Position numbers and translations under genes: made by a program. A stretch of 64,000 nt of DNA from an uncultured Clostridia bacterium (GTDB taxonomy: Bacteria > Bacillota > Clostridia > Christensenellales > UBA1242): assembly GCA_934747805.1 (NCBI GenBank), contig CAKVHC010000001.1, positions 22,286-86,285 of the forward strand. The letters run 5' to 3'. The number at the start of each line of letters is the position of its first letter. Positions within the stretch are counted from its first letter, which is position 1. Positions 1 through 64,000 of the stretch are shown here, piece by piece. Under the pieces are notes generated by a model that was not told the origin of the DNA, ran no database searches, and was given only the letters and a program-made list of their open reading frames with translations.

Positions 1-1
1 T

Positions 2-1876
2 TTTCCAACCGGTGGCATTCTAATGGGCAAGAGTGCAATCAACGAAGCCTATCGCACAGGTCGTGGCGGATATGTAATCCGTGCCAAGACGGAAATCGAA
101 GAATTTGACGACGGCAAGCGTTATCGCATTGTTGCCACCGAAATTCCTTATCAGGTTAACAAAGCACGTCTAATCACACAGATTGCTGACCTTGTGAAAG
201 ATAAACGTATTGAAGGCATTTCAAACATAAATGATGAGTCCGACCGTGAAGGCATGCGAATTGTGATTGAACTCAAGCGTGACGCCAACCCACAGGTTGT
301 ATTGAACACACTTTTCAAAATGAGCCAATTGCAGACCAGCAACGGCATTATAATGCTTGCGCTTGATGACGGTCAGCCAAAGGTTATGCCTATCACAGAT
401 ATTTTGCGTGCATATATTAAGTTCCAAGAACAAGTTATCGAAAGACGTACTCGTTTTGACCTTGAAAAAGCGGAAGAAAAGGCTCACATTCTCGAAGGTT
501 TAGTGATTGCCGTTCAGAACATTGATGACGTGGTGCACACCATCAAAATTAGTGCCGATCGCAACGATGCTATGAATCGTTTGATGAGCGAATTCAACCT
601 AAGTGATAAGCAAGCCAACGCCATTCTAGATATGCGTCTTAGCAAACTTACTGGTCTGGAAGTGGAAAAACTTACTGAAGAGCTCGACGAACTTGACAAG
701 CAAATTGCTGAGTTTAAAGACATTTTGTCTAGCGAAGGCAAGATTTTGCAAATTGTGCGCAAAGAAATCCTTGAAATCAAAGATAACTATGCTACCCCAC
801 GTAAAACGGAAATCAGCATTGACTATGACGACATCGACATTGGCGACTTGATTGAGAAGCACGAAGTCGTTATCTCTATGACCGCACAGGGCTATATCAA
901 GCGTATGCCATTGGGTGAATATCGCAGCCAAAATCGTGGTGGTCGTGGCGTTTCCAGTCATAAGACTAAAGAGGAAGATGCTGTAATTGATTTGTTCTCG
1001 TGCAACAGTCACGACAATTTGCTTTTCTTCACAAACAAAGGCAAAGTATATGATTTGAAAGCCTATCTCATTCCAGAAGCCAACAGACAGGCGAAAGGTA
1101 GAGCGATGGTTAACCTATTGCAACTCGAACCGGACGAAAAAGTCAGTGCCGTCATCCGACGTCCAGAAGGCGAAGGCTGTCTAGTAATGGCAACGTCATT
1201 CGGATACGTTAAGAAAACAAATCTTAGTGAATTTGACTCAATACGCAAAAATGGTAAACTCGCAGTCAAACTCAACGAAGGCGACTATCTCGTCAGCGTC
1301 AAACTTTCCACTGGCGACGACGACATTATGGTGGCAAGTGACAACGGCCGTTGCCTAAGATGTAATGAACGTGACATTAAAGAAGTGGGACGCAACAGTC
1401 AAGGTATTAAGTGCATTAAACTTGACGACGACGAACACATTATTGATATGATGGTTATCAAAGACGGCATGGACATTTTGACCGTGACCGAAAAAGCGTT
1501 TGCAAAGCGTACTGATGCCAGCGAATATCGCACACAAGCACGTGGCGGCAAGGGCATCAAGGCAGGCACATTCAATGCAAAGACCGGCTTGGCTGTGGCA
1601 ATTCGCCCAGTCGATGAAGACAAAGACGTGTTGCTCATCACCAATACTGGCGTGACGATTCGTGTTCACGCTGTGGATTGCAACAAAGTTGGACGTGGAG
1701 GACAGGGCGTTCGCATTATGCGACTTGGCGACGAAGGTAAGGTTGTGAGCGTTGCCGTGGTTGACCACGAAGAAGACGAACCTGCCGAAGCAGTTGAACA
1801 AATAGTTGATTCCAACCCAACAAATCCACAAGAAAATCACAATGCTGTGGATAATGTCGTAACAGATAATGAATAA
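2..1876 (+). CDS. gyrA: DNA gyrase subunit A, partial (5' end lies upstream of the window)
   Basis: The frame is open from nt 2 (FPTGGIL MGKSAINEAYRTGRG...). GyrA-type sequence runs throughout, with an acidic C-terminal tail and a stop at 1874-1876. Confidence 0.97.
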   Translation, partial: FPTGGILMGKSAINEAYRTGRGGYVIRAKTEIEEFDDGKRYRIVATEIPYQVNKARLITQIADLVKDKRIEGISNINDESDREGMRIVIELKRDANPQVVLNTLFKMSQLQTSNGIIMLALDDGQPKVMPITDILRAYIKFQEQVIERRTRFDLEKAEEKAHILEGLVIAVQNIDDVVHTIKISADRNDAMNRLMSEFNLSDKQANAILDMRLSKLTGLEVEKLTEELDELDKQIAEFKDILSSEGKILQIVRKEILEIKDNYATPRKTEISIDYDDIDIGDLIEKHEVVISMTAQGYIKRMPLGEYRSQNRGGRGVSSHKTKEEDAVIDLFSCNSHDNLLFFTNKGKVYDLKAYLIPEANRQAKGRAMVNLLQLEPDEKVSAVIRRPEGEGCLVMATSFGYVKKTNLSEFDSIRKNGKLAVKLNEGDYLVSVKLSTGDDDIMVASDNGRCLRCNERDIKEVGRNSQGIKCIKLDDDEHIIDMMVIKDGMDILTVTEKAFAKRTDASEYRTQARGGKGIKAGTFNAKTGLAVAIRPVDEDKDVLLITNTGVTIRVHAVDCNKVGRGGQGVRIMRLGDEGKVVSVAVVDHEEDEPAEAVEQIVDSNPTNPQENHNAVDNVVTDNE

Positions 1877-1884
1877 TTTTAAAA

Positions 1885-1914
1885 ACACTGTAACAAAAGT
1901 TGCAGTGTTTTTTG
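1885..1914 (+). terminator. Rho-independent terminator after gyrA
   Basis: ACACTGTAAC-AAAA-GTTGCAGTGT hairpin followed by a T run. Confidence 0.7.
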
Positions 1915-2061
1915 TGTGTATCACTATTTGATATACGTAGAATTTTTATCATTTAAATTGGCTATGGTAACCATAACGTATTTTTATATTTAAAACCTTA
2001 TTGTTCGGTTGGCTAATTCGCACTGATGTGGTATAATAATTATAGATATTTGGGGGTAAGG

Positions 2062-2574
2062 ATGAAAAAAGTTTGTTTCGTAATAAATGGTGTGGGCGGA
2101 TGCGGAAAAGACTCGCTTATCAGTCTTTTAACAGATAGATTCAAAGTGAAAAATGTGTCCAGCATCACTCCTATCAATGAACTGGCGAAAATGGCTGGTT
2201 GGGACGGAGTGAAAACGGACAAGGCGAGAAAATTTTTGTTTGACCTAAAAAAGCTTGTAACAGAATTTAACGACTACCCTACAAAATATATCTTAGACGA
2301 GTATAACGAATTTCTGACTAGCAACGAACAAGTAATGTTTATCCACATTCGTGAGAGTGAGAATATTGCACGCTTTGTGCACCTTACTGGCGGAAAGGTC
2401 AAGACCTTGCTTATCACTCCACGCAAAGAGCTAATTAACAAAGTATATGGCAACCATGCTGATGACGACGTTTACAAATACGATTACAATTACACATTTG
2501 CCAATGACAAACCTCTCGAACAAATTGCTCCGCTGTGGATTGAATTTGTTCAAAACATTTTAGACAAACAATAA
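2062..2574 (+). CDS. P-loop NTPase / nucleotide-kinase-like protein
   Basis: Walker A-like NGVGGCGKDS near the N terminus. The ATG at 2062 follows GGGGTAAGG. The longer ORF-track start at 2026 lacks an SD. Confidence 0.5.
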   Translation: MKKVCFVINGVGGCGKDSLISLLTDRFKVKNVSSITPINELAKMAGWDGVKTDKARKFLFDLKKLVTEFNDYPTKYILDEYNEFLTSNEQVMFIHIRESENIARFVHLTGGKVKTLLITPRKELINKVYGNHADDDVYKYDYNYTFANDKPLEQIAPLWIEFVQNILDKQ

Positions 2575-2609
2575 CTTCCAAATCTAATGAATAGCACAAA
2601 AAAAGAGAT

Positions 2610-3203
2610 TTATCTCTCTTTTTTATTTTTCTTTGACTTTTTGTCGATTTCATCAAGGCGTTTTAACTCAATTTTCTTCTGCTGCTCGTCAGTTAATGAT
2701 TGAGCAATTTCTTTATTTTTGTCGGCACGTTTTGTTTCGTTGTGATACAACTCCTGACTTATCTGCAGCTCGCTGTCGTGGTGACAACGTGGACAAGTGT
2801 ATTTTCCATAATACTTATCTTCTCCAAAGAACATTCCATTCGATGCCATTAGGTCTTGCTTTCCACGTTCAACGTATACGAGCAACTCTTTTTCGCAATA
2901 TGGACACAATATTGGGTCGTCAATGCACTGGTTTTCCATTTGCGGACGAGTGGCAATTTCACTGGCACGACGTGTAATTCTGCCAATGAAAAATAGATAA
3001 ACCAAATCCACACCCATTAAACAAAAACCTGTGGTAGTTAAAGCCCCAAGCGATAACCTATTGCCCAATATGTAAAACACCAGTGCCACGCACATGAAAA
3101 CGCCAGCAATCCACAAGTTGTTTTGCACGTTCATAAAGAATTTGTTTATTTTGTGTTTAGCCCTAAGCGACTTAATTATCTTATTTTTTTCCTTATTGAA
3201 CAT
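2610..3203 (-). CDS. Hypothetical membrane protein with a CxxC...CxxC zinc-ribbon and a Lys/Glu-rich tail
   Basis: Two hydrophobic helices (WIAGVFMCVALVFYILG, GFCLMGVDLVYLFFIG), then CPYC...CPRC. No family recognised. Confidence 0.5.
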   Translation of the reverse strand: MFNKEKNKIIKSLRAKHKINKFFMNVQNNLWIAGVFMCVALVFYILGNRLSLGALTTTGFCLMGVDLVYLFFIGRITRRASEIATRPQMENQCIDDPILCPYCEKELLVYVERGKQDLMASNGMFFGEDKYYGKYTCPRCHHDSELQISQELYHNETKRADKNKEIAQSLTDEQQKKIELKRLDEIDKKSKKNKKER

Positions 3204-3422
3204 TTTTTACTCCATGTATAAATTAACTAAAATATATCATTTTTTACCCGATTAGTCAATTATTTGTTTGTTTGTTGAAAATTTAGATTTTTGTTTTTGG
3301 GAGAATATTTGTTTATTTGGCACGAAAATTTTTGAAAAACGTTATTTTTTACGCAAAATTTTAGTATTTTCGCAGCATTTGTGTGTAAAGATTGCAAAGT
3401 TTCAAAAAATTGGCATTTTTAA

Positions 3423-3451
3423 TTGATAAAAATATTTTTTAGCCCTATAAT
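3423..3451 (+). promoter_or_regulatory. Sigma-A-type promoter of deoD (TTGATA-17 nt-TATAAT)
   Basis: TTGATA at 3423-3428, a 17-nt spacer, TATAAT at 3446-3451. The ATG of deoD starts 7 nt after the -10 box. Confidence 0.55.
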
Positions 3452-3457
3452 TTAGAT

Positions 3458-4171
3458 ATGGAAAAAATTATTGCAACGCCACATATTGTGACAAAAGAAA
3501 ATGCATTTAGTAAAAATGTAATCATTGCTGGTGACCCGCTTAGATGCCAACACATTGCCAAGACTTTCTTGCGAGATGCGGTGCAGATCAACTCTGTAAG
3601 GGGAATGACTGCGTACACTGGAAAATATCGCGGCATGAAAGTAAGCGTGATGCCACATGGGATGGGAATGCCGTCGATGGCGATTTATGTGACCGAATTG
3701 TTCACCAGATTCGGCGTTGAGAATATTATCCGTGTTGGAACGTGCGGTGCCATCAATAAGGCGCTCGAGCTCAAAGATATGCTTGTGGCGAAAGAGGCTC
3801 TGACCAACTCGAATATTCTGTCCAACCTCAACGCAACCAACACAAACTGCTCGAAGTCGATGTGGCAAACTGCAATCAAACATAAAGAGCTCACGCAAGG
3901 CACACTCTTTACAAGTGACCTATTTTACGAACCCAACAAAAGTTATGCTCGCCAATTGAAATCTCAATGCGACGCTGTGGAAATGGAAACTGCCGTGTTA
4001 TATGCCATTGCAAACAAACTAAAGAAGAACGCTCTTTCTATTTGCACAGTGACCGATTTTGTTAATGGAAAGAAGGGCGAACTCACCGCAGAAGAGCGCC
4101 AGCTAGGTGTGGACAAAACAATAAAACTTGCTTTGGATATTTTGGTTGAACACGCAAAGAGTAAAAAGTAA
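3458..4171 (+). CDS. deoD: Purine nucleoside phosphorylase, DeoD type
   Basis: ATPHI...AGDPLR...VRGM..YTG.Y.G..VSVM.HGMGMPS...RVGTCGA...EMETA, collinear with E. coli DeoD as I recall it. Confidence 0.9.
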   Translation: MEKIIATPHIVTKENAFSKNVIIAGDPLRCQHIAKTFLRDAVQINSVRGMTAYTGKYRGMKVSVMPHGMGMPSMAIYVTELFTRFGVENIIRVGTCGAINKALELKDMLVAKEALTNSNILSNLNATNTNCSKSMWQTAIKHKELTQGTLFTSDLFYEPNKSYARQLKSQCDAVEMETAVLYAIANKLKKNALSICTVTDFVNGKKGELTAEERQLGVDKTIKLALDILVEHAKSKK

Positions 4172-4209
4172 ATAAAATTTCAAAAAAATATAACAAAGGG
4201 GAAAAAATT

Positions 4210-4788
4210 ATGGAAATTGAAAAAGAAGTACGTTATTTAGTTGACGAAAATTGTTGGAACAAAATTTTAAACGGTACGACCGAATACAAGCCAAAGGAAC
4301 ATATGATAGATATTACGCTTGGCAAATATGGTTTTGATTCGTTCGCAAAGACGGGGCGCGTGTTTAGAGTTAGACAAAAAGGTCAGCGTATTAGTCTGGA
4401 AATAAAGAAACGCGTTGACAACTCGCAATGGCTGGAAGAGTCCATCCCTTTAGAGTCGGTGGAGAAAGGCTTGTCGTACTTACACCTTGCGGGACTTGAC
4501 CCATATCTGTATATCGACCGATACAGAGAAGTGAAGAAATATAAAGGGCTTAAAATTTTCTTCGACAATGTAGATATGCTCGGCAGATTTATAGAGATTG
4601 AATATCAAGATTGCGCAAATGGTTTGAGCGAATTGAATGAATTTGTTTCGCAGTTCGATATCAAAGGCGAGCCACAAGAATTGTATGGCGACATCATCAT
4701 TCACAAATATAAAACCAACCCAGAATTTAGAGCGAAGTTTGATATCCGAATGAGTGAATTAATGTCAAATGCCACTAGACAGAAGTAA
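4210..4788 (+). CDS. CYTH-domain protein (class IV adenylate cyclase / triphosphatase fold)
   Basis: N-terminal EIEKEVRY (ExExK), FRVRQKG, LEIKKR, FFDNVDMLGRFIEIEY motifs. SD GGGGAAAA lies upstream. Confidence 0.75.
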   Translation: MEIEKEVRYLVDENCWNKILNGTTEYKPKEHMIDITLGKYGFDSFAKTGRVFRVRQKGQRISLEIKKRVDNSQWLEESIPLESVEKGLSYLHLAGLDPYLYIDRYREVKKYKGLKIFFDNVDMLGRFIEIEYQDCANGLSELNEFVSQFDIKGEPQELYGDIIIHKYKTNPEFRAKFDIRMSELMSNATRQK

Positions 4789-4863
4789 AAAAAATAAGCG
4801 AATCGCTTATTTTTTTGTTTTTTTTAAGTTGAGATTCGAATCTTTTTATGATATATTTTTTGT

Positions 4864-5706
4864 ATGGAAAAACTTTTGCTTGTTGACGGCTCTGCCCTTT
4901 TGTTTCAATCTTTTTATGGCATGCCAAACAAAATCAAAACTAATAACGGCGAATATGTTGAAGCCGTAATTTGTTTCGTTGGGATTTTGCGTAAAGTCAT
5001 CGACCTGCTGAAGCCTGACTATGCGTGCGTAATTTTTGACGGTGAGAATGAGCTTGCTCGCAAATCAATCGACGACGATTACAAATCTAATCGAATAGAT
5101 TTCTCAAATGTCGAAGACATGAATAATCCATTCGCACAATTGGACAAAATAAAGGAAGTATTAAATTTATTTAACATTTACAATTTTGAGACCAGCGATT
5201 GCGAAGCGGATGATTATATCGCAGGAATCGTGAAAGAATGCGATGGACAATTACACACCATAATTTTTTCACCAGATAAAGATTTTTACCAACTAGTTTC
5301 TGACACGACCAACGTCTTTCATTATAGGGGCAAAAAGAGTGAGTTAATTGATGTCAACTCTTTCAAAAATAAGTACGGTTTCGAATCAAAATTCTTCGCA
5401 GACTACCTATCTCTCATCGGTGACAAAGCTGACAATATTTCTGGCGTTAAAGGAATTGGCAAAATTACAGCTACAAATATTGTAAAAAAATATTCAACCT
5501 TAAATAATTTATTTTTAAATATAGATAATGTACAAAATATTAAATTAAAAGAATTAATAGCGAATAATAAAGAAAAAATATTGAAAAATTATAAAATTAT
5601 TAATTTATTTAACGTAAAACCGCAAAAAATTGATAAAAATATATTAAATTTTAATATTTGCAAAATTTCTGTTTTAAATTATTTTAATAATAAAATAAAT
5701 AATTAA
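4864..5706 (+). CDS. 5'-3' exonuclease (FEN / Pol I N-terminal-domain-like)
   Basis: LLLVDGSALLFQSFY, DPDKDFYQLV, GDKADNISGVKGIGKITA (H3TH) motifs. Confidence 0.85.
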   Translation: MEKLLLVDGSALLFQSFYGMPNKIKTNNGEYVEAVICFVGILRKVIDLLKPDYACVIFDGENELARKSIDDDYKSNRIDFSNVEDMNNPFAQLDKIKEVLNLFNIYNFETSDCEADDYIAGIVKECDGQLHTIIFSPDKDFYQLVSDTTNVFHYRGKKSELIDVNSFKNKYGFESKFFADYLSLIGDKADNISGVKGIGKITATNIVKKYSTLNNLFLNIDNVQNIKLKELIANNKEKILKNYKIINLFNVKPQKIDKNILNFNICKISVLNYFNNKINN

Positions 5707-5861
5707 TTAAATATTCAATTAATTATTAAATGCAGGATATTTAATTTAATAAATATTTTGTTTGCAAATTTCTCTTTCATTTATTTCTTAGTACATTTTT
5801 TACACACTCGGCCAAGTTTTTTAAACTCTGCCCCATTAGTCCAATCAGCATAAAAACTCGC

Positions 5862-5890
5862 TTGTAATTTTTCATACGCCGTGCTATAAT
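5862..5890 (+). promoter_or_regulatory. Strong extended -10 promoter reading toward the split tRNA and the element-borne tRNA
   Basis: TTGTAA at 5862-5867, a 17-nt spacer, TGcTATAAT at 5882-5890. Confidence 0.5.
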
Positions 5891-6054
5891 ATCTATGTGC
5901 ACAATTAACTTAAAGGTGCTATCAAGCCAATAAGCTAAAATGTGCCATGCAACCACTTTCACAGCATGTGTTTATGCAACATTGATAGCCAATCTCATAC
6001 TCATCCTTGGCATAACAACTCAGATTGCTTGCACACACTCAACCAATCAAAGAT

Positions 6055-6093
6055 GACCTCATAGTAAAAGGAATATTACAAAATCCTCCTAAG
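6055..6093 (+). pseudogene. 5' half of a disrupted tRNA-Arg(CCT) gene (acceptor 5' strand, D arm, anticodon stem 5' strand and loop)
   Basis: GACCTCA-TA-GTAA-AAGGAATA-TTAC-A-AAATC-CTCCTAA-G. It pairs perfectly with the 3' half at 23373-23415. Confidence 0.8.
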
Positions 6094-6219
6094 TATCGAC
6101 TTGGACAAATTGAAAATCGCTAAACACCCCTAAAACGCTGACAATTTGCGACCCCTCAAAACATTCTCAAAACCAAAGTTCACCAAAAGTTCACCCAACA
6201 TTAAAAAAACCACCTATAT

Positions 6220-6296
<77 letters not shown>

Positions 6297-6310
6297 ATTT
6301 TAAAACAAAA

Positions 6311-6342
6311 AAAGGCATCCCTGTTACTGAGATGCCTTTTTT
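6311..6342. terminator. Bidirectional terminator shared by the tRNA (+) and the RT gene (-)
   Basis: AAAGGCATC-11 nt-GATGCCTTT flanked by A and T runs. The RT stop codon lies in the loop. Confidence 0.7.
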
Positions 6343-7493
6343 GAGAATTTGTTTGCAAATTCTTTAAGGGTATTAAATTTATAAGCATTGTAAATTTGTT
6401 CTTTTAATTTGGATGATCGAAATCTTCTGTTGTTTGGCGAAATACTTAAAATAAAATTCTTTTTATTTTTGTTTACATAATCAATGATTTGCTTCCTCTT
6501 GTCTTTAGTTTGAGGTTCAATATAATTAATTGTTTGTAAGATTCCATTTAGTTTAATAAACTCTTTCCATGAATTGAAATATGTATTACGATCAGATATT
6601 TTGCTTGATATTAAATACATATAAGACCTGGTCATTTTGTTATAAATTTTAGTAGATGCTCTTACCTTGTAACGTTTAACCCACACACCTGTTATTGTAG
6701 GAGCAAATTTATCAATAGTAATATTAAATTTTTTACATTTGTCTTTTTTGGATATGTGCCCATATTCCTCTAGAATTTTTATTACATCATTTATTACTTG
6801 ATCTTTATTAAAATCTTCTTTACTTGAAAAAGTCAAATCGTCAACATATGTTGAAAAAGTCAAATTATTTTCTTTTGCATATAAGTTTATTTTATCAAAC
6901 ATATATTTATATGAAAAAAAACATATTAGCGGACTAGTAGGAAATCCCTGTGGGATTTCTCTAATTTTTGTTTTATATGACTTAGGCCTTGTTACAAGTT
7001 TAGCCATTTTATCTGCAAGATCTGGGGCCATCTTTAAGCCTCCGTCTTTTATAAAAAAGTTTTGCACCTTTTCAAATTTACAGTTTGGAAAGAAACTTTT
7101 GATATCCATTAAAACAAAATTAGTATTACCATAATGGCATTTTGCATTTTTAAAAAATCCTTGTTCTGTTCTACTATATAAATATTTAGGTTGAGGTAAT
7201 TCGTTCAAAAATCTATAAAGCTTCTTAAGTGCCTTTTTCCTTTTTGGGCATGCATCATTAAATTTTCTGTAATTTTTAGTAGAATAATTTTTAGGTTTAT
7301 GCTTAAATTTTTGTTTTGTTTGCTTTGATTGATAAAATTCTATATCAAGTTTATCTAATTCTTTTTCTATATTATTAAGATCATGACGAGTTATAATATT
7401 ATCTTTATCACTTAATAGTTGTGCTACAAATTTCTTACTACCACGATTGTATAATATACTCTTATTATTGCTCTTTAGTTTCTTATATTTCAT
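6324..7493 (-). CDS. Retron-type reverse transcriptase (389 aa)
   Basis: NAKCHYGNTNFVLMDIKSFFPN (NAxxH plus motif A), IPQGFPTSPL (motif B), YVDDLTFS (YxDD), PTITGVWV (retron VTG-like motif). These are collinear with Ec86 RT motifs as I recall them. SD GAGGAG is present. Confidence 0.85.
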   Translation of the reverse strand: MKYKKLKSNNKSILYNRGSKKFVAQLLSDKDNIITRHDLNNIEKELDKLDIEFYQSKQTKQKFKHKPKNYSTKNYRKFNDACPKRKKALKKLYRFLNELPQPKYLYSRTEQGFFKNAKCHYGNTNFVLMDIKSFFPNCKFEKVQNFFIKDGGLKMAPDLADKMAKLVTRPKSYKTKIREIPQGFPTSPLICFFSYKYMFDKINLYAKENNLTFSTYVDDLTFSSKEDFNKDQVINDVIKILEEYGHISKKDKCKKFNITIDKFAPTITGVWVKRYKVRASTKIYNKMTRSYMYLISSKISDRNTYFNSWKEFIKLNGILQTINYIEPQTKDKRKQIIDYVNKNKKNFILSISPNNRRFRSSKLKEQIYNAYKFNTLKEFANKFSKKASQ

Positions 7494-7539
7494 AAAACTC
7501 CTCTAAAAGTAAAAACGCCAAATGTACTTCAACGATTAA

Positions 7540-7740
7540 TTAGTGATAATAGCCGAAATTCTTATGAAGGATTATCCCTAAATTAAAATTAGAATAAATT
7601 TCATTGATACCTTTAACTATAAAAATAATTGAAATTAACTCCAATGTATTAAGATGCAAAACCTTAATCAAAATAGGGAGCACAAAGATAAAAGTTAAAA
7701 AAATAAAGTTTTTTATGATTTTCTTTTTCTTTTTCTTCAT
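7540..7740 (-). CDS. 66-aa poly-Lys plus hydrophobic-helix membrane peptide between the structured leader and the RT gene
   Basis: AGGAGG SD lies 8 nt before the ATG at 7740. The sequence is MKKKKKKIIKNFIFLTFIFVLPILIKVL..., with a second short hydrophobic stretch LELISIIFIV. Confidence 0.5.
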   Translation of the reverse strand: MKKKKKKIIKNFIFLTFIFVLPILIKVLHLNTLELISIIFIVKGINEIYSNFNLGIILHKNFGYYH

Positions 7741-7760
7741 AGGCATCACCTCCTTTTAGT

Positions 7761-8040
7761 ATCTTAAATTTGAAATATCTAAAAAAAGGGACAACCACGA
7801 CAATCGGAACCTAAATTAACCTAGTTACATTTGGCTCTTTACTTGAGTGCATGGCATGAGTGTTTGTAGACAATGGAGAGGGCTTGCCCCTCGGAATGTC
7901 ACAAACACGCCATGAACGAACTTGGTCATCTTAAGCCAAAGTCTTGAGATGCCATTTGACCCATAAAAATGGACTACACGGATTTTCACCGTAATAATAT
8001 TGATGAGGTACTATTATCCATACCAATTTCAATATAAGAT
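7761..8040 (-). ncRNA. Candidate retron msr/msd-type (or DRT-type) structured non-coding RNA
   Basis: This ~280-nt ORF-free leader lies downstream of a consensus promoter. It has a 65-nt extended hairpin at 7850-7914, several short stem-loops, and terminal inverted repeats at 8040-8026 and 7776-7761. Confidence 0.45.
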
Positions 8041-8041
8041 A

Positions 8042-8070
8042 TATATAACATAATTTTCACCAAAAGTCAA
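8042..8070 (-). promoter_or_regulatory. Promoter of the ncRNA-peptide-RT operon
   Basis: On the minus strand: TTGACT (8070-8065), a 17-nt spacer, TGtTATATA (8050-8042). Confidence 0.55.
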
Positions 8071-8080
8071 GTTTATAGAA

Positions 8081-9472
8081 TTATTCAAATATTTTATTTA
8101 TTACTTCGCTTGCATGGATATCACTATTCTTTAGAAAGTGGCTGTAGAAGTCGCTGGTGGTTGAGGCTTTGCTGTGACCAGCTCTGGCTGAGACGGTTTT
8201 CATATCCACACCTGCCATTAGTTGCAAAGTTATGTTTGTGTGGCGAAGTGAATGGAGTGTGACGATTGGTAGCCCAGCTCGTGCAAGAGATTTCTGTAGC
8301 CATACTCGAAGTAATCCTGGGCAAATGTCTTTGCCATCTTCTGTACAGAAGAGCCTATCTGTGTCACCAAGTCTATCTCCAAGATATCTCTTTTGGTTTT
8401 GCCACCAAGCTTCGTATTCATGTAAGTACTCAATGAGTTTATCTGGCATTGAGATTGTGCGTTTTGAATTTTCTGTCTTTGGCTCTTTGGTGATTATTCC
8501 AAAGCCAACAATGTCTTGCACAGATCTTGCTATTGTCATTGTTTTGTTTGAGTAATCTATATCTTTCCATTCAAGGCCAGCAAGTTCGCCACGCCTTATC
8601 CCCATGAATAGTGCTATTAGCAAGGCAATCTTCCATCTTGGATTGTCTAGGTTATTCAAATACACTGCTAGTTGCTTTGCCTCTTTGTCATTAAGTATCT
8701 TGACTTCTTTTTTATGTCCTTGAATTGGCGCAATGTAATCACGAGATGCAAAGTTGTGTTCAACCAATCTTTGTCTTTTTGCATCGGCTAGAATTGTTGC
8801 CAATGTTCGCTTAAGTTTTAGTATAGTTTCTTTTGCGTACGGACGACTAATTACTTTAACACCAAACCACTCATCAAAGTTTAAGTTGAGTGCACTACAT
8901 ATTGTTTTGGCGCTATCAATTCTTATACCGTTGCCGACTGTAGCTGAATAATAGATTGATCTGGAGATGCCACTATTTCTAGTAGCATCAACCAGTTTTA
9001 TGCAGTGAGATTTTAGATACTGAGTTAAATCTCGTTTGAGGATTGCATATCTTTGTTCATATTTCTTTGCCATCATTTCATCTAGGAAACCTTGCACCAT
9101 GACTGGTGTTATTTGGTTGAGTTTAATATTTCCAAAGTATGCCTCAAACTTTCTAATATTGTCTCTACCTTTTATGTAGTAGTTTAGTGACCTAGTATTC
9201 TTAATCTTTTCTAGCCACTTATTGGCATAATCTATAAAAGTTATGTCGTTATCTACTGCAAGCATACCGTTTAGTTGTTTTTTAAACTTATCTTCAAAAT
9301 CCAAGCAAACTCTTTGCAACTCCTTCTTGGCTTGAATTTCTGTTAATTCGTTTGGTTTTCTCCAACACATTGATTTCGCCACGAATTGTCCAGTTCTTAG
9401 ATCTTTTGCTTTTACTTGTATTCTATATGATATTGATCCGTCATTTAGCTTTTTCTTTCTAACGCAAGCCAT
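8081..9472 (-). CDS. int: Tyrosine recombinase / phage-type integrase with an N-terminal arm-binding-type domain
   Basis: C-terminal catalytic signature ...GIRRGELAGLEWKD...HSLRHTNITL...GHSKASTTSDFYSH (R..HxxR..H..Y). The N-terminus KKLNDGSISYRIQVK is typical of arm-DNA-binding domains. Confidence 0.92.
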   Translation of the reverse strand: MACVRKKKLNDGSISYRIQVKAKDLRTGQFVAKSMCWRKPNELTEIQAKKELQRVCLDFEDKFKKQLNGMLAVDNDITFIDYANKWLEKIKNTRSLNYYIKGRDNIRKFEAYFGNIKLNQITPVMVQGFLDEMMAKKYEQRYAILKRDLTQYLKSHCIKLVDATRNSGISRSIYYSATVGNGIRIDSAKTICSALNLNFDEWFGVKVISRPYAKETILKLKRTLATILADAKRQRLVEHNFASRDYIAPIQGHKKEVKILNDKEAKQLAVYLNNLDNPRWKIALLIALFMGIRRGELAGLEWKDIDYSNKTMTIARSVQDIVGFGIITKEPKTENSKRTISMPDKLIEYLHEYEAWWQNQKRYLGDRLGDTDRLFCTEDGKDICPGLLRVWLQKSLARAGLPIVTLHSLRHTNITLQLMAGVDMKTVSARAGHSKASTTSDFYSHFLKNSDIHASEVINKIFE

Positions 9473-9485
9473 TTTATTTCTCCTT

Positions 9486-9704
9486 TTATCTAATAATTAC
9501 TTGTTCCATTGGTAGTTCATAATCTTTGCTCTGCAAGAAGGCAAGCAGTGAATCGTAGTCAATTAATACTTTCTTTCCAGTTTTAATTGACCTGATTTTG
9601 TATCCATCTGCCAACTTTCTTATTAAGAATTCACTAAGTCCAGTGTTTGGATCTTCCTGTTTAATCATTTGTAATGTTTCTTTAATTGTTCTTATTCTTT
9701 GCAT
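9486..9704 (-). CDS. xis: Excisionase-family / HTH DNA-binding protein
   Basis: Small protein immediately upstream of int. The pattern LSEFLIRKLADGYKIRSIKTGKKVLIDYDSLLAFL resembles Tn916-type Xis/HTH_17. Start chosen at the ATG at 9704 after GGAGGA. Confidence 0.6.
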   Translation of the reverse strand: MQRIRTIKETLQMIKQEDPNTGLSEFLIRKLADGYKIRSIKTGKKVLIDYDSLLAFLQSKDYELPMEQVIIR

Positions 9705-10199
9705 TGTTCCTCCAGGTGCTGTCACCGCCTGGACTCATATTCCTATGCGAAACAAAAAGTACCGCAAAAGAATATACAAGTCCAGTGAAACAGCGAAATA
9801 TATTCAAAATTAAACTTTGTATCTTTGAATTCTTTTTACTTTGTTTCTATTTGTCTTTGTATTCTTGTTATTTTGGTCAAAATCGTGCCTTCTTTGATTT
9901 TTTGATAGTCCACTTGATAATTTATCCAAGTCAAGATTTATTGCTTTTAAAACTTGAAATGACGGCTTGCGTTTTCACAAAATTGCCGACTGAAATATTA
10001 CATGTTTAGACTATTTTGAATTAGATTTGATTATTTTTGATTTATATTTTAAATCAAAAAACGCAAAAAGCCTTTATTTTCCTAACTTTTTAATAAAATT
10101 TTGAAAACTTTTTTGATTTTTGATTATGCGAAAATTTGCGTGCGACTGCCTGTCCGCTTATCAAGAACCTTTGGCTAGAGATTTGACCGCCCCTGGGGG

Positions 10200-10862
10200 T
10201 TATTTACCCACAAGTTCTTTAATTGTTTCATCAAAGGCATTGTTGAACTTTTGACCATATTCTTTGGCAAGAATTCTAATGTTAGTTACATCAAATAGGA
10301 TATATTTATCTGTAATTTCATCTATGAACACTTTATCTTCAATAAAACCTCTATAAAGTGTTTCTCCAAAGTGTGATCTAAGTTTAGCTAAAAGATTGTT
10401 GTAAAGATTGTTCTTATCCAAATCTTTCACGCGCGCGTTATCATGTATTATTTTAATTTTTTTAATATCATAATAATCTATTGTCAGCAGTCCGTTACCT
10501 GTATCATTGAAGCCAATTACCGATAGGTCAAAACCAGTAGGTAACTTGTTGCCGAACAGCACATCAAAATCCACCTCAAGATACATTTCTCTTTTAAGTT
10601 CGGAAAGTCTGTTTAAGATGCCAAGTTTTTCGAGTTTTGTTATGATATTTCTAATTTGTCTTTCCTTAATACCTAGTATTGGCAAGTCATCCATAATCTT
10701 CTTGTAAGTTAGTTTGAAATACCACTTACCATCAAGCCTTTTGCTTCTCATATTTCCACTGCTAATAAATTGTTCGATGTAATCGAGTAGTAGGATCTCT
10801 TTAAGATTTAATCCCAGTCTAAGTAATGTTTCTTGCGGGAAGTTAAATATTTTTGGTCGCAT
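10200..10862 (-). CDS. Winged-helix DNA-binding protein, possible replication initiator / replisome-organiser-like
   Basis: The N-terminal LKEILLLDYIEQF...TYKKIMDDLPILGIKERQIRNIITKLEKLGIL resembles the wHTH of DnaD/Rep-organiser N domains. It lies next to iteron-like repeats. The assignment is tentative. Confidence 0.4.
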   Translation of the reverse strand: MRPKIFNFPQETLLRLGLNLKEILLLDYIEQFISSGNMRSKRLDGKWYFKLTYKKIMDDLPILGIKERQIRNIITKLEKLGILNRLSELKREMYLEVDFDVLFGNKLPTGFDLSVIGFNDTGNGLLTIDYYDIKKIKIIHDNARVKDLDKNNLYNNLLAKLRSHFGETLYRGFIEDKVFIDEITDKYILFDVTNIRILAKEYGQKFNNAFDETIKELVGK

Positions 10863-11059
10863 AGATCACATGCTCCTTTTGTATGATTTTTGTTTTCATT
10901 TTATCTCCTTGTTTTAGATTTTTTGCATTCACAAAGATTGATCAATTCTTTGTTTTAGCATTTATTTTAACGAAGTCTGCAGTCCTTCGGTAAAACCTGG
11001 TTCGGTTTGAAAAATATGTGAGAGCGTTTAGCTTTAACCATTTTTCGATTTAATTCTAG

Positions 11060-11275
11060 CAATCCCGTTAGTTCACCATTTGACCTAGCGGAACAACATT
11101 TTCAAAAAAAAATAACTTTTTCGGTAAAATAATTTTTTTCGTATCGGAACAACTTTCTGAACATATTTTAGCGAGTCCGTTATGTAAGCCCTTTGAACAT
11201 CAAAATCAAATTTTCACTTTTTTCCCACTCCTTTTATTTAGTTCTAACGTTGTCAATGTCTCACCATTTGAACCA
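11060..11275. repeat. Iteron-like short direct repeats in a 765-bp non-coding stretch (possible element ori)
   Basis: CACCATTTGA(C/A) occurs at 11074-11084 and 11262-11271. CGGAACAAC occurs at 11089-11097 and 11145-11153. No ORF of at least 60 aa is present. Confidence 0.35.
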
Positions 11276-11627
11276 TTGAGATAATTTTTGCCTACATTTT
11301 AATAAACCCACACAGACATCATTTGTCCACACGGAAAGTATTTTTTCTTTTTTATTTTACCCCCCCCGTTGTAAACACATTTTGGACATCGGGAGTTTTT
11401 TTGATTTTTATGCCAAAATTTTACCAGGTAGGGTATATCGCTATTTGATATATCTAAAATATTTTTTTAAAATTGTAGTTTTTAAATTCATCTGTTTGAT
11501 GACATAAAAAAGAGATGCTTTTTGCAAGTATCTCTAAAAAAATATTGATTTTATATATCAATAGAAGATAACGTTAACACCCTCACATAAATAAAAAAGA
11601 ACGGATTGTTTTCCGTTCTTTTGAGCT

Positions 11628-14600
11628 TTATATAATTCCAAAAAATTTTTCAAAGAATGCCAAAAGTTTTTCTATAATGTTTTTCTTTTTAATTTCACGA
11701 TTTCCGCCACCGAATCTTGACATTGCAGGCATTATTTTATCTATATCTGTACCTGTCGTTTTCATATTTCCATCTCTAAATGAATAATCTACAAATTTTC
11801 TTGTTTCAGCATCTTTCAAACCTTCTTGAGAAATTATCTGTGCAAGTTCTTTTTCCTTTTGCTCTGCAACAAACTCATGCCATTCAATCATTATGTCATC
11901 AACATCATTAATTCCAGCAATAAATGTGTCAATAAGTTGTTTTTTACTTCTAAGTTGCAAACTGCTATCTATTGCCTTGTTTATTGAAACAAGAATTTCT
12001 TTATCTTCACAATGTGTATCATGATATTTTTGAACTAGCAACAAGATATAATCTATATTAATCTCAATTTGTTTTATAAGCTCGACTTCAAAGACAACAT
12101 CATCATTGATATTTTCTTTATCACTATTATTTCGTCTACGTTTCCATTCTTCATACAAATCATTATATCTACCTTGATAATCCTGCAAATCTCTTTCAGT
12201 CAAAATTTCATTGCCAGCGAATTCATCAAATGAAGACAGAATATTGCGCATTCTAAGTATTGCTCCAAATAATCCTATAAAATCTTTTTGTGCCTGCTCT
12301 CCATAGATTTGAGGCTCTAATAATGGGTATTTATATTCTAGTTCCGCAATTAAATCCTTGTATCCAGGTTTCTTATTTCCTTTTTCATCAGTATATCCTT
12401 CAAAATAGTCTTTAAAACCTTTCATGAGACAAATGCCTCCAGCATTTTTATCTCCAAACAAACTAATTGCATCACCTGTTCTTTTCTGTAGGTTTCTAAA
12501 GCAAATTATATTTCCAAATGTTTTTATTGAATTAAGTATTCTGTTTGTCCTTGAAAATGCTTGAATAAGTCCATGCTGCTTAAGATTTTTGTCAACCCAT
12601 AAAGTGTTAAGGGTAGTGGCATCAAATCCAGTTAAAAACATATTTACAACAATCAATAGATCGATCTGTCTATTTTTCATTCTGAGTGACACATCTTTAT
12701 AATAGTTTTGAAATCTATCGCTTGAAGTATCATATTTAGTTTGAAACATTTTATTATAATCGTCTATTGCACCATCCAAAAAATCTCTTGAAGTCTTGTC
12801 AAGCCTTGTTGTATCTTCACTGTTTTCTTCACCAAGTATTCCATCAGACTCTTCTTCGTTTGCTCCATAACTGAAAATCGTTGCGATTTTAAGTTTTTTG
12901 CTTGGGTTTTCTTTCATTTGCTTTTTGAATTCATTGTAGTAAGCTTTTGCCGCATCAATAGAAGCAACGCAAAACATAGAGTTGAATCCATTCAAGTATA
13001 ATTTGTCTTTTTGTTCTTCAATTTTTTCGTTTCTTCTAGCGCTAGCAACTTCGGTAATATTCAAAAGGCTATTGAATGAATACATTTTTTCATTTCTATA
13101 AGTTTTGCTGTTATAGTGATCTAAAATATAACTTACAATTTTACTTATTCTTTGTGGTGCTAAAAAAGCCTTTCCTCTATCAATATCATTAACTGGTTTA
13201 TCATCAATGTCTGGTTCTTTATCCATTGTTTTTATATAATCGACCCTGAATGGTAAAACATTTTTATCATTTATAGCATCTACTATTGTATAAGTATGGA
13301 GCATATCACCAAAAGCCTGTTCAGTCGTTTTTAATTGAACATCTTTTCCACCACTAGAATTTGCTGCAAAAATTGGTGTGCCCGTAAACCCGAATAAATG
13401 ATAATTTTTAAATTTGCCTGTAATAGATTTATGCATATCGCCAAATTGCGATCTATGACACTCATCAAATATAATTACAATATGTTTATTATAAATTGAA
13501 TGATCTTTGTTTTTAGATATAAATCTATCAAGTTTTTGAATGGTTGTTATGATAATTCTACATTGGTCATTTTCTAGTTGCTTTTTAAGTATAGCAGTAG
13601 ATGTATTGCTATTTGCTGCCCCTTTTTCAAATCGATCATATTCTTTCATCGTTTGATAGTCCAAATCTTTTCTATCAACAACAAATAATACTTTATCTAT
13701 AAAAGGCAAGTTAGTAGCAAGTTGAGCGGTTTTAAATGATGTAAGAGTTTTACCACTTCCAGTTGTGTGCCAAATGTATCCACCAGCTTTAACTGTTCCA
13801 TATGTCTTATAGTTGTTTGATATTTCAATTCTGTTGATAATTCTTTCGGTCGCGACAATTTGATATGGTCTCATTACTAAAAGCATGTTTTCAGATGTAA
13901 AAACACAATATTTTGTTAAGATATTTAACAATGTATGCTTGGAAAAGAAGGTTTTTGTGAAATCAACAAGGTCGGGAATAATCTTATTACTTCCATCTGC
14001 CCAGAATGAAGTAAACTCAAAACTATTGCTTGTTTTAGACTTCCTTGCAGATTGTTGTTTGTTAAAATCTTTAACATGATTCCATCTTGTTGTATTAGAG
14101 TAATACTTTGTATTTGTTCCATTAGAGATCACAAATATTTGCACATATTCAAATAATCCACTTGATGCCCAAAAACTATCCCTTTGATATCGTTCTATTT
14201 GATTAAATGCTTCACGAATTGCAACTCCACGACGTTTTAATTCTACATGAACCAGAGGAAGTCCATTAACTAATATTGTTACATCATATCTTGTGTCATG
14301 ATTACCATTTGTTTCTATGTATTGGTTTATTACTTGTAATTTATTATTGTGAATATTAGTTTTGTCTATAAACTTAATGTTTTTTGTTGTTCCATCATCT
14401 CTGTGTAAAATTTGAACATAGTCTTCTTGAATCTTTCTTGTTTTTTCAACAATGCCTTCATTTTTACCTATTATGCACGAAGAAAGAAACTGATCCCATT
14501 CACTATCAGAAAAATTGTATTTATTTAATTCTTCTAGTCTTTTTCTTAAATTCAAAATCAAATCAGCTTCTGTGTGAATAGGTAAGTACTCATAGCTTTG

Positions 14601-14738
14601 TGATTGTAACAATTTAATAAACTCTTTTTCAAGTTGAGCTTCGCTTTGATACTTATCAGACTTGTTATTTGTAGGCTTATACTCAGTCATAACAGTGCTT
14701 TCGCTAGATTCTGAAACTATGTTACAAAAACTCATCAT
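11628..14738 (-). CDS. hsdR: Type I restriction enzyme R subunit
   Basis: SF2 helicase motifs (TGSGKTLTS, IIFDECHRSQ, TGTPI, QAFSRTNR) and an N-terminal nuclease region (DVTILVNGLPLVHVELK). SD AAGGAGA is present. Confidence 0.93.
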   Translation of the reverse strand: MMSFCNIVSESSESTVMTEYKPTNNKSDKYQSEAQLEKEFIKLLQSQSYEYLPIHTEADLILNLRKRLEELNKYNFSDSEWDQFLSSCIIGKNEGIVEKTRKIQEDYVQILHRDDGTTKNIKFIDKTNIHNNKLQVINQYIETNGNHDTRYDVTILVNGLPLVHVELKRRGVAIREAFNQIERYQRDSFWASSGLFEYVQIFVISNGTNTKYYSNTTRWNHVKDFNKQQSARKSKTSNSFEFTSFWADGSNKIIPDLVDFTKTFFSKHTLLNILTKYCVFTSENMLLVMRPYQIVATERIINRIEISNNYKTYGTVKAGGYIWHTTGSGKTLTSFKTAQLATNLPFIDKVLFVVDRKDLDYQTMKEYDRFEKGAANSNTSTAILKKQLENDQCRIIITTIQKLDRFISKNKDHSIYNKHIVIIFDECHRSQFGDMHKSITGKFKNYHLFGFTGTPIFAANSSGGKDVQLKTTEQAFGDMLHTYTIVDAINDKNVLPFRVDYIKTMDKEPDIDDKPVNDIDRGKAFLAPQRISKIVSYILDHYNSKTYRNEKMYSFNSLLNITEVASARRNEKIEEQKDKLYLNGFNSMFCVASIDAAKAYYNEFKKQMKENPSKKLKIATIFSYGANEEESDGILGEENSEDTTRLDKTSRDFLDGAIDDYNKMFQTKYDTSSDRFQNYYKDVSLRMKNRQIDLLIVVNMFLTGFDATTLNTLWVDKNLKQHGLIQAFSRTNRILNSIKTFGNIICFRNLQKRTGDAISLFGDKNAGGICLMKGFKDYFEGYTDEKGNKKPGYKDLIAELEYKYPLLEPQIYGEQAQKDFIGLFGAILRMRNILSSFDEFAGNEILTERDLQDYQGRYNDLYEEWKRRRNNSDKENINDDVVFEVELIKQIEINIDYILLLVQKYHDTHCEDKEILVSINKAIDSSLQLRSKKQLIDTFIAGINDVDDIMIEWHEFVAEQKEKELAQIISQEGLKDAETRKFVDYSFRDGNMKTTGTDIDKIMPAMSRFGGGNREIKKKNIIEKLLAFFEKFFGII

Positions 14739-14753
14739 TTTCTCCTTATGTTT

Positions 14754-15872
14754 TTAATTTACTTTTTCCTTAAATGTCAAAAGTTTATTTCTATAATACT
14801 CGTATTGTTGTTGTCTTTTTTCTATTTCTGCCGGCAACCCAATTCCAAGGTCAGAACATATTTTGTCAAAGTTGTCTAAAACATTCACAATTCGTTGTTG
14901 AATGTCAAGTGGAGGAATTGGAATTTCATAATTTACAATCATTGGAATTGTTAATTGAGGGATGCCTGTTTCTGGTATTTTAAATTGAACAGTTTGAAGA
15001 TAATGATACAAAAATTCTGCCATTAAATCTTTCTTTGGTTGTGCAGAAATCAAACGAATAATAGGATAAAATGGTTCATTTCGTAACGCACAATGGCCTA
15101 CAGTTCCTCTAGCAGCAATCGTAACGCATTTATTTTTTACTTTTGCCACATCAGTATAACCATACAAAGCATTTTCCCCGACTCCATTACTATAAATTGG
15201 AATATTATATGTCTTGGTCCTAATTTTAGAAAACCTATCCTTTGGGACATCTCCACCCGCCGACAATAAACATACATCACCAAGTTTTTTCCATTCAAAT
15301 TTCGGTTCTTCAAAGGTTAAAAGTTTATCTCTATAATAATTATATTGCTTTTTTCTCGCTGTAAGCTCCGCTGTAAGCTCCGCTGTAAGCTCCGTGAAAT
15401 TGTCAAGTACCTTGACAATTTCACTTTGGACTTCCAAAGGTGGAATTGGAATTTTAAATTTATCAATGTCAGTTTTATTAAGGGCTGGAATGCTTCCACG
15501 AGAAACAATTGAACTCATTATATTTTCTTCACAATTTTTTAATGCATAATACATGTATTTAGTCTTATATTCAGATTCGTTCTTTGAACGGTAAGGATAA
15601 CATAAACCACCAGCCCAAAAATCTTCGTTTATATATGAAATAAAACCTGCATATTCTCCCCTTGAAGCGATAGTAATTGCATTTTTAGTATTATTGTTTT
15701 TATCGTATTTACCATAAAAGTCTCTGCCTGAATTCATAACGGGATAACCAACAGCTTTTAATTCACTTTGTTTAAGAGTACCTTTAGGTAAGTTACAACA
15801 TATTTCATCAATTTTTTTGAATTCCACACCATCAGGGCATAATTTTTCAATCAATTCTTCAATTTTACTCAT
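14754..15872 (-). CDS. hsdS: Type I restriction enzyme S (specificity) subunit
   Basis: Two TRDs, each followed by a conserved helix ([19 protein letters not shown]...[14 protein letters not shown] and [19 protein letters not shown]...[15 protein letters not shown]). The ATG at 15872 overlaps the hsdM stop by 8 nt. Confidence 0.9.
15357..15392 (-). repeat. Perfect 3 x 12-bp tandem repeat (GAGCTTACAGCG, encoding ELTA x3) in the central conserved helix of hsdS
   Basis: The plus strand reads CGCTGTAAGCTC three times in tandem. It translates to ...[17 protein letters not shown]... Confidence 0.95.
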
Positions 15873-17463
15873 TATTATTGCCTCCTTCAATGTCGGCAAT
15901 AATTTTGTCAATTTCTTTTCTCAAAACTTCTTCGTGAGCGACGATTTCTTTTATTTGTTGATTTAACACCTTTATATCAATTTTTTCTTTTGTATCTTCT
16001 TTCTCAACATAAGTAGAAACTGAAAGATTGTAGTTTTGTTTTGCAATTTCTTCATTAGAAACAAGTTTTGCAATGTTATCAACGTCCCTTCTATTTGAAA
16101 ATAATTCAAGAATTTTTTCAATATCCCCGTCTTTGCCTGTTCTTAACTTATTGTTGTTTGTAACTTTAACACAATACTTACTTGCATCTATAAAGAGTGT
16201 GGAATTATCATTTTTAGACTTTTTTAATACCATTATACAGGTTGCTATGCTTGTACCAAAAAATAGGTTATCTGGCAATTGAATAATAGAATCGATAAAG
16301 TTGTTATCTATCAAATATTGTCTTATTTTTTGCTCAGCACCACCACGATAGAATATTCCAGGGAAGCATACAATTGCAGCAGTTCCATTTGTTGCAAGCC
16401 AAGAAAGCGAGTGCATAACAAATGCAAGGTCAGCCTTAGACTTTGGTGCAAGAACTCCAGCTGGAGCAAATCTTGGATCATTTATAAGCTTTATATCATC
16501 ATCGCCAGGCCACTTAATTGAATATGGTGGATTAGAAACAATTGCTTCAAAAGGTTCTTCATCCCAATGTTGAGGAGCAAGAAGAGTGTCATCACAAGCG
16601 ATGTTAAACTCATCATAATTGATGTCATGTAAAAACATATTGATTCTGCAAAGATTGTATGTTGTTAGATTTACTTCTTGACCAAAAAAACCTTGACGGA
16701 CTTTATCTTTTCCTAAAACTTTTGCAAAGTTCAAAAGAAGTGAGCCAGAGCCGCACGCTGGGTCATAAACCTTATTGACTTCTGTTTTACCAACAACAGT
16801 TAGTCTTGTAAGTAATTCTGAAACTTCTTGTGGAGTATAATACTCGCCACCAGATTTCCCAGCATTTGAAGCATACATTCCCATCAAAAATTCATAGGCA
16901 TCACCAAACGCATCTATTGTATTATCTTGATAATTACCAAGCTTCATTTCGCCAATGTTGTCTAAAATTTTAAGCAATTTTTCATTTCTTTTAGCAACCG
17001 TAGCACCAAGTTTATTTGAGTTAACATCAATATCATCAAATAAGCCTTTAAAATCATCTTCGCTATCGCTGCCTTTAGCAGAGTTTTCAATGGCTTTAAA
17101 AACCTTTTCCAATGTTTCATTTAGATTTTCTTTGTATTTGGGATATTTATTTGCATTCGCTCTTACATTGCAAAAAAGTTGGCTTGGCAAAATGAAAAAG
17201 CCTCTACTGTTTACCATATCTTCTCGAGCCTGTTCAGCTTCTGAATCACTTAATTTTGTGTAATCAAAGCCAATATCACCATAATCATGTTCATTTTTGT
17301 TTATATAATTTGCTATGTTCTCAGAGATATATCTGTAAAACATAAAGCCTAGAACATATTGTTTAAAGTCCCAACCATCAACCGAACCTCTTAAATCATT
17401 CGCAATATTCCAAATCGCTTTATGTAGTTCATCTCTTTCTTGTTCTTTAATGTTATTTGCCAT
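15865..17463 (-). CDS. hsdM: Type I restriction enzyme M subunit (N6-adenine DNA methyltransferase)
   Basis: N-terminal HsdM_N-like [36 protein letters not shown], AdoMet motif [10 protein letters not shown] and catalytic NPPY (SNPPYS). Confidence 0.95.
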
Positions 17464-17472
17464 TGTTTACTC

Positions 17473-18537
17473 CTATAATTTTATTTTATATGTGTTAATG
17501 AAATAGTCAAAGCCATCTTTAAAAATATTTATTTGTTCATTCGTTAGATATTCTGTTTCTAAATCCATATATCGTTCGTGACTATTCATATTTACTATTT
17601 TATTCAGATCTTCTTTGTGGTCATAATTTGCAAATAAATCTTGCCAACTAGAATAGCCCAAAAATATTGAACTTTTTTCTATAACACTTCTAAAAATGTT
17701 AAAATGATTCTTTCTTATTGTATTCGTATTAAATGCCTTTTTTATTTCGGCAAGTGATTTTAGGTGATATGATATTGGGGTGCTAGTCCCCAGATTTTTA
17801 AGATAAATATTTTGATCAATATTTTGCATTATGTAAAATAGACATTTTGAATTTCTATTTCTTAGTGTGTTAAAAAGTATATTATAAAACATAACATGGT
17901 GTGTTGTAATCAAAAATTTAATGTCTATTTCTTTTTCATGTACATATTGGATTAATTTAATGAGCTGCATTGACAAAGTATAAATTTTAAATTCATCTAA
18001 TGACGACATCGGATCATCAATTATTATGTATTTCAAATTATTGAACTCTTCAGTTGATCTATCTTCTTGTTTTTCACTTAATATATCAACAGCTTGCTTT
18101 AATGCAGCGTAAAAAACCGACCATTTAAATAAAGTTTCTTCACCTTTTGAAATCTTAACAGCAATCCTATTACCATTTTCGTCAGGCAGTAAAAATTGTA
18201 CATTACCAGTATCAAAATCAATTAAAGGTTCAATTTTAACATCTGTAAATTTATTAAAATAAAATAAAATATCTTTTTCTAAGTACTCATCCTTAATAAA
18301 ATTAAAAAGCCATGTATTTGTTAAAATTGACATAATCTTTTCTTCATTATCCCATGTAAAATAATCTTCAACAATTGCATTATAACTAAGAGATTCTATA
18401 TTTTCATCATTTTCAAAAGTACAAGACAATCTTGTTTTTCCTGTTGCATTGAAAGCATACAAAAGCACATCTTTATCAGAATCAAGATCATTTTTTATAT
18501 GGGTTGCAATATTTTCAAAACCTATTATTTCGCTCAT
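17473..18537 (-). CDS. PrrC-like ABC-type ATPase with a candidate anticodon-nuclease C-terminal domain
   Basis: Walker A-like AFNATGKT, signature-like ISKGEETL, Walker B YIIIDDPMSSLD and TTHH. The C-terminal FRSVIE...(33 aa)...H matches the Rx3E...H spacing I recall for the PrrC catalytic triad. A 9-nt gap separates it from hsdM. Confidence 0.5.
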   Translation of the reverse strand: MSEIIGFENIATHIKNDLDSDKDVLLYAFNATGKTRLSCTFENDENIESLSYNAIVEDYFTWDNEEKIMSILTNTWLFNFIKDEYLEKDILFYFNKFTDVKIEPLIDFDTGNVQFLLPDENGNRIAVKISKGEETLFKWSVFYAALKQAVDILSEKQEDRSTEEFNNLKYIIIDDPMSSLDEFKIYTLSMQLIKLIQYVHEKEIDIKFLITTHHVMFYNILFNTLRNRNSKCLFYIMQNIDQNIYLKNLGTSTPISYHLKSLAEIKKAFNTNTIRKNHFNIFRSVIEKSSIFLGYSSWQDLFANYDHKEDLNKIVNMNSHERYMDLETEYLTNEQINIFKDGFDYFINTYKIKL

Positions 18538-18539
18538 AA

Positions 18540-19214
18540 TTATATACCTAATCTTGTTCTTAATTCCATTGATAGGATTTCACCATTATATGTAAAAACA
18601 TCAGTGCCTGCAACATGTCTATTTTTGCTGCCACGTTGCACATTCAATTCTCCAGCTAATCCACTCAGAGAATATTGTTTCCCTTCATATTCAACTTTTG
18701 TTTCAGATATAACTATACATTTTATTGTTGGATCTTTTGTGTAAACAAGCTCAGCGTCAATTGGAATTCCATATTCAGAAAATGTAAGTTTTTTCCTAGT
18801 CCTTTCATAGTGTCTTTTAATCTCACCAGCTTCTTTTGTTTGTTTTCTCTGTTCTTGAGTTGGAGCAATGCGTTTTAAGTTCTTCAATAGACCATTTATC
18901 GATGCAATGTCTTCTAGCGTTTGATATGCATCTTCAGCACTCATAATATAAAACTCTCTTTTGCGTTGTTTACCATTATTATTTTCAATTGCTTTTAACC
19001 CTGGGTTAAATCTATCAATTATTGCATGGACTTTTTTATCAGTTAAACGCTCAGCTACTTTATAAGTTGCATATACCTGGAAAGAAAAAGGAATGCATTC
19101 ACTTCTATTTAGTTGTGTTAATCTTTCATCAACATCACTTGCATAACCAATTTTCACATATTCCGGGAAAGATGGGTTTGTTAAAATGTAAATATATCCA
19201 GCAGTTTCTTCCAT
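18540..19214 (-). CDS. GIY-YIG / T5orf172-type nuclease-domain protein with a DUF4357-like C-terminal domain
   Basis: GYIYILTN...YVKIGYA...RL..LN... at the N terminus. The C-terminal region YEGKQYSLSGLAGELN...FTYNGEIL is of the kind often seen in type I R-M operons. SD GGAGG lies before the ATG at 19214. Confidence 0.7.
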   Translation of the reverse strand: MEETAGYIYILTNPSFPEYVKIGYASDVDERLTQLNRSECIPFSFQVYATYKVAERLTDKKVHAIIDRFNPGLKAIENNNGKQRKREFYIMSAEDAYQTLEDIASINGLLKNLKRIAPTQEQRKQTKEAGEIKRHYERTRKKLTFSEYGIPIDAELVYTKDPTIKCIVISETKVEYEGKQYSLSGLAGELNVQRGSKNRHVAGTDVFTYNGEILSMELRTRLGI

Positions 19215-19325
19215 AAAGACCTCCAATCTATGACAATTATAACATAAAAAATCTGTAAATTGTATTTAATTTACAATATTTTATAAGAAAAATATTTTTC
19301 CTTAGAAAATGTGGTGAAAAATTAT

Positions 19326-19430
19326 TCTCTCCAGTTAATGCAATAAAACTGTATTTTCTGGAGAAAAACATATAATTTTTATGCTTATTTGCTCCAGATA
19401 ATTGAGTTTTATACAACTTTCTGGAGCAAA
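19326..19430. promoter_or_regulatory. Two inverted-repeat pairs CTCCAG-N23-CTGGAG in the divergent intergenic region
   Basis: TCTCCAG (19328-19334) and CTGGAGA (19358-19364). TTTGCTCCAG (19388-19397) and CTGGAGCAAA (19421-19430). Both pairs have exactly 23-nt spacers. Confidence 0.5.
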
Positions 19431-19501
19431 TCGTATATTTCTCAAAATGACTTGCAAAAGAAATATATTTACGGTAAAACACAAACACCTGGAGGTGGAT
19501 T

Positions 19502-20059
19502 ATGAAAGCGAGATTTGTTTGTGATATTTCTAATGCAAGATTAGCAAGAAATAGAATTGATAGGAGCGAAGGATTTGTAGCTAAGTTTGTAGTTGAAAGA
19601 GTGGTATATTTGGCAAGAGATTATTTTATATATTTTAGAGAACATTTGCTAGAAGATAACCCTAATATCGTTGCACATAAACACGAAATGTATATTGATA
19701 ACAAAGGCTGTTTTTATGTAATTATGTTTTGTTGTTTACATAGTGACATTATGCTTTTGGTTTACAGCGATGACAAAGAATATGCCAAGTATGTTTCTAT
19801 AATTTCAAATGGAGGTGAAAAAGTTGAACAACGTTTTACAACTAGTAAAAGATACACTAAAAACGAAAAACTCAGCACAGAAGAACAACTGCAACTAACT
19901 AAAATTTGCGAATTAGAAGATGAGTTCGTAAAGAATTTTTCAAAAGAAAAATGGCGAGAGTATTTTAATTTAGACATAGAAAAAGGTCAACTTGTAAATC
20001 TAAAAATTGACCATGTTATTGAAACTACCTACAAAGTTTGTAAAGAATTACTCAAATAA
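19502..20059 (+). CDS. Hypothetical protein (185 aa), no recognisable domain
   Basis: SD GGAGGTGG lies before the ATG. The C-terminal half looks helical and charged. It lies upstream of the dam/DGQHR pair. Confidence 0.5.
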   Translation: MKARFVCDISNARLARNRIDRSEGFVAKFVVERVVYLARDYFIYFREHLLEDNPNIVAHKHEMYIDNKGCFYVIMFCCLHSDIMLLVYSDDKEYAKYVSIISNGGEKVEQRFTTSKRYTKNEKLSTEEQLQLTKICELEDEFVKNFSKEKWREYFNLDIEKGQLVNLKIDHVIETTYKVCKELLK

Positions 20060-20147
20060 AGTGTTGAATTTATAAAAAATTTATAATAATTTGTGATTAT
20101 AGTGCAAAAATTGTATTTTTGTGCTATAATTTTTTTAGGAGAAAATT

Positions 20148-20972
20148 ATGATTACACCCTTTTTAAGATGGGCTGGTGGTAAACGCTGGTTAATTAACGA
20201 AGTAAATGATTTAATAAGAGGCTACGAATTTAATAATTATTATGAGCCTTTTCTTGGTAGTGCTGCAATTTTTTTTAATATTGAAGCTTCTTTCACTAAA
20301 TGTTATCTTAATGATATAAATAATGAGTTAATCTTAACCTATAAACAAGTTAAAGAAAATAAGAACTCTGTTATTAAATATTTAAAACAATTTCCGAATG
20401 AAAAAGATTTTTATTATGATATCAGAAAAAAACGATTTAGAAGTTTAAGTAAGCAAGCTGCTCAATTCATCTATCTAAATCACACCTCCTATAATGGTAT
20501 TTATAGGGTTAATAGTAAAGGCGAATATAATGTTCCTTTTGGGTATAAAAAGAACTACACAATCGATGAACAATCTCTCAATACATGTTCTGAAAAGTTG
20601 CAAAATTCAGTTCTATCTTCAGGTAACTTTACATGCTTTGTAGATCAAATCCAAGAAGGAGACTTAATCTTTCTAGATCCGCCATATACTGTTTCACACA
20701 ACAATAATGGTTTTATAGAATATAATAAAAACTTATTTTCATTAGAAGATCAAATAAGATTGAGTGAATTTATAGATAAAATAAAAGAAAAAAGGGCTTA
20801 TTATATATTAACAAATGCTGTCCACAAAAAAATTGATGAAATATTTGATAAAGGCGATTACAAATATATCCTTAATCGATCTAGCACTATAGGTGGAAGA
20901 AATGCAAAGCGAGGACAAATAGAAGAATATTTATTTACTAATATTAAAAGGAGAAATTCTAGTGATAATTAA
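20148..20972 (+). CDS. dam: Dam-family (D12 class) N6-adenine DNA methyltransferase
   Basis: N-terminal PFLRWAGGKRWL, EPFLGSAAIFF, and catalytic DPPY at 20676-20687. SD AGGAG is present. Confidence 0.9.
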   Translation: MITPFLRWAGGKRWLINEVNDLIRGYEFNNYYEPFLGSAAIFFNIEASFTKCYLNDINNELILTYKQVKENKNSVIKYLKQFPNEKDFYYDIRKKRFRSLSKQAAQFIYLNHTSYNGIYRVNSKGEYNVPFGYKKNYTIDEQSLNTCSEKLQNSVLSSGNFTCFVDQIQEGDLIFLDPPYTVSHNNNGFIEYNKNLFSLEDQIRLSEFIDKIKEKRAYYILTNAVHKKIDEIFDKGDYKYILNRSSTIGGRNAKRGQIEEYLFTNIKRRNSSDN

Positions 20973-23196
20973 TCAAGCTCTAGACTTAAGTACAGATCAA
21001 AAAAAGTTATTGACAAATGTAAAACAAAAGTTTATTCGCAAAACAATTTTAAAAGAAGAAATTTCTAATTATGAAGAGCAAGGATATGTTGTATCTTCAA
21101 AACAAAAATCAAAAGCAATTGTAAAAAAATTAAAACCAGAAATTGAACTTGGTTATTATGAGTTTGTTCAATTGTTTTGTGAAATGGGTTTTAAAATTAT
21201 TCCCAATTTGCCACATTCTTTTAATGATGAGACAAAAGATATATCTGATTTTAGTTTTATCGCAGAAGATAATGAATGTATTTTAATTTGCTATTACTTA
21301 TATTCTTATGCAAAAAAAGAAATAAGTTGTTTTGAACAAGTCTTAGAAAATATCAGATCAAATTATGGAGAATTATTAAAAGAACTTAGAAAAATATTTA
21401 CTGGCAATAAAAAATTTAAGGTTATCATTTGCACAAAAAACTACGCCATTTCTAAAAGTGATATTTCCTTTATTGGTGAACAGAAATATTTTTATATCGA
21501 TGATGATAGATTAGAATATTATAACAATTTAAACAAGCATCTCGGCAACGCATCAAAGTATCAATTATTGGGAAATCTGTTCTCAGGACAAAAGATTGCA
21601 AACTTAGATGAAGTAATACCTGCCATACAAGGCAAAATGGGAGGATTAACATATTATTCTTTTTCTATAGAACCAGAAAAACTATTAAAAATAGGATACA
21701 TACTTCATAGGACAGATGCGAATAGAAATGATATGCCAACATATCAAAGACTTATTAGAAAATCAAGATTAAAACAAATAGAAACTTTTATTAATAATGG
21801 TGGTTTCTTTCCTAACTCTGTTATTATAAGCATTGATACAAATAAAAAAGGGTTAACTTTCTCTCTTTCTAGTTTGCAAGACGAAACTTCAATCTCAAAA
21901 ATAGGTCTACTAAAACTACCTCAAAGATATAAGTCTGTTTATATTATTGATGGACAACATCGTCTTTATGGTTATGCAAACACACAATATAAAGAGACAA
22001 ACACCATACCTGTAGTTGCCTTTTTGGATCTTGCTAAAAATGATCAGATAAAGCTTTTTATGGAGATTAATGAAAATCAAAAATCAGTATCGAAAAATCT
22101 TAGAACAACACTAAATGCGGATCTATTATGGGATTCTGAAAATCCAACAGAAAGAAACACGGCTCTTTTCTCAAGAATTGCTCAGGAATTAGGAGAAAAT
22201 ACAGATTCTCCTTTATTTGATAGAGTTATTATTGGTGAAAATAATAAAACAGACAAGTGTTGTATTACATTAGATACAATTAGGGATGCTTTGGATAAAT
22301 CTGGTCTGTTTAATAAATATAAAGGATCAGAAATTGAGCGTTCTGGTATTTGTGATTTAAATAATAATGATAAAAACTTTGACAATATATTTGCTTTATT
22401 AGTTAGTTCTTTTAAATATATTAAACAAAATGACATTGAAAATTGGAATAAATCAGAAGATGAAAACAAATGGGTATACAATATTTCAATTTACGGAATT
22501 ATAAGAATTATTTCTGACATATCTAATATCTTATTAACAACTAATCTATATAATCAAGACAAAATTAATGAACATTTTGAAGATTTTAAACCTTATCTAG
22601 ATGCAATAATTCAAGGTGTAAATGATTTGAATGACGAGCAGAAGAAAGATTTAAAAACTTCTTATGGTGGCGGAGGCCGAATTAAGTATTGGAGAACATT
22701 ACAAGGTTTTATTTTAAGTAAATTCCCAAATATTATTTTTGATGGATATGAGGAGTGGCAAAAAAATAATACAAAACAATTTAATACCCAAGCATTTTCT
22801 TTAATAAGTGATATCGAATCATATTTAAATGAAAAAGTAAAAGAAAAATTAGTTTCTGAATTTGGTAAAAAATGGATGATAAATGGCATCCCTAAAGCTG
22901 TTATGCAAAAAATCAGAGATTTAAAAACGGAAAAAGAATATGAAGAGCCAGATATTGAAATAGATGAGTGGGATTGTTTGCACCTTATAGACTATAGAGA
23001 CATTATGATAAATAATTGGCAAAACATTTTTGATAAGGATTATTCCGATCCTTTCGTTAAAGGACGTTCAAAAAAAGATAAAACCGAATGGTTGGTAAAT
23101 TTAAATAGAATAAGAAATAATGTAGACCATAATAGAAGTGTTTCTGAAGAAGATTTCAAATATTTAAACAACATTCATAATTGGCTTATAAAGTAG
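20962..23196 (+). CDS. DGQHR-domain (DndB / ParB-Srx-like) protein with an unassigned N-terminal domain and a C-terminal HEPN-like Rx4H motif (744 aa)
   Basis: YIIDGQHRLYGY (21949-21963 encodes DGQHR), then FMEINENQKSVSKNL. C-terminal WLVNLNRIRNNVDHNRSV (R716/H723, 23107-23130). A GTG start after AGGAGA overlaps the dam stop by 11 nt. Confidence 0.8.
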   Translation: MIINQALDLSTDQKKLLTNVKQKFIRKTILKEEISNYEEQGYVVSSKQKSKAIVKKLKPEIELGYYEFVQLFCEMGFKIIPNLPHSFNDETKDISDFSFIAEDNECILICYYLYSYAKKEISCFEQVLENIRSNYGELLKELRKIFTGNKKFKVIICTKNYAISKSDISFIGEQKYFYIDDDRLEYYNNLNKHLGNASKYQLLGNLFSGQKIANLDEVIPAIQGKMGGLTYYSFSIEPEKLLKIGYILHRTDANRNDMPTYQRLIRKSRLKQIETFINNGGFFPNSVIISIDTNKKGLTFSLSSLQDETSISKIGLLKLPQRYKSVYIIDGQHRLYGYANTQYKETNTIPVVAFLDLAKNDQIKLFMEINENQKSVSKNLRTTLNADLLWDSENPTERNTALFSRIAQELGENTDSPLFDRVIIGENNKTDKCCITLDTIRDALDKSGLFNKYKGSEIERSGICDLNNNDKNFDNIFALLVSSFKYIKQNDIENWNKSEDENKWVYNISIYGIIRIISDISNILLTTNLYNQDKINEHFEDFKPYLDAIIQGVNDLNDEQKKDLKTSYGGGGRIKYWRTLQGFILSKFPNIIFDGYEEWQKNNTKQFNTQAFSLISDIESYLNEKVKEKLVSEFGKKWMINGIPKAVMQKIRDLKTEKEYEEPDIEIDEWDCLHLIDYRDIMINNWQNIFDKDYSDPFVKGRSKKDKTEWLVNLNRIRNNVDHNRSVSEEDFKYLNNIHNWLIK

Positions 23197-23372
23197 AACT
23201 GCACCCAAACGGTAGAATTGCTCAAAAGTGCACCAAATCGTCACCGCGATTTTGGTTAGGATTGATTAAAAGATAGTCAATTTGATTGAGAATTCCTGTC
23301 GAATTAAGTATAATTTTAATGATAATTAATAAAATGAGTGATAGAAAGGTGATTTTAATGATTTTCCATTGT

Positions 23373-23415
23373 TCCTAAGATTTAGTTGCAGGTTCGAGTC
23401 CTGCTGGGGTCACCA
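23373..23415 (+). pseudogene. 3' half of the disrupted tRNA-Arg(CCT) gene
   Basis: TCCTAAG-ATTT (anticodon stem 3' strand GATTT)-AGTT-GCAGG-TTCGAGT-CCTGC-TGGGGTC-A-CCA. A hairpin terminator follows at about 23424-23455. Confidence 0.8.
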
Positions 23416-23630
23416 CAAAAAAAATAAAGAGAGACAAAATACAAACTCTCTTTTTTGTTGGAATTACGGTTTCTCATTTGAGCATTACTCTGTTATACGA
23501 CGAGTGCCATACACTAAATGCTAAGTGCTCTATAAAATAGCTATGGGAAAAGAACGCCTTGCTTGATTAAAAAAATGCAATATCACGACTAGTTTTTATG
23601 TCATGCGTTTTAGTCCGAATTCGCTTTTTC

Positions 23631-24452
23631 CTATCCTTCTAGTTTCTCAGCCTTTCTCTTTGCAAAAAGATCCTTAACCTTTTTTCTGCTTTCATTTTGT
23701 TCCTTTCTAGCTTTAAATGTTGCAAGCAAATCCAATAAGACTGCGTACAACAATTTAAAACTATCTGCACACTCTTCTTCTGTCAAAGAATGTATGCCTT
23801 CGCTCAACAGACTAAACAAAGGATTATAAATGTCGTCATCAATAGGCAAATAATCTTTTATTATTTTGATTTTTTCATCCGTTCTCTTTTTAACAAACTC
23901 AGCATAATCGAGTCCAATTTCCGTCTGATTGTCTTTAAAAATATTTTTGATCAAATTTTCAAATACTCTTCGCATGTAAGTAAATGCCGCAACGAAATAG
24001 CCTTCTCCTGCACATACATTTGCCTTTTGAATTTCTTTAAAATACTCAGTGTCTATAATCTTACTTTTTTGGAATTGTTTTAACTCGTCTCTGCTCACAT
24101 CAGATAGCGAAGGATATTGAGCAATCTTCATCATAGAATTATCAATAAACAGAAACTCCACATAAATCTTTTTAAAGCAGCTTGGACATAGGTACGTTAT
24201 GGAAATAATATCGTCATAGTATGCGTTCGAATTAGGTGTTCGTTGAAAATATCCCATTAATCGATTTGTGCTTTTTTCTTTATATATAAAAGTCTTGTTT
24301 GCTCGACAATTAGAACAATATAAATCAAGCCCAGACAAAAGTGAAGTATAATTACTGATTTCTATTTTTTCATCTACTGATAATTCTATTTTTGAGTACA
24401 ACGCCCCATTCATTATAAAATCGCAAATTGCATTCTTTTTTTCGCTGTTCAT
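23631..24452 (-). CDS. Zn-ribbon protein with a DUF4145-like C-terminal helical domain
   Basis: CSNC...CPSC at the N terminus. The C-terminal region GYFVAAFTYMRRVFENLIK...EKIKIIKDYL...LFSLLSEGIH...FKLLYAVLLDLL resembles DUF4145 as I recall it. The SD AAGGAGGAAG is strong. Confidence 0.45.
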   Translation of the reverse strand: MNSEKKNAICDFIMNGALYSKIELSVDEKIEISNYTSLLSGLDLYCSNCRANKTFIYKEKSTNRLMGYFQRTPNSNAYYDDIISITYLCPSCFKKIYVEFLFIDNSMMKIAQYPSLSDVSRDELKQFQKSKIIDTEYFKEIQKANVCAGEGYFVAAFTYMRRVFENLIKNIFKDNQTEIGLDYAEFVKKRTDEKIKIIKDYLPIDDDIYNPLFSLLSEGIHSLTEEECADSFKLLYAVLLDLLATFKARKEQNESRKKVKDLFAKRKAEKLEG

Positions 24453-24604
24453 ACTTCCTCCTTACTGGCTATATTCTACCATAGTTTTCATGAAAATGAA
24501 ATAGGTAAATGCGTTTTTTATAATTAAATTTTATATAAATCCTTTCGATTTATTTAGTCAATTTCGAGCTAACAAAAAATCACGGGCGTTTCCGTGATTT
24601 TTTA

Positions 24605-27600
24605 CTACTTGGCATATGCCCAAACTGCACTAAATACTGTGTCGCCAGTTATTGTAAAACCTTTCAATACATCACACGACTCAGTGTCTGGCTGAGTGGC
24701 CAATTTGTTGTAAGACAACTGTCGTGGTCCAGTAACGCTCCATGTATGTAAGTTAAAAGCATATTCTTTTCTAATATACGCACCAGTATATGCATAAATA
24801 CACGATGTGGTATATTTGGTTAAATCAATATAAGTGCCTTGTAGTACTTTAAATGGTTGGCTAGGAATATTTGCTGCCTTTACACATTCAGTACGAATAA
24901 ACCATTTTCCAAGGGTCTTTTTATCGTTTTCCCAAGTTGCCGGCTTAACGAAATCTACACAGAACGATACAGTATAATATTTTCTCACATCAACAGTCCA
25001 ATCAGCCTGCAAAGTTGTATCTTCTTTCGGCATAGAAAAAGTTTCAGTGTTTTCGACTCTGTTTTCACCTATGTAATAGCCATTAAACGTGTAATCAATA
25101 CGTTCAATCTCTTTTCCATCATCATAAAAGTAAGTCGACTGTTGTGGAATCTTAATCATTTCGCCTTGATAAATCGTTTGAACGGTGTTTAAAACCGTAC
25201 CATAAGCGGATTTAATTGTCAAGGTGTAGCGATTGCGGATGTAAATCTTTACATCTGCACTTGGCATTGTGAACGCATCAAAGTCCACAAGTTCTGTGAA
25301 ATTTGCATCTAAGTAATAGAGTGTGGATTCAACCAGTCGTGCATCGCTGATCGCTGGTTTAACTCCTTCTACCACATAATGTGAGTAGATATTTTCATCG
25401 CCGTCAATTATTTCTAGCAAATAGCTTTCTTCAGCCTTAACGACCATCCACTTTGCATACAATGTCACACTGTCGTTTGGCATAGTCTTTGAATTAAACA
25501 CATTGTTAAATTCAGCATCAACATACCAGCCGTCAAATCGTTTGGTGTAAGTTATATTGCCAATTTTTTCGACTAATGGTTGGTCATATTGTGGCAATTC
25601 CAATTCCGCCCCAACCAGTGAAGTAATGTCTGCAATTGCTTCTCCGCCGTTAGTTACGAAACTAATTGTCACATAGTTAACAGACGCTATCTCCCACTTT
25701 GCATAAAGCAATGTGTCACGTCGTGGCATAATGTTCTGATTGTATTCGCTGTCCGAGTCGAAAGACTTGGTTGTATACCAGCCAGCGAAAGTATGATACG
25801 TTCTTTCACTAGCGGTATCAACGAAATAATCATTAAGCGTTGGCAAGGTCAATTCGCTGCCTGCCACTCCCTTGATGTCGGCAATTTTTTCAGAGCAGTT
25901 CGTTTCAAAACTTAATAAGAACTCACGTTGACTACTTAAGTTCCAATCTCCGTCATACGCATCCCAGGCTGAACCTTCGCTTAAACCAGCGTTGGCAGAT
26001 GTGAAATCGTACATTTCTTGCATATCTGTTTTAGCGCCAATATTGACAAGGTTGAGATTGTCTGATTTTAGAACAATATTAACACTAGAAGCCAGGTCAA
26101 TATTCATGTCCACTGTGAGTCCGCCCACAATCTTGTCGCCATTATAGTTCTGAGTTCTAACGCCAACAGTCATATTGCCCAGTTTATCGTCTTCGACAAG
26201 TTCTTGCAAGTTGATAACCAGCTCATAATAATTCTCAGTTGCGCTGAATCCTTTCAGTACATTGCTGTAATCGAGTGGATTCTGGCGTTCTTTGTTCACA
26301 AGTTTGTTGATTTCAGCCATAATCTTTTCACTGAAACCGAATCCGTATTGCAAAATATAATACAAAGGGTCATCAAGTAAGGTGTCAACATGAATCTTCA
26401 TTTTCTTTTCGTACAATCTGTCTGCTTGGAACACTGTCGTTGGCACAGTTTCAGATCTGTACAAATATACCATATTGTCTTTGATATAAATGTGGAGTAT
26501 TCGATTCAATCCAGAATAGATGCCGCTTGTGACATTGCCCACTTTGAATGGAACGTCATCATTGACACCTGGCACAACAGGAATAGCTCCAAGTCGTGCG
26601 CTGGCTTCAAACTCGTTGCCGCCCAACAGTTTGACTTTGACATTGACAGGAATGTTCCAATCGATGTTGATTCCAACCACGTTGAGTTTCAAGTTAATTG
26701 AGCCGTCAATCTCAAAATCTGTAAACTGTTTACTATTTGCCAATGCGTCAATCAGATTTTCCACACCAGACAAATCAATGTAGTCCGCAGCAGGAGCACT
26801 CGCAATAGGTGTAAATTCTTGCAAAGCAATTGACACGCTGTCAACTTGGTTGTTGGCAATTGTCAAGTCCTTTACAACCAGACTAGTTAGGCTGTCGGCA
26901 TCATAATCCACATCCAATTTGAGAGTGTGGATTTCGTCCAAGTCAAGTCCTAAATCTGTCAAATCTACAACAATCGCTATATTAGAATCGGTGATAGACA
27001 GTTTTTCAATCATCTCAATCTTAAACTTATTCAATATTTCATCAATGTTAAATCCGTCAATCATTTGAGTGATTTTTTGAATATCTATGTCGCCCATCTC
27101 CACATTCAATAGTTCGCTAACTGCACTAATGAGTTGGCCTATATTGTCGCCGCCAATCTTGGCGTACATTTTGTTGTATCGAATGTAAAGCCCGTTGTCT
27201 ATGAATGTGATCTCAATCGAGTGTTGGTTAGTCACCGTGCTGTATGGGTTTTGTGCACGCACTCCGTTCGTGTACTCAAACTTTTCAGTTATTGTCGTCA
27301 CTTCAAAGTTGATATATGCACGCATTTTGTTTATGTTAAATTTGTTTTTGCCGTTTTCAATTGTGTAAGCATCTTTCCATTCAAAGCGTGCGTTACTTCC
27401 GTCCAGCATATGAATGGTTGTGACCACTGCCTTTAGCGGATTGTCTCTTGCATCTCTTTGCACTGAACTATGTACAATATCTGTTTTCAGTCCAAATGCA
27501 ATCTGCTTGTTATCCACAACTTCAATCGCAGTGTTCAAAACGCTATTGATAACGTCTTGCAAAGAATCTAAACTACAATATATGCTTTCGTCAGCCATTT

Positions 27601-30600
27601 TTGGTGGAATAAATTCGTCAAGGATATTAATGCTGCCTGACAAACTCATGCCTTTTATTGCGAGCGATTTAATGTCTACACCAGTAATTTTGTCGGCATA
27701 GTTGATTGCAACTAGCAAATCTTGTTCAGCGCCAAACATTGTTTTGTCTAAACAAATCTGTGCTGCGTTGCAACCTATGTTCAATGCCTTAATCCATGTG
27801 CAATCGATTGAACTAAAGTCGCCAGACTTAATTGCATCGAAGTCAATGCTTGGCAACAATTGACTTAGTATCTTTCTTAAATCAATGTCGCCCTTTTGAG
27901 ATATCACTTTATCCTTAGATTCTGCAATTAGGTCACGCATTGATATGTTGGTTATATCTTGTGTTTTCAGACTCTCGCTTAGGAATTTGAGTTGCATTAC
28001 AACGTCAACAATTGAGTCAAGTTCACCAACACCTAAACAAACGTTCAATGTGTTGTATGTCAGGTAAATTCTTTCACCGTCATAGAACACCGTTATATCA
28101 TGAGAATATCCGCCGTCCTCAGTCAAGTTCAAATGCACATAGCCGTTCAAAGCCATTATGCCACTAGGTGTTGAAGTGTCGGTGAAATCTTTTATTTTGC
28201 TGAAATCTACATACACGTTGCCATATGCTCGGAATGTCTTGCCGTTCATAACAAGGATGGTGTTAGAAATTGTTATTGCTAATGTCTTATCTGCTTTAAC
28301 CTTTTCTATAGTATTGAGCACGCTATTAATTGCCTTGTCAACGCCAGAAATGTCTTGATATTCATCTGCATTTAGTTGGCTAGGAGTGAAATAATAATCT
28401 AGTCCAGCACTAAATCCAATTTCATAATCACCAAGCTGAACATTTACTAGAGCAATGCTTGACAACAAGTTCTTGTAGCCAAGTACAATGTTAATATCTT
28501 CGCTGCTGCCAATTAGTGACTTGTCTAATGTAATAGACAACTCATAGTCTGTTAGTGAAAGTTGTTTGATCAATAAGAGGGATATGTTTGTATAATCACC
28601 TGCAATGATCTCACTTACAATTGAGCCGGCAATCAGGTCTGTAAATTTGCTTGCGTCAATGTCGATTGGTACAAATTTTTCAATAGTAGGGATCAAATCT
28701 TTAATGCTATCGCATGCAATCTTAAGTTTGAGTCCTTGATAGTCAACATATATAATGCCGTTATCCAGTCTGACGACAAATGCGAACTCTTTTCCGTTCA
28801 CTGTCGCAGTTATGTCAGCATACACTGTCAGGTCATTAATAGAGAACACTGTTTTCAGCTTGCTTGCATTTACATAAACTCTGCCACTAAGTCCAATTAC
28901 CTTGCCAGAGATATTGGCATTGGCATTGAGGTTGAGTGCAATCTGTTTGGTGTCTTTGAGTCTTTCAATAGTCGACTTTAATGCACTGATTAAGTCGCTT
29001 GTGCTAGACATATCTGCATAGTCGTCTACAAATGTCGGAACACGAACACCTGTTGACAAGGCTAAGTCTACGCTAGCTGCAATACCTTTCATGGATAGAT
29101 CTGAAATTGAGATAGATTGAATGCTATTTGCATAACCGATTTCAATTGTAATGTCATTGTCTGTCGCAGTGAAATCTTTGCTAAGTGTGACTGTTGTTTT
29201 GTCTTCGCCGATTGCAATGTTTTTAATTATTGCCAACGACAAACTTGACAGGTCGCCAGATAGAATGTCTTTTATGTTAAATGTTGGGAAAATATTTCGA
29301 ATAATGCTGTCAATGTCAATCTCAATGCCGAACTGAGATTTTAATAGGTCGACGATTTTCTCAATTGGCATACTGAGTTTCAATCCATCAACTGAGACAT
29401 AAATCGTTTTCTTTATGACATATGCTTCTACAGCAAATGTTCTGCCTAACGCCGATATGCTTAAGTCAGCATAGATTGTGTCACCGTCGACTACAGTTTT
29501 GCCTGCGACTGAGATTTCTTTGCCTTTAACTGTCATAAGAGCGTCAATGTTGAGTGTTACGCCGTTTTGTTTGAATCCGTCAACAGTTGTCAACACTGCA
29601 TTGAGCAACTTATCTACGTTTGCAATTGAGATTGTATTAACTTGAGTGAAATCTTTTTCCACAAATCTATCTGCAATGTGGATATCTGCGCCAGCCGAAA
29701 TGCCAAACAAGTTGAGTTCGCCAATTGTAAGGCTAGTGATTGTTTTGTCAAATCCAAACACAACACTTAGGTCATCCGGAGTGTTCAGAAGTGACTTGTC
29801 TAGTCCTATGCTGAACGTATTTTCACCAGTGGTGATATATTTCAAAAGATTGGTTGGCAATGCTTCAATGTTGCCTGCAATCAGATTGAATATAAGGCTA
29901 AAGTTTGCTTTTAGATTATTAGTGACGTCTGACATGTTGCCCAGTTTGTCAGACAAAGCAGACTTCAAATTGTCGATTTCAGCAATGCTCGTTTTAATCG
30001 TAATATTGTCAAGTGCGAAATAAATTTCATCACCTGTCATTGACATTGTCAGGTCAAACGTCTTGTTAAATGCTTTGACCTTTGCGTCCATATAAATATG
30101 TAAATTGTTTGTGTCAGCAAAGTCAAGGTTTACATTCGCACTAACATTGGTCTTCGTGCCACGAATGTCAGCTTGGGTGTCTAGCACGAACGAAATTTGT
30201 TTGTTCTTCAAGATTTGTCTTGCACTGGTGATAAGTGCATCGGCAAACTTATCTATATTAGTCAAATGTGCATATTGCTGTTTATCTAGATTTGGAATGT
30301 TAACGTTGGCGCTATATCCCAACACCAAATCCAATTTGTAGCCAGCGATATTAATGTCTAATAGTGAAAGATAACTGAATTGGTTGTTTTCGTCTAAGCC
30401 GATTTCAATGTTTATGTCGTTATCAATGCCCAATCCTTTGGCAAGTATTGTGATTTTAATCACATTGTCTTCGCCTTTAGCGACTTGCAATAAGTTGTTG
30501 ATATCAATTCCGTTCAAGCCGTTTGGCAAAAGTGATTTGATATCAAGGTTTGGCAATTTGCCAGCCAGCAAGCCCATTAAACTGTTTATAACATTTTCGT

Positions 30601-31696
30601 TGCCTAGCTGTTCTTTGAAAATGTCAACAAGTGCGTTAATGTCGGTTTTGTTTAAACGCATTTTGAGTGCATTGACTGACATATACAAATTGTCGCCAAT
30701 GTAACCTACGCTCATCGTGTGACGAGTGTCATTTAGGTCAAGTGTAAACTCTGTGTACGCACCAAGTTCAGCACCAAAGTCTAGGTCAAGTCCGCCAGTG
30801 AGTCTATAACTCTTGTCACCTTTAAGTGTGGCGTCCACATCAAAGTGTGCTTTTTTGTTGGTCAAGATTTCATTTACGCCGTCCAACACGCTCAAAGTGT
30901 TGGTCACGTCCACAAACTCTTTTTCGCCGTCAGGTGCTGTAATGTTGATTGTCTTGTCTGGTGTCAAATTTGCGTTTAATGCACCTTTTATGCCTGCCAG
31001 ATTGATTTTGTTGGCAACCACGCTTTTAATTATGTAGTCGCTGTCTGTGTAAATGTCGAGCGACAGTCCTTCCATGATTGTGAAAGGCAATAATAAGTCG
31101 CCGTTGTCCTGTTTGATCGCCTTAAGCGTCATAAACGAACTCATTAGTGCGTCTGTGTCAATTTCAGGTAGGCTTGCACCAAAGTCAATGTCTATATTGA
31201 GTGTTGGCAAAAGCGAAATTATTTTGCTTATGCTGTTTGTGCTAAGTTTGATGTCCATTGACTCGGTCGAAAGATACAAAATACTATCCAAATATGAGAT
31301 AGAGATGGATACGTCCTTGTCGGCCATCTTCACAAGAAGGTCGCCTTCGACCTTAATGTCATTCAACCCATTTATACTAAGACTTCCGTCAAAATTGACT
31401 GTAGCCTTAGTTTGAGCCGTGTTTGTCAAACTGGTGCTCATAGTCTGAGTCGTTTCGTTGGTGTAAATGTCAAAGGTGATGTCCACCTTTGTAGTGTCTA
31501 GGTTCATTAAGCCATTCAACAATTTCTCGCCGTCGCTTGTTTCAGGCTTTTGTTGACCTTGATTTGTTCCGCCGCTGTGAGTGATGTCGGCTTGCCCCTG
31601 CTTGATGAGTGCGTTCACACCAATTGTGCCAAAGACAGCCGAAAGAGTCGCTACTATGTAAACAAAAGTGTATAGTAGAAATCTCTTTGCTTTCAT
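24605..31696 (-). CDS. Giant (2363 aa) N-terminally anchored modular surface protein with C-terminal Listeria-Bacteroides (Flg_new-type) repeats
   Basis: N-terminal signal-anchor FLLYTFVYIVATLSAVFGTIGV. At least seven ~200-230-aa modules recur. C-terminal repeats are FAGWYT...LYAKW, FDGWYV...LYAKW and FNGYYI...LQADW. A terminator lies at about 24575-24603. Confidence 0.8.
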   Translation of the reverse strand: MKAKRFLLYTFVYIVATLSAVFGTIGVNALIKQGQADITHSGGTNQGQQKPETSDGEKLLNGLMNLDTTKVDITFDIYTNETTQTMSTSLTNTAQTKATVNFDGSLSINGLNDIKVEGDLLVKMADKDVSISISYLDSILYLSTESMDIKLSTNSISKIISLLPTLNIDIDFGASLPEIDTDALMSSFMTLKAIKQDNGDLLLPFTIMEGLSLDIYTDSDYIIKSVVANKINLAGIKGALNANLTPDKTINITAPDGEKEFVDVTNTLSVLDGVNEILTNKKAHFDVDATLKGDKSYRLTGGLDLDFGAELGAYTEFTLDLNDTRHTMSVGYIGDNLYMSVNALKMRLNKTDINALVDIFKEQLGNENVINSLMGLLAGKLPNLDIKSLLPNGLNGIDINNLLQVAKGEDNVIKITILAKGLGIDNDINIEIGLDENNQFSYLSLLDINIAGYKLDLVLGYSANVNIPNLDKQQYAHLTNIDKFADALITSARQILKNKQISFVLDTQADIRGTKTNVSANVNLDFADTNNLHIYMDAKVKAFNKTFDLTMSMTGDEIYFALDNITIKTSIAEIDNLKSALSDKLGNMSDVTNNLKANFSLIFNLIAGNIEALPTNLLKYITTGENTFSIGLDKSLLNTPDDLSVVFGFDKTITSLTIGELNLFGISAGADIHIADRFVEKDFTQVNTISIANVDKLLNAVLTTVDGFKQNGVTLNIDALMTVKGKEISVAGKTVVDGDTIYADLSISALGRTFAVEAYVIKKTIYVSVDGLKLSMPIEKIVDLLKSQFGIEIDIDSIIRNIFPTFNIKDILSGDLSSLSLAIIKNIAIGEDKTTVTLSKDFTATDNDITIEIGYANSIQSISISDLSMKGIAASVDLALSTGVRVPTFVDDYADMSSTSDLISALKSTIERLKDTKQIALNLNANANISGKVIGLSGRVYVNASKLKTVFSINDLTVYADITATVNGKEFAFVVRLDNGIIYVDYQGLKLKIACDSIKDLIPTIEKFVPIDIDASKFTDLIAGSIVSEIIAGDYTNISLLLIKQLSLTDYELSITLDKSLIGSSEDINIVLGYKNLLSSIALVNVQLGDYEIGFSAGLDYYFTPSQLNADEYQDISGVDKAINSVLNTIEKVKADKTLAITISNTILVMNGKTFRAYGNVYVDFSKIKDFTDTSTPSGIMALNGYVHLNLTEDGGYSHDITVFYDGERIYLTYNTLNVCLGVGELDSIVDVVMQLKFLSESLKTQDITNISMRDLIAESKDKVISQKGDIDLRKILSQLLPSIDFDAIKSGDFSSIDCTWIKALNIGCNAAQICLDKTMFGAEQDLLVAINYADKITGVDIKSLAIKGMSLSGSINILDEFIPPKMADESIYCSLDSLQDVINSVLNTAIEVVDNKQIAFGLKTDIVHSSVQRDARDNPLKAVVTTIHMLDGSNARFEWKDAYTIENGKNKFNINKMRAYINFEVTTITEKFEYTNGVRAQNPYSTVTNQHSIEITFIDNGLYIRYNKMYAKIGGDNIGQLISAVSELLNVEMGDIDIQKITQMIDGFNIDEILNKFKIEMIEKLSITDSNIAIVVDLTDLGLDLDEIHTLKLDVDYDADSLTSLVVKDLTIANNQVDSVSIALQEFTPIASAPAADYIDLSGVENLIDALANSKQFTDFEIDGSINLKLNVVGINIDWNIPVNVKVKLLGGNEFEASARLGAIPVVPGVNDDVPFKVGNVTSGIYSGLNRILHIYIKDNMVYLYRSETVPTTVFQADRLYEKKMKIHVDTLLDDPLYYILQYGFGFSEKIMAEINKLVNKERQNPLDYSNVLKGFSATENYYELVINLQELVEDDKLGNMTVGVRTQNYNGDKIVGGLTVDMNIDLASSVNIVLKSDNLNLVNIGAKTDMQEMYDFTSANAGLSEGSAWDAYDGDWNLSSQREFLLSFETNCSEKIADIKGVAGSELTLPTLNDYFVDTASERTYHTFAGWYTTKSFDSDSEYNQNIMPRRDTLLYAKWEIASVNYVTISFVTNGGEAIADITSLVGAELELPQYDQPLVEKIGNITYTKRFDGWYVDAEFNNVFNSKTMPNDSVTLYAKWMVVKAEESYLLEIIDGDENIYSHYVVEGVKPAISDARLVESTLYYLDANFTELVDFDAFTMPSADVKIYIRNRYTLTIKSAYGTVLNTVQTIYQGEMIKIPQQSTYFYDDGKEIERIDYTFNGYYIGENRVENTETFSMPKEDTTLQADWTVDVRKYYTVSFCVDFVKPATWENDKKTLGKWFIRTECVKAANIPSQPFKVLQGTYIDLTKYTTSCIYAYTGAYIRKEYAFNLHTWSVTGPRQLSYNKLATQPDTESCDVLKGFTITGDTVFSAVWAYAK

Positions 31697-31751
31697 AACT
31701 CGCTCCTTTTAATGTGTTGTGATTAATTTTAGATTAATCTGTAATTTTTCT

Positions 31752-32678
31752 TTATATATAAGATTTGTCGGTCTTTGCTGGAATCTCAAAGTCCTCGTCA
31801 TAACTAAATGTGTTGGTTAGTGTGGCAACGCTCGATGCAGTGATTCCCATTTTTGCATCGTAGGTTTCGTTGCTGGTGAATGACAAAATGCGATAGTCGG
31901 CATTCATGGTGACTTTAATTTTAGGATTTGACGTGAAATCTGGATATTCGCTAAGTCCACCAGTGGCTTTCATATTTTTCACATAATTTACGACCGACTT
32001 GCTCTTGTCCAACTCCAACTCGAAAACATAGTTGCCGTTAGCGTCCAATGTCACAGCCGATGCGCTCACCACTGTCTTTGACGAAACAATGTAAGTCATA
32101 TAATCGGTCAGAGTGCAACTAAACTTGGCTTTGTATTCGTCCATAGTTTTGATATCGTTCTCAACGTTTGTGTCCCAAGTCACCGTCTTGCCAGAAAGCG
32201 AACCTTCATAATGCTCAATGGCATTACCACTGGCATAGAATCTGTTTATCGCTTTGGCGAACTTGCTCACGCTTATGTTTTCAAAATAAATGTTGTTGTT
32301 TACTCTAATGGTTAGGGCATTGATTGTCTGATTGACTGTCACGCCCATTGCTTTGGCTTTTACCAAACCTTCGCCCTCGATTTTCACGCGTTCTGCCTTG
32401 AATGTGGTGTCGAATGCCAGCACGCAACATTTGGTTGCACCCAACTGTTCAGGTGTTTTGCCTTGAGATTCGGTGCGGATTTCCGCAACATTGTCTTGCA
32501 AACTTGCCACATCAAAATTGTAACGGTTTGGGTCAAGCTGATTGCCGACAATATACATTCCCACGCCAAAGCCTGTTATAACGCCAATAAGTGCCATGGC
32601 AATAATGTTTATCATAATTCGCTTTTTGCCAGGCAAAAGTGGGACTATCTCAACCGTCTTACTAGCCTTTGCTTTCAT
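31752..32678 (-). CDS. N-terminally membrane-anchored hypothetical protein (308 aa)
   Basis: SD GGAGG lies 6 nt before the ATG at 32678. A TM helix IMINIIAMALIGVITGFGVGMYIV is present. It overlaps the upstream gene and sits 55 nt upstream of the giant gene. Confidence 0.6.
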   Translation of the reverse strand: MKAKASKTVEIVPLLPGKKRIMINIIAMALIGVITGFGVGMYIVGNQLDPNRYNFDVASLQDNVAEIRTESQGKTPEQLGATKCCVLAFDTTFKAERVKIEGEGLVKAKAMGVTVNQTINALTIRVNNNIYFENISVSKFAKAINRFYASGNAIEHYEGSLSGKTVTWDTNVENDIKTMDEYKAKFSCTLTDYMTYIVSSKTVVSASAVTLDANGNYVFELELDKSKSVVNYVKNMKATGGLSEYPDFTSNPKIKVTMNADYRILSFTSNETYDAKMGITASSVATLTNTFSYDEDFEIPAKTDKSYI

Positions 32679-33411
32679 TTGCAACCTCCGCTTTAACTGC
32701 TGGTTTGCTTGGTTTAATCTTCTTTGCCAAGCCCCACAGCATTCTTAGTGGCAAGGATGAAATGCGAGCGATCTGACGGACACTTGCTTTTGTGGCCTTG
32801 AATATCTGCGACATTATCTTTTCGACCAAACTAGGTGGCATTTGAGATAGTTTGTGGGGCTGAATTTGAAAGGTGTTCTCAATGTAGGCGCAAAGTTCGT
32901 CGTCAGTTAGTTTAATCTTTTGGTCTACCACCATTTGTCCGCCACATTCTTGCATAAATTGTTGTTCACTGCCAAACTTGTCTAGGGCGAACCCAGAGCC
33001 TATGAATTTGTCATTGAAATAATCTTGAACTGATGAAATGGCGTTTGAACTGGTGGTCGCAATGTAGTGCACACTGGCAACAAACGACCACATTTCGTCT
33101 TCGCTGTTGGCTGGAAAACTTATGTATCTGCCATAAAATACTTTGCCTGTGCGAGAGTGCGATTTGTTGTACGATTTGACAAACTTTATGGATGCATTGC
33201 GCAATATGTTGTCAAGCGTTGTGTCTGTTTCTTTAATCACTAGCAAAAAAGACTTGTCTAGCAATGTGTAGGCAAACAAGGAAATTTTGTCCTGTGCTAA
33301 AATATTTAAAAAACTGGCCTTGTCAGATGCATCAAACGTAACACCGTCAATGCTTTTGAGATTGACCATATATGTTCCAAGTTCACTCTTTTCACGAGCT
33401 TTACGAGCCAT
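32662..33411 (-). CDS. IS200/Y1-transposase-like (apparently catalytically inactive) protein with a C-terminal HTH
   Basis: GKVFYGRYIS and VHYIA match the Y1-transposase/RayT-type core, but the HUH position reads YMVNLKS. The C-terminal SVRQIARISSLPLRML is HTH-like. Confidence 0.55.
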   Translation of the reverse strand: MARKAREKSELGTYMVNLKSIDGVTFDASDKASFLNILAQDKISLFAYTLLDKSFLLVIKETDTTLDNILRNASIKFVKSYNKSHSRTGKVFYGRYISFPANSEDEMWSFVASVHYIATTSSNAISSVQDYFNDKFIGSGFALDKFGSEQQFMQECGGQMVVDQKIKLTDDELCAYIENTFQIQPHKLSQMPPSLVEKIMSQIFKATKASVRQIARISSLPLRMLWGLAKKIKPSKPAVKAEVANESKG

Positions 33412-33597
33412 TTATACTCCTAAAAACGAAAACCAAAAAGGGCATAGTCCCTATTACGATTCTCTACATTTTATGCTAACAAAAGTAATGCCTATTGTCA
33501 ATAGTTTATTGTCCCTTTTGCAACAATTATGTCAAATTTTTCCATTTTTGTTGATAATTGGTACTGTTTTGACAAAATTTTATGTCATAATGTGCAT

Positions 33598-34461
33598 TTA
33601 GCGTTTTTCGGTGGTGTAATACACCGATACCACTCCAGGACCGCCATGAGCAGTGACTATTGGACTGAGTGGAAGCACTACGACGTCAACGTCAAGTTTG
33701 GCTTTTATCATCTCGCAAAGCGAATTCGCATCGTCTTCACAGTCGGCGTGTGAGATTATGACGTGTTTAGTGATAGGCTTGTAGGTTTGTATCACAATGT
33801 CAGATATATCTTTGATGGCTCGACGCCTGCCAATTGCTTTTTTGTACGACACGATGATGCCGTCATCGTTCACTTTTAATATCGGCTTCAGTTGAACAAG
33901 GTTTCCAATGAACGCCATGCTTGCTTTTATACGACCACCACGAGCCAGATATTTCAAGTTTTCCACAGTAAACACATGGGCGATATTCAATTTCACGCTT
34001 TCCACATAATCTCGTGCTGCATAAACGTCGGATATCTTGCCGTTCTCAATCTGATCAATAAGTGTCTTGACCAACAATCCCACTCCGCCTGACTGACAAA
34101 GCGAGTCAACGACGATAACCTTGTTGTCGTGGTTTGCGTTGAGCGATTCGCTTGCCGACTTAAAATTGTTGTATGTATTGCTCATCGCACTGGAAAAACT
34201 GATATGCAAAACGTCTTCTCCAGTCTTTAAAAGATTGTTCAAATAGTTTTGAGCGTCATACTCGTTTATCTGCGTAGTTTTGGTTGTTGCCCCTTCACGC
34301 ATAAATTGTGCAATCCTTTTCGCATCAAAATCTTGGTCTTGTGACGACATGCTAACGCCATTAATGATATAATCCATAGGCGCTACTTGCACATTGTATT
34401 TATTGATTGTGTCCGCATCCAAATCGCATGCGTTCTCCACGCTTATTATAAATTCTTTCAT
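33598..34461 (-). CDS. DegV-family fatty-acid-binding protein
   Basis: Typical DegV length and sequence (VDSLCQSGGVGLLV, ...GRIKASMAFIGNLVQLKPIL...). Confidence 0.85.
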   Translation of the reverse strand: MKEFIISVENACDLDADTINKYNVQVAPMDYIINGVSMSSQDQDFDAKRIAQFMREGATTKTTQINEYDAQNYLNNLLKTGEDVLHISFSSAMSNTYNNFKSASESLNANHDNKVIVVDSLCQSGGVGLLVKTLIDQIENGKISDVYAARDYVESVKLNIAHVFTVENLKYLARGGRIKASMAFIGNLVQLKPILKVNDDGIIVSYKKAIGRRRAIKDISDIVIQTYKPITKHVIISHADCEDDANSLCEMIKAKLDVDVVVLPLSPIVTAHGGPGVVSVYYTTEKR

Positions 34462-34645
34462 AACTGCCCCTTTCGTTTATTCAATTATATGGCCACTTAA
34501 CGAAAAAGCAATCTACTTGCCCAAAAGCAAAATATACTGTTGTAATTGGTGTAAATATAGTCAAGATTTATGACTCTACTGAGAGTAGAATTTGACTTAA
34601 ATCTCCCCTTATTTAGTTGATTTTTACAGCAAAAAGTTATATTAT

Positions 34646-35266
34646 GTGGATATGGAAGAATTGGAAAAGGTAATTGCCAAGAATTTGGCATATTATAGAA
34701 CAAAAGCAAAAATGACCCAGTTTGAGCTCGCTGAGAAACTTAATTATTCAGACAAATCGATTTCAAAATGGGAACGTGGAGCAGGTCTGCCGGATGTCGC
34801 CACATTGAAGACTTTGGCAGATATGTACAATATAAAGGTGGATGACTTTTTTGTAAGTGGCGAGCATGACGAGAGTCTGCCACCAGTGGAAATGAAGTCG
34901 AATCGAAACACAAAACACCTTCTCATCACACTATTGTCAGCAGGACTGGTGTGGTTGGTGGCAACAATGGTGTTTGTCGTGCTAGTTTGGTTCAAAGTGC
35001 CACGTGCATGGCTGTCCTTTATCGTGGCAATTCCTGTTATGAACATTGTGCTTATTGTGTTATCTCGAATTTGGAGCAAACTGTATGTGGTGGGCATATT
35101 TGTTTCAGCTCTAATTTGGACACTGGCAACAACCCTTGCCGTATTCTTGGGTAAAACGGCCTACTACATATTCTATATCTGCATTCCTTTGCAAGTTATG
35201 GCTGTCATTTGGTTCGTCCTGCGTTACAAGATGCGTGGCAAAAAGCTAACGGAAAACAAAAGTTAG
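34646..35266 (+). CDS. XRE-family HTH protein fused to a multi-pass membrane domain
   Basis: N-terminal MTQFELAEKLNYSDKSISKWERG, followed by four hydrophobic helices. Confidence 0.7.
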   Translation: MDMEELEKVIAKNLAYYRTKAKMTQFELAEKLNYSDKSISKWERGAGLPDVATLKTLADMYNIKVDDFFVSGEHDESLPPVEMKSNRNTKHLLITLLSAGLVWLVATMVFVVLVWFKVPRAWLSFIVAIPVMNIVLIVLSRIWSKLYVVGIFVSALIWTLATTLAVFLGKTAYYIFYICIPLQVMAVIWFVLRYKMRGKKLTENKS

Positions 35267-35309
35267 AGTTAAATGAAAAAAACACTGGGATAACCCAGTG
35301 TTTTTTTTG

Positions 35310-37889
35310 TTATTTCACTATTAGTTCGTTGTCGGTGGCATCAATTGTCAAGGTTGAGTTTGGTTTCAGTTCGTCTGACAAAATCTTTCTTGCCACTGCG
35401 GTTTCGACTGTTTCTTGAATAAATCTTTTCAATGGACGAGCGCCATAAGCTTCGTCATAGCCATTTTCGATGATATACTCTTTTGCCTTGTCGGTGACCA
35501 CAAGGTTGATTTGTTTATCTTGCAAGCGAGCATTTAGGCGACCAAGCAACAAATCCACAATCTTTGAGATTTGGTCTTTTTGCAATGGTTGGAACAGAAT
35601 TATCTCATCCAATCTATTCAAAAACTCTGGTCTAAAATGCGACTTCAAGACGGCTTTGACGTCATCACGAGTGCTGTCGGTGATTTTGTGGTTGTCTTCG
35701 ATAGACTTCAAGATTAGGTCAGCACCTAAGTTGCTGGTTAGGATTATGATTGTGTTTTTGAAGTCAACTGTTTTGCCCAAAGAGTCTGTGATTCTGCCGT
35801 CATCCAAAATTTGCAAAAGAATGTTAAATACGTCTGGGTGAGCCTTTTCAATTTCGTCGAAGAGAACTACTGAATATGGCTTTCTACGTACAGCTTCGGT
35901 GAGCTGACCGCCTTCTTCATAGCCCACATAACCAGGAGGCGCACCAATCAGACGAGATACGGAGAATTTTTCCATATATTCGCTCATGTCGATTCGGATA
36001 ATGTTCTTCTCGTCGTCGAATAGTGCTTGGCTCAACGCTTTAGATAGTTCTGTCTTGCCCACACCAGTTGGTCCTAAGAATAGGAACGAGCCGAGCGGAC
36101 GGTTAGGGTCTTGGATGCCAGCACGTGAACGCAAAATGGCATCAGCAACCTTTTGCACCGCTTCGTCCTGTCCAACTACTCGCTGATGTAATATTTCTGG
36201 CAAACGTAAAACTTTTTCACGTTCGCTTTCTTTCAAACTATTGACAGGAATGCCTGTCCATTTAGACACAACTTGGCGGATTTCTTCATCCGTGACTTTG
36301 CTCTGCAAAATTCCGTTTTTCTCGCCTTCCACCAATTTTTCTGCTTCGGCAAGACGCTTCTGCAGGTCTAACAATTTGGTATATTTGAGTTCAGCAGCTT
36401 TGTTCAAGTCGTATTCACGTTGTGCTTGGTCAATCTCGGCGTTCACTTGTGCAATTTGCTCTTTTATGAGTTGAACGTTGTTGATATTTTCTTTTTCCTT
36501 TTTCAACTTAACATTCATCTCATTGAACTTGTCTTTGAGCTCGGCAAGTTCTTTTTGAATGTCGTTCAGGTGAGCCTTTGAAAGTTCGTCAGTTTCCTTT
36601 TTCAATGCGGTTTCCTCAATCTGAAACTGAATCATCTTGTGACGAATCTCATCCATTTCAGTTGGCATTGAATCAATCTCAGTTTTCACGATTGCACACG
36701 CTTCGTCCACAAGGTCAATTGCCTTGTCTGGCAAGAATCTGTCAGTGATATATCTATTTGACAAGACGGCTGCATTGATAAGCGCACTATCGCTAATCTT
36801 AACGCCGTGATAAACTTCATAACGCTCTTTAAGTCCACGCAAAATGGCAATGGTGTCCGCAACAGTTGGTTCTTTCACGAGCACAGTTTGGAAACGACGT
36901 TCAAGTGCGGGGTCTTTTTCAATATATTTATGATACTCATTCAGAGTCGTTGCACCTATGCAGTGCAATTCGCCACGTGCTAGCATAGGCTTTAGCAAGT
37001 TGCCGGCATCCATTGCGCCGTCAGTTTTACCAGCGCCGACTATGGTGTGCAATTCATCAATGAATAAAATTATTTTGCCGTTGCTCTTCTTCACTTCGTT
37101 AAGAACGGATTTGAGTCGCTCTTCAAATTCGCCACGATATTTAGCACCTGAAACGAGTGCACCCATATCCAGTGAAAAGATTGTGCGGTCTTTTAGGTTG
37201 GTTGGCACATCCCCATTTACAATTCTCTGTGCCAACCCCTCGACAATTGCCGTTTTACCAACGCCAGCCTCGCCTATAAGCACTGGATTGTTTTTGGTTT
37301 TACGTGACAATATCATAATGGCGTCACGGATTTCACTATCTCGGCCAATCACTGGGTCAATCTTGTTCTTGCGAGCAAGCTCAACAAGGTCAGTGCCGTA
37401 TTTCTTCAGAGCGTTGTAAGTGTCTTCTGGGCTATCAGTGGTTACATTCGTGTTGCCACGCACATTAGCAAGTTCTTTTATAAACTCATTGCGATTAACC
37501 TTGTTTCGAGATAAAATCTCTTTTGTTGCACTATCCCCAGCCTCAAACATTGCAAGGAACAAATGCTCAACCGAGACATACTCGTCTTTCATCTGCTTGG
37601 CAATATTCTCAGCCAAATTGAGCATTCGCTCTGTTTCTGGAGCCAAATACGCCTCATTTATCGGGCTGATTTTAGGCAAAGCATTTAATGCCTGATTTAA
37701 ATCCCTTTTCAAATAGTCCAAATTAATGTTTAAATCGCTCAAAATCTGATAGATTATTCCATCCGTATCGCTAATAAGCGAACTCAATATGTGCAAGGAA
37801 GTTATTTGCTGATTACCTTTCTCGACGGCAAGGCTTTGCGACGTGTGCAAACACTCTGCACTCTTTTGTGTAAGTTTTTCGTAATTCAT
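35310..37889 (-). CDS. clpB: ATP-dependent chaperone ClpB
   Basis: Clp_N repeats, two AAA+ modules ([16 protein letters not shown]) and a long middle coiled coil. Confidence 0.97.
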
Positions 37890-38070
37890 AATATGTCCTC
37901 CTTTTTTTTCGCCAATATTATAGACCCAAAAATTAGCACTGTCAAGCGTAGAGTGCTAATTTGTTAAAGATTTTATTTAGTTTTCCAAATATTTTTGCCT
38001 TTATGCGTACAAGTCCGCAATGGCAATTTCTCTCTTTATATATAATATAACGAGCTCTGTTTAAAATGGA

Positions 38071-38550
38071 TTATCTTTTTGTTGAGTTATCACGCACGTT
38101 ATCAATGGCGATGATTAGGGCAACAATGAATCCTGCGTCTTCGCTGTCATTGATTTCCACTTGAAAGTTGTCTGCCAGCGACACAATGTTTGTGGTGACG
38201 GTGCCAATTTTTTCGCCATTCTTAACAATCGAATAGCCGCCAAATGTCCAGCCGTCGAGAGATATTTCATCTGCGAAACCAACGACGTCATATCCTGTCG
38301 AGAACCCACGATTCTTTACTCGGCACAGTTTTTGTTTGTTCGCATCGAAAATGTAAGCTGAGCGAGTCCAAAAGTTCCAAAATTTATTGCGAACGATGTA
38401 TAACAAGTTGCCGTTAGTGTCATAGATTTTTTTCGTCTTTCGAATGCTAAGAACCTTGCCTTTAACTTTAAAGATATCTTTGCCATTCTCGTCCTTGACG
38501 CTAGATGCACCGCCCAACGTCATGATTTTATTCTTTATATATAGTTTCAT
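38071..38550 (-). CDS. LURP-one-related / YxjI-like (tubby C-terminal-like fold) protein
   Basis: The pattern ...GKDIFKVKGKVLSIRKTKKIYDTNGNLLYIVRNKFW... is typical of the family as I recall it. A G8 tract serves as the SD. Confidence 0.5.
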   Translation of the reverse strand: MKLYIKNKIMTLGGASSVKDENGKDIFKVKGKVLSIRKTKKIYDTNGNLLYIVRNKFWNFWTRSAYIFDANKQKLCRVKNRGFSTGYDVVGFADEISLDGWTFGGYSIVKNGEKIGTVTTNIVSLADNFQVEINDSEDAGFIVALIIAIDNVRDNSTKR

Positions 38551-38565
38551 TCTTTACCCCCCCCA

Positions 38566-39072
38566 TTAGTTAGTAGCACAAAGCAGTGCAATCAATGTTA
38601 TAGCCAACACAATCCAGGCACACACATGCGAAACTTTCAATATTTTCTTTCTCTTCTTTGCCTGCTCATTAAATTCGTAAATATTTTGCTCTTCTTCCAC
38701 CTGATTATCACCCAAAACGTCAATGGCACGAGCTTTATCTTTGGTCTGATTAAATTTTAGCGTCACATTATTTTCTTCGCCAGAAAGATGCAACTTTGCA
38801 CTGTAACTAATTACAAATAAATTTTTGTCAGCCTTTGGATTGAGAATGCCGAAAAGCGAAAAGATATAGAAGCACATTTGCACCAGCCACCAGCAAGGGC
38901 CGTTAAGTTCGAGAACATTGAACACTCGCACCGAAACGACATCTTTTTGCGTTTGGTAGTTAATGACGGCCGACTCATTGCGATTACGTTTGTATGGAAC
39001 AATCTCGCCGTCAATCTCAACGCAAGGTTTAAGGTTGTAACCGCCTTGCAATTTCAAATTTAGTTTTTTCAT
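38566..39072 (-). CDS. Hypothetical membrane protein
   Basis: Start taken at the ATG at 39072, which overlaps the upstream stop (TAATG). Hydrophobic segments are CWWLVQMCFYIFSLFGIL and CAWIVLAITLIALLC. Confidence 0.5.
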   Translation of the reverse strand: MKKLNLKLQGGYNLKPCVEIDGEIVPYKRNRNESAVINYQTQKDVVSVRVFNVLELNGPCWWLVQMCFYIFSLFGILNPKADKNLFVISYSAKLHLSGEENNVTLKFNQTKDKARAIDVLGDNQVEEEQNIYEFNEQAKKRKKILKVSHVCAWIVLAITLIALLCATN

Positions 39073-39503
39073 TAATTTAACCCCATAATAAAATATAACG
39101 CACCAAATACGACTGCCAGCACCACTCCCACAATCGACAATACAAAGCGAGTGGTGGATTTGGATTGTTTCTGACAGCACAAAATAATGAGCGAAGTTAC
39201 GCTAGCAGCAAGCGTCACAGCCAGCACATATGGAAAAGCCTTGTGACTTATGTCTATAACCTTTACCATAATAGAACTGCTGTCAATGAATAGCCAACGC
39301 ATTAATTGTTTGTTGGCTAAAAAGATTGTGCCAAGTGTTCCGATCGTCAAAAGCAAACCAAATGAAAAAGTAAACAAATAGAACACGAACGACATAACCG
39401 AACCCAACAACACCAAAGCCATAAGACTCAAGCCCAAAATGGAGTAGTTGGATAAAATATTGCCCAGATGCGATATATATATGTTCTTGTAGTTAGCTTT
39501 CAT
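39072..39503 (-). CDS. Hypothetical multi-pass membrane protein
   Basis: Four hydrophobic helices. Translationally coupled to the downstream gene. Confidence 0.5.
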   Translation of the reverse strand: MKANYKNIYISHLGNILSNYSILGLSLMALVLLGSVMSFVFYLFTFSFGLLLTIGTLGTIFLANKQLMRWLFIDSSSIMVKVIDISHKAFPYVLAVTLAASVTSLIILCCQKQSKSTTRFVLSIVGVVLAVVFGALYFIMGLN

Positions 39504-39795
39504 TGCCCACCTCTATATTTATTAATTTCATTGTACACAATTTTGTTGACATTGGCAACCAAATTATTGATATTGGTTATGTGAAATTTATTTATTTTAA
39601 AAAATATTTATTATTTATTTCATTATTAAATTATTTTTATAATTAATATTTTATTTAATAAAAAAGTATTTTATTTGATGAAAAAATAAAAAAATAGCGA
39701 TTTTAACGCTATTTTATTAATATTTTTGCAATTTTTTGCAATTTTTTTAATATATAATATTTTTTTAGAAATAATTCAATATTTATCTTTTTTAA

Positions 39796-40389
39796 TTATT
39801 GGTCGGTTGGAATTTTCAACATTACTGTGCCTTGTTTTTCTAAACAGAGAGGACATTTGTCCCATGCTTCTTTACCTTCGGCTTCATAGCCACACGAACC
39901 ACATTTCCATTTAGTTGCCTTGGTCTTTTTGTACATTGTTTTATCTGCAACCTGTCTGTGTAGTTCATGCAAAATTTTGTGGTGGCAGGACTCCACTTGA
40001 ATAATGTCGTCATAAAGTTCGGCAATGTCTTTAAAACCTTCTTTGAGCGCAATATCTCTATAGCGTGGATAGACAATCGCAAACTCATCTTTTTCGTCTT
40101 CGCTAGCCACTTTCAAGTTTTCTGCCAAATCCCATTTCTCTTTGAACGGATATCCCGAGCACACTTCAATGTTGGTGATTGTGTCCTTGCTGGCGTCTTG
40201 AATTTTGGTGTAGAACATTCGTGCGTGGTTAAACTCATTGTACACGAGTTGGTCTATTTGCTGTGCCAGTTGTTCAAAGCCTTGCATACGTGCTCCATAT
40301 TCAATAAACTTGTATCTCACCATTGCTTGACATTCGCCTGCAAATGAATTGGCCAGATTTTTAATTGTTTCACTTTCAATCAACTTCAT
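39796..40389 (-). CDS. Rubrerythrin-family protein
   Basis: Ferritin-like diiron domain (E..H pairs) plus a C-terminal CGSCGY...CPLC rubredoxin-like motif. Confidence 0.85.
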   Translation of the reverse strand: MKLIESETIKNLANSFAGECQAMVRYKFIEYGARMQGFEQLAQQIDQLVYNEFNHARMFYTKIQDASKDTITNIEVCSGYPFKEKWDLAENLKVASEDEKDEFAIVYPRYRDIALKEGFKDIAELYDDIIQVESCHHKILHELHRQVADKTMYKKTKATKWKCGSCGYEAEGKEAWDKCPLCLEKQGTVMLKIPTDQ

Positions 40390-40465
40390 AATATCTTTCT
40401 CCCCATAGGCTAATGATTGACAATAAACAAACTAATATTCAACAAAAATCAGCACGCAAAAAATA

Positions 40466-40755
40466 TTGACAAAGTTTTTGCGGAATGCTAAAATCTAGTT
40501 AGTTTAATAAAAATGCGTTACCATCAAGGACAGGAGCGATAGCAATGTGCGATTGAGAGAGTTGACATTTGGTGCGAGTCAATGAACACAGCTATGAGTG
40601 CTTATCACCTTTGAGAGCAAGAGAGTGAACGGGCGACCTATTAACTTTTCTCGGCAGACTACCGTCATACAGTCAGCGGATGATTGTCCGTGCAAATAAG
40701 TGGTTATACAAAGGCTCTTTGTGTCTTATCTGCGCAAAGGGCGTTTTTTATTAAA
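40466..40755 (+). promoter_or_regulatory. Promoter plus T-box leader (Ile specifier) of ileS
   Basis: TTGACA-17-TAAAAT at 40466-40494. There is an AGAGA box, a candidate specifier ATC-A at 40604-40607, a degenerate T-box AAATAAGTGGTTATACAAAGG, and a terminator CTCTTTGTG...CGCAAAGGG plus T run just before the ileS SD. Confidence 0.7.
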
Positions 40756-40772
40756 TAAATAAGGAGAGAACA

Positions 40773-43700
40773 ATGAAAAAAGAAGTTGCAATGCCCAATT
40801 TTATAGAAATGGAACACAACGTGCTTTCATTTTGGGATAAGGAAAAATGTTTTGACCGCCTTGTAGACAAGAACCGTGACAGCAAAAAGCGTTTCCGCTT
40901 TCTTGACGGTCCAATGACTGCCAACAACCCAGCCGGAGTGCACCACATTTGGGGCAGAACGCTGAAAGACGTTTCTATCAAATATCACTCACTCAAGGGC
41001 GAAAGCTGTCAATATCAAAACGGCTTCGACGCACAAGGACTTTGGGTAGAAGTGGAAGTAGAAAAGTCGCTTGGACTTAACGGCAAGCCAGAAATCGTGA
41101 AATACGGCTTGGACAAATTCACCAACGCTTGTATGGACCGAGTTAAGCACTTTGCCAACATCATCACCAACCAATCAATCCGTATGGGACAATGGATGGA
41201 CTGGGATCACAGTTATTTCACCAACACGGATGAAAACATTACTAGCATTTGGTACTTTTTGAAAGAATGCGACCGTCGTGGCTGGCTAGTCAAGAAATTT
41301 AGACCAATGGTCTGGTGTCCACGTTGTGGCACAAGCCTATCCGATCACGAAATGGTGGGCAGCTACAGTGAAGTAACTCACACTGCTCTATTTATCAAAC
41401 TGCCAGTGAAAAATAAAGACTTCAAAATGGTGGCTTGGACCACAACCCCTTGGACACTCAGTGCCAATGTGGCTCTTGCCGTAAACCCTAACTTAGACTA
41501 TGTAAAAGTCAATTTCCATGGCGAAAACATTGTACTCGGCAAAGACAGCCTAAAGATCCTCAAAGAAAAGGTGGAAATCCTTGACGAGTTTAAGGGCAGC
41601 GAACTCGTTGGCCTTGAATACGAAACCTGCTTCCCAGAGCTTGAGAAACAAAACTTTGTTCACAAAGTGGTCGCATGGGAGGACGTTGACGCCACCGAAG
41701 GCAGCTGCGTCGTTCACATTGCACCAGGCTGTGGTGTGGAAGACTTTGAGTTGGGTCAGCGACTTGGCTTGCCTGCGATCTGCCCTATCAACGACAACGG
41801 CGTACTGCTTGACGATTGCGGTTTCTTGGCTGGCAAGAAGACGACCGACGTCGTAGATTTGGTCGTAAATCGCCTTAAAGCCGACAACAAACTTTTGTAC
41901 GCACACCCTCACAAACACAGCTATGCTCATTGTTGGCGTTGTAAGACTGACATTGTGTACAAATTGGTGGACAGCTGGTATATCAAAGTGGACGAGCTCC
42001 GTCCAATGCTTTTGAACGCAATTGAAGACGTAACATTCCAACCAGAATACGCAAAGAAACGTATGCAAGACTGGTTGAACAATATGGGCGACTGGCCAAT
42101 TAGCCGCAGCCGATTCTATGGCTTGCCTTTGCCATTCTATGTTTGCCCTGAGTGTAAAAAAGTGCATGTCATCGGCAGCCTTGACGAGCTAAAAGCACGT
42201 GCTGTCGACCCACATTTAGTGGACAAAATGCCTAACATACACCGCCCATGGATTGACGACATCAAAATCAAATGCGATTGCGGAGCGGAAATTAACCGTA
42301 TTACTGACGTGGGCGACTGCTGGCTAGACTCCGGCATTACTCCATTCAGCACGAAAAAGTATTTCACAGATAGAGAATACTTTAACAACAACTTCCCTAG
42401 CGATTATGTGTGCGAAATGATTGAGCAAGTGCGTTTGTGGTTCTTCTCAATTTTGGTTATGAGCGTTGTGCTCACAGGCAAAGCACCTTACAAACGAGTG
42501 GTCACTCACCAATACGTAAAAGACGAGAACGGCAACGAGTTCCACAAGAGCGGTGGCAATAGTTTGCTTGCCGATGTTGTGGCTGACAAAGTTGGCGCTG
42601 ACACCATCCGCTATTTGTACGGCGGAGCGAATCCAACAATGGACGTTCGTTTCGGCTACAACCTTGCCGACGAAGCAAGACGTAAATTGCTTGGTTTTTG
42701 GAATACATACACTTTCTTCAACACTTATGCCTCGATTGACAATCCTGACATTGCAAGTTTTACACCAAACACAAGCGATTTCACCAAAGCGGACAAATGG
42801 CTGATTGAATCTATCAATAAATTCGTGCGTGACAGTGACCGCAACTATGCGGACTATAAATCTTATCTTGTGGTGAAAGATTTTGAAGTGCTGATTGACG
42901 ATATCTCCAATTTCTACATCCGCACCAATCGTAAACGTTTCTGGAAGAGCGAGAATCACAACGATCAAATGACAGCATACTGGTGCTTGTATAACGCAAT
43001 CAAAAACATCTGCATTGTAATGGCACCAATCACTCCATTCCTGACCGAACACATCTGGCAAAACATGGTGCGTGAAGTGGAGGCAAACAGCCCAATCAGT
43101 GTAATGCTTGCCGACTTCCCAACTTCTATGCTTGACGTTAAATTTGAAAACGTTTTGGACGACACTCAAAACGCACGTGAGGTGATTACAATTGCATCAC
43201 GCTTGCGTAACGAAAACCAAATCAAAGTCAAACAACCACTCAAAACTATGTATCTTGTCGTCAATGACGAAACGACGCGTGCATGCACCGAGTTTGAGTC
43301 AATGATTAAAGAAGAGTTGAATATCAAGGAAATTGTGTTTGAAAAAGACAACCACAAATTCAACATTCCATTCCTAACAATCGACTTCAAAAAAGCTGGT
43401 GCTGTGCTTAAGGGCGACGTGCAAAAAGTGAAAAATTTGCTCGCTAATGCGTCAGACGACGAAATGGCAAAACTTGTTGGTGAATACAACGACGGCAAGG
43501 TTTCTGTTGGTGAATTTAAAGACTTAGACAAAGAATTGTTTGTACTCAATTTCAAGCCAAAGAGTGAGTTTGTTGTGGCCACCGAAAACGGCAAAACCGT
43601 CGTGCTCGACACCACAATCGACGAAGAGTTGACGCTGGAAGGCATGTATCGTGAATTCGTACGTGGCTTGCAAGTGATGCGTAAGGAAAGTGGTTTCATG

Positions 43701-43886
43701 ATTGAAGACCGCATTATTGCCGAGTTCACCACTACAAGTGACAAGGCACAAAAGATGCTCGACAAATTCTTGCCAAAGATTATGGTTGAAGCACTTATCA
43801 AGAGTGTGGACAAAGTGGCAACCCCACAAGCCGAGAACGATATCGAAACTCAAGATGAAATTGTACACGTCAAACTATCTAAATAA
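40773..43886 (+). CDS. ileS: Isoleucine--tRNA ligase
   Basis: 1037 aa with a class I aaRS HIGH-like region (PAGVHHIWGR), a KMSKS-like region (FHKSGGN) and Zn-binding CPRC/CWRC/CPEC motifs. Confidence 0.97.
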   Translation: MKKEVAMPNFIEMEHNVLSFWDKEKCFDRLVDKNRDSKKRFRFLDGPMTANNPAGVHHIWGRTLKDVSIKYHSLKGESCQYQNGFDAQGLWVEVEVEKSLGLNGKPEIVKYGLDKFTNACMDRVKHFANIITNQSIRMGQWMDWDHSYFTNTDENITSIWYFLKECDRRGWLVKKFRPMVWCPRCGTSLSDHEMVGSYSEVTHTALFIKLPVKNKDFKMVAWTTTPWTLSANVALAVNPNLDYVKVNFHGENIVLGKDSLKILKEKVEILDEFKGSELVGLEYETCFPELEKQNFVHKVVAWEDVDATEGSCVVHIAPGCGVEDFELGQRLGLPAICPINDNGVLLDDCGFLAGKKTTDVVDLVVNRLKADNKLLYAHPHKHSYAHCWRCKTDIVYKLVDSWYIKVDELRPMLLNAIEDVTFQPEYAKKRMQDWLNNMGDWPISRSRFYGLPLPFYVCPECKKVHVIGSLDELKARAVDPHLVDKMPNIHRPWIDDIKIKCDCGAEINRITDVGDCWLDSGITPFSTKKYFTDREYFNNNFPSDYVCEMIEQVRLWFFSILVMSVVLTGKAPYKRVVTHQYVKDENGNEFHKSGGNSLLADVVADKVGADTIRYLYGGANPTMDVRFGYNLADEARRKLLGFWNTYTFFNTYASIDNPDIASFTPNTSDFTKADKWLIESINKFVRDSDRNYADYKSYLVVKDFEVLIDDISNFYIRTNRKRFWKSENHNDQMTAYWCLYNAIKNICIVMAPITPFLTEHIWQNMVREVEANSPISVMLADFPTSMLDVKFENVLDDTQNAREVITIASRLRNENQIKVKQPLKTMYLVVNDETTRACTEFESMIKEELNIKEIVFEKDNHKFNIPFLTIDFKKAGAVLKGDVQKVKNLLANASDDEMAKLVGEYNDGKVSVGEFKDLDKELFVLNFKPKSEFVVATENGKTVVLDTTIDEELTLEGMYREFVRGLQVMRKESGFMIEDRIIAEFTTTSDKAQKMLDKFLPKIMVEALIKSVDKVATPQAENDIETQDEIVHVKLSK

Positions 43887-43888
43887 AA

Positions 43889-43912
43889 AAAAAGTGGCAC
43901 ACGCCACTTTTT
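43889..43912. terminator. Palindromic hairpin AAAAAGTGGC-ACAC-GCCACTTTTT (copy 1), bidirectional terminator between ileS and the SpoU gene
   Basis: Read directly from the sequence. An identical copy lies at 44474-44497. Confidence 0.8.
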
Positions 43913-44436
43913 TAGTCTTCACTACGTAAATAATCTTCTGTCATTTTATAGCCAGCAATTGCCAGTGCTGTTGCCACGTTCATAGACGAGTTCTTGCCAT
44001 ACATATCTATGTGCACCGCTCCGTCAATTTGACATAGCACATTTTCGCTAACACCATAATTTTCATTGCCCACTATGAGAGCCAGTTTGCCTAACCTTGC
44101 AAAATTCACTTCTCTCAATGATTTACTTTTATTTGTAATCTCGAGTGCAATTTTTGTGAATCCATTGTCATCTAAATATTTCAATGCTGTTTCGGCATTA
44201 TTAAAAACCATATAAGGAATGTGTCGTTCGCATGACCTAGCTGTTTTCTTAATTTTATTCATGTCCAAACTACTTTTAGAAATGATAATTATCCCCGAAA
44301 AATTGAAAACATCTGCAATTCTAAATGCACTGCCAATATTTTCGCAATGGTCCAATTCATCTAGCACAATGACAGATGGATTATTTATTTCTTTTTGCAC
44401 TTCTTTAAACTCATTGTGGCTCAACTGTTTTTCCAT
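43912..44436 (-). CDS. SpoU/TrmH-family RNA 2'-O-methyltransferase
   Basis: ENIGSAFRIADVF, LIVGNENYGVS and IDMYGKNSSMNVATALAIAGY motifs. Start taken at MEKQ (44436), because the upstream part of the ORF runs through the hairpin. Confidence 0.8.
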   Translation of the reverse strand: MEKQLSHNEFKEVQKEINNPSVIVLDELDHCENIGSAFRIADVFNFSGIIIISKSSLDMNKIKKTARSCERHIPYMVFNNAETALKYLDDNGFTKIALEITNKSKSLREVNFARLGKLALIVGNENYGVSENVLCQIDGAVHIDMYGKNSSMNVATALAIAGYKMTEDYLRSED

Positions 44437-44473
44437 ATTCTCAATTATATTCTGTGCATAACATTTGTAAAGC

Positions 44474-44497
44474 AAAAAGTGGCACACGCCACTTTTT
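44474..44497. terminator. Palindromic hairpin, copy 2 (identical to 43889-43912)
   Basis: AAAAAGTGGCACACGCCACTTTTT read directly from the sequence. Confidence 0.8.
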
Positions 44498-44498
44498 T

Positions 44499-44699
44499 TT
44501 AATCTTCCAAACCAATAATATAGTCGGCAGTAACGCCATAAATTTTGGCTAGAGTGATTAACATATCTATGCTGATTTCTAAATTTCCTAATTCATACTT
44601 ACTATAGTTTGAGCGGTCGATCTGCAATTCATTTGCTATGTCTTGTTGCGTGAAGCCACCATTTATTCTCAGTTCTTTTAATCTTTTGCCAATGTTCAT
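44499..44699 (-). CDS. XRE-family HTH transcriptional regulator (66 aa)
   Basis: GFTQQDIANELQIDRSNYSKYELG. Confidence 0.7.
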   Translation of the reverse strand: MNIGKRLKELRINGGFTQQDIANELQIDRSNYSKYELGNLEISIDMLITLAKIYGVTADYIIGLED

Positions 44700-44706
44700 A
44701 ATAATT

Positions 44707-45075
44707 TTAGTCTTTCTTTATAAAATCAATCATTGATTTTTTCTTTTCAGCAGACATAGATGCGAGTAATTCTTCCAATTCCTTATCTTCGTTGTATGTG
44801 GCAATGTTCTTACTGAAAAATCTCTCAATAGGAAATTCACAAACGTCCAATATCTTCAATAATATCTGCATAGACAAGTTTATGTCTTGACTTTCGACCT
44901 TGCCGACGTAGTTTTCACTCATACCTATGCGTAGACTTAACTCTCGTGCCGACAAGTTCTTCAAATTGCGGACATAACCGATACGCAATAATATTTCTTT
45001 AATAGTTAAATTATTTTCCATACCACAATTATATTTCAACATTCTTTTAACCATACATATCATTAATATTAACAT
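44707..45075 (-). CDS. XRE-family HTH protein (start uncertain, possibly the ATG at 45021)
   Basis: LSARELSLRIGMSENYVGKVES helix-turn-helix. Confidence 0.6.
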   Translation of the reverse strand: MLILMICMVKRMLKYNCGMENNLTIKEILLRIGYVRNLKNLSARELSLRIGMSENYVGKVESQDINLSMQILLKILDVCEFPIERFFSKNIATYNEDKELEELLASMSAEKKKSMIDFIKKD

Positions 45076-45149
45076 TTGACAAAAGTCTCAATTATGCATA
45101 TTATTATGGTGTAAATAGGTATTAATAATAATTACAAAAGGTGTAAATT

Positions 45150-45668
45150 ATGGAAATACATACAAATAGGGTGCATGCATGTACTTTTATTGGGCATAGA
45201 AAGGCTGATTTGAGCCAAGAGCAGATTGAAAAAGTTAAGAGTGTTGTTGAAAGTCTGATTGTTGAACATGGGGTCAGTGAATTTTTGTTTGGCAGTAAGA
45301 GTGAGTTTGATAGTTTATGTTGGGAGATTGTAACTGAATTAAAACGAAAATATCCGCACATTAGGCGGATTAATGTGCGTGCGGAATATAGATATGTTTA
45401 TGACGATTATCTTTCGTCACTTTTGACCTATTATGAAGAGAGTTTTTATCCAGATGAGATTGCAGATGCTGGGCGACAAGTGTATGTGGCACGCAACAGA
45501 TATATGATTGACCGAGCGGAATATTGTGTGTTTTATCTATTGGAAAATTACACACCACCGCAACAGCCGTTGCGAAAGCACTGCATAACGCCTATCTCGG
45601 CTAAAAGCGGAACAAAGGTGGCCTATGAGTACGCCAAACGCAAGAAACGAGAGATTATTCTAATCTAG
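45150..45668 (+). CDS. SLOG-family / DUF1273 (YpsA-like) protein
   Basis: ACTFIGHRK...GVSEFLFGSKSEFDSLCWEIV pattern typical of DUF1273 as I recall it. Confidence 0.55.
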   Translation: MEIHTNRVHACTFIGHRKADLSQEQIEKVKSVVESLIVEHGVSEFLFGSKSEFDSLCWEIVTELKRKYPHIRRINVRAEYRYVYDDYLSSLLTYYEESFYPDEIADAGRQVYVARNRYMIDRAEYCVFYLLENYTPPQQPLRKHCITPISAKSGTKVAYEYAKRKKREIILI

Positions 45669-46117
45669 TGCATGTTTACAAATGTGATAAAAATCAGAAC
45701 CAATACAGCACAAGCAAGAGCGTAAAAATCCAACGCAATTGGTTTGCACTTATTGGCGACATATGTAATCTGAAAGGGTTGAATGGTGGCTGTGGCTCAC
45801 GGCGTGCCAAGATTGTAGTAACCAACAACAGTGACAGTCAGATTCCAAGTCCTGTGTAAGACCTAAAACGGCCGGATAGAAAAGGGAACGCTTAATAGCG
45901 TTTCTTTTTTGATTATTCGCAAGAAATGTGTCCTAATATTTCAAAATCCATGTTTCTTTCCATGTTCTATTGTGCGGAAATATATGTTTTCACATATTTT
46001 GAACCCAACTCTAACAGAGCTAGATTTTTTCAAAACTTATCGAACAAATGTTTGAAAAACGTTTGCAAATTTACATACAATGTGGTAATATATTTGCGTA
46101 AAAGTTTAGGAGAAGTT

Positions 46118-47110
46118 ATGGAAAACGCAGATAAGACTAAGGCTATTGAACAAGCCATTTTGCAGATTGAGAAACAATTTGGCAAGGGTTCTATTATCAA
46201 AATGGACGAAACGGCTGTGGCTGACGTAGACGTTGTCAGCACAGGATGTTTGACATTGGACGTTGCTCTCGGCATTGGTGGAATGCCTAGAGGCAGAATT
46301 ATTGAGATTTACGGACCAGAATCCAGTGGTAAGACAACTGTGGCTTTGCACGTTGTGGCAGAGGTACAGAAGAAGGGCGGCATTGCAGCATTCGTGGATG
46401 CCGAGCATGCGCTTGACCCACTCTATGCTCAGAAGATTGGTGTCAACATCAACGAATTGTACGTTTCGCAGCCAGACACTGGTGAACAAGCTTTGGAGAT
46501 TGTGGAGCAACTCGTTCGCAGTGGCGGTGTAGACATTGTAGTCGTTGACTCAGTGGCAGCGCTCACCCCACGTGCCGAAATTGAGGGCGAAATGGGTGAC
46601 AGTTTTATCGGTGCGCAAGCAAGACTTATGTCCCAAGCGTTGCGTAAACTTACAGCCATCACTTCAAAGAGCAAGACAATAGTTTTGTTCATCAACCAAT
46701 TGCGTGAAAAAGTCGGCGTAATGTTCGGTTCCCCTGAAACCACACCTGGCGGCAAGGCATTAAAATTCTATAGTTCTATCCGCCTTGACGTCCGCAAAAC
46801 TGACACACTTAAAAACGGACAAGAAATGTATGGCAACCGCACCAAAGTGAAAGTGGTTAAAAATAAACTTGCTCCTCCATTCAAAGTGGCAGAATTTGAT
46901 ATCATCTATGGACAAGGCATTAGCCAGGTCGGTTGTATCTTGGACATGGCGCTCGAATTTGGCATCGTGGAAAAGAGCGGCAGTTGGTTCAGCTACAACG
47001 GAGACAAGATTGGACAAGGCCGTGACAATGTTTGCGAATATTTGAAAGTGAACAGCGACCTAATGGAACAGATTAAACAACAAGTTCTCGACGCAATGAA
47101 AAAGAATTAG
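46118..47110 (+). CDS. recA: Recombinase RecA
   Basis: [26 protein letters not shown]..., Walker [10 protein letters not shown]. The upstream extension of the ORF (45926) is rejected, and SD AGGAGAAG precedes the ATG at 46118. Confidence 0.97.
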
Positions 47111-47112
47111 TT

Positions 47113-48798
47113 ATGTTATCTTTATTAAAGATTAAAAATGTAGCATTAATTGACGATTTGACTATTGAGTTTGGCGACAAGCTCAATATCATTTCGGGTG
47201 AAACAGGCTCTGGCAAGAGTATCTTACTCGACTCGCTGGGGCTTTGTTTTGGTGAACGAGCGGACAAAACGCTCATCCGCACAGGCGAGAGTAAAATGCG
47301 TGCCAGTGCATTGTTCACCAACATTTCAGACAAAGCACGAGATTATGTGGTCAATACTCTCGGCATTGAATGTGACGACCAAATCATCCTTGACCGTGAA
47401 TGCGACCAAAACGGAAAGTCTGTGGCACGCATAAATGGTGAGCTAACCACTGTGGCTGGGCTAAAGGCAGTGTCCAGTCTACTCGTTGACCTACACGGCC
47501 AGCACGAGCATCAGGCTATAATCTCGCCTGACTATCAGCTAAACATAATTGACGAGTACGCTGGGCAAAAGGCAAAAGATTTGCTTGTTTCAATCAACTC
47601 GCACATAGACAAGATTGTAGAAGCAAAAACACAAATAGATTCGCTTGGCGGTGATGACGCCCAAAGGGAGTATTTTATCAACCTATATCGCTATCAGATT
47701 GACGAAATTACTCGTGCAAACATTCAGCCAAACGAGCTTGAAGACCTTGTCGTGCTACGCAACAAGATGAACTCTGTTGAGAAGATTGGCAATGCACTCA
47801 CTCAAGCACAGGGTTTGTTGGCTGGTGCGGACGGAGAGAATGCCTGTCAATCAGTCAAGATGGCTGAGCGTGAGCTAACCACCATTGCTCAATACGATTC
47901 TCGCTATGCAGACTTTCATTCAAGGCTGAGCCAAGCGTATTTGGAGTTAAAGGATCTTGCCGGCAGTTTTGGTGAAGAGTTGGAAAACATATATTTCGAT
48001 CAAAACGAGTATGAAAGGATTGACTCACGTATCGACACCATCAAATCCGTGTTCAAAAAATACGGTGGCGACCTTGACGGCGTTGTCAACTATTTGGACG
48101 AAATCACTCTCAAACTAAACAGCCTTGAAAACAGTGGCGAAACGCTCGTTCGCCTGAAGAGTGAAATAGACAAGCACGAAGCCGAAATAGACCGTTTGCA
48201 AAACGAACTCAGCAGCATACGACGTAAATCTGCCGGCGTTTTGGCGGATAAAATTGTGGCAGTTATTCGCACGTTAGGTATGCCTAACGCTCGCATTGAA
48301 ATTGCATTTAGTCACACGCCACAGCCTTACACTCGTCATGGTGCTGACAATGTGGACTTTATGTTCTCAGCTAACAAAGGCTTCGAACCACGCTCTCTTG
48401 CAAAAATTATAAGCGGTGGTGAAATGAGCCGATTTATGCTGGCATACAAGACCGTCGTTGCCGACCTGGACGACATCGGATGCATGATATTCGACGAAAT
48501 TGATTCAGGCATTAGCGGTGACATTGGACAAAAGGTGGCTGTCAATATCCACAACCTTGCAAAAAGCAAACAAGTTATAGCCATAACCCATTTGCCTAGC
48601 ATAGCAAGTTTTGCCAATACTCACCTACGTGTGCAAAAAACGAGTGACGATAAAACCACTCACACAGTTGTTGACATGTTGGATGACAACGGCACTATTA
48701 GCGAAATTGCACGAATGCTTGGCTCAGGACAAACTGACGAAGGCTTGGCTTTGGCTCGCTCGATGCGAACTTCTGCAATGAGTTTTGATAATGATTAA
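47113..48798 (+). CDS. recN: DNA repair protein RecN
   Basis: N-terminal ML..L.IKNVALID.L.IEF...LNIISGETGSGKSI, a long coiled coil and C-terminal SGGE...FDEIDSGISG. Confidence 0.93.
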   Translation: MLSLLKIKNVALIDDLTIEFGDKLNIISGETGSGKSILLDSLGLCFGERADKTLIRTGESKMRASALFTNISDKARDYVVNTLGIECDDQIILDRECDQNGKSVARINGELTTVAGLKAVSSLLVDLHGQHEHQAIISPDYQLNIIDEYAGQKAKDLLVSINSHIDKIVEAKTQIDSLGGDDAQREYFINLYRYQIDEITRANIQPNELEDLVVLRNKMNSVEKIGNALTQAQGLLAGADGENACQSVKMAERELTTIAQYDSRYADFHSRLSQAYLELKDLAGSFGEELENIYFDQNEYERIDSRIDTIKSVFKKYGGDLDGVVNYLDEITLKLNSLENSGETLVRLKSEIDKHEAEIDRLQNELSSIRRKSAGVLADKIVAVIRTLGMPNARIEIAFSHTPQPYTRHGADNVDFMFSANKGFEPRSLAKIISGGEMSRFMLAYKTVVADLDDIGCMIFDEIDSGISGDIGQKVAVNIHNLAKSKQVIAITHLPSIASFANTHLRVQKTSDDKTTHTVVDMLDDNGTISEIARMLGSGQTDEGLALARSMRTSAMSFDND

Positions 48799-48812
48799 CA
48801 TTCATATTTTTA

Positions 48813-50036
48813 ATGAATAACCAAAAGTTTTCTTCAAATACTAATCGTATGAAAAAGAAAATTTTTTTGTATGGGATTCTGCCCTTTTTACTATGCGCAC
48901 TGGCAATCATTGTTGCACCTATAGTGCAGGCGTTTACGATTGACGACGGCATGGTCATCACGGCAGACGAGATTGAGAATGCAAAAATCGGCGTGCTGGA
49001 TTTAGACATAAAGGACACCGACATTTCAGCCAGCACAGGAGATTTGTGTCCAAAAACAGCTACAGTCAAGTTGTTTGGATTTATACCCATTCGCACGGTT
49101 AAAGTCAACTTGCTAGCCAACAAAACGGTTACAGCCGGTGGACAGTTGCTCGGCTTTGACCTACAGTCTGGCGGAGTGGAAATTTTGGGGTTCAACAGTG
49201 TGCTCACTCGTGATGGCGAGAAGAACCCTATTAAAGATATCGGACTTAAGAAACAAGATATCATCACCAAAATAAACGGAAAAGAAGTGAAGACTCTTGA
49301 AGATATCGACCGTATTTTGAATGGCAAAGATAAAGGCAAAGAAGTCCAAATAGACTACACACGTGGCGACAAGACATTTACTGCAGTGGCAATTCCACAA
49401 CGTGATCTGCTCTCCGGCAAATACAAGCTCGGACTTTGGGTCAAAAACAGCACAAACGGCATCGGCACGCTCACATATGTAAAAAGCGACGGACGTTATG
49501 GTGCGGTTGGTCACCCAATAAGTGAAAACAAAGCGTTGCTCGAACACACGCAGTCAGGCGAAGTGTACGACACGCAATTTATCGGAGTGGTTAAGGGCGA
49601 GAAAAACGCTCCCGGCGAGATTAAGGCGACTATAGAATTTAGCAAAGGCGAAATCGGTGACATTGACACCAACAGCAACTATGGTTTGTTTGGACAAATG
49701 GATAAGGGAATTTCAGGCGAACAAGTTACGCTCGGCGGCAGATTTTCTGTCAAACCTGGCACGGCATACATTCGCACTCAAGTCAGCAAGGACGGTGTGA
49801 AAGATTATGAGATAAAAATCATTAAAACCACAAAACAGAAAAAAGCCAGTGAAAAAAGCATTGTCTTTAAAGTGGTGGACAAAGATCTTTTATCTCTTAC
49901 CAACGGAATCGTTCAAGGAATGAGCGGCAGTCCTATCATCCAAGACGGCAAAATGGTCGGCTCGGTGACACACGTATTCTTAAACGATCCGACACATGGC
50001 TACGGCGTCTACATAGATTGGATGATAGAGCAATAG
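48813..50036 (+). CDS. spoIVB: SpoIVB peptidase (S55) with PDZ domain
   Basis: PDZ segment (DIITKINGKEVKTLEDI), catalytic region GMSGSPIIQDGKMVGSVTHV, and a position after recN as in Bacillus. The exact start is uncertain. Confidence 0.85.
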   Translation: MNNQKFSSNTNRMKKKIFLYGILPFLLCALAIIVAPIVQAFTIDDGMVITADEIENAKIGVLDLDIKDTDISASTGDLCPKTATVKLFGFIPIRTVKVNLLANKTVTAGGQLLGFDLQSGGVEILGFNSVLTRDGEKNPIKDIGLKKQDIITKINGKEVKTLEDIDRILNGKDKGKEVQIDYTRGDKTFTAVAIPQRDLLSGKYKLGLWVKNSTNGIGTLTYVKSDGRYGAVGHPISENKALLEHTQSGEVYDTQFIGVVKGEKNAPGEIKATIEFSKGEIGDIDTNSNYGLFGQMDKGISGEQVTLGGRFSVKPGTAYIRTQVSKDGVKDYEIKIIKTTKQKKASEKSIVFKVVDKDLLSLTNGIVQGMSGSPIIQDGKMVGSVTHVFLNDPTHGYGVYIDWMIEQ

Positions 50037-50082
50037 AAATGTTTAGCACAAGAGTAGCCATTTGTAAATAGCAAAAAATGCA

Positions 50083-51249
50083 CTATTTGTGCATTTCTTT
50101 TATTCTTGACATTATGTCACTCTTTTTGCTGACCCCTAGCAAAACTTTGATAAGGTCGGAAATATTGTTAAGCCCTTCAAACTCACCCAAATATTTTCCG
50201 CCTGCCATGCTTGGTGAATATATTGCAAAAGGCAAAAATTCACGTGAGTGATTGGTGCTGGCAGTGTAAGGGTCGTTGCCATGATCGGCGGTGACTATCA
50301 GCACATCGTCGTCATTGAGCTTTGGCATAAAGTCTTTTAAGAAATGGTCTATGCCATATAAACACTCTTTAAAACCATCAATGTCGTTGCGGTGGCCGTA
50401 CAAAATGTCCGTATCGCCGAAGTTGGCAAAGCACAAGCCTGTCCAGTCGTCTTTCACAGCTTCATTGAGCGAATCAAAACATTGCTGGTTAGTTTTTGCC
50501 ACATACGCCGTTGTAAATCCTTGCTCGGCAAACAACTCGTTAACCTTGCCTACGCTTATTGTCTGGAAGTTTTTGTTCGCCAATGCATTGACAAGATTAT
50601 TCTTTGGTGGGTCAAGCGACCAGTCACGTCTGTCTTTGGTGAAATAGTAATTATCTTTTATGCCAGCGAATGGGCGTGCGATGATTCTACAAATCTTATA
50701 TTTTGCAGGCAAATTTTCACGAATGTAATTGCAAGCATAATACAATTCTTCTAGGCTATACACTGCGCCGTGACATGCGATTTGCAAGCAGCTATCTGTA
50801 TTGGTGAACACGATCGGAAAACCTGTTGCGAAATGACGATCGCCGTAATCACGAATGGCTCGAATGTCGCCATAACTTTTGTTCAGCAAAATCTGCTCGC
50901 ATCCAAATGCTTTGCATATTATGTCTGTAATTTCTTCTGGGAAGCCGAGTGTGAAACGGTCATAGTTTTGTTTGGTCACGCAACCTGCGATCTCCCAATG
51001 TCCCATACTACTATCCTTGCCCACAGAAAGCGGACTGATGAGTGCATAATCTGCCAAAACGTTCATCCCATTGTCCATGTCTATGGTTGGCAAATGCATA
51101 AATCCAAGTTTGCGTATGGTTGGCAAGTATGCGTTGGTCTCTTGCAAAATGTGGCTCAAAGTGTTCGAGCCGATGTCTTCTATGAACTGACGGTCGTTGT
51201 TAAAACCCACACCGAGTCCGTCGATAACCAATAAAAATACTCTTTTCAT
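50083..51249 (-). CDS. deoB: Phosphopentomutase
   Basis: MKRVFLLVIDGLGVG..., ...VTADHGNDP... metalloenzyme-superfamily motifs and typical length. Confidence 0.9.
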   Translation of the reverse strand: MKRVFLLVIDGLGVGFNNDRQFIEDIGSNTLSHILQETNAYLPTIRKLGFMHLPTIDMDNGMNVLADYALISPLSVGKDSSMGHWEIAGCVTKQNYDRFTLGFPEEITDIICKAFGCEQILLNKSYGDIRAIRDYGDRHFATGFPIVFTNTDSCLQIACHGAVYSLEELYYACNYIRENLPAKYKICRIIARPFAGIKDNYYFTKDRRDWSLDPPKNNLVNALANKNFQTISVGKVNELFAEQGFTTAYVAKTNQQCFDSLNEAVKDDWTGLCFANFGDTDILYGHRNDIDGFKECLYGIDHFLKDFMPKLNDDDVLIVTADHGNDPYTASTNHSREFLPFAIYSPSMAGGKYLGEFEGLNNISDLIKVLLGVSKKSDIMSRIKEMHK

Positions 51250-51288
51250 AATTTTATTATAACTAAATACGACAAAAAATGCTAATAT

Positions 51289-51975
51289 TTACGCTATAAT
51301 TATGATAAAAAGTTTGATAATTGATAACAATATTAGCTCGACAAATGCAAGTGCACACAATACGACCAGCCAGACCCAAACGTTATTGTCGCAGTGGTTT
51401 ACTCGTTTGTCTACATAACTAAACAGCAATATGGAGAACACCGCCATATAAAGTAGTGAAAAAGCAACCAACACTAATATGAGCAAAAACACATTAAAGA
51501 ATCCATACACAGTTATGAATGCAAAAATGTTGATTGAGAATATATAACACCCATACCAAAATATAAAGCAAGACAAAATTATTAAAAACTTGTTTATGTA
51601 ACATAGATACGCAAGTGCAAATATGAGTGCACTGAACAATAGACTTTGCAACAATGCACTGAAGAAACTCATCTCGCCCAGTACAAAGCCCACGAAGTAA
51701 AACTCCCCAAAATTGTTCGGCTTACAATCCTTGCCAAAATTGAGAATGGTGAACGCTCCTGCAACAAAGAAAATAAGGCTAACTGCAAAAACGCCAATTA
51801 GCCACCATTTGTATTTTTTAAATATTGAATCATTGCTCAATGAATATTTTAACTTTTGCATATAATAATATATGCTTGACTGATGAATAAATGAACTTTG
51901 TCGCATTTTGTCAAAGGATTGCAAAATATCTAGCATAGTTGTACACGGTTTTGTACAATAATGTGAAATCTTCAA
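51289..51975 (-). CDS. Multi-pass membrane protein (possibly SpoIIM-like; start uncertain)
   Basis: Five or six hydrophobic helices. No motif I can name with confidence. Confidence 0.4.
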   Translation of the reverse strand: MKISHYCTKPCTTMLDILQSFDKMRQSSFIHQSSIYYYMQKLKYSLSNDSIFKKYKWWLIGVFAVSLIFFVAGAFTILNFGKDCKPNNFGEFYFVGFVLGEMSFFSALLQSLLFSALIFALAYLCYINKFLIILSCFIFWYGCYIFSINIFAFITVYGFFNVFLLILVLVAFSLLYMAVFSILLFSYVDKRVNHCDNNVWVWLVVLCALAFVELILLSIIKLFIIIIA

Positions 51976-52047
51976 AATATTAAATAGTTTTGTAAAATAC
52001 TTGTCATTCCAAAAGTTTTATTGTATTATAAATTTAGGTGGATAAGA

Positions 52048-52419
52048 ATGGTGTCAAAGGTAGGAACGTACACGATTGAGCGCACAGAACAGCATAACAA
52101 CGAAATAGTCGGTGCTTTGCTAAAAGAATTTGGGTTGAATGAAAAAAATATAGGGTACAAATACATCTGGGACATTGTTAGCCTTGGTGTCAATGCCAGT
52201 GATCTTGACACGTTTGAGTGGGACATCTACGCTCACATAGCCAACAAGTATGGTCAGAATTACAAAGCAATCGAGATTAATATTCGACGTGCCATTATGC
52301 TCGCTTGGGACAAAAACTCCAATCGACTTTCCTCACTTCTTTCTTTAGACAAAAACAAGCGACCTTGCAACAAAAGTTTTTTATCGGCTGTAAGTGAACT
52401 ATTAAAAAGAAATATTTAG
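52048..52419 (+). CDS. Stand-alone Spo0A C-terminal (DNA-binding) domain protein without a receiver domain
   Basis: NIGYKYIWDIV, IANKYGQNYKAIEINIRRAIMLAWDKN and RPCNKSFLSAVSELL are collinear with the B. subtilis Spo0A effector domain as I recall it. It has its own promoter (TTGTCA-17-TATTAT, 52001-52029) and SD AGGTGG. Confidence 0.75.
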   Translation: MVSKVGTYTIERTEQHNNEIVGALLKEFGLNEKNIGYKYIWDIVSLGVNASDLDTFEWDIYAHIANKYGQNYKAIEINIRRAIMLAWDKNSNRLSSLLSLDKNKRPCNKSFLSAVSELLKRNI

Positions 52420-52465
52420 TGAATAAATAAAATAATAATACAAACACTAGTTTCAGGAGAAAACT

Positions 52466-53620
52466 ATGAAAAAAGTGTTTGTATTTTTAATAACTTTAGG
52501 CATACTTTTCGGTGCACTATTTTCCTGTTCACTGCAAGCTTACGCTTATGAAAAGAACTTTGCTTGCGACATCAACGTCAAGTGTAGCATATTGACAGAC
52601 GGTACAGGCAAAGTTGTTTTGTACGAAAACAATGCAGACGAAAAGCGACCAGTTGCATCAATAGTCAAACTTATGACAATATACATCACCCTACAAGAGA
52701 TTGAGAAAGGCAACCTGGCCTATGACGAAATTCTCACGGTTAGCGAAACCGCAGCTGGCATGGGTGGTTCACAGGTATTCTTGGATGCTGGCAGTCAGCA
52801 CACAGTAGAAAGCCTGCTAAAGAGTGTCATTATAGCCAGTGCCAACGACAGCAGCGTTGTGTTAGCAGAAAGAATCGCTGGCAGCGTGCCTTCATTCGTA
52901 AATCGTATGAACGAAACGGCGAAAGAGATTGGCATGACCAACACGAATTATGTGAATGTCAATGGATTGCCTGCACCTGAGCAATACAGCAGTGCACGTG
53001 ACACAGCACTTCTTATGGCACACGTTGCGAAGTATGACAAATTTAGAGAATTTTCTAAGATATGGATGGAAGATTTTGTCCATCCAACAGGACGTACAAC
53101 TCAAATGGCCAACACAAACAAATTGATCCGTTCGTATCCTGCTGTAGACTGCGGCAAAACTGGTTCAACTGTGGAAGCTGGCTATTGCTTCACCACTCGT
53201 GCAACTCAAGGTAATTTATCTTTGATCGCAGTCGTGTTAAAAGCGGAAAACTCAAAAGAGCGTTTCGCATACACTCGTCAATTGCTTGACTTCGGTTTTG
53301 CGAACTTTGACGCAACTCCAGTGGTGACCGACAACGATTTGTCCAACCACAAAGTCAGCGTTGCGTACACCAACACCAACCTGCCTATTGAACTGAGCGA
53401 AAACTACACACAAGTCTGTGCTAAGGGTGAAAAAGTGGAGAGCGAACTCAAATTCGACCTGCCAGAAATGGTTCGTTCAGCACGTAAGGGCGACAAAATA
53501 GGCAGCGTGGAAATATGGCAAAACGGTGAACTCGTAAAGACAATTGACGTAAAAGCAAAAGAAACCGTCAAAGGCGCAAGCTATATTGACAACCTAAAGA
53601 GTTTGTTCGCCAAGTTTTAA
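52466..53620 (+). CDS. D-alanyl-D-alanine carboxypeptidase (S11, DacB/DacF-like)
   Basis: Signal peptide plus SIVK (SxxK), SANDS (SxN) and KTGST (KTG) motifs. Confidence 0.85.
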   Translation: MKKVFVFLITLGILFGALFSCSLQAYAYEKNFACDINVKCSILTDGTGKVVLYENNADEKRPVASIVKLMTIYITLQEIEKGNLAYDEILTVSETAAGMGGSQVFLDAGSQHTVESLLKSVIIASANDSSVVLAERIAGSVPSFVNRMNETAKEIGMTNTNYVNVNGLPAPEQYSSARDTALLMAHVAKYDKFREFSKIWMEDFVHPTGRTTQMANTNKLIRSYPAVDCGKTGSTVEAGYCFTTRATQGNLSLIAVVLKAENSKERFAYTRQLLDFGFANFDATPVVTDNDLSNHKVSVAYTNTNLPIELSENYTQVCAKGEKVESELKFDLPEMVRSARKGDKIGSVEIWQNGELVKTIDVKAKETVKGASYIDNLKSLFAKF

Positions 53621-53988
53621 TTTGTAAACAAAAGCACAAAGCAAAAGCCTTGTGCTTTTTTGTTGTTCAATCTTGGAACTATAAACTATATTTGTAGATT
53701 GTTCATAAAAAATTGTTGTTCAATTTCTGTCGCTCACACCACAGGTAAAACTAGCAAATATTTTAATCGGCACTGTGTAATTAATGTTGGATGAAAAGAC
53801 TAATTGCTCAACTATCAAAACATATATGTTTGACAGCCAAAAAAATATTAGATATAATGAAATCGTAATTATTCGACATAAGACGAAGATAAATAAGTTT
53901 ATTGATTACGCTGAAGTCACTCCGACCGCTAGCAATCGACAGGGGCGTATACTGTGGGCGTATCTTTCCAAACTAAATATAGGTAATT

Positions 53989-55119
53989 ATGATAGAGATT
54001 TCAGAAGTAAAGACTAAAAAACAGATTAAAGAATTCATTGAGTTTCCATTAAAACTATATAAAGGAAATCCGTATTTCGTGCCACCACTTTATATGGAAG
54101 AGCGAAATATGTTTAAGCCAAATTTTGCCTACATTGACCAATGCGAGCATGTGTTTTACAACGCCTATCGTGATGGTAAAATGGTGGGACGTATAAGCGG
54201 CATTTTGCAGCGTGCCAGCAACGAAAAGTGGAAGCAGAAACGTGTGCGTTTCACTCGCTTTGATTGCATCAATGACGTCGAGGTGGCGAAAGCTTTGTTT
54301 AGTGCGGTTGAAGACTGGGCAAAGGCCAAAGGAATGACTGAAGTTGTTGGTCCGTTGGGATACAGCGACCTTGAAAGAGAGGGGCTGTTGATCGAAGGCT
54401 TTGACCAGCTTTCCACATTTGAAGAGCAATACAACTTCGACTATTATCCGCAACTCATCGAATCGCTGGGGTTTGTGAAAGAGGTGGACTGGATTGAGTC
54501 AAAACTAAAACTGCCTAAACAAGAAGATGACCGTCTGAAACGAATGAGCGAACTCATCATGAAGCGATACAAACTGCACCTTGACTACAGCAAAAACACT
54601 AAGCAGTTCTTGAAAAACTATGCGGACGACTTTTTCGAAATTTTGGATATCACATACAATGATATTTACGGCACAGTGCCAATGACTGACCGTATGAAAA
54701 AAATGATGATTAGCAATTTCAAACTTATGATTGACCCTAGATTCGTGGCGGTCATTCTGGACGAAAACGGCAAAGCCGTATGCTTTGGCCTATGCTTGCC
54801 ATCCATCGCAAAAGCCGTGCAAAAGTCCGGCGGTCGACTCACATTGCCAACAATTTTCAAACTGCTCAGAGCCATCAAGCATCCACGCATTCTCGACCTC
54901 GCACTGATTGGCGTGTTGCCAGAGTATGCAAAGAAAGGTGTTAGCAGCGTGCTGCTGTATGAGATGACCAACATTCTACGCCGTGAAAAGATTGAGTACG
55001 CCGAGACCAACCTAAATCTCGAAAACAATCTTGACATCCGCAATATGTGGAAGAACTTTGACACCGTGGAACACAAGCGTCGCCGTTGCTACGTTAAGCC
55101 GATTGAGAATAAAAGATAA
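53989..55119 (+). CDS. GNAT-superfamily N-acetyltransferase-like protein (376 aa)
   Basis: Conserved-looking two-domain protein. The C-terminal LALIGVLPEYAKKGVSSVLL resembles a GNAT acetyl-CoA binding region. Confidence 0.55.
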   Translation: MIEISEVKTKKQIKEFIEFPLKLYKGNPYFVPPLYMEERNMFKPNFAYIDQCEHVFYNAYRDGKMVGRISGILQRASNEKWKQKRVRFTRFDCINDVEVAKALFSAVEDWAKAKGMTEVVGPLGYSDLEREGLLIEGFDQLSTFEEQYNFDYYPQLIESLGFVKEVDWIESKLKLPKQEDDRLKRMSELIMKRYKLHLDYSKNTKQFLKNYADDFFEILDITYNDIYGTVPMTDRMKKMMISNFKLMIDPRFVAVILDENGKAVCFGLCLPSIAKAVQKSGGRLTLPTIFKLLRAIKHPRILDLALIGVLPEYAKKGVSSVLLYEMTNILRREKIEYAETNLNLENNLDIRNMWKNFDTVEHKRRRCYVKPIENKR

Positions 55120-55215
55120 TTTGAAACAGCGTAACGCCAAAATATCATAAAATCAAAAAAAACTAGGGTTATTGTCCTAGTTTTTTATGATTCTAATCTC
55201 AGACATCCTTTAGTT

Positions 55216-56229
55216 TTACAAATCGATTGTAGGCTTTGGAGCGAGTTTGTAGTCAGCAAATGGTTTGCCTTGTTTCACTGCAAAGTATGCTGACGAACCT
55301 ATCATTGCTGCGTTGTCTGTGCAATAAATGAGTTCAGGGTAGAACACCTGTATATTTTCTTTCTTTGCCAACTCGTCCAGGCGCATGCGCAAAGCTCGGT
55401 TGGCGGACACGCCACCTGCCAGCACGAGTTTGTTGAGTCCGGTTTGCTTGCAAGCGAGAATTGCCTTGTTTGTTAGGTCGTCGACCACCCAGTTTTGAAA
55501 GCTGGCACATACGTCATGTGGATCGGGCTTTTCGCCACGCTGCTCAAGTGTGTGCAGATAGTTAATTACAGCGGTCTTCTTGCCACTGAAACTGAAATTT
55601 AATCCTAGATTGTCCGTGTGGTGACGAGTAAATTCAATATTGTCTTTTCCGCCCTCTGCCGTTTTTTGAACGGCTGGACCGCCCGGATAACCAAGCCCAA
55701 GAAGTCTGCTGACCTTATCAAACGCCTCGCCCACTGCGTCGTCGAGCGTCGAACCTAAAAGTTCGTGATGATTGTAGCCATCCACTTTCACGAGTGCAGT
55801 GTGCCCGCCACTGACGAGCAGACAAACAAAAGGCGGAGTAAGTTCTTTGTGCGTGATATAGTTGGCTGCGATGTGTCCTTCGATATGATTGACCGCAATA
55901 AGCGGAATGCCAGTCGCAAATGATAATGCTTTGGCATAACTTATGCCCACCAAAAGACTGCCTATCAGCCCAGCACCTTGCGTCACAGCTATGGCGTCAA
56001 TGTCCTTCAATGTTAAACCGGCATCGGCGAGAGCCTTTTTTGCCACATTGTCTATGGCAGAGATATGGTTGCGGCTGGCAATTTCTGGCACAACTCCGCC
56101 GAAACGTGTGTGTATGTCGATTTGACTGGAAATTACGCACGACAAAACCTGTCGACCGTCACGAACGACAGCGACCGATGTGTCATCACAACTTGATTCA
56201 ATTGCTAAAATTGTATAATTCTTCTTCAT
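55216..56229 (-). CDS. tsaD: tRNA N6-adenosine threonylcarbamoyltransferase
   Basis: ILAIESSCDDTSVAV..., HIEGHI, LLVSGGHT and typical Kae1/TsaD length. Confidence 0.93.
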   Translation of the reverse strand: MKKNYTILAIESSCDDTSVAVVRDGRQVLSCVISSQIDIHTRFGGVVPEIASRNHISAIDNVAKKALADAGLTLKDIDAIAVTQGAGLIGSLLVGISYAKALSFATGIPLIAVNHIEGHIAANYITHKELTPPFVCLLVSGGHTALVKVDGYNHHELLGSTLDDAVGEAFDKVSRLLGLGYPGGPAVQKTAEGGKDNIEFTRHHTDNLGLNFSFSGKKTAVINYLHTLEQRGEKPDPHDVCASFQNWVVDDLTNKAILACKQTGLNKLVLAGGVSANRALRMRLDELAKKENIQVFYPELIYCTDNAAMIGSSAYFAVKQGKPFADYKLAPKPTIDL

Positions 56230-57330
56230 TAACTTTTTAACGCTTTTAAATATTCGTCGATAAACGGCTCAATGTCGCCATTCATCACAGCTTGCACGTC
56301 ACTTGTTTCGTAATCTGTGCGGTGATCCTTCACCATTGTGTAAGGCTGGAAGACGTAAGAGCGGATCTGACTGCCCCATTCAATTTTCTTCAAACTGCCC
56401 TGAATTTGTTTGAGTTCTTTCGCACGTTTTTCTTCTTCGAGTGCAAGCAATTTGGCTGACAAAATTTTGATCGCCATTTCTTTATTTTGGATTTGCGAAC
56501 GCTCATTCTGACAGGTGACAACAATGCCTGTTGGCAAGTGCGTTATGCGAATGGCACTTTCCGTCTTGTTGATATGCTGTCCGCCTGCTCCGCCACTGCG
56601 ATATGTGTCAATCTTGAGTTCGTCAGGATTGATCTTGACGTTGCACTCGTCATTCACTTCTGGAATCACGTCCACACTGGCAAAACTTGTGTGTCGTCTA
56701 GCCTCACTGTCAAACGGCGAAATTCGTACAAGACGATGAACACCTTTTTCGCATTTGAACTTACCATAAGCATTCTCACCCGATACGATAAATGTAATCG
56801 ACTTTGTGCCAGCATCATTGCCTTCCACACGATCGACCACCGTAAAGTCGTAGTCCGATTTGTTGCAATACATGGTGTACATACGATATAGCATATCCAC
56901 CCAGTCTTGTGCTTCAGTTCCGCCTGCACCTGCGTGAATGGTCACGATAGCATTGAAGTCGTCATATTTTTCATTCAAAAGAGTGCGAATCTTCAACGCA
57001 TCCAGTTCTTTGTCTAGTGCAATAATCTCTTCGTAGGTCTCGTCCACAATCGCAGACTCTCGCCCTTCGTCGCACAACTCTTTCATCACAATTAAATCTC
57101 CGATCTTTGACTTAATTGCATCCACCTTGGCAAATAGTTTCTGGATCTCTTTTATTTGACGGTTGGTGCTTTTTGCCCTATCCATATTAGACCAAAAGTT
57201 AGGCGATTCACGCTCAGCAATAAGCCTATCTAACTCTGCTTGCTTCTTGTCTAAGTCAAAGACACTCCTTAATGTATTCAAAGTTCTGTGTCAATTCCAC
57301 AATCTGTTCTTCAATGTTGTCAAATGTCAT
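56229..57330 (-). CDS. prfB: Peptide chain release factor 2, with programmed +1 frameshift
   Basis: A 24-codon frame-0 segment (MTFDNIEEQIVELTQNFEYIKECL) ends in CTT-TGA-C at 57261-57255, preceded by AAGGAG. The +1 frame continues DLDKKQAELDRL... and contains the GGQ motif (SGGAGGQHINK). Confidence 0.93.
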
Positions 57331-57704
57331 AGTACACCTCGCAAATATTATATAACATATTCACCAAAACGCAAAATGTTTGTAGTCATTTCGTCCACCT
57401 AAACTTACAAATAATTTAACACCACATTAAATATCTGTCGCTACCGAAACACTTTTTCGTCTAATATTCTCTGTAAAAAATATTTGCACTTGATTAATTC
57501 ATTGTTGAACCCTTTGTGAATGCACAGTGACCGATATTATCAATAAAAAAAATTGCAATTGAATGATTATTAAATGACTATCTTTATGAATACTCCGTGA
57601 GCGCCGATATAATAGGTATAGATAATTAAAAAAGAGTTTAGCGATGAATGATTATTAAATGAATGCTAAACTCTTTTTTCTTACCTATTACTTTATCAAG
57701 CGAA

Positions 57705-58031
57705 CTATTCGCCTTTGATCTGCACCAACGCCATATTTCTAGCACGTTTGATAGCAGTTGTCAATTCTCTTTGGTGCTTTGCGCAAGTACCAGTTTGACG
57801 ACGTGGAAGGATTTTACCCTTTTCAGTGATAAATTTCTTCATCTTTGCAACGTCTTTGTAATCGATTGCTTTGCAATCTCTGTCTTCACAGAAAATGCAA
57901 ACTTTCTTTTTAGGTTGACGTTTGAAATATTTTTTTGTCTTGTCAAACTTTGGCTTTTCAGTAGCTTCAGTCTTAGCTGGTTCAGCTTTAACTTCTTCTA
58001 CCTTTTCAACTGTTTCAATGATTTCTTCCAT
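57705..58031 (-). CDS. rpsR: 30S ribosomal protein S18 (with N-terminal acidic/Lys-rich extension)
   Basis: ...[58 protein letters not shown]. Confidence 0.9.
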
Positions 58032-58044
58032 ACTTTCTCCTTAA

Positions 58045-58440
58045 TTAAAATGGTAGGCTATCGTCATCGACTGGACGAAGATCACTAACAGGTTCAGCGT
58101 CGTCTCTAGTTGCACTGTCGCCACTAGAACGGCTGTTCAAAAACTCAATTTCGCTGGCAATGATGTCTGTTGCGTATCTCTTAACACCATCAACTTCGTA
58201 TGTACGATTTTGAAGTGAGCCAACAACAGCGATCTTGCTACCTTTGCTTAAATATTTGCTACAATTCTCAGCGTCGTTTCTCCAAACGGTGATGTTGAAG
58301 AAATCTGTTTCACGAGTGCCATCTGCATTGGCAAAACGACGTGACACTGCCAAACTGAGTCGGCAGAGTGAAACTCCGCTAGAAGTAGTACTGAGTTCAG
58401 GGTCTCTTGTTAGATTGCCTATTAAAAATACTTTATTCAT
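58045..58440 (-). CDS. ssb: Single-stranded DNA-binding protein
   Basis: MNKVFLIGNLTRDPEL... OB fold with a C-terminal acidic tip DDDSLPF. Confidence 0.93.
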   Translation of the reverse strand: MNKVFLIGNLTRDPELSTTSSGVSLCRLSLAVSRRFANADGTRETDFFNITVWRNDAENCSKYLSKGSKIAVVGSLQNRTYEVDGVKRYATDIIASEIEFLNSRSSGDSATRDDAEPVSDLRPVDDDSLPF

Positions 58441-58453
58441 AATTTACCTCTAA

Positions 58454-58732
58454 TTATTTAGCAACAATCATGTGACGAATAACATTTTCGTTAATGTTAA
58501 GTTCACGGTTGATTGTAGCAACTGCTGCGGTTGGGGCAGTGAAATATGTTAGCACGTAGGTGCCTTCACGCATCTTGTTGATTTCGTAAGCGAACTTCTT
58601 GTTGCCTTGATTTTCGCTAGACTCAATCGTACCGCCACACTTCTCAATGAAAGCGTTTACCTTAGCGATTGTTTGCTCTTTAGCTTCGTCGCTAGTGTTG
58701 CTCTTGATGATGTAGTACAATTCGTATTTCAT
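58454..58732 (-). CDS. rpsF: 30S ribosomal protein S6
   Basis: MKYELYYIIK...GTIESSENQGNKKFAYEI...EGTYVL, in the canonical rpsF-ssb-rpsR order. Confidence 0.9.
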   Translation of the reverse strand: MKYELYYIIKSNTSDEAKEQTIAKVNAFIEKCGGTIESSENQGNKKFAYEINKMREGTYVLTYFTAPTAAVATINRELNINENVIRHMIVAK

Positions 58733-58911
58733 TTTTCTCTCTCCTTATGGTCTTTGGCTCTAAACGAGCAAGGAATTTGGCTGCTAAACGCTAACCAAAC
58801 TTTTCGACATTGCAAGTATAACACAAATAAAGATTTATTGCAAGTGCTAATTTTACAATTTTGCCGTAAAACAACAAAAAACTCACCCCGAAAGGTGAGT
58901 TATGCACCGAG

Positions 58912-58943
58912 TTATCCACAATTGTGGAAAACTATGTGGATAA
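58912..58943. promoter_or_regulatory. DnaA-box cluster (two perfect TTATCCACA boxes and one 8/9 box)
   Basis: TTATCCACA at 58912-58920. TGTGGAAAA at 58923-58931 is the reverse complement of TTTTCCACA. TGTGGATAA at 58935-58943 is the reverse complement of TTATCCACA. Confidence 0.6.
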
Positions 58944-59003
58944 CTAAGTGGAAATCTCAACTCATTTTGCAAAACTTGTCACTTCTTGCCGAGATTTTCT
59001 AAG

Positions 59004-60305
59004 TTAATTATTCGAGTTATCCCAAATCAATGTAGAGTCGCCTTCGGTTGCAACGACTGCTTCTAGGGTGATTTTAAGCGTGCTGCAACCCTGGTCATTA
59101 GAAGTAGTAGGAATATAAATTCCACTGCAAAAGTCTTGTCTAGTATCACTATATATTTTTGTAAGCAAATCTGCACTTGAACCTTGCCCTAAATAGTAAT
59201 ATCCGTCAATTAGCGTCCAACCGGATTGCAGTCCTTTTATTTCGAGTTCGATATTACACTCTATTTTTAATCTAACAAATATCCATGCTGACGAGATATT
59301 GGATATATTAAAGCTAATTTCTCCCGCAAGCTTGTCGCCTGCTACATTATTTTGGCAGCACAATGTCGCTGTGACGCTATTCGTATTTTCACTATAGCTA
59401 GTTCCACCTATTTGCAAAGTTGCTATTATGGACGCAGGCACAACGGGATCATAAAATTTAAACATCAAGTAGCCGTCCTTATCGCTGACAACTTGCTTAA
59501 AATTGTCTGGACAAGTTACATTGTTTGAATTTGTTTTCCAATAGATTGTGTTTACTCCTGAAAGTATGGTATCTTTCGATAATGCCGAACCACCTTCAAC
59601 ATATACAATGTCATCAACTCGACTAGTTAATTTTGCATACAAAACAAATTCGTCCTTTATTTTTTCCGTGTCCCATTTAGCAATAATCATTTCGTTATTG
59701 TTAACCAATGGGGTGAAACTAGTTATCTTTGTTTCATTTACACCAGTCCCCACATACCAACCTAAAAAATATTGCGAAATATCACTATTCGCATTTGCAG
59801 GCTTACCCTTGAATGTTGGCATAACAATATAACTACCACATTCTGTTGTCTTTTTATAATTTGAGCCAGATTTGCCGATTTCAAAACAATATTCATTTAC
59901 CATTATATTTGCAAAATAGTCATCCAATTCTTTAAATTCCGTAGGTAAATTCAAACTGAAATTGAACTCCAATGCTTTGGTTGAAGCATTATCTATTCTT
60001 TCTTTTAATAATCGTAATGACACTAGTTGATGCCACTCGTTGTCAGTTCCTTGATATTTCCAAACTATATAGTCATTTATTATTGCCAACTCAATTTGTT
60101 TTTCGTTTAGCCCACCTCCTTGCTCTATTTTAATATCATCCACAGTCGCAATATTTTCCCAATCATTATTTCTACACGACCATTGAATATAACCGTTTTG
60201 CTCTCGCACTTTTATCTCCGCATCAGCCTGACAACCAGCAAACAAGGTAACAATTGGCAATAGCATCAAACACATCATTAAAGCGAATGCTCTCACCTTT
60301 TTCAT
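59004..60305 (-). CDS. Lipoprotein with a Listeria-Bacteroides-type repeat
   Basis: Lipobox LFAGC after a signal peptide. Internal FLGWYVG...IIAKW repeat. Confidence 0.65.
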   Translation of the reverse strand: MKKVRAFALMMCLMLLPIVTLFAGCQADAEIKVREQNGYIQWSCRNNDWENIATVDDIKIEQGGGLNEKQIELAIINDYIVWKYQGTDNEWHQLVSLRLLKERIDNASTKALEFNFSLNLPTEFKELDDYFANIMVNEYCFEIGKSGSNYKKTTECGSYIVMPTFKGKPANANSDISQYFLGWYVGTGVNETKITSFTPLVNNNEMIIAKWDTEKIKDEFVLYAKLTSRVDDIVYVEGGSALSKDTILSGVNTIYWKTNSNNVTCPDNFKQVVSDKDGYLMFKFYDPVVPASIIATLQIGGTSYSENTNSVTATLCCQNNVAGDKLAGEISFNISNISSAWIFVRLKIECNIELEIKGLQSGWTLIDGYYYLGQGSSADLLTKIYSDTRQDFCSGIYIPTTSNDQGCSTLKITLEAVVATEGDSTLIWDNSNN

Positions 60306-60397
60306 ATATTTTCTCCTTTTACATATACTAACGTTATTATACTAGGTCTATTGACCTAAATCAAGTCTTTTGACCTAAAATGTTTTAACATAATTGT

Positions 60398-60595
60398 ATG
60401 GAATTTAAAGAAATAGTAAAAGATATCTTGGTGACATATGGGTACAGCCAACAAAAATTGGCTGACGAATTGAACGTCAATCAGACAACAGTGAGTCAAT
60501 GGCTATTAGGACGCAAAAAACCATCATACGATAGCATTGAAATGATGTACAAAAAATTTAAAATAACTCCAAACGAAATTTTCGGGGTTGAATAG
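60398..60595 (+). CDS. XRE-family HTH protein (65 aa)
   Basis: QQKLADELNVNQTTVSQWLLGRKKPS. Confidence 0.7.
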   Translation: MEFKEIVKDILVTYGYSQQKLADELNVNQTTVSQWLLGRKKPSYDSIEMMYKKFKITPNEIFGVE

Positions 60596-60653
60596 GGCGA
60601 CAGTCGCCTTTTTTGTTTTCATTAATTGATACTCATCCGCATAAACATAAAGT

Positions 60654-61349
60654 ATGGAATATGGGCGAAAGCAAAGGTTGTTGATTGGAGTTGCCACATT
60701 GGTGGTGTTTTGCGTGGTGGTCATATTTGCCACAATACCAGCTGTCTTTGTGGACAAGTCGCCCAAATGGCAAAAGACTGTTTTGCTCGATGCAGGACAT
60801 GGCGGACGAGATGGTGGATGCGTGGGTGCGAACGGCAGCATTGAAAAGGAATTGAATCTCGCATACACACTGGAAATAAAGCGAATGCTCGAAGACGCTG
60901 GAGTGCGTGTGGTTCTGACACGAGCACAAGACGAGGCGCTCTACTCTCCACTTGCTCGCAACAAAAAGATTGACGACATGCAAAAACGTGTGGCCATCAT
61001 CAAGCGTACAAAACCAGATTTATACATAAGCATACATATGAACTCCACAAGTTACACCTATCGGCAAGGCACTCAAGTGTATTATGGACAAGTGAACGAC
61101 AGTGGAAAAGGTTTTGCCGAACTACTCGCCAAGACATACAATCGTTTGTTGCCGAACGCTAGCCCAACTGCCAAGTCTGGCGACCTATACATTCTCGATC
61201 AGACTAATTTTGCCGGAGTGTTGGTCGAGTGCGGATTTTTGTCCAATGCGGAAGAAGAAGCCAATCTGTTAACCAAAGAGTATCGCCAGCGTGTAGCTTA
61301 CGCCACATTCTGCGGCGTGATGTTGTGTCTGGGGTTGAAAACCGCTTAA
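60654..61349 (+). CDS. cwlD: N-acetylmuramoyl-L-alanine amidase, CwlD-like (Amidase_3)
   Basis: N-terminal TM segment, LLDAGHGGRDGG, ...DLYISIHMNS..., VLVECGFLSN. Confidence 0.8.
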   Translation: MEYGRKQRLLIGVATLVVFCVVVIFATIPAVFVDKSPKWQKTVLLDAGHGGRDGGCVGANGSIEKELNLAYTLEIKRMLEDAGVRVVLTRAQDEALYSPLARNKKIDDMQKRVAIIKRTKPDLYISIHMNSTSYTYRQGTQVYYGQVNDSGKGFAELLAKTYNRLLPNASPTAKSGDLYILDQTNFAGVLVECGFLSNAEEEANLLTKEYRQRVAYATFCGVMLCLGLKTA

Positions 61350-61430
61350 GTCTTGACATTGCGAAAAATTGTGCTATACTCTCACACGACTAGATGAGGA
61401 GATACAACCCTCGCATAAAAGGAAAGAAGT

Positions 61431-61592
61431 ATGGAAAAGAATTTGACTCAAAAACTCATTAATAAAAATAGCGAAAAAACACATTGTCATGCATCCGCTG
61501 CAAAAGCTTATGAACAGATGAAAAAAGCACAGGCAGAAAAAAATAAAGACAACAACAAGAAAAAACCTGCAAAAATGATTATAGAACGCTAA
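61431..61592 (+). CDS. Possible small basic protein (53 aa), not in the ORF track
   Basis: ATG at 61431 after AAAGGAAAG. An open frame of 54 codons is followed by the GACCGC-TAAGT-GCGGTC terminator. No homology recognised. Confidence 0.3.
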   Translation: MEKNLTQKLINKNSEKTHCHASAAKAYEQMKKAQAEKNKDNNKKKPAKMIIER

Positions 61593-61610
61593 TTTGTAAA
61601 AAAATGACCG

Positions 61611-62129
61611 CTAAGTGCGGTCTTTTTTCATTTTAAATATTCTTATTAATTCAAAAGTGATAACCACCAGTTCGGCAACTATTGCGAAAATGGATTTGTA
61701 GCAAATGCCATAAACCACCCAAATTATACTATTTGCAAAACTAATAATAGTGTAGAGTTTTAGACTGCTCTGCCAATAACCATACGTGAGATTGACGCTT
61801 GCCACAATTGACATAAAGTCGTACCAATATCTAAATCCCAAAACTCCAAAGCCAACAGCAATCAATATACAGATTGTCAGCGACCAATAGTTATGCTCAG
61901 CACCACGTTTATTATCTATGTAAAACCAAACAAGTCTTGGCAAGGTCGCCACGTTAATAAGCGCACCCGTTGCAGAGCCTAAAAGAAAATAATGAGTGAA
62001 ATAACAGAGCGTGTTTATCATACCCAAAATTAAGACCTTCCGTTTATCTCTAACGAAAAAAGACGGTACGACAGCGCCAATTGCTAAAACCATAAATATC
62101 TGTGAAATGATATATTTAGTCGTCCACAT
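61611..62129 (-). CDS. YgjV-like inner membrane protein
   Basis: Five or six TM helices, with size and pattern reminiscent of the Imp-YgjV family. Confidence 0.5.
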   Translation of the reverse strand: MWTTKYIISQIFMVLAIGAVVPSFFVRDKRKVLILGMINTLCYFTHYFLLGSATGALINVATLPRLVWFYIDNKRGAEHNYWSLTICILIAVGFGVLGFRYWYDFMSIVASVNLTYGYWQSSLKLYTIISFANSIIWVVYGICYKSIFAIVAELVVITFELIRIFKMKKDRT

Positions 62130-62670
62130 TAAAATTTCTCACCTCATATATCTTACCATGCTTTGACGTGGTGACAAAGTGTGCCTTGAGAAAATGCTTT
62201 GCGCACTTTTCGCCAATAGGAGTGACGCAATCCATTACGACATGTGAAATGTGTTTACCCTGCGAGATTATTTTTTCAACTTTATCGCAGAAACCTTGCC
62301 ACAACTTTTTCACCGCAATGCCATTCTGAAATTTTTTATCCAGCGCAATTGACGTGAACAGGCATTTATTCTCACCCAACTTAAATGGCAGTATATCTTC
62401 GAGGGTCATCTCATAATCTGGCAGCGTTCCTTTCAAAATTCTGTCGTAGCAATTATCCGTTACAGCCATAAAATTAATATAGCCAACAACACAATCATCA
62501 TACAAAAGAAAAGTATAGATATCTTTGTTGACACTTAGCCAATCGCAGCAAACATTTTGGTCGCCAACTTCTTCGCTGATAAAAAACTGTTTGTCTATTG
62601 CGATTGCCTGCTCAAGCCGCTCATTAGTCACATCATATGCAATGGAAAAATTATTTGCTTTCATTTCCAC
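62116..62670 (-). CDS. Hypothetical protein, possibly GNAT-like
   Basis: Overlaps the downstream gene by 14 nt. The central VVGYINFMAV...LFTSIALDKKFQNGIAVKKLW is weakly GNAT-like. Confidence 0.35.
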   Translation of the reverse strand: MEMKANNFSIAYDVTNERLEQAIAIDKQFFISEEVGDQNVCCDWLSVNKDIYTFLLYDDCVVGYINFMAVTDNCYDRILKGTLPDYEMTLEDILPFKLGENKCLFTSIALDKKFQNGIAVKKLWQGFCDKVEKIISQGKHISHVVMDCVTPIGEKCAKHFLKAHFVTTSKHGKIYEVRNFNVDD

Positions 62671-62977
62671 ATAAATATATCACAAAGAAAAATGAAAGTC
62701 AAAAATTTATTTTAAATTAAAACCACAGATTTTCGTTTGTAAAAATTTTAGTGTAAAAATATTGGATTTTGCAATTTTTACATCAAAAACAAGTATTTTT
62801 GCCAAAAATTTGCACATAAAATACATAGAATTCAAATTTTTAAACGCTTAAAATTATTATTATATATATGTAACACAGACAAACGTGATCTAAACTGCTA
62901 AAAAATGCAAGTGATAGAACTTGACAAAGGTTTTCAATATGGTATAATGCTAATGAAATATAAAAGGACGTTACATT

Positions 62978-63433
62978 ATGGAAAAGAACACAATTAACAC
63001 TGATTACTATAAAGAATCCTTGAACCACGAGATTGCAAAAAATTCTTCTTTGCCAGAGCGAATTTCTGAAAAAGTTGAATACACTCCAGGCGCTGAAAAT
63101 AAGACAGAGTTTTATATAGTGTCAAATGGTAAACACTATCTGCTTGTGTCAATCAACAATCTTTACACAAAGAAAAGAATCACAGACTGTGTCGTTCCAA
63201 TTAGAAGAGCAATGGCAGTAAAATATGTTGCTAGCGGAATGTGTGAATTTTACTCAATTCCTTACGACACTAAACACGTATTGCAAGTCGATGTAGTGAA
63301 TCCTGTCGGCAAGCACGCAACATTAGGAGAACTATTGTTTAAAAATAAGCAAACTGAAAATGGCGAATTGATTATTACTTGCTGTGAGCCAGCTACTCAG
63401 CATAGAGAAAAGGAAATTGAAATGGATAGATAA
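62978..63433 (+). CDS. Hypothetical protein (151 aa)
   Basis: A good promoter (TTGACA ... TGgTATAAT at about 62921-62953) and SD AAAGGA. No domain recognised. Confidence 0.45.
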   Translation: MEKNTINTDYYKESLNHEIAKNSSLPERISEKVEYTPGAENKTEFYIVSNGKHYLLVSINNLYTKKRITDCVVPIRRAMAVKYVASGMCEFYSIPYDTKHVLQVDVVNPVGKHATLGELLFKNKQTENGELIITCCEPATQHREKEIEMDR

Positions 63434-63731
63434 TGTAAAAAAAGAATTTGCAAAAGCGAATTCTTTTTTTTAATTATAAATAAATTTACACATAGCATGT
63501 TAAAATAAATTTATTGCAATATAATTCAAATAAAGATATATTGCAATGTTAATCTAAATAAATATTGAAATATATAAATAATATTAAATATAAATAAAAA
63601 AATATTGAAAAAATAATGATTTTTCACCATTTTGCAGGCAATTTGCAATTATTTAACAATATTTTTTATTATTTTATAATTTTGTTTATTTATTTATATT
63701 TAATTCAATGTTTTTTTAATTATATATTTTG

Positions 63732-64000
63732 TTACATATAACTTACAGACTTAACTTCAAAATAGCTTTGTGGATGACTGCACACTGGACAAACATCTGG
63801 CGCTTTTGTGCCAACAACGATATGTCCGCAATTTCTACACTCCCAAACCTTAACTGAGCTTTTTTCAAACACTTGTTTGGTCTCAACATTTTTGAGCAGT
63901 GCACGATATCTTTCTTCGTGTGCTTTTTCAATCGCTCCAACTGCTCTAAATTTCTCAGCCAATTCTTTGAAGCCTTCGTCTTCAGCAGTTTTGGCAAATG
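63732..64000 (-). CDS. Rubrerythrin, C-terminal part (gene continues beyond the window)
   Basis: The frame is open to the window edge (...[31 protein letters not shown]...). C-terminal CRNCGH...CPVC rubredoxin-like motif. Confidence 0.85.

Follow-up and report, generated by a model that had tools for sequence, protein, structure and literature searches.

The operon described here raised the question whether a retron-type reverse transcriptase (RT) preceded by a structured RNA and a tiny hydrophobic peptide gene represents a new kind of element or a member of a retron type that is already known. It is encoded on the minus strand of the analysed window, i.e. the whole 64,000-nt stretch of DNA under study, and is ordered promoter, structured leader of ~295 nt, gene for a 66-aa small protein (SP), and gene for a 389-aa retron RT. 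A first-pass annotation of this DNA had called the system a retron and had regarded the order of RNA, peptide and RT as novel. The retron call was borne out by the RT comparisons given below. The claim of novelty fails because the architecture is that of a catalogued retron type: small auxiliary proteins of Type VI retrons were already noted by Mestre et al. 2020 (PMC7736814), and this architecture is also that of Retron-Vpa2 (Zhang et al. 2025, 10.1101/2025.10.22.683967) and Retron-Sen3 (Garcia-Rodriguez et al. 2026, 10.64898/2026.04.27.721009). The locus is one example of a system that has already been catalogued; it does not constitute a new kind of element. With a probability of about three in four, we read it as an anti-phage module of the Type VI retron lineage, forming part of the cargo of an integrative defence island at the end next to the tRNA gene.

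Genomic setting and reverse transcriptase

The promoter (8042 to 8070, minus strand), as read from the sequence, consists of a -35 element TTGACT (8065-8070), a 17-nt spacer and an extended -10 element TGtTATATA (8042-8050), exactly as first annotated, and the extended -10 column TGnTATAAT was kept in all homologous loci aligned (17). A strict consensus promoter scan did not list this promoter because its -10 element ends in A. The operon ends in an intrinsic terminator (6308 to 6342, minus strand) with a 14-bp stem followed by a T run. Its two flanks are a tRNA-Arg(CCT) gene (6220 to 6296, plus strand), identified by ARAGORN and Rfam, and a tyrosine integrase gene (8081 to 9472, minus strand) with a precomputed match to Pfam Phage_integrase and with NCBIfam matches, all under the curated cut-offs, to Xer-type tyrosine recombinase (XerA/XerC/XerD) and integron integrase models. 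The tRNA gene is probably the integration site of the element; close relatives in differing host contexts carried the same tRNA after the RT. The att-proximal position proposed in the first-pass annotation agrees with these two flanks. An att repeat was not found in the window, where the 3' end of the tRNA has no second copy. Direct repeats in the window were uninformative for the att site. The defence context of the element comprises, besides the integrase, a Type I R-M system and a Dam-type methylase with a DndB-like gene. Homologous loci (~57, from gut and rumen Bacilli MAGs, with RT identities from 98% down to 39%) had varying flanks, with contents including a serine recombinase, Type I R-M genes and a rep-like gene, and no flanking effector gene was conserved among them.

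The RT gene (6324 to 7493, minus strand; Pfam RVT_1) has its own Shine-Dalgarno (SD) sequence, GAGGAG (7498-7503), and its translation contains KNAKCHYG, LMDIKSFFPN, IPQGFPTSP, YVDD and PTITGVWV, thus combining NAxxH, VTG-type and YxDD motifs. Length, motifs and SD were all found where they had been placed at first. A comparison with PADLOC models, which the first-pass annotation had proposed as a check, gave RT_VI as the best family (1.7e-53, 179.7 bits) with the next family at 86 bits, and the best 25 of 36 PADLOC matches were all to retron RT models. By its profile score, the protein is assigned computationally to the Type VI retron RT lineage (clade 3). Canonical members score higher on RT_VI (217-252 bits) than the RT of the window; the most distant family member (L023) reached 173 bits, and distant relatives likewise had RT_VI as their best model. 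Identity to canonical Type VI RTs was only ~27-35%, and RTs of this family were longer (381-411 aa) than those of canonical relatives (280-363 aa). The AF2 model (pLDDT 86.8) contained a C-terminal region from residue 281 that was all-helical. Searches of phage sequences and IMG/VR yielded only distant RTs with 24-30% identity.

We consider it very improbable that the protein is a non-retron defence RT (Abi, UG/DRT, group II-like or DGR) with an upstream RNA unrelated to msr-msd. Apart from the wide lead of RT_VI and the NAxxH and VTG-type motifs, all NCBIfam matches were to retron or retron-type RT models (St85, Ec67, retron-TIR), sequence matches in PDB were to retron RTs only, and Foldseek ranked retron RTs at places 1-18 in PDB, before AbiK/Abi-P2, G2L4, group II, DRT and DGR proteins. 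What such an explanation can draw on lies in the RNA: an Rfam scan of positions 5500-9000 (E<=1) returned only the tRNA and left the leader unmatched, and neither an a1/a2 priming duplex nor a branching G was identified in the structured RNA.

The small protein and its RNA scaffold

The SP gene (7540 to 7740, minus strand) encodes a peptide beginning with MKKKKKKIIKNF, ends 46 nt before the RT gene and has a strong SD, AAAAGGAGG (7749-7757), 8 nt ahead of its ATG. The encoded peptide combines a Lys6 N-terminus with a very hydrophobic helix, reaching a 19-aa Kyte-Doolittle (KD) hydropathy peak of 2.48 at a net charge of +8; a hydrophobic helix and a basic N-terminus are also found in some canonical Type VI SPs. 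In the AF2 model (pLDDT 71), helices at residues 2-27 and 32-62 formed a two-helix hairpin. There was no family match to SP in Pfam, PADLOC or NCBIfam, and a sequence search reached only 8 close clusters, with no detectable homology beyond close relatives. The ORF was intact in the ~57 homologous loci with a length of 58-71 aa, ending 23-66 nt before the RT, and a strong SD and a constant physico-chemical pattern were kept throughout. Values of dN/dS were 0.19-0.62 in 10 of 11 SP pairs (0.19 against L002) and 1.14 in one pair. The peptide with its K6 tract, hydrophobic helix and strong SD was thus present as first annotated, and conservation of its ORF, named there as a further check, was found as well. 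By these computations SP is a two-helix peptide, basic and hydrophobic, that is conserved and under selection. SP is probably membrane-active, and it is presumed to be the toxic effector by analogy with Vpa2, in which SP was shown to be the toxic effector, embedded in a 'hybrid RNA' (10.1101/2025.10.22.683967).

Leader, SP coding sequence and a 3' tail up to the RT start were predicted to form a hybrid RNA (hyRNA)-like unit (7494 to 8036, minus strand), whose 5' boundary was deduced from the -10 element and whose 3' extent was likewise deduced. Its MFE was -147 kcal/mol (z = -6.4 vs shuffles, SP gene included), and the leader alone folded with z = -4.4 vs shuffles. The same hyRNA layout was obtained for two sequence groups whose consensus folds were computed independently. 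The leader, like all RNA elements below on the minus strand, contains the stem-loop SL1 (7997 to 8035) with the apical loop GAUAAUA (8012-8018) and compensatory changes in 4 of 5 stem pairs, the hairpin SL2 (7979 to 7991; CGG-UGAAAAU-CCG, with CAGU...ACUG in the distant group), the hairpin P4 of variable length (7927 to 7951), and the 65-nt hairpin P5 (7850 to 7914) whose CAAGC apical loop is conserved and whose UUGUG / CUACAA are invariant. SL2 and P4 were derived from alignments and folds. RNAalifold on a plain MAFFT alignment of the leader predicted only P5 and the inner stem of SL1 (20 pairs, 17 and 3 respectively, 15 of the 20 with compensatory changes), and the rest needed group-wise folding with hand-anchored arms. 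We take P5 as a candidate for the msd, the template for reverse transcription, by analogy with Vpa2, where the msDNA was mapped to the first arm's long stem-loop. A mechanical 54-aa GTG ORF is located within the leader at 7825-7989; at this position homologous loci had no ORF of comparable length, only short mechanical ORFs (~28-57 aa), and the region showed RNA-type covariation. Of the ORF-free, structured leader of ~280 nt that had been reported at first, the strong structure was confirmed, while the length was ~295 nt and the GTG ORF is present.

Directly at the SP start, a riboregulator hairpin (7749 to 7790) pairs the anti-SD CCCUUUU (7784-7790) with the SP SD in both MFE and centroid folds. 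The anti-SD was conserved or covarying (CACCUU with AGGUG in the distant group), and over 30 homologous hyRNAs the SD and the start codon had mean unpaired probabilities of 0.14 and 0.16, compared with 0.36 for the whole transcript. Around the gene, the 5' arm of helix L1 (GUAAA..GCCAAAUGUA, 7826 to 7842) pairs with a 3' arm (UACAUUUGGC..UUUAC, 7509-7526), showing compensatory changes in 7 of 10 core pairs with 98.8% of alignment cells paired. Helix L2 joins GGUUAAUUUAG (7811 to 7821) to CUAAUUAAUC (7534-7543), which overlaps the SP stop codon, with compensatory changes in 6 of 11 pairs and 98.9% of cells paired. The SL1 loop represents the 5' half of a pseudoknot whose 3' half, UAUUAUC (7545 to 7551), lies inside the last SP codons and is conserved even in a group that places the element after the SP stop codon. 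This pseudoknot was 100% paired in 25 sequences, with changes from GAUAAUA/UAUUAUC to GGCAAUA/UAUUGCC and GGUAAUA/UAUUACC. Taken together, 97.1% of cells of the long-range helices and the pseudoknot were paired vs 27-52% with slid partners, compensatory changes occurred in 19 of 33 pairs, and on four of five measures none of 500 shuffles reached the observed values. An extension of L1 (GUAAA/UUUAC) and a helix L3 pair in every group with shifted registers and stand outside the formal pair count. The SP mRNA is thereby shown by computation to be embedded in a conserved RNA scaffold, in which SD and start codon are base-paired. In the computed scaffold, two long-range helices, both covarying, and a loop-loop pseudoknot close off the coding region and connect the 3' tail with the part of the leader that adjoins the 65-nt hairpin.

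This double use of the sequence might suggest that the 66-aa ORF is a by-product of the structured RNA and that the effector lies elsewhere, with RNA and RT acting alone, together with an unlinked host factor, or with an HTH or effector gene at another place. Two pairing elements of the RNA, UAUUAUC and the arm of L2 that lies over the stop codon, are indeed contained in the 3' end of the ORF, and the pair with elevated dN/dS and the lack of a family match would fit as well. We regard this explanation as unlikely, however, given an ORF that stays intact over the whole range of RT identities in all 57 loci, with its SD, its size and its physico-chemical pattern retained, the low dN/dS in all other pairs, and flanks in which no other gene is conserved. 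It is also improbable that SP and leader are a self-standing type I toxin-antitoxin (TA)-like module to which the RT is merely adjacent without functional coupling. A small, basic, hydrophobic peptide with an SD sequestered by a cis hairpin would be expected of such a module, and the HTH-SP module of Sen3 is described as functioning independently of RT and ncRNA (10.64898/2026.04.27.721009). Here, however, all loci inherit SP and RT together, 23-66 nt apart, between varying flanks, the RNA helices connect the tail 3' of SP with the part of the leader that abuts the msd-like hairpin, and in published Type VI systems RT catalysis is needed for defence.

The missing HTH gene and a possible mechanism

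The absence of the HTH gene is the one unusual feature compared with described Type VI retrons, and it is common to the whole Bacillota lineage. Neither the window nor any member of the family was found to contain an HTH_VI gene. An HMM derived from HTH_VI detected nothing within the modules, with five positive controls at 1e-44 to 1e-49. Elsewhere in the window it gave only weak generic XRE-type matches at 34.6, 44.5 and 60.4 kb, at least 27 kb away, which also argues against an effector in an HTH gene elsewhere as considered above. Fusion of the HTH to the RT was rejected because hhalign of the RT family against HTH_VI gave a probability of 0.2% and the AF2 model of the RT had nothing but its all-helical region at the C-terminus. 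Proteobacterial, Bacteroidetes and IMG/VR relatives encoded HTH_VI in the canonical SP-HTH-RT order, and Bacillaceae and Enterococcus relatives also lacked it. By the authors' own figure, only ~78% of the Type VI entries of Mestre et al. 2020 have an HTH (HTH cluster 2_1, Cro/C1-type). The first-pass annotation had overlooked the missing gene. Of the features that define Type VI, we thus found the RT lineage and an SP between ncRNA and RT, the latter agreeing in position, size, hydrophobic helix and two-helix model, and no HTH; the features of the hybrid RNA (embedded SP, sequestered ribosome-binding site, flanking inverted repeat) were found here as computational predictions.

The HTH is reported as required for viability in both Type VI systems studied, Vpa2 and Sen3. 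In Vpa2 it represses reverse transcription and the point mutant HTH(R7D) is toxic (10.1101/2025.10.22.683967), and in Sen3 it is termed the central regulatory node (10.64898/2026.04.27.721009). The two systems already disagree on the mechanism, and both are HTH-dependent. The msDNA of canonical Type VI retrons is often undetectable without a trigger, and Type VI is the one retron type in which msDNA is reported to turn the toxin on and not to restrain it. Since the HTH is absent here, the published mechanisms of Vpa2 and Sen3 cannot apply unchanged, and it must be the RNA architecture, the larger RT or both that provide the restraint.

By analogy with Vpa2 and Sen3, from which the steps of RNA binding, silencing, release and toxicity are taken, the likely mechanism would be that a membrane-toxin mRNA, joined to a retron template, is kept translationally silent until infection releases it. 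The RT would bind the hybrid RNA, and in the uninfected cell the RNA fold would keep the SP toxin untranslated. Phage infection, probably via phage recombination or anti-RecBCD functions, would serve as the trigger, upon which reverse-transcribed ssDNA might build up or the RNA might be remodelled, and the SD would be freed. SP would then be made and the cell killed or arrested, probably by membrane insertion (abortive infection). More tentatively, and with odds that we place somewhat short of even, the Bacillota Type VI branch may be a minimal two-gene (SP + RT) system, with the pseudoknotted hybrid RNA as sole antitoxin of a membrane-inserting peptide toxin and with the enlarged RT possibly assisting.

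If such a minimal two-gene branch exists, the HTH 'central node' of Vpa2 and Sen3 would be dispensable, and RNA architecture alone would be able to couple reverse transcription to toxin release. An HTH-less lineage with RT, SP and an SP-enclosing RNA scaffold offers a direct test of what RNA and RT do alone, and the covarying loop-loop contact from the 5' stem-loop to the SP 3' end represents a concrete, testable structural feature. Human, mouse and rumen gut Bacilli commonly carry the lineage, and relatives are found on Enterococcus plasmids. PADLOC and DefenseFinder use a rule of RT plus HTH for the detection of Type VI, and tools demanding both may overlook HTH-less systems.

Comparison with known systems

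Vpa2 and Retron-Eco12 resemble the locus in that a structured RNA opens the operon and is followed on one transcript by the ORF of a small protein (toxic there, presumed so here), with the SP ribosome-binding site and start codon within stem-loops. Their long stem-loop is the template, for which P5 is the candidate here by analogy, and their RTs likewise belong to PADLOC class RT_VI. In contrast, both encode an HTH between SP and RT where none is found here. The RT of the window is longer than theirs and shares the low identity of ~27-35% given for canonical Type VI RTs, its SP is much more hydrophobic with a transmembrane-like helix, and its host is a gut Bacilli MAG and not a proteobacterium. 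For the 7-nt direct repeat shared by msd and riboregulator that has been proposed for Vpa2, there was no consistent counterpart, only AUUGUC in the window and UCACCU in the distant group.

Sen3 (cl2075 lineage) shares with the locus a ncRNA of ~280 nt upstream of SP, a sequestered SP ribosome-binding site, a stem-loop near the 5' end and the two-helix core of SP. In Sen3 an inverted repeat, IR1-IR2, flanks SP with IR2 just past the SP stop, and a similar conserved pairing was found here; our long-range stem covaries, whereas covariation of IR1-IR2 was below significance. In Sen3 the HTH, absent here, acts on a constitutively made SP as its post-translational antitoxin. An additional feature compared with Sen3 is the loop-loop pseudoknot from the SL1 loop to the SP 3' end, a contact of which we found no description in the available portions of the Vpa2 and Sen3 preprints.

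Other Bacillota likewise have HTH-less loci, namely those in Salinibacillus, Virgibacillus, Enterococcus dongliensis and the E. faecalis plasmid pKUB3007-4, which have RT_VI as best model (217-242 bits), lack HTH_VI, and encode a small basic or hydrophobic ORF directly before the RT. Their annotation does not go beyond 'hypothetical protein' and 'reverse transcriptase family protein'. Their RTs are shorter (321-339 aa) and ~30% identical to the RT of the window, and unlike here their small ORF runs up to or into the RT start, which leaves no intergenic room for the pairing elements of the 3' tail.

The Type IV retron Ec48/Eco6, with which the first-pass annotation had drawn its comparison, likewise combines a retron RT of the broad clade 3 with a membrane-targeting effector, presumed to be so in our case. 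An assignment to Type IV was rejected, with RT_IV absent from the best 25 of 36 PADLOC matches and no conserved flanking effector gene. Unlike SP, the Ec48/Eco6 effector has the size of a full 2TM protein and its gene lies outside the ncRNA; the msDNA of this retron is abundant and acts as antitoxin.

A last parallel is found in Type I TA toxins of the Hok, Fst and TisB type. These peptides measure ~60 aa, carry a basic end as well as a transmembrane-like helix, and are blocked in translation by the fold of their own mRNA. The comparison covered the toxin-like peptide and the cis mRNA fold, in which no antisense RNA antitoxin, the cis- or trans-encoded partner in Type I TA, is evident. Unlike in these systems, the module described here is fused to a retron template and an RT.

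The retron operon and its reverse transcriptase

On the minus strand of the window (6308-8070) we located, small details apart, every element of the retron operon described in the first-pass annotation, in the order promoter, structured RNA, 66-aa peptide and reverse transcriptase (RT). The promoter TTGACT-17-TGtTATATA (8042-8070) precedes a leader of ~295 nt rather than the ~280 nt first given, followed by a strong Shine-Dalgarno sequence (SD; AAAAGGAGG, 7749-7757) and the small protein (SP) ORF (MKKKKKKIIKNFIFLTFIFVLPILIKVLHL..., 66 aa, 7540-7740). A spacer of 46 nt containing GAGGAG separates SP from the RT ORF (389 aa, 6324-7493) with its motifs NAKCHYG, PQGFPTSP, YVDD and ITGVWV, and an intrinsic terminator lies at 6308-6342.

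The operon is placed between a tyrosine integrase (8081-9472), which precedes it together with an excisionase-like gene, and tRNA-Arg(CCT) beyond its end (6220-6296, plus strand). An identical SP gene and its RT were found elsewhere with the same integrase and the same tRNA-Arg(CCT) and with other host genes beyond, and therefore the retron module travels with the integrative element. In the homologous loci L001, L078, L080 and L083 the integrase-retron module abuts tRNA-Arg(CCT), with differing host neighbours (Thy1, Peptidase_S51, 5'-3' exonuclease), which fits site-specific integration at this tRNA across several hosts; a search of the 64-kb window for an att repeat found none. The element is a defence island: besides the retron it carries, within 11628-23196, Type I R-M genes (HsdR 11628-14738, HsdS 14754-15911, HsdM 15865-17463), a gene with a T5orf172 domain (18540-19226) and a Dam-type methylase (20148-20972) followed by a 744-aa DndB-domain protein (20962-23196). 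At 2363 aa, one further ORF on this element (24605-31696, minus strand) is very large.

The comparison with PADLOC profiles, proposed in the first-pass annotation as a check, placed the RT first in family RT_VI (1.7e-53, 179.7 bits) and second in RT_III-A (86 bits), and all of the best 25 of 36 PADLOC matches were retron RT models. The only Pfam match was RVT_1, and those in NCBIfam, none of which reached its cut-off, were to models of retron or retron-type RTs (St85, Ec67, retron-TIR). A profile of the RT family matched only retron RTs in the PDB, in which we found no Type VI retron structure; the best match was type IX Retron-Kva2. With the AF2 model of the RT (pLDDT 86.8), Foldseek returned retron RTs at ranks 1-18 and AbiK/Abi-P2, G2L4, group II, DRT and DGR RTs below them. 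Since retron models and structures are matched first throughout, we exclude clustering among RTs of group II introns, DGRs or Abi systems; the RT belongs to the retron RTs, and the retron interpretation of the locus is right.

A diverged small protein within a conserved RNA scaffold

RT homologs formed ~90 clusters with 40-98% identity, followed by a gap down to 27-35%; the closest were a cluster with 93% and locus L001 with 98% identity. In genome and metagenome scans the homologous loci came from MAGs of gut and rumen origin that bear the labels Bacilli, Tenericutes, Erysipelotrichaceae or 'Clostridia', with no flanking gene conserved across the family. Conservation of the small ORF, on which the earlier proposal depended, was borne out: in 57 of 57 loci with sufficient upstream DNA it was intact with an SD, 58-71 aa long and ended 23-66 nt before the RT. 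Across the family the SP sequences have strongly diverged; what persists is an N-terminus of basic character, one or two hydrophobic helices and a motif resembling (S)NFNxG. In 10 of 11 pairs dN/dS was 0.19-0.62 (0.19 between the window and locus L002). The window SP has a Kyte-Doolittle hydropathy peak of 2.48 (19-aa) and a net charge of +8. Its 5' end (7719-7740) is an A-rich lysine run, AUG AAG AAA AAG AAA AAG AAA, conserved in sequence groups A and B. Poly-A/Lys tracts can slow ribosomes or make them slip, and we speculate that this run might be an additional brake on toxin synthesis.

The leader folds far beyond shuffled controls (z = -4.4; -6.4 with the peptide gene), upholding its description as highly structured. 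The leader alignment showed a conserved extended -10 element, hairpin SL1 (invariant-type loop, AGAUAAUAG), SL2 (CGG-UGAAARU-CCG), hairpin P4, which is variable, and the long hairpin P5 (7850-7914) with a CAAGC loop. RNAalifold found compensatory changes in 15 of 20 pairs (17 pairs in P5 and 3 in the SL1 inner stem). Also conserved is an anti-SD, CCCUUUU or, in the distant group of loci, CACCUU, ~30 nt ahead of the SD.

The 3' tail behind the SP gene pairs with three upstream segments. Helix L1 joins GCCAAAUGUA (7826-7835) to UACAUUUGGC (7517-7526), extended by GUAAA/UUUAC; helix L2 joins GGUUAAUUUAG (7811-7821) to CUAAUUAAUC (7534-7543) and spans the SP stop codon; and the SL1 apical loop GAUAAUA (8012-8018) pairs with UAUUAUC (7545-7551) in the last SP codons, making a pseudoknot together with L1 and L2. 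Among 25 distinct sequences 97.1% of cells in these elements were paired, against 27-52% with partners slid by 1-3 columns. Both sides had changed in 19 of 33 pairs. None of 500 shuffles reached the observed values on four of five pairing measures; for the fifth, the number of further pair types, 255 of the 500 matched the observed value. Extracting and anchoring the arms by hand somewhat favours the structure in all these counts, yet the compensatory changes can be seen in the raw sequences. The pseudoknot was paired in 100% and covaried from GAUAAUA/UAUUAUC to GGCAAUA/UAUUGCC and GGUAAUA/UAUUACC. Its 3' element follows the SP stop codon in the distant group, and conservation therefore acts at the level of RNA, not protein. 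In partition-function folds of 30 hyRNAs (leader, SP gene and 3' tail) mean unpaired probability was 0.14 for the SP SD and 0.16 for its AUG, compared with 0.36 for the whole transcript.

A Type VI lineage without the HTH protein

The first-pass annotation had regarded the gene order as unfamiliar. A literature search showed that ncRNA-SP-RT is the catalogued operon of Type VI retrons, published for this RT group and for Retron-Vpa2 and Retron-Sen3 as described in two preprints; architectural novelty is thus withdrawn, a catalogued order being one of the outcomes that annotation had named as speaking against it. Mestre et al. [quoted passage not shown] For Vpa2, the preprint of Zhang et al. 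2025 (10.1101/2025.10.22.683967) describes msr-msd and SP coding sequence as a single 'hybrid RNA', SP as the toxin with ribosome-binding site and AUG hidden in stem-loops, repression of reverse transcription by HTH, and derepression of SP translation by phage-induced msDNA. For Sen3, that of Garcia-Rodriguez et al. 2026 (10.64898/2026.04.27.721009) describes an ncRNA of ~280 nt in which the ribosome-binding site is sequestered, an IR1-IR2 repeat on both sides of SP and HTH as a post-translational antitoxin, encoded in ~78% of Type VI entries.

Canonical SP-HTH-RT relatives were recovered in the same scans from Methylococcaceae, Nevskia, three IMG/VR contigs and Bacteroidetes-type contigs (RT_VI 224-252 bits, HTH_VI 98-118 bits). 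An HMM built from their HTHs, which recovers these at 1e-44 to 1e-49, had no match in the window retron module or any family locus, and elsewhere in the window only weak generic HTH matches at least 27 kb from the module. Fusion of HTH to the RT is rejected because comparison of the RT family with the HTH_VI profile gave a probability of only 0.2%. Other Bacillota RT_VI loci, those of Salinibacillus, Virgibacillus, Enterococcus dongliensis and E. faecalis plasmid pKUB3007-4, likewise lack HTH, and their RT is immediately preceded by a small ORF of basic or hydrophobic character. Within the Type VI lineage, SP-RT without HTH therefore forms a Bacillota-wide sub-architecture and is no accident of the window. 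The RT and the RNA/SP layout are those of Type VI, the HTH is lacking, and the locus is classified here as a variant of this lineage without HTH.

An RT of the RT_VI class (224 bits) without HTH is present on mobilisable 36-kb E. faecalis plasmids (L084, pKUB3007-4, NZ_AP018547.1 29731-30958, and 15 other Enterococcus plasmid records), with an overlapping 93-aa hydrophobic 'hypothetical protein' upstream and an adjoining PemK/MazF toxin gene. It has the appearance of a Type VI retron that lacks HTH and has gone unannotated, in a pathogen that can be cultivated. In E. dongliensis (L026, 367-1530) no stop codon separates the small-protein frame from that of the RT; the RT_VI match spans residues 82-370 of the 387-aa ORF. 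SP and RT may be naturally fused here, or the ORF start may simply be mechanical.

Possible mechanism and relation to studied Type VI retrons

By analogy, P5 would be the template for reverse transcription (msd) and the hyRNA would be bound by the RT, with SP silenced by the anti-SD hairpin within the closed long-range scaffold. Infection-dependent cDNA accumulation, or RNA remodelling, might then expose the SD, and the peptide synthesised would damage the membrane and abort infection. Neither an a1/a2 duplex nor a priming G was identified in the hyRNA, and no consistent equivalent of the 7-nt repeat described for Vpa2 was found across locus groups. In the window, AUUGUC is common to P5 (7850-7914) and the riboregulator region before SP (7784-7810); in the distant group (L055, L019, L021, L062, L064) UCACCU is common to P5 and the anti-SD. 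Since this latter repeat is the anti-SD itself, a cDNA of the stretch would be an SD mimic, which we regard as suggestive only. Candidates for the avoidance of self-toxicity without HTH are RNA-only repression and the N- and C-terminal extensions of the larger RT.

The AF2 model of the window SP, a predicted two-helix hairpin (pLDDT 71), is compatible with the 'two-helix core' described for Type VI SPs. The RNA layout of the window matches the published layouts of the Vpa2 hyRNA and of Sen3 IR1-IR2, to which it adds the loop-loop contact, of which we found no mention in either preprint. What differs from the studied Type VI systems is the missing HTH.

Follow-up and report, generated by a model that had tools for sequence, protein, structure and literature searches.

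The window analysed here, a 64,000-nucleotide stretch of DNA from an uncultured Clostridia bacterium, carries a D12-class DNA methyltransferase gene overlapping a gene for a 744-aa protein with DGQHR and HEPN domains, and the two look like a widespread two-gene set resembling restriction-modification (R-M) that is, as far as we could find, as yet unnamed. The sequence comparisons establish the domain identities, the motif states, and an operon linkage that is conserved across phyla. With moderate confidence, we read the pair from its sequence as an R-M-like defence module, in which the 744-aa protein would be a methylation-gated effector switched by a ParB-type NTPase, with HEPN RNA cleavage as its probable output in this copy. 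No system-level model in PADLOC, NCBIfam, or Pfam matched the module, and our literature search found no paper naming a Dam-DGQHR-HEPN module; to this extent the type is unrecognized, as the original prediction had it, although ParB-HEPN fusions with R-M linkage were already listed computationally by Anantharaman et al. in 2013 (PMC3710099). A role in R-M contexts was predicted there for HEPN domains joined to ParB and methylases by fusion or linkage, and Makarova et al. (2013) reported fusions of ParB-like DGQHR/COG1479 domains with HEPN or PD-(D/E)xK nucleases, tied to modification systems (PMC3632139).

Organization of the locus

Three ORFs of 185, 274, and 744 aa lie on the forward strand, with the following features.

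19502-20059, + strand: 185-aa upstream ORF, outside the conserved module
20122-20130, + strand: extended -10-like TGcTATAAT, possible operon promoter 5' of the methyltransferase gene (direct sequence reading)
20137-20142, + strand: Shine-Dalgarno AGGAGA of the methyltransferase gene, 5 nt 5' of the ATG at 20148 (sequence)
20148-20972, + strand: D12-class (Dam/DpnM-like) N6-adenine DNA methyltransferase, 274 aa (PF02086, TIGR00571, PADLOC MTase_II)
20949-20954, + strand: Shine-Dalgarno AGGAGA of the effector gene, within the 3' end of the methyltransferase gene (sequence)
20962-23196, + strand: 744-aa three-domain putative effector, GTG start, with a nuclease-fold N-terminus, DGQHR ParB-like centre, and HEPN C-terminus
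20962-21132, + strand: N-terminal alpha/beta subdomain, aa 1-57 (AF2 secondary structure)
21133-21606, + strand: predicted PD-(D/E)xK (restriction-endonuclease/NucS-like) fold, aa 58-215 (family consensus, Foldseek, relatives' Pfam matches)
21607-22596, + strand: DGQHR (ParB/Srx-like, DndB/DpdB-type) domain, aa ~216-545 (TIGR03187, PADLOC DpdB, phrog_1033)
21949-21963, + strand: DGQHR motif, aa 330-334 (sequence)
22777-23193, + strand: Swt1-like HEPN domain, aa ~606-744 (PF18731 below cut-off, relatives' matches, helical prediction)
23113-23130, + strand: HEPN Rx4H motif R718-N-N-V-D-H723 (sequence, alignment)

All ORF coordinates first given for the locus were reproduced in the sequence, as were the DPPY motif of the methyltransferase (20676-20687) and the 11-nt overlap of the two genes (20962-20972), and the AGGAGA proposed for the 744-aa ORF lies 7 nt 5' of its GTG. 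The TGcTATAAT that had been called a separate promoter is present, without a -35 match and absent from the promoter scan list, but it is not statistically distinguishable as such; promoter-like sites in this AT-rich stretch show no excess over shuffled sequences (27 versus 27.1). The 185-aa ORF, suggested as a possible member of the cassette, has no Pfam, PADLOC, or NCBIfam family and matches phrog_21303, a phrog of unknown function; it adjoins only the modules of the closest relatives, L008 (fragmented) and L010, is not found family-wide, and is thus not a member. The expected integrative element with neighbouring defence modules is an integrase-bearing defence island, which contains tRNA-Arg, a tyrosine integrase, a retron-type RT, a type I R-M operon with PrrC (17473-18537; PADLOC 4.2e-81), and T5orf172/PDC-S57.

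The methyltransferase

The D12/Dam-class assignment of the 274-aa protein was corroborated by PF02086 in Pfam (E 2.9e-45), TIGR00571 'dam' in NCBIfam (219.8 bits, above the cut-off of 114.85), and PADLOC MTase_II (5.5e-88). Among solved structures, DpnM (2dpm, E 2.7e-47) is the best match to it and E. coli Dam the next, and its YNGIYR DNA-contact motif also occurs in both of these. GATC is the most likely target, a link resting on these nearest solved relatives and on four flavobacterial loci embedded in DpnII cassettes (see below). Across the family, the partner enzymes fall into several divergent D12 subfamilies and differ at the residue aligned with Arg137 of Dam, so that the methylation specificity is tentative. 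In the window, GATC is moderately under-represented (observed/expected 0.55), no more strongly than CATG and much more weakly than GGCC or CGCG.

Domain structure of the effector

The central DGQHR domain originally assigned to the 744-aa ORF is confirmed by TIGR03187 (aa 221-519), which scores 159.1 bits against a curated cut-off of 58.85, with YIIDGQHRLYGY and FMEINENQKSVSKNL in place; PF14072 DndB (56 bits), PADLOC DpdB (aa 228-545, 3e-21), and phrog_1033 ParB-like (7.8e-10) also match. Asp, Gln, His, and Arg of the DGQHR motif are present in all 77 effector sequences compared, and Gly in 76. At the C-terminus, LNRIRNNVDHNRSV, proposed as an Rx4-6H HEPN signature, is likewise present, but the conserved arginine is Arg718 (R-N-x3-His723, i.e., Rx4H) rather than the Arg716 first named: Arg718, Asn719, and His723 are invariant in alignment A1, whereas Arg716 is variable. 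HEPN_Swt1 (PF18731) matches the window protein below its cut-off (23.8 against 27.5 bits; E 5.8e-5) and is matched by 14 of 36 relatives. PADLOC PDC-M34B also matches the C-terminus (1e-3), where residues 608 to 742 are predicted to be all-helical in the AF2 model. With the full-length model (pLDDT 83.1), Foldseek retrieved neither ParB nor HEPN structures.

The first ~200 aa had been described as lacking a recognizable fold, but modelling and family comparison indicate that the first ~215 aa form a PD-(D/E)xK nuclease fold whose catalytic triad is lost in the window copy. Foldseek with the N-terminal model (pLDDT 86.8) matched Cdn1 (E 9.9e-4, prob 0.99) and EndoMS/NucS (prob 0.91), as well as Nt.BspD6I, FokI, Hjc, and McrC; relatives match Pfam Hjc, Card1_endonuc, and NERD; and the family consensus reads IDVFAADxETILxIECK. 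The subdomain of aa 1-57 is the least conserved region (mean pairwise identity 0.26), and Lys58 directly after it is invariant. The canonical D...ExK triad is replaced in the window copy by Ser98/Tyr111/Leu113, while Asp103, Glu105, Lys151, and Asn160 are conserved in the domain. Because the conservation of Asp103, Glu105, Lys58, and Lys151 exceeds that of the canonical triad, this N-terminal domain might still be active via a non-canonical site.

The degenerate N-terminal site and the location on a mobile island would also suit a selfish addiction cassette, or a remnant in decay, that at present serves no defence function in the window genome, and R-M-like pairs are able to persist as addiction modules. 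We nevertheless regard this as very improbable, since the ORF is full length and retains intact DGQHR and HEPN motifs, the identical effector sequence occurs on four metagenome contigs, and near-identical copies (93-99%) occur elsewhere. Furthermore, relatives as distant as L010 (69% identity) share the S/Y/L or G/Y/L triad state, a sign of purifying selection on that form.

Conservation and variation of the pair

The family set spanned at least six phyla and comprised 80 species-level loci, 76 of which had upstream DNA available and four of which did not; motif counts were drawn from 77 effector sequences. Full-length effector homologues occur across phyla at 35-46% identity, which excludes chance. 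The linkage on which the prediction of a methyltransferase and DGQHR-HEPN pair hinged is strongly upheld, and the pair is a conserved module: a D12 methyltransferase adjoins the effector in 73 of those 76 loci whose upstream DNA was available. By jackhmmer it lies directly upstream on the same strand in 69 of the 80 loci, a tally that includes two divergent cases (Listeria, L021; Enterococcus, L042), and four more loci have divergent D12 genes found by Pfam. Only a D12 fragment is found at L060, in a 480-aa upstream ORF within a transposase-rich stretch, and the effector is truncated at L050. Gene overlap in the homologous loci is tight, mostly 4 nt. The pairing is kept despite a weak methyltransferase/effector co-phylogeny (r 0.10-0.38), which argues for selection for pairing, and none of the effector domains shows co-variation with the methyltransferase.

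The constant linkage is compatible with a methylation-dependent alarm as well, in which the methyltransferase would make the signal and the ParB-like domain would sense m6A nucleotides or fragments from a phage-degraded host chromosome and turn on the HEPN RNase for abortive infection; the absence of a co-varying DNA-reading domain is equally compatible. The ParB fold is a nucleotide binder of flexible specificity, and a DndB-like protein binds both ATP and GTP (PMC12704722); in a 2026 preprint (10.64898/2026.01.15.699771), Dam-derived m6-dAMP is reported to trigger a defence module. As a pure analogy, this is the least probable of the readings weighed here: an N-terminal DNA-nuclease fold whose triad most members keep intact points to DNA as a direct target, and the pattern of effector loss in Listeria is more simply explained as R-M-type toxicity. 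Hundreds of L. monocytogenes assemblies have the effector broken into fragments of 273 and 438 aa together with an intact methyltransferase, i.e., the effector decays as an R-like gene.

The two nuclease heads decay independently, and the DGQHR core is constant. The restriction endonuclease (REase) triad is intact in 49 of the 77 effectors and the HEPN Rx4H motif in 55 (both in 33, HEPN only in 22, REase only in 16, and neither in 6). The six loci with neither motif, which belong to one clade, all carry a gene for a NERD nuclease-helicase in the operon, its end lying 2-3 nt ahead of the methyltransferase gene, and a NERD match is absent from every other of the 119 flanking ORFs scanned.

These counts bear on whether the 744-aa protein is an orthodox Type II-like restriction endonuclease that cuts unmethylated sites via its DGQHR domain or an Asp103/Glu105/Lys151 site, with HEPN as an accessory or structural part. 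A methyltransferase-first order with overlapping genes is what R-M operons typically show, the N-terminus has a restriction-endonuclease fold with a canonical triad in most relatives, some of which keep it without the HEPN motif, and Asp103, Glu105, and Lys151 are near-invariant even in triad-less copies; ParB/Srx proteins can nick DNA, according to literature cited in PMC12839542. This reading is nonetheless unlikely, given the S/Y/L triad of the window copy, the absence of a match to PADLOC REase_II models or the Pfam DpnII family, and the relatives that keep the HEPN head alone. Four flavobacterial loci carry a complete DpnII (GATC) cassette consisting of a D12 methyltransferase, R.DpnII (PF04556, 322 bits), the effector, and an N6_N4 methyltransferase; with R.DpnII already present, these loci do not fit a plain restriction-enzyme role for the effector.

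The same cassettes would suit a non-toxic accessory or regulator of the DndB or DpdB kind, in which the DGQHR protein controls or assists the methyltransferase and the nuclease-like domains are relics or DNA/RNA-binding modules. The DGQHR core is the sole invariant part, nuclease motifs being lost in many lineages, and distant relatives adjoin radical-SAM, small DGQHR, and GHKL-ATPase genes that resemble a modification module. The best-characterized DGQHR proteins also serve modification and not restriction, which speaks against the mechanism proposed below: DndB is a repressor/ATPase (PMC10853773), and DpdB is an ATPase for base insertion (PMC12839542). On the other hand, Dam/DpnM-type methyltransferases work alone, at least one nuclease motif is intact in 71 of 77 effectors and the remaining six have the operonic NERD gene, the Pfam search found no HTH or other clear transcription-factor domain, and the Listeria disruptions fit a costly R-like gene better. 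The scores are also far under the NCBIfam equivalog cut-offs for DndB-type (TIGR04172, 89 versus 450) and DpdB (NF041060, 71 versus 300) proteins. We therefore judge an accessory role to be decidedly unlikely.

Proposed mechanism

In the favoured reading, a methylation-gated defence module, the upstream DpnM/Dam-family enzyme would place N6-methyladenine on host DNA, with GATC as the most likely site, and the effector would be blocked by methylation instead of depending on it. DNA without the mark would be engaged by the DGQHR (ParB/Srx-type) domain, aided in DNA binding by the degenerate nuclease-fold N-terminus; this domain would serve as an NTP-dependent switch and would then license a nuclease head, which in the family would be the N-terminal PD-(D/E)xK DNase and the C-terminal HEPN RNase. 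Because only the HEPN head retains its catalytic motif in the window copy, this effector is predicted to respond by cleaving RNA as a HEPN dimer, in the manner of abortive infection, possibly with added DNA nicking by the ParB-like domain.

Comparison with known systems

The 2013 table entries (PMC3710099) share the ParB-superfamily domain, the Swt1-like HEPN with Rx4-6H, and the DNA methylase/R-M link; they are single-line items that offer neither a name nor an operon analysis or experiment, and lack the N-terminal PD-(D/E)xK domain, the constant Dam-type partner, the independent head decay, and the DpnII embedding. A pNL1 (Novosphingobium) protein with DndB and HEPN_Swt1 matches is 28.6% identical over 96% of the window protein, and it was matched to the Saro_3948 entry of that table by organism and ParB/Swt1-like HEPN architecture alone. 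It adjoins radical-SAM/GHKL/small-DGQHR genes, and no methyltransferase is listed alongside it in the PLSDB gene table, which is incomplete.

DpnII-type R-M (DpnM/DpnA/R.DpnII, GATC) likewise has a DpnM/Dam-family methyltransferase placed first in a tightly coupled operon, and in the four flavobacterial loci the effector gene lies physically inside such a cassette. The window partner, however, is not of the DpnII/MboI family (no PF04556 or PADLOC REase_II match), being a 744-aa protein with ParB-like and HEPN domains, and the window methyltransferase shares only ~35% identity with its DpnM-like counterparts in DpnII cassettes.

GmrSD, SspE, and BrxU (DUF262 ParB-like NTPase plus DUF1524 HNH) also fuse a ParB/Srx-type DGQ(H/Q)R domain to a nuclease, and in GmrSD and SspE the NTPase domain is modelled as a sensor of DNA modification that licenses, or activates, the fused nuclease (PMC4619093; PMC12065111). 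Those systems are modification-dependent (Type IV) or phosphorothioate-sensing, use HNH, and have no cognate methyltransferase travelling with them, whereas the window family has PD-(D/E)xK and HEPN heads and a constantly linked methyltransferase, which implies the opposite logic, i.e., attack on unmodified DNA.

DndB and DpdB share the DGQHR domain. The window effector is about twice their size, with the additional N-terminal nuclease fold and C-terminal HEPN domain, and profile searches of the window found no dnd or dpd genes near the module.

PrrC and RloC resemble the module in concept, as HEPN RNases coupled genetically and functionally to R-M as a suicide or back-up arm. PrrC has an ABC-type ATPase and is restrained by a type I enzyme, whereas the window effector has a ParB-type regulator, and its only constant partner is a Type II-style methyltransferase.

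A conserved two-gene module in a defence island

A Dam/DpnM-family methyltransferase is obligatorily coupled to a protein that combines a nuclease fold, an invariant ParB-type DGQHR domain, and a HEPN domain. The effector family formed by this protein has a constant core and swappable nuclease heads, i.e., the N-terminal PD-(D/E)xK (REase) part and the C-terminal HEPN part. In the window, the two genes overlap by 11 nt, and the ORF coordinates, the DPPY codons, the overlap, the AGGAGA sequence, and the TGcTATAAT sequence of the original prediction were all confirmed.

Features of the module and its surroundings (window positions)
6220-6296, tRNA-Arg(CCT)
6324-7493, retron-type reverse transcriptase directly after the tRNA-Arg gene (PADLOC RT_VI, 1.7e-53)
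8081-9472, tyrosine integrase
11628-17463, minus strand, type I R-M operon (hsdR 11628-14738, hsdS 14754-15911, hsdM 15865-17463)
17473-18537, minus strand, PrrC-type anticodon nuclease embedded in the type I operon (PADLOC PrrC, 4.2e-81)
18540-19226, minus strand, T5orf172 (GIY-YIG-like) protein of 228 aa (PADLOC single-gene candidate PDC-S57, 8.1e-82)
19502-20059, 185-aa ORF matching only a phage family with function unassigned
20122-20130, promoter-like sequence TGcTATAAT
20148-20972, plus strand, D12/Dam-class methyltransferase of 274 aa (DPPY encoded at 20676-20687)
20962-23196, plus strand, effector of 744 aa (GTG start; AGGAGA at 20949-20954, 7 nt upstream of the GTG)
23631-24452, minus strand, 273-aa ORF, zinc-ribbon-like in its two CxxC pairs, C-terminus helical
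24605-31696, minus strand, 2,363-aa ORF with a hydrophobic segment at the N-terminus, its sole match a weak one to Flg_new

The module sits in an integrase-bearing defence island, together with the retron-type reverse transcriptase, the type I R-M operon with PrrC, and the T5orf172/PDC-S57 protein. The segment 6220-9472 is a likely island boundary, and its reverse transcriptase is possibly that of a type VI retron. The PrrC gene lies with the type I R-M operon 2.4 kb from the module; PrrC beside type I R-M is a classical arrangement, in which a HEPN RNase guards the type I system. The C-terminal ~120 aa of the T5orf172 protein gave no family matches; Iyer et al. 2015 (PMC4738411) describe fusions of T5orf172 nucleases with RAMA domains that read m6A.

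The 185-aa ORF, which had been considered a possible member of the module, was rejected as a third component because it is found only beside the closest relatives (locus L008, where it is fragmented, and locus L010). The sequence proposed as a separate promoter is present, but promoter-like matches occur at the frequency of the shuffled background; the same scan gave no terminator after 23196. On the downstream side, the 273-aa ORF, whose only match is phrog_25239 (3.1e-15), accompanies the module in the metagenome contigs L001-L003, which encode an identical effector. The product of the 2,363-aa ORF is likely secreted or surface-anchored, and this ORF, immediately beyond the cassette, may mark the island end. 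A bulk PADLOC scan of the flanking ORFs of homologous loci returned scattered defence genes (AbiEii, ApeA, and GajB-like), a qualitative result.

Methyltransferase

The 274-aa protein is a D12/Dam methyltransferase, as predicted: it matches PF02086 (Pfam, E 2.9e-45) and PADLOC MTase_II (5.5e-88), and its TIGR00571 'dam' score is 219.8 bits (NCBIfam cut-off, 114.85). The nearest solved structure is DpnM (2dpm, E 2.7e-47), which methylates GATC in the DpnII system; E. coli Dam comes next. In the alignment, the YNGIYR contact motif is kept and the residue at the Dam R137 position differs, and the identity to the methyltransferases of DpnII cassettes is only ~35%. The observed/expected ratio of GATC in the window is 0.55, which is not diagnostic of specificity, since CATG is equally scarce (0.55) and GGCC (0.26) and CGCG (0.12) are scarcer. 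The methyltransferase would protect self DNA, with GATC as the probable target.

N-terminal nuclease fold of the effector

Effector sequences were compared in alignment A1, which contains 36 homologues down to 40% identity, and in a wider census of 77 species-level sequences. The first ~200 aa had been predicted to have no recognisable fold; in fact, the N-terminal ~215 aa carry the family consensus IDVFAADxETILxIECK, which is a NucS/RecB-type PD-(D/E)xK signature. Foldseek with the AlphaFold2 model of residues 1-214 (pLDDT 86.8, pTM 0.84) against the PDB retrieved PD-(D/E)xK nucleases, among them Cdn1 (E 9.9e-4, probability 0.99), EndoMS/NucS (probability 0.91), Nt.BspD6I, FokI, Hjc, and McrC. 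The TM-scores are low (0.3-0.38), yet all of these matches share the PD-(D/E)xK theme. By sequence, a few relatives match the Pfam Hjc, Card1-endonuclease, or NERD profiles, and the family alignment used as a sequence profile against PDB chains gave no matches at E<=1. With the full-length effector model, the Foldseek matches were weak (E>=0.04) and every one was to a nuclease fold; ParB and HEPN structures were absent from these results.

The canonical D/E/K triad is intact in 49 of the 77 relatives. In the window effector and likewise in its close clade, the catalytic positions 98/111/113 read S/Y/L (S98/Y111/L113 here), so the canonical nuclease site is lost in this copy. K58, D103, E105, K151, and N160 are kept in 74-77 of the 77 sequences, i.e., more often than the triad, and D103 and E105 lie at the tip of the β2-β3 hairpin, distant from the canonical site in the predicted structure. 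Such conservation would suit an orthodox DNA-cutting enzyme that acts via the DGQHR domain or via a non-canonical D103/E105/K151 site; with the window copy matching none of the PADLOC REase_II models, Pfam DpnII, or other Pfam REase families, we consider such an enzyme unlikely.

DGQHR core and HEPN end

The predicted DGQHR domain clears its curated cut-off (TIGR03187, 159.1 bits versus 58.85, residues 221-519). The effector also scores 56 bits against PF14072 (DndB), and residues 258-391 match a 'ParB-like partition protein' in PHROGs. This core is the best-conserved part of the effector (mean pairwise identity, 0.63); in the species-level census, D, Q, H, and R of the motif are each present in 77/77 sequences and G in 76/77.

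At the C-terminus, the HEPN profile match is below threshold: PF18731 (Swt1-like HEPN) gives 23.8 bits against a cut-off of 27.5 (E 5.8e-5, residues 619-736). The same profile matches 14 of 36 relatives at E<=0.01 (best, 3e-6), and two relatives have precomputed PF18731 matches. The Rx4H motif of the window effector, R718-N-N-V-D-H723, has the Rx4-6H form and is intact in 55 of the 77 species representatives. The HEPN arginine is R718 and not the R716 that had been proposed: in A1, R718, N719, and H723 never vary, whereas R716 does. Residues 608-742 are predicted to be all-helical, and Foldseek with the full-length model gave no HEPN structure.

Methyltransferase linkage and family spread

Full-length effector homologues (745-790 aa) are abundant, with >3,000 clusters at E<=1e-3 among the candidates scored, and GTDB contigs with one genome per species yielded at least 519 confirmed relatives. 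They occur in at least six phyla (Bacillota, Bacteroidota, Actinomycetota, Pseudomonadota, Chloroflexota, Acidobacteriota, and others), with Listeria monocytogenes, Enterococcus, and many gut Clostridia among the hosts; locus L008, from a Clostridia MAG, shares 98% identity with the window. In phage genomes, all matches were short and confined to the DGQHR domain, and full-length relatives were absent. A DNA-level plasmid search with the cassette matched solely dam genes of staphylococci, over a 110-nt patch.

The conserved linkage to a Dam gene, on which the original prediction was to be judged, was found: a D12 methyltransferase gene lies beside the effector gene in 73 of the 76 loci having any upstream DNA, counted on the best 80 loci of the at least 519 confirmed relatives. 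Contigs that were already annotated have the same pattern.

Upstream context of the effector gene in the best 80 loci
69 loci, D12 methyltransferase by jackhmmer: co-directional and upstream in 67, usually overlapping by 4 nt, and in divergent orientation in two (Listeria L021 and Enterococcus L042)
4 loci, divergent D12 gene directly upstream, recognised through Pfam (160 and 70 bits in the pair scanned)
4 loci, contig without upstream DNA
1 locus (L060), D12 fragment match only, inside an upstream ORF of 480 aa in a region rich in transposases
1 locus (L050), truncated effector and no upstream D12 gene
1 locus (L053), effector start 52 nt from the contig end

Because the identities of methyltransferase and effector across loci are only weakly correlated (r 0.10-0.38), the partners have been shuffled while the pairing itself was maintained. 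In a search for a specificity-reading domain, no effector domain was prominent in the methyltransferase/effector co-variation after control for DGQHR. A constant methyltransferase partner and the absence of a prominent domain would both also suit an m6A-derived alarm sensor, a reading that we regard as highly improbable.

Loss of nuclease heads and locus variants

Among the 77 sequences, both heads are intact in 33, only HEPN in 22 (including the window), only REase in 16, and neither in 6. The two heads were lost independently of each other; complementary loss was rejected, since 6 loci lost both where ~8 are expected under independence.

Locus variants
L028, L031, L033, L034, L037, and L040 (gut Clostridia, Oscillospiraceae, and Erysipelotrichaceae MAGs): NERD-nuclease + SF1/2-helicase gene (527-536 aa, ~3513-5132 in each locus, ending 2-3 nt upstream of the next gene), D12 methyltransferase, DGQHR protein without REase triad or Rx4H
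L044, L054, L067, and L071 (Flavobacteriia), tightly packed: D12 methyltransferase, R.DpnII (PF04556, 322 bits), effector, N6_N4 methyltransferase (DpnA-like), e.g., L071 304-5275
L090-L092 (L. monocytogenes): divergently transcribed D12 methyltransferase 3937-4800, effector fragments 5001-5822 and 5960-7276
L029 (2949-5602) and L045 (194-4872): radical-SAM genes besides the D12 methyltransferase (B12-binding in L029), L045 having a small DGQHR gene as well
L088 (Novosphingobium plasmid pNL1, 118072-130243) and L089: distant full-length relatives (29% identity), found on pNL1 and an Agrobacterium plasmid, adjoining radical-SAM, small-DGQHR, and GHKL-ATPase genes instead

All six loci that lost both heads carry the NERD-helicase gene, and no other flanking ORF has a NERD match (119 scanned in total). 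These loci form one clade (69-90% mutual identity, at most 59% to others), so the Fisher p of 7.6e-9 for NERD versus double head loss is not to be taken at face value. The association is probably one evolutionary event retained through substantial divergence, and the NERD-helicase would seem to provide the nuclease in trans. In the four flavobacterial loci, a DpnII cassette for GATC, complete in itself, encloses the effector gene.

In L. monocytogenes, the effector is broken into ORFs of 273 and 438 aa in hundreds of assemblies and the D12 methyltransferase is intact, as is typical when restriction genes, being costly, decay. For the window module, a selfish or decaying cassette is a very unlikely account. 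A MrcB_N + NOV_C protein is encoded ~1 kb downstream of the split effector (8358-9623).

The radical-SAM-type neighbours of the distant relatives and of L029 and L045 indicate that the large effector protein can partner another, possibly modification-type, module. The radical-SAM/small-DGQHR/GHKL gene set may specify some other DNA modification that is coupled to an effector of this type. The Agrobacterium locus also has a PIN-like protein beside the distant relative.

Proposed mechanism and significance

We prefer, at somewhat better than even confidence, a reading in which the methyltransferase protects self, the DGQHR domain is an NTP-dependent switch on unmarked DNA, and HEPN cleaves RNA in the window copy. 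The methyltransferase would mark self DNA, probably at GATC. The DGQHR domain would sense DNA without the mark, a role suggested by the precedents of the ParB/DUF262 sensor domains of SspE and GmrSD (PMC12065111) and of a DndB-like protein that binds ATP and GTP (PMC12704722). The N-terminal region of the window copy would bind DNA only, and because it cannot cut by the canonical site, the output would be HEPN-mediated RNA cleavage, possibly plus ParB-type nicking. Against this reading stand the HEPN score below threshold, the failure of Foldseek to recover ParB or HEPN folds on the full-length model, a methyltransferase specificity not settled by motif, identity, or GATC counts, the coexistence of the effector gene with R.DpnII at some loci, and the near-invariant D103, E105, K58, and K151, which it does not explain.

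A more specific version is tentative, and we would sooner doubt it than rely on it: an R-M system with a non-DNA-cutting restriction arm, in which a ParB-type NTPase clamp reads methylation and, on unmethylated DNA (probably GATC), fires an interchangeable head. The head would be the HEPN RNase here, leading to RNA destruction or abortive infection, and elsewhere a PD-(D/E)xK DNase in cis or the NERD-helicase in trans. The family would then be a naturally occurring case of a single sensor that drives swappable effectors.

If the preferred reading is true, this common family would represent a widespread type of R-M-like immunity, in which a ParB-fold NTP switch couples methylation sensing to RNA and/or DNA nucleases. 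It would offer a test bed for the role of ParB-fold NTPases outside segregation and for the triggering of HEPN RNases embedded in R-M loci. Many seemingly orphan Dam-like methylases (e.g., in Listeria) would be remnants or partners of a defence system, which would bear on the interpretation of bacterial methylomes and on transformation barriers. The original prediction is largely borne out for the module, its domains, and their linkage, with several details corrected; its function is what we infer from sequence.

Comparison with known systems

Similar to Type II R-M systems, the module has adjacent, co-inherited genes for a methyltransferase and a nuclease-fold protein, whereas the intact DNA-endonuclease site of such systems is lacking in the window copy. 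The GmrSD/SspE/BrxU Type IV enzymes combine DUF262 (DGQQR) with a DUF1524 HNH nuclease and have no cognate methyltransferase; membership was rejected, as the effector has no DUF262 or DUF1524 match, carries the motif DGQHR, and is linked to a methyltransferase.

The DGQHR domain is common to the effector and DndB, which would favour a DndB/DpdB-like accessory or regulator of modification. However, the equivalog scores lie far under the cut-offs for both DndB (TIGR04172, 89.3 bits versus 450) and DpdB (NF041060, 71.4 bits versus 300), and neither dnd genes nor a dpdA (TGT)-like gene were found among the neighbours scanned. Membership in DndB or DpdB was rejected, and a looser role of this kind is distinctly unlikely.

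In line with the original prediction, no named system was matched in PADLOC, NCBIfam, or Pfam. The family is currently annotated only as 'DGQHR domain-containing protein' and has no PADLOC system-level model, and in the published literature searched we found no paper that names the module, defines its operon, or tests it; Prevotella R-M and Domainator papers proved to be false leads. The nearest prior descriptions are computational. DGQHR/COG1479 fused to HEPN and PD-(D/E)xK nucleases was noted near modification systems by Makarova et al. 2013 (PMC3632139). The ParB-HEPN class of Anantharaman et al. 2013 (PMC3710099) joins a ParB-superfamily domain to a Swt1-like HEPN domain with a mostly active motif, a makeup that the effector has, and their table lists Saro_3948 as a Swt1-like HEPN fused to ParB. 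The pNL1 DGQHR protein, which has full-length homology to the window effector and DndB and HEPN_Swt1 matches, shares organism and architecture with Saro_3948 and may correspond to it. Set against these systems, the module is real, conserved, widespread, so far unnamed, and R-M-like.
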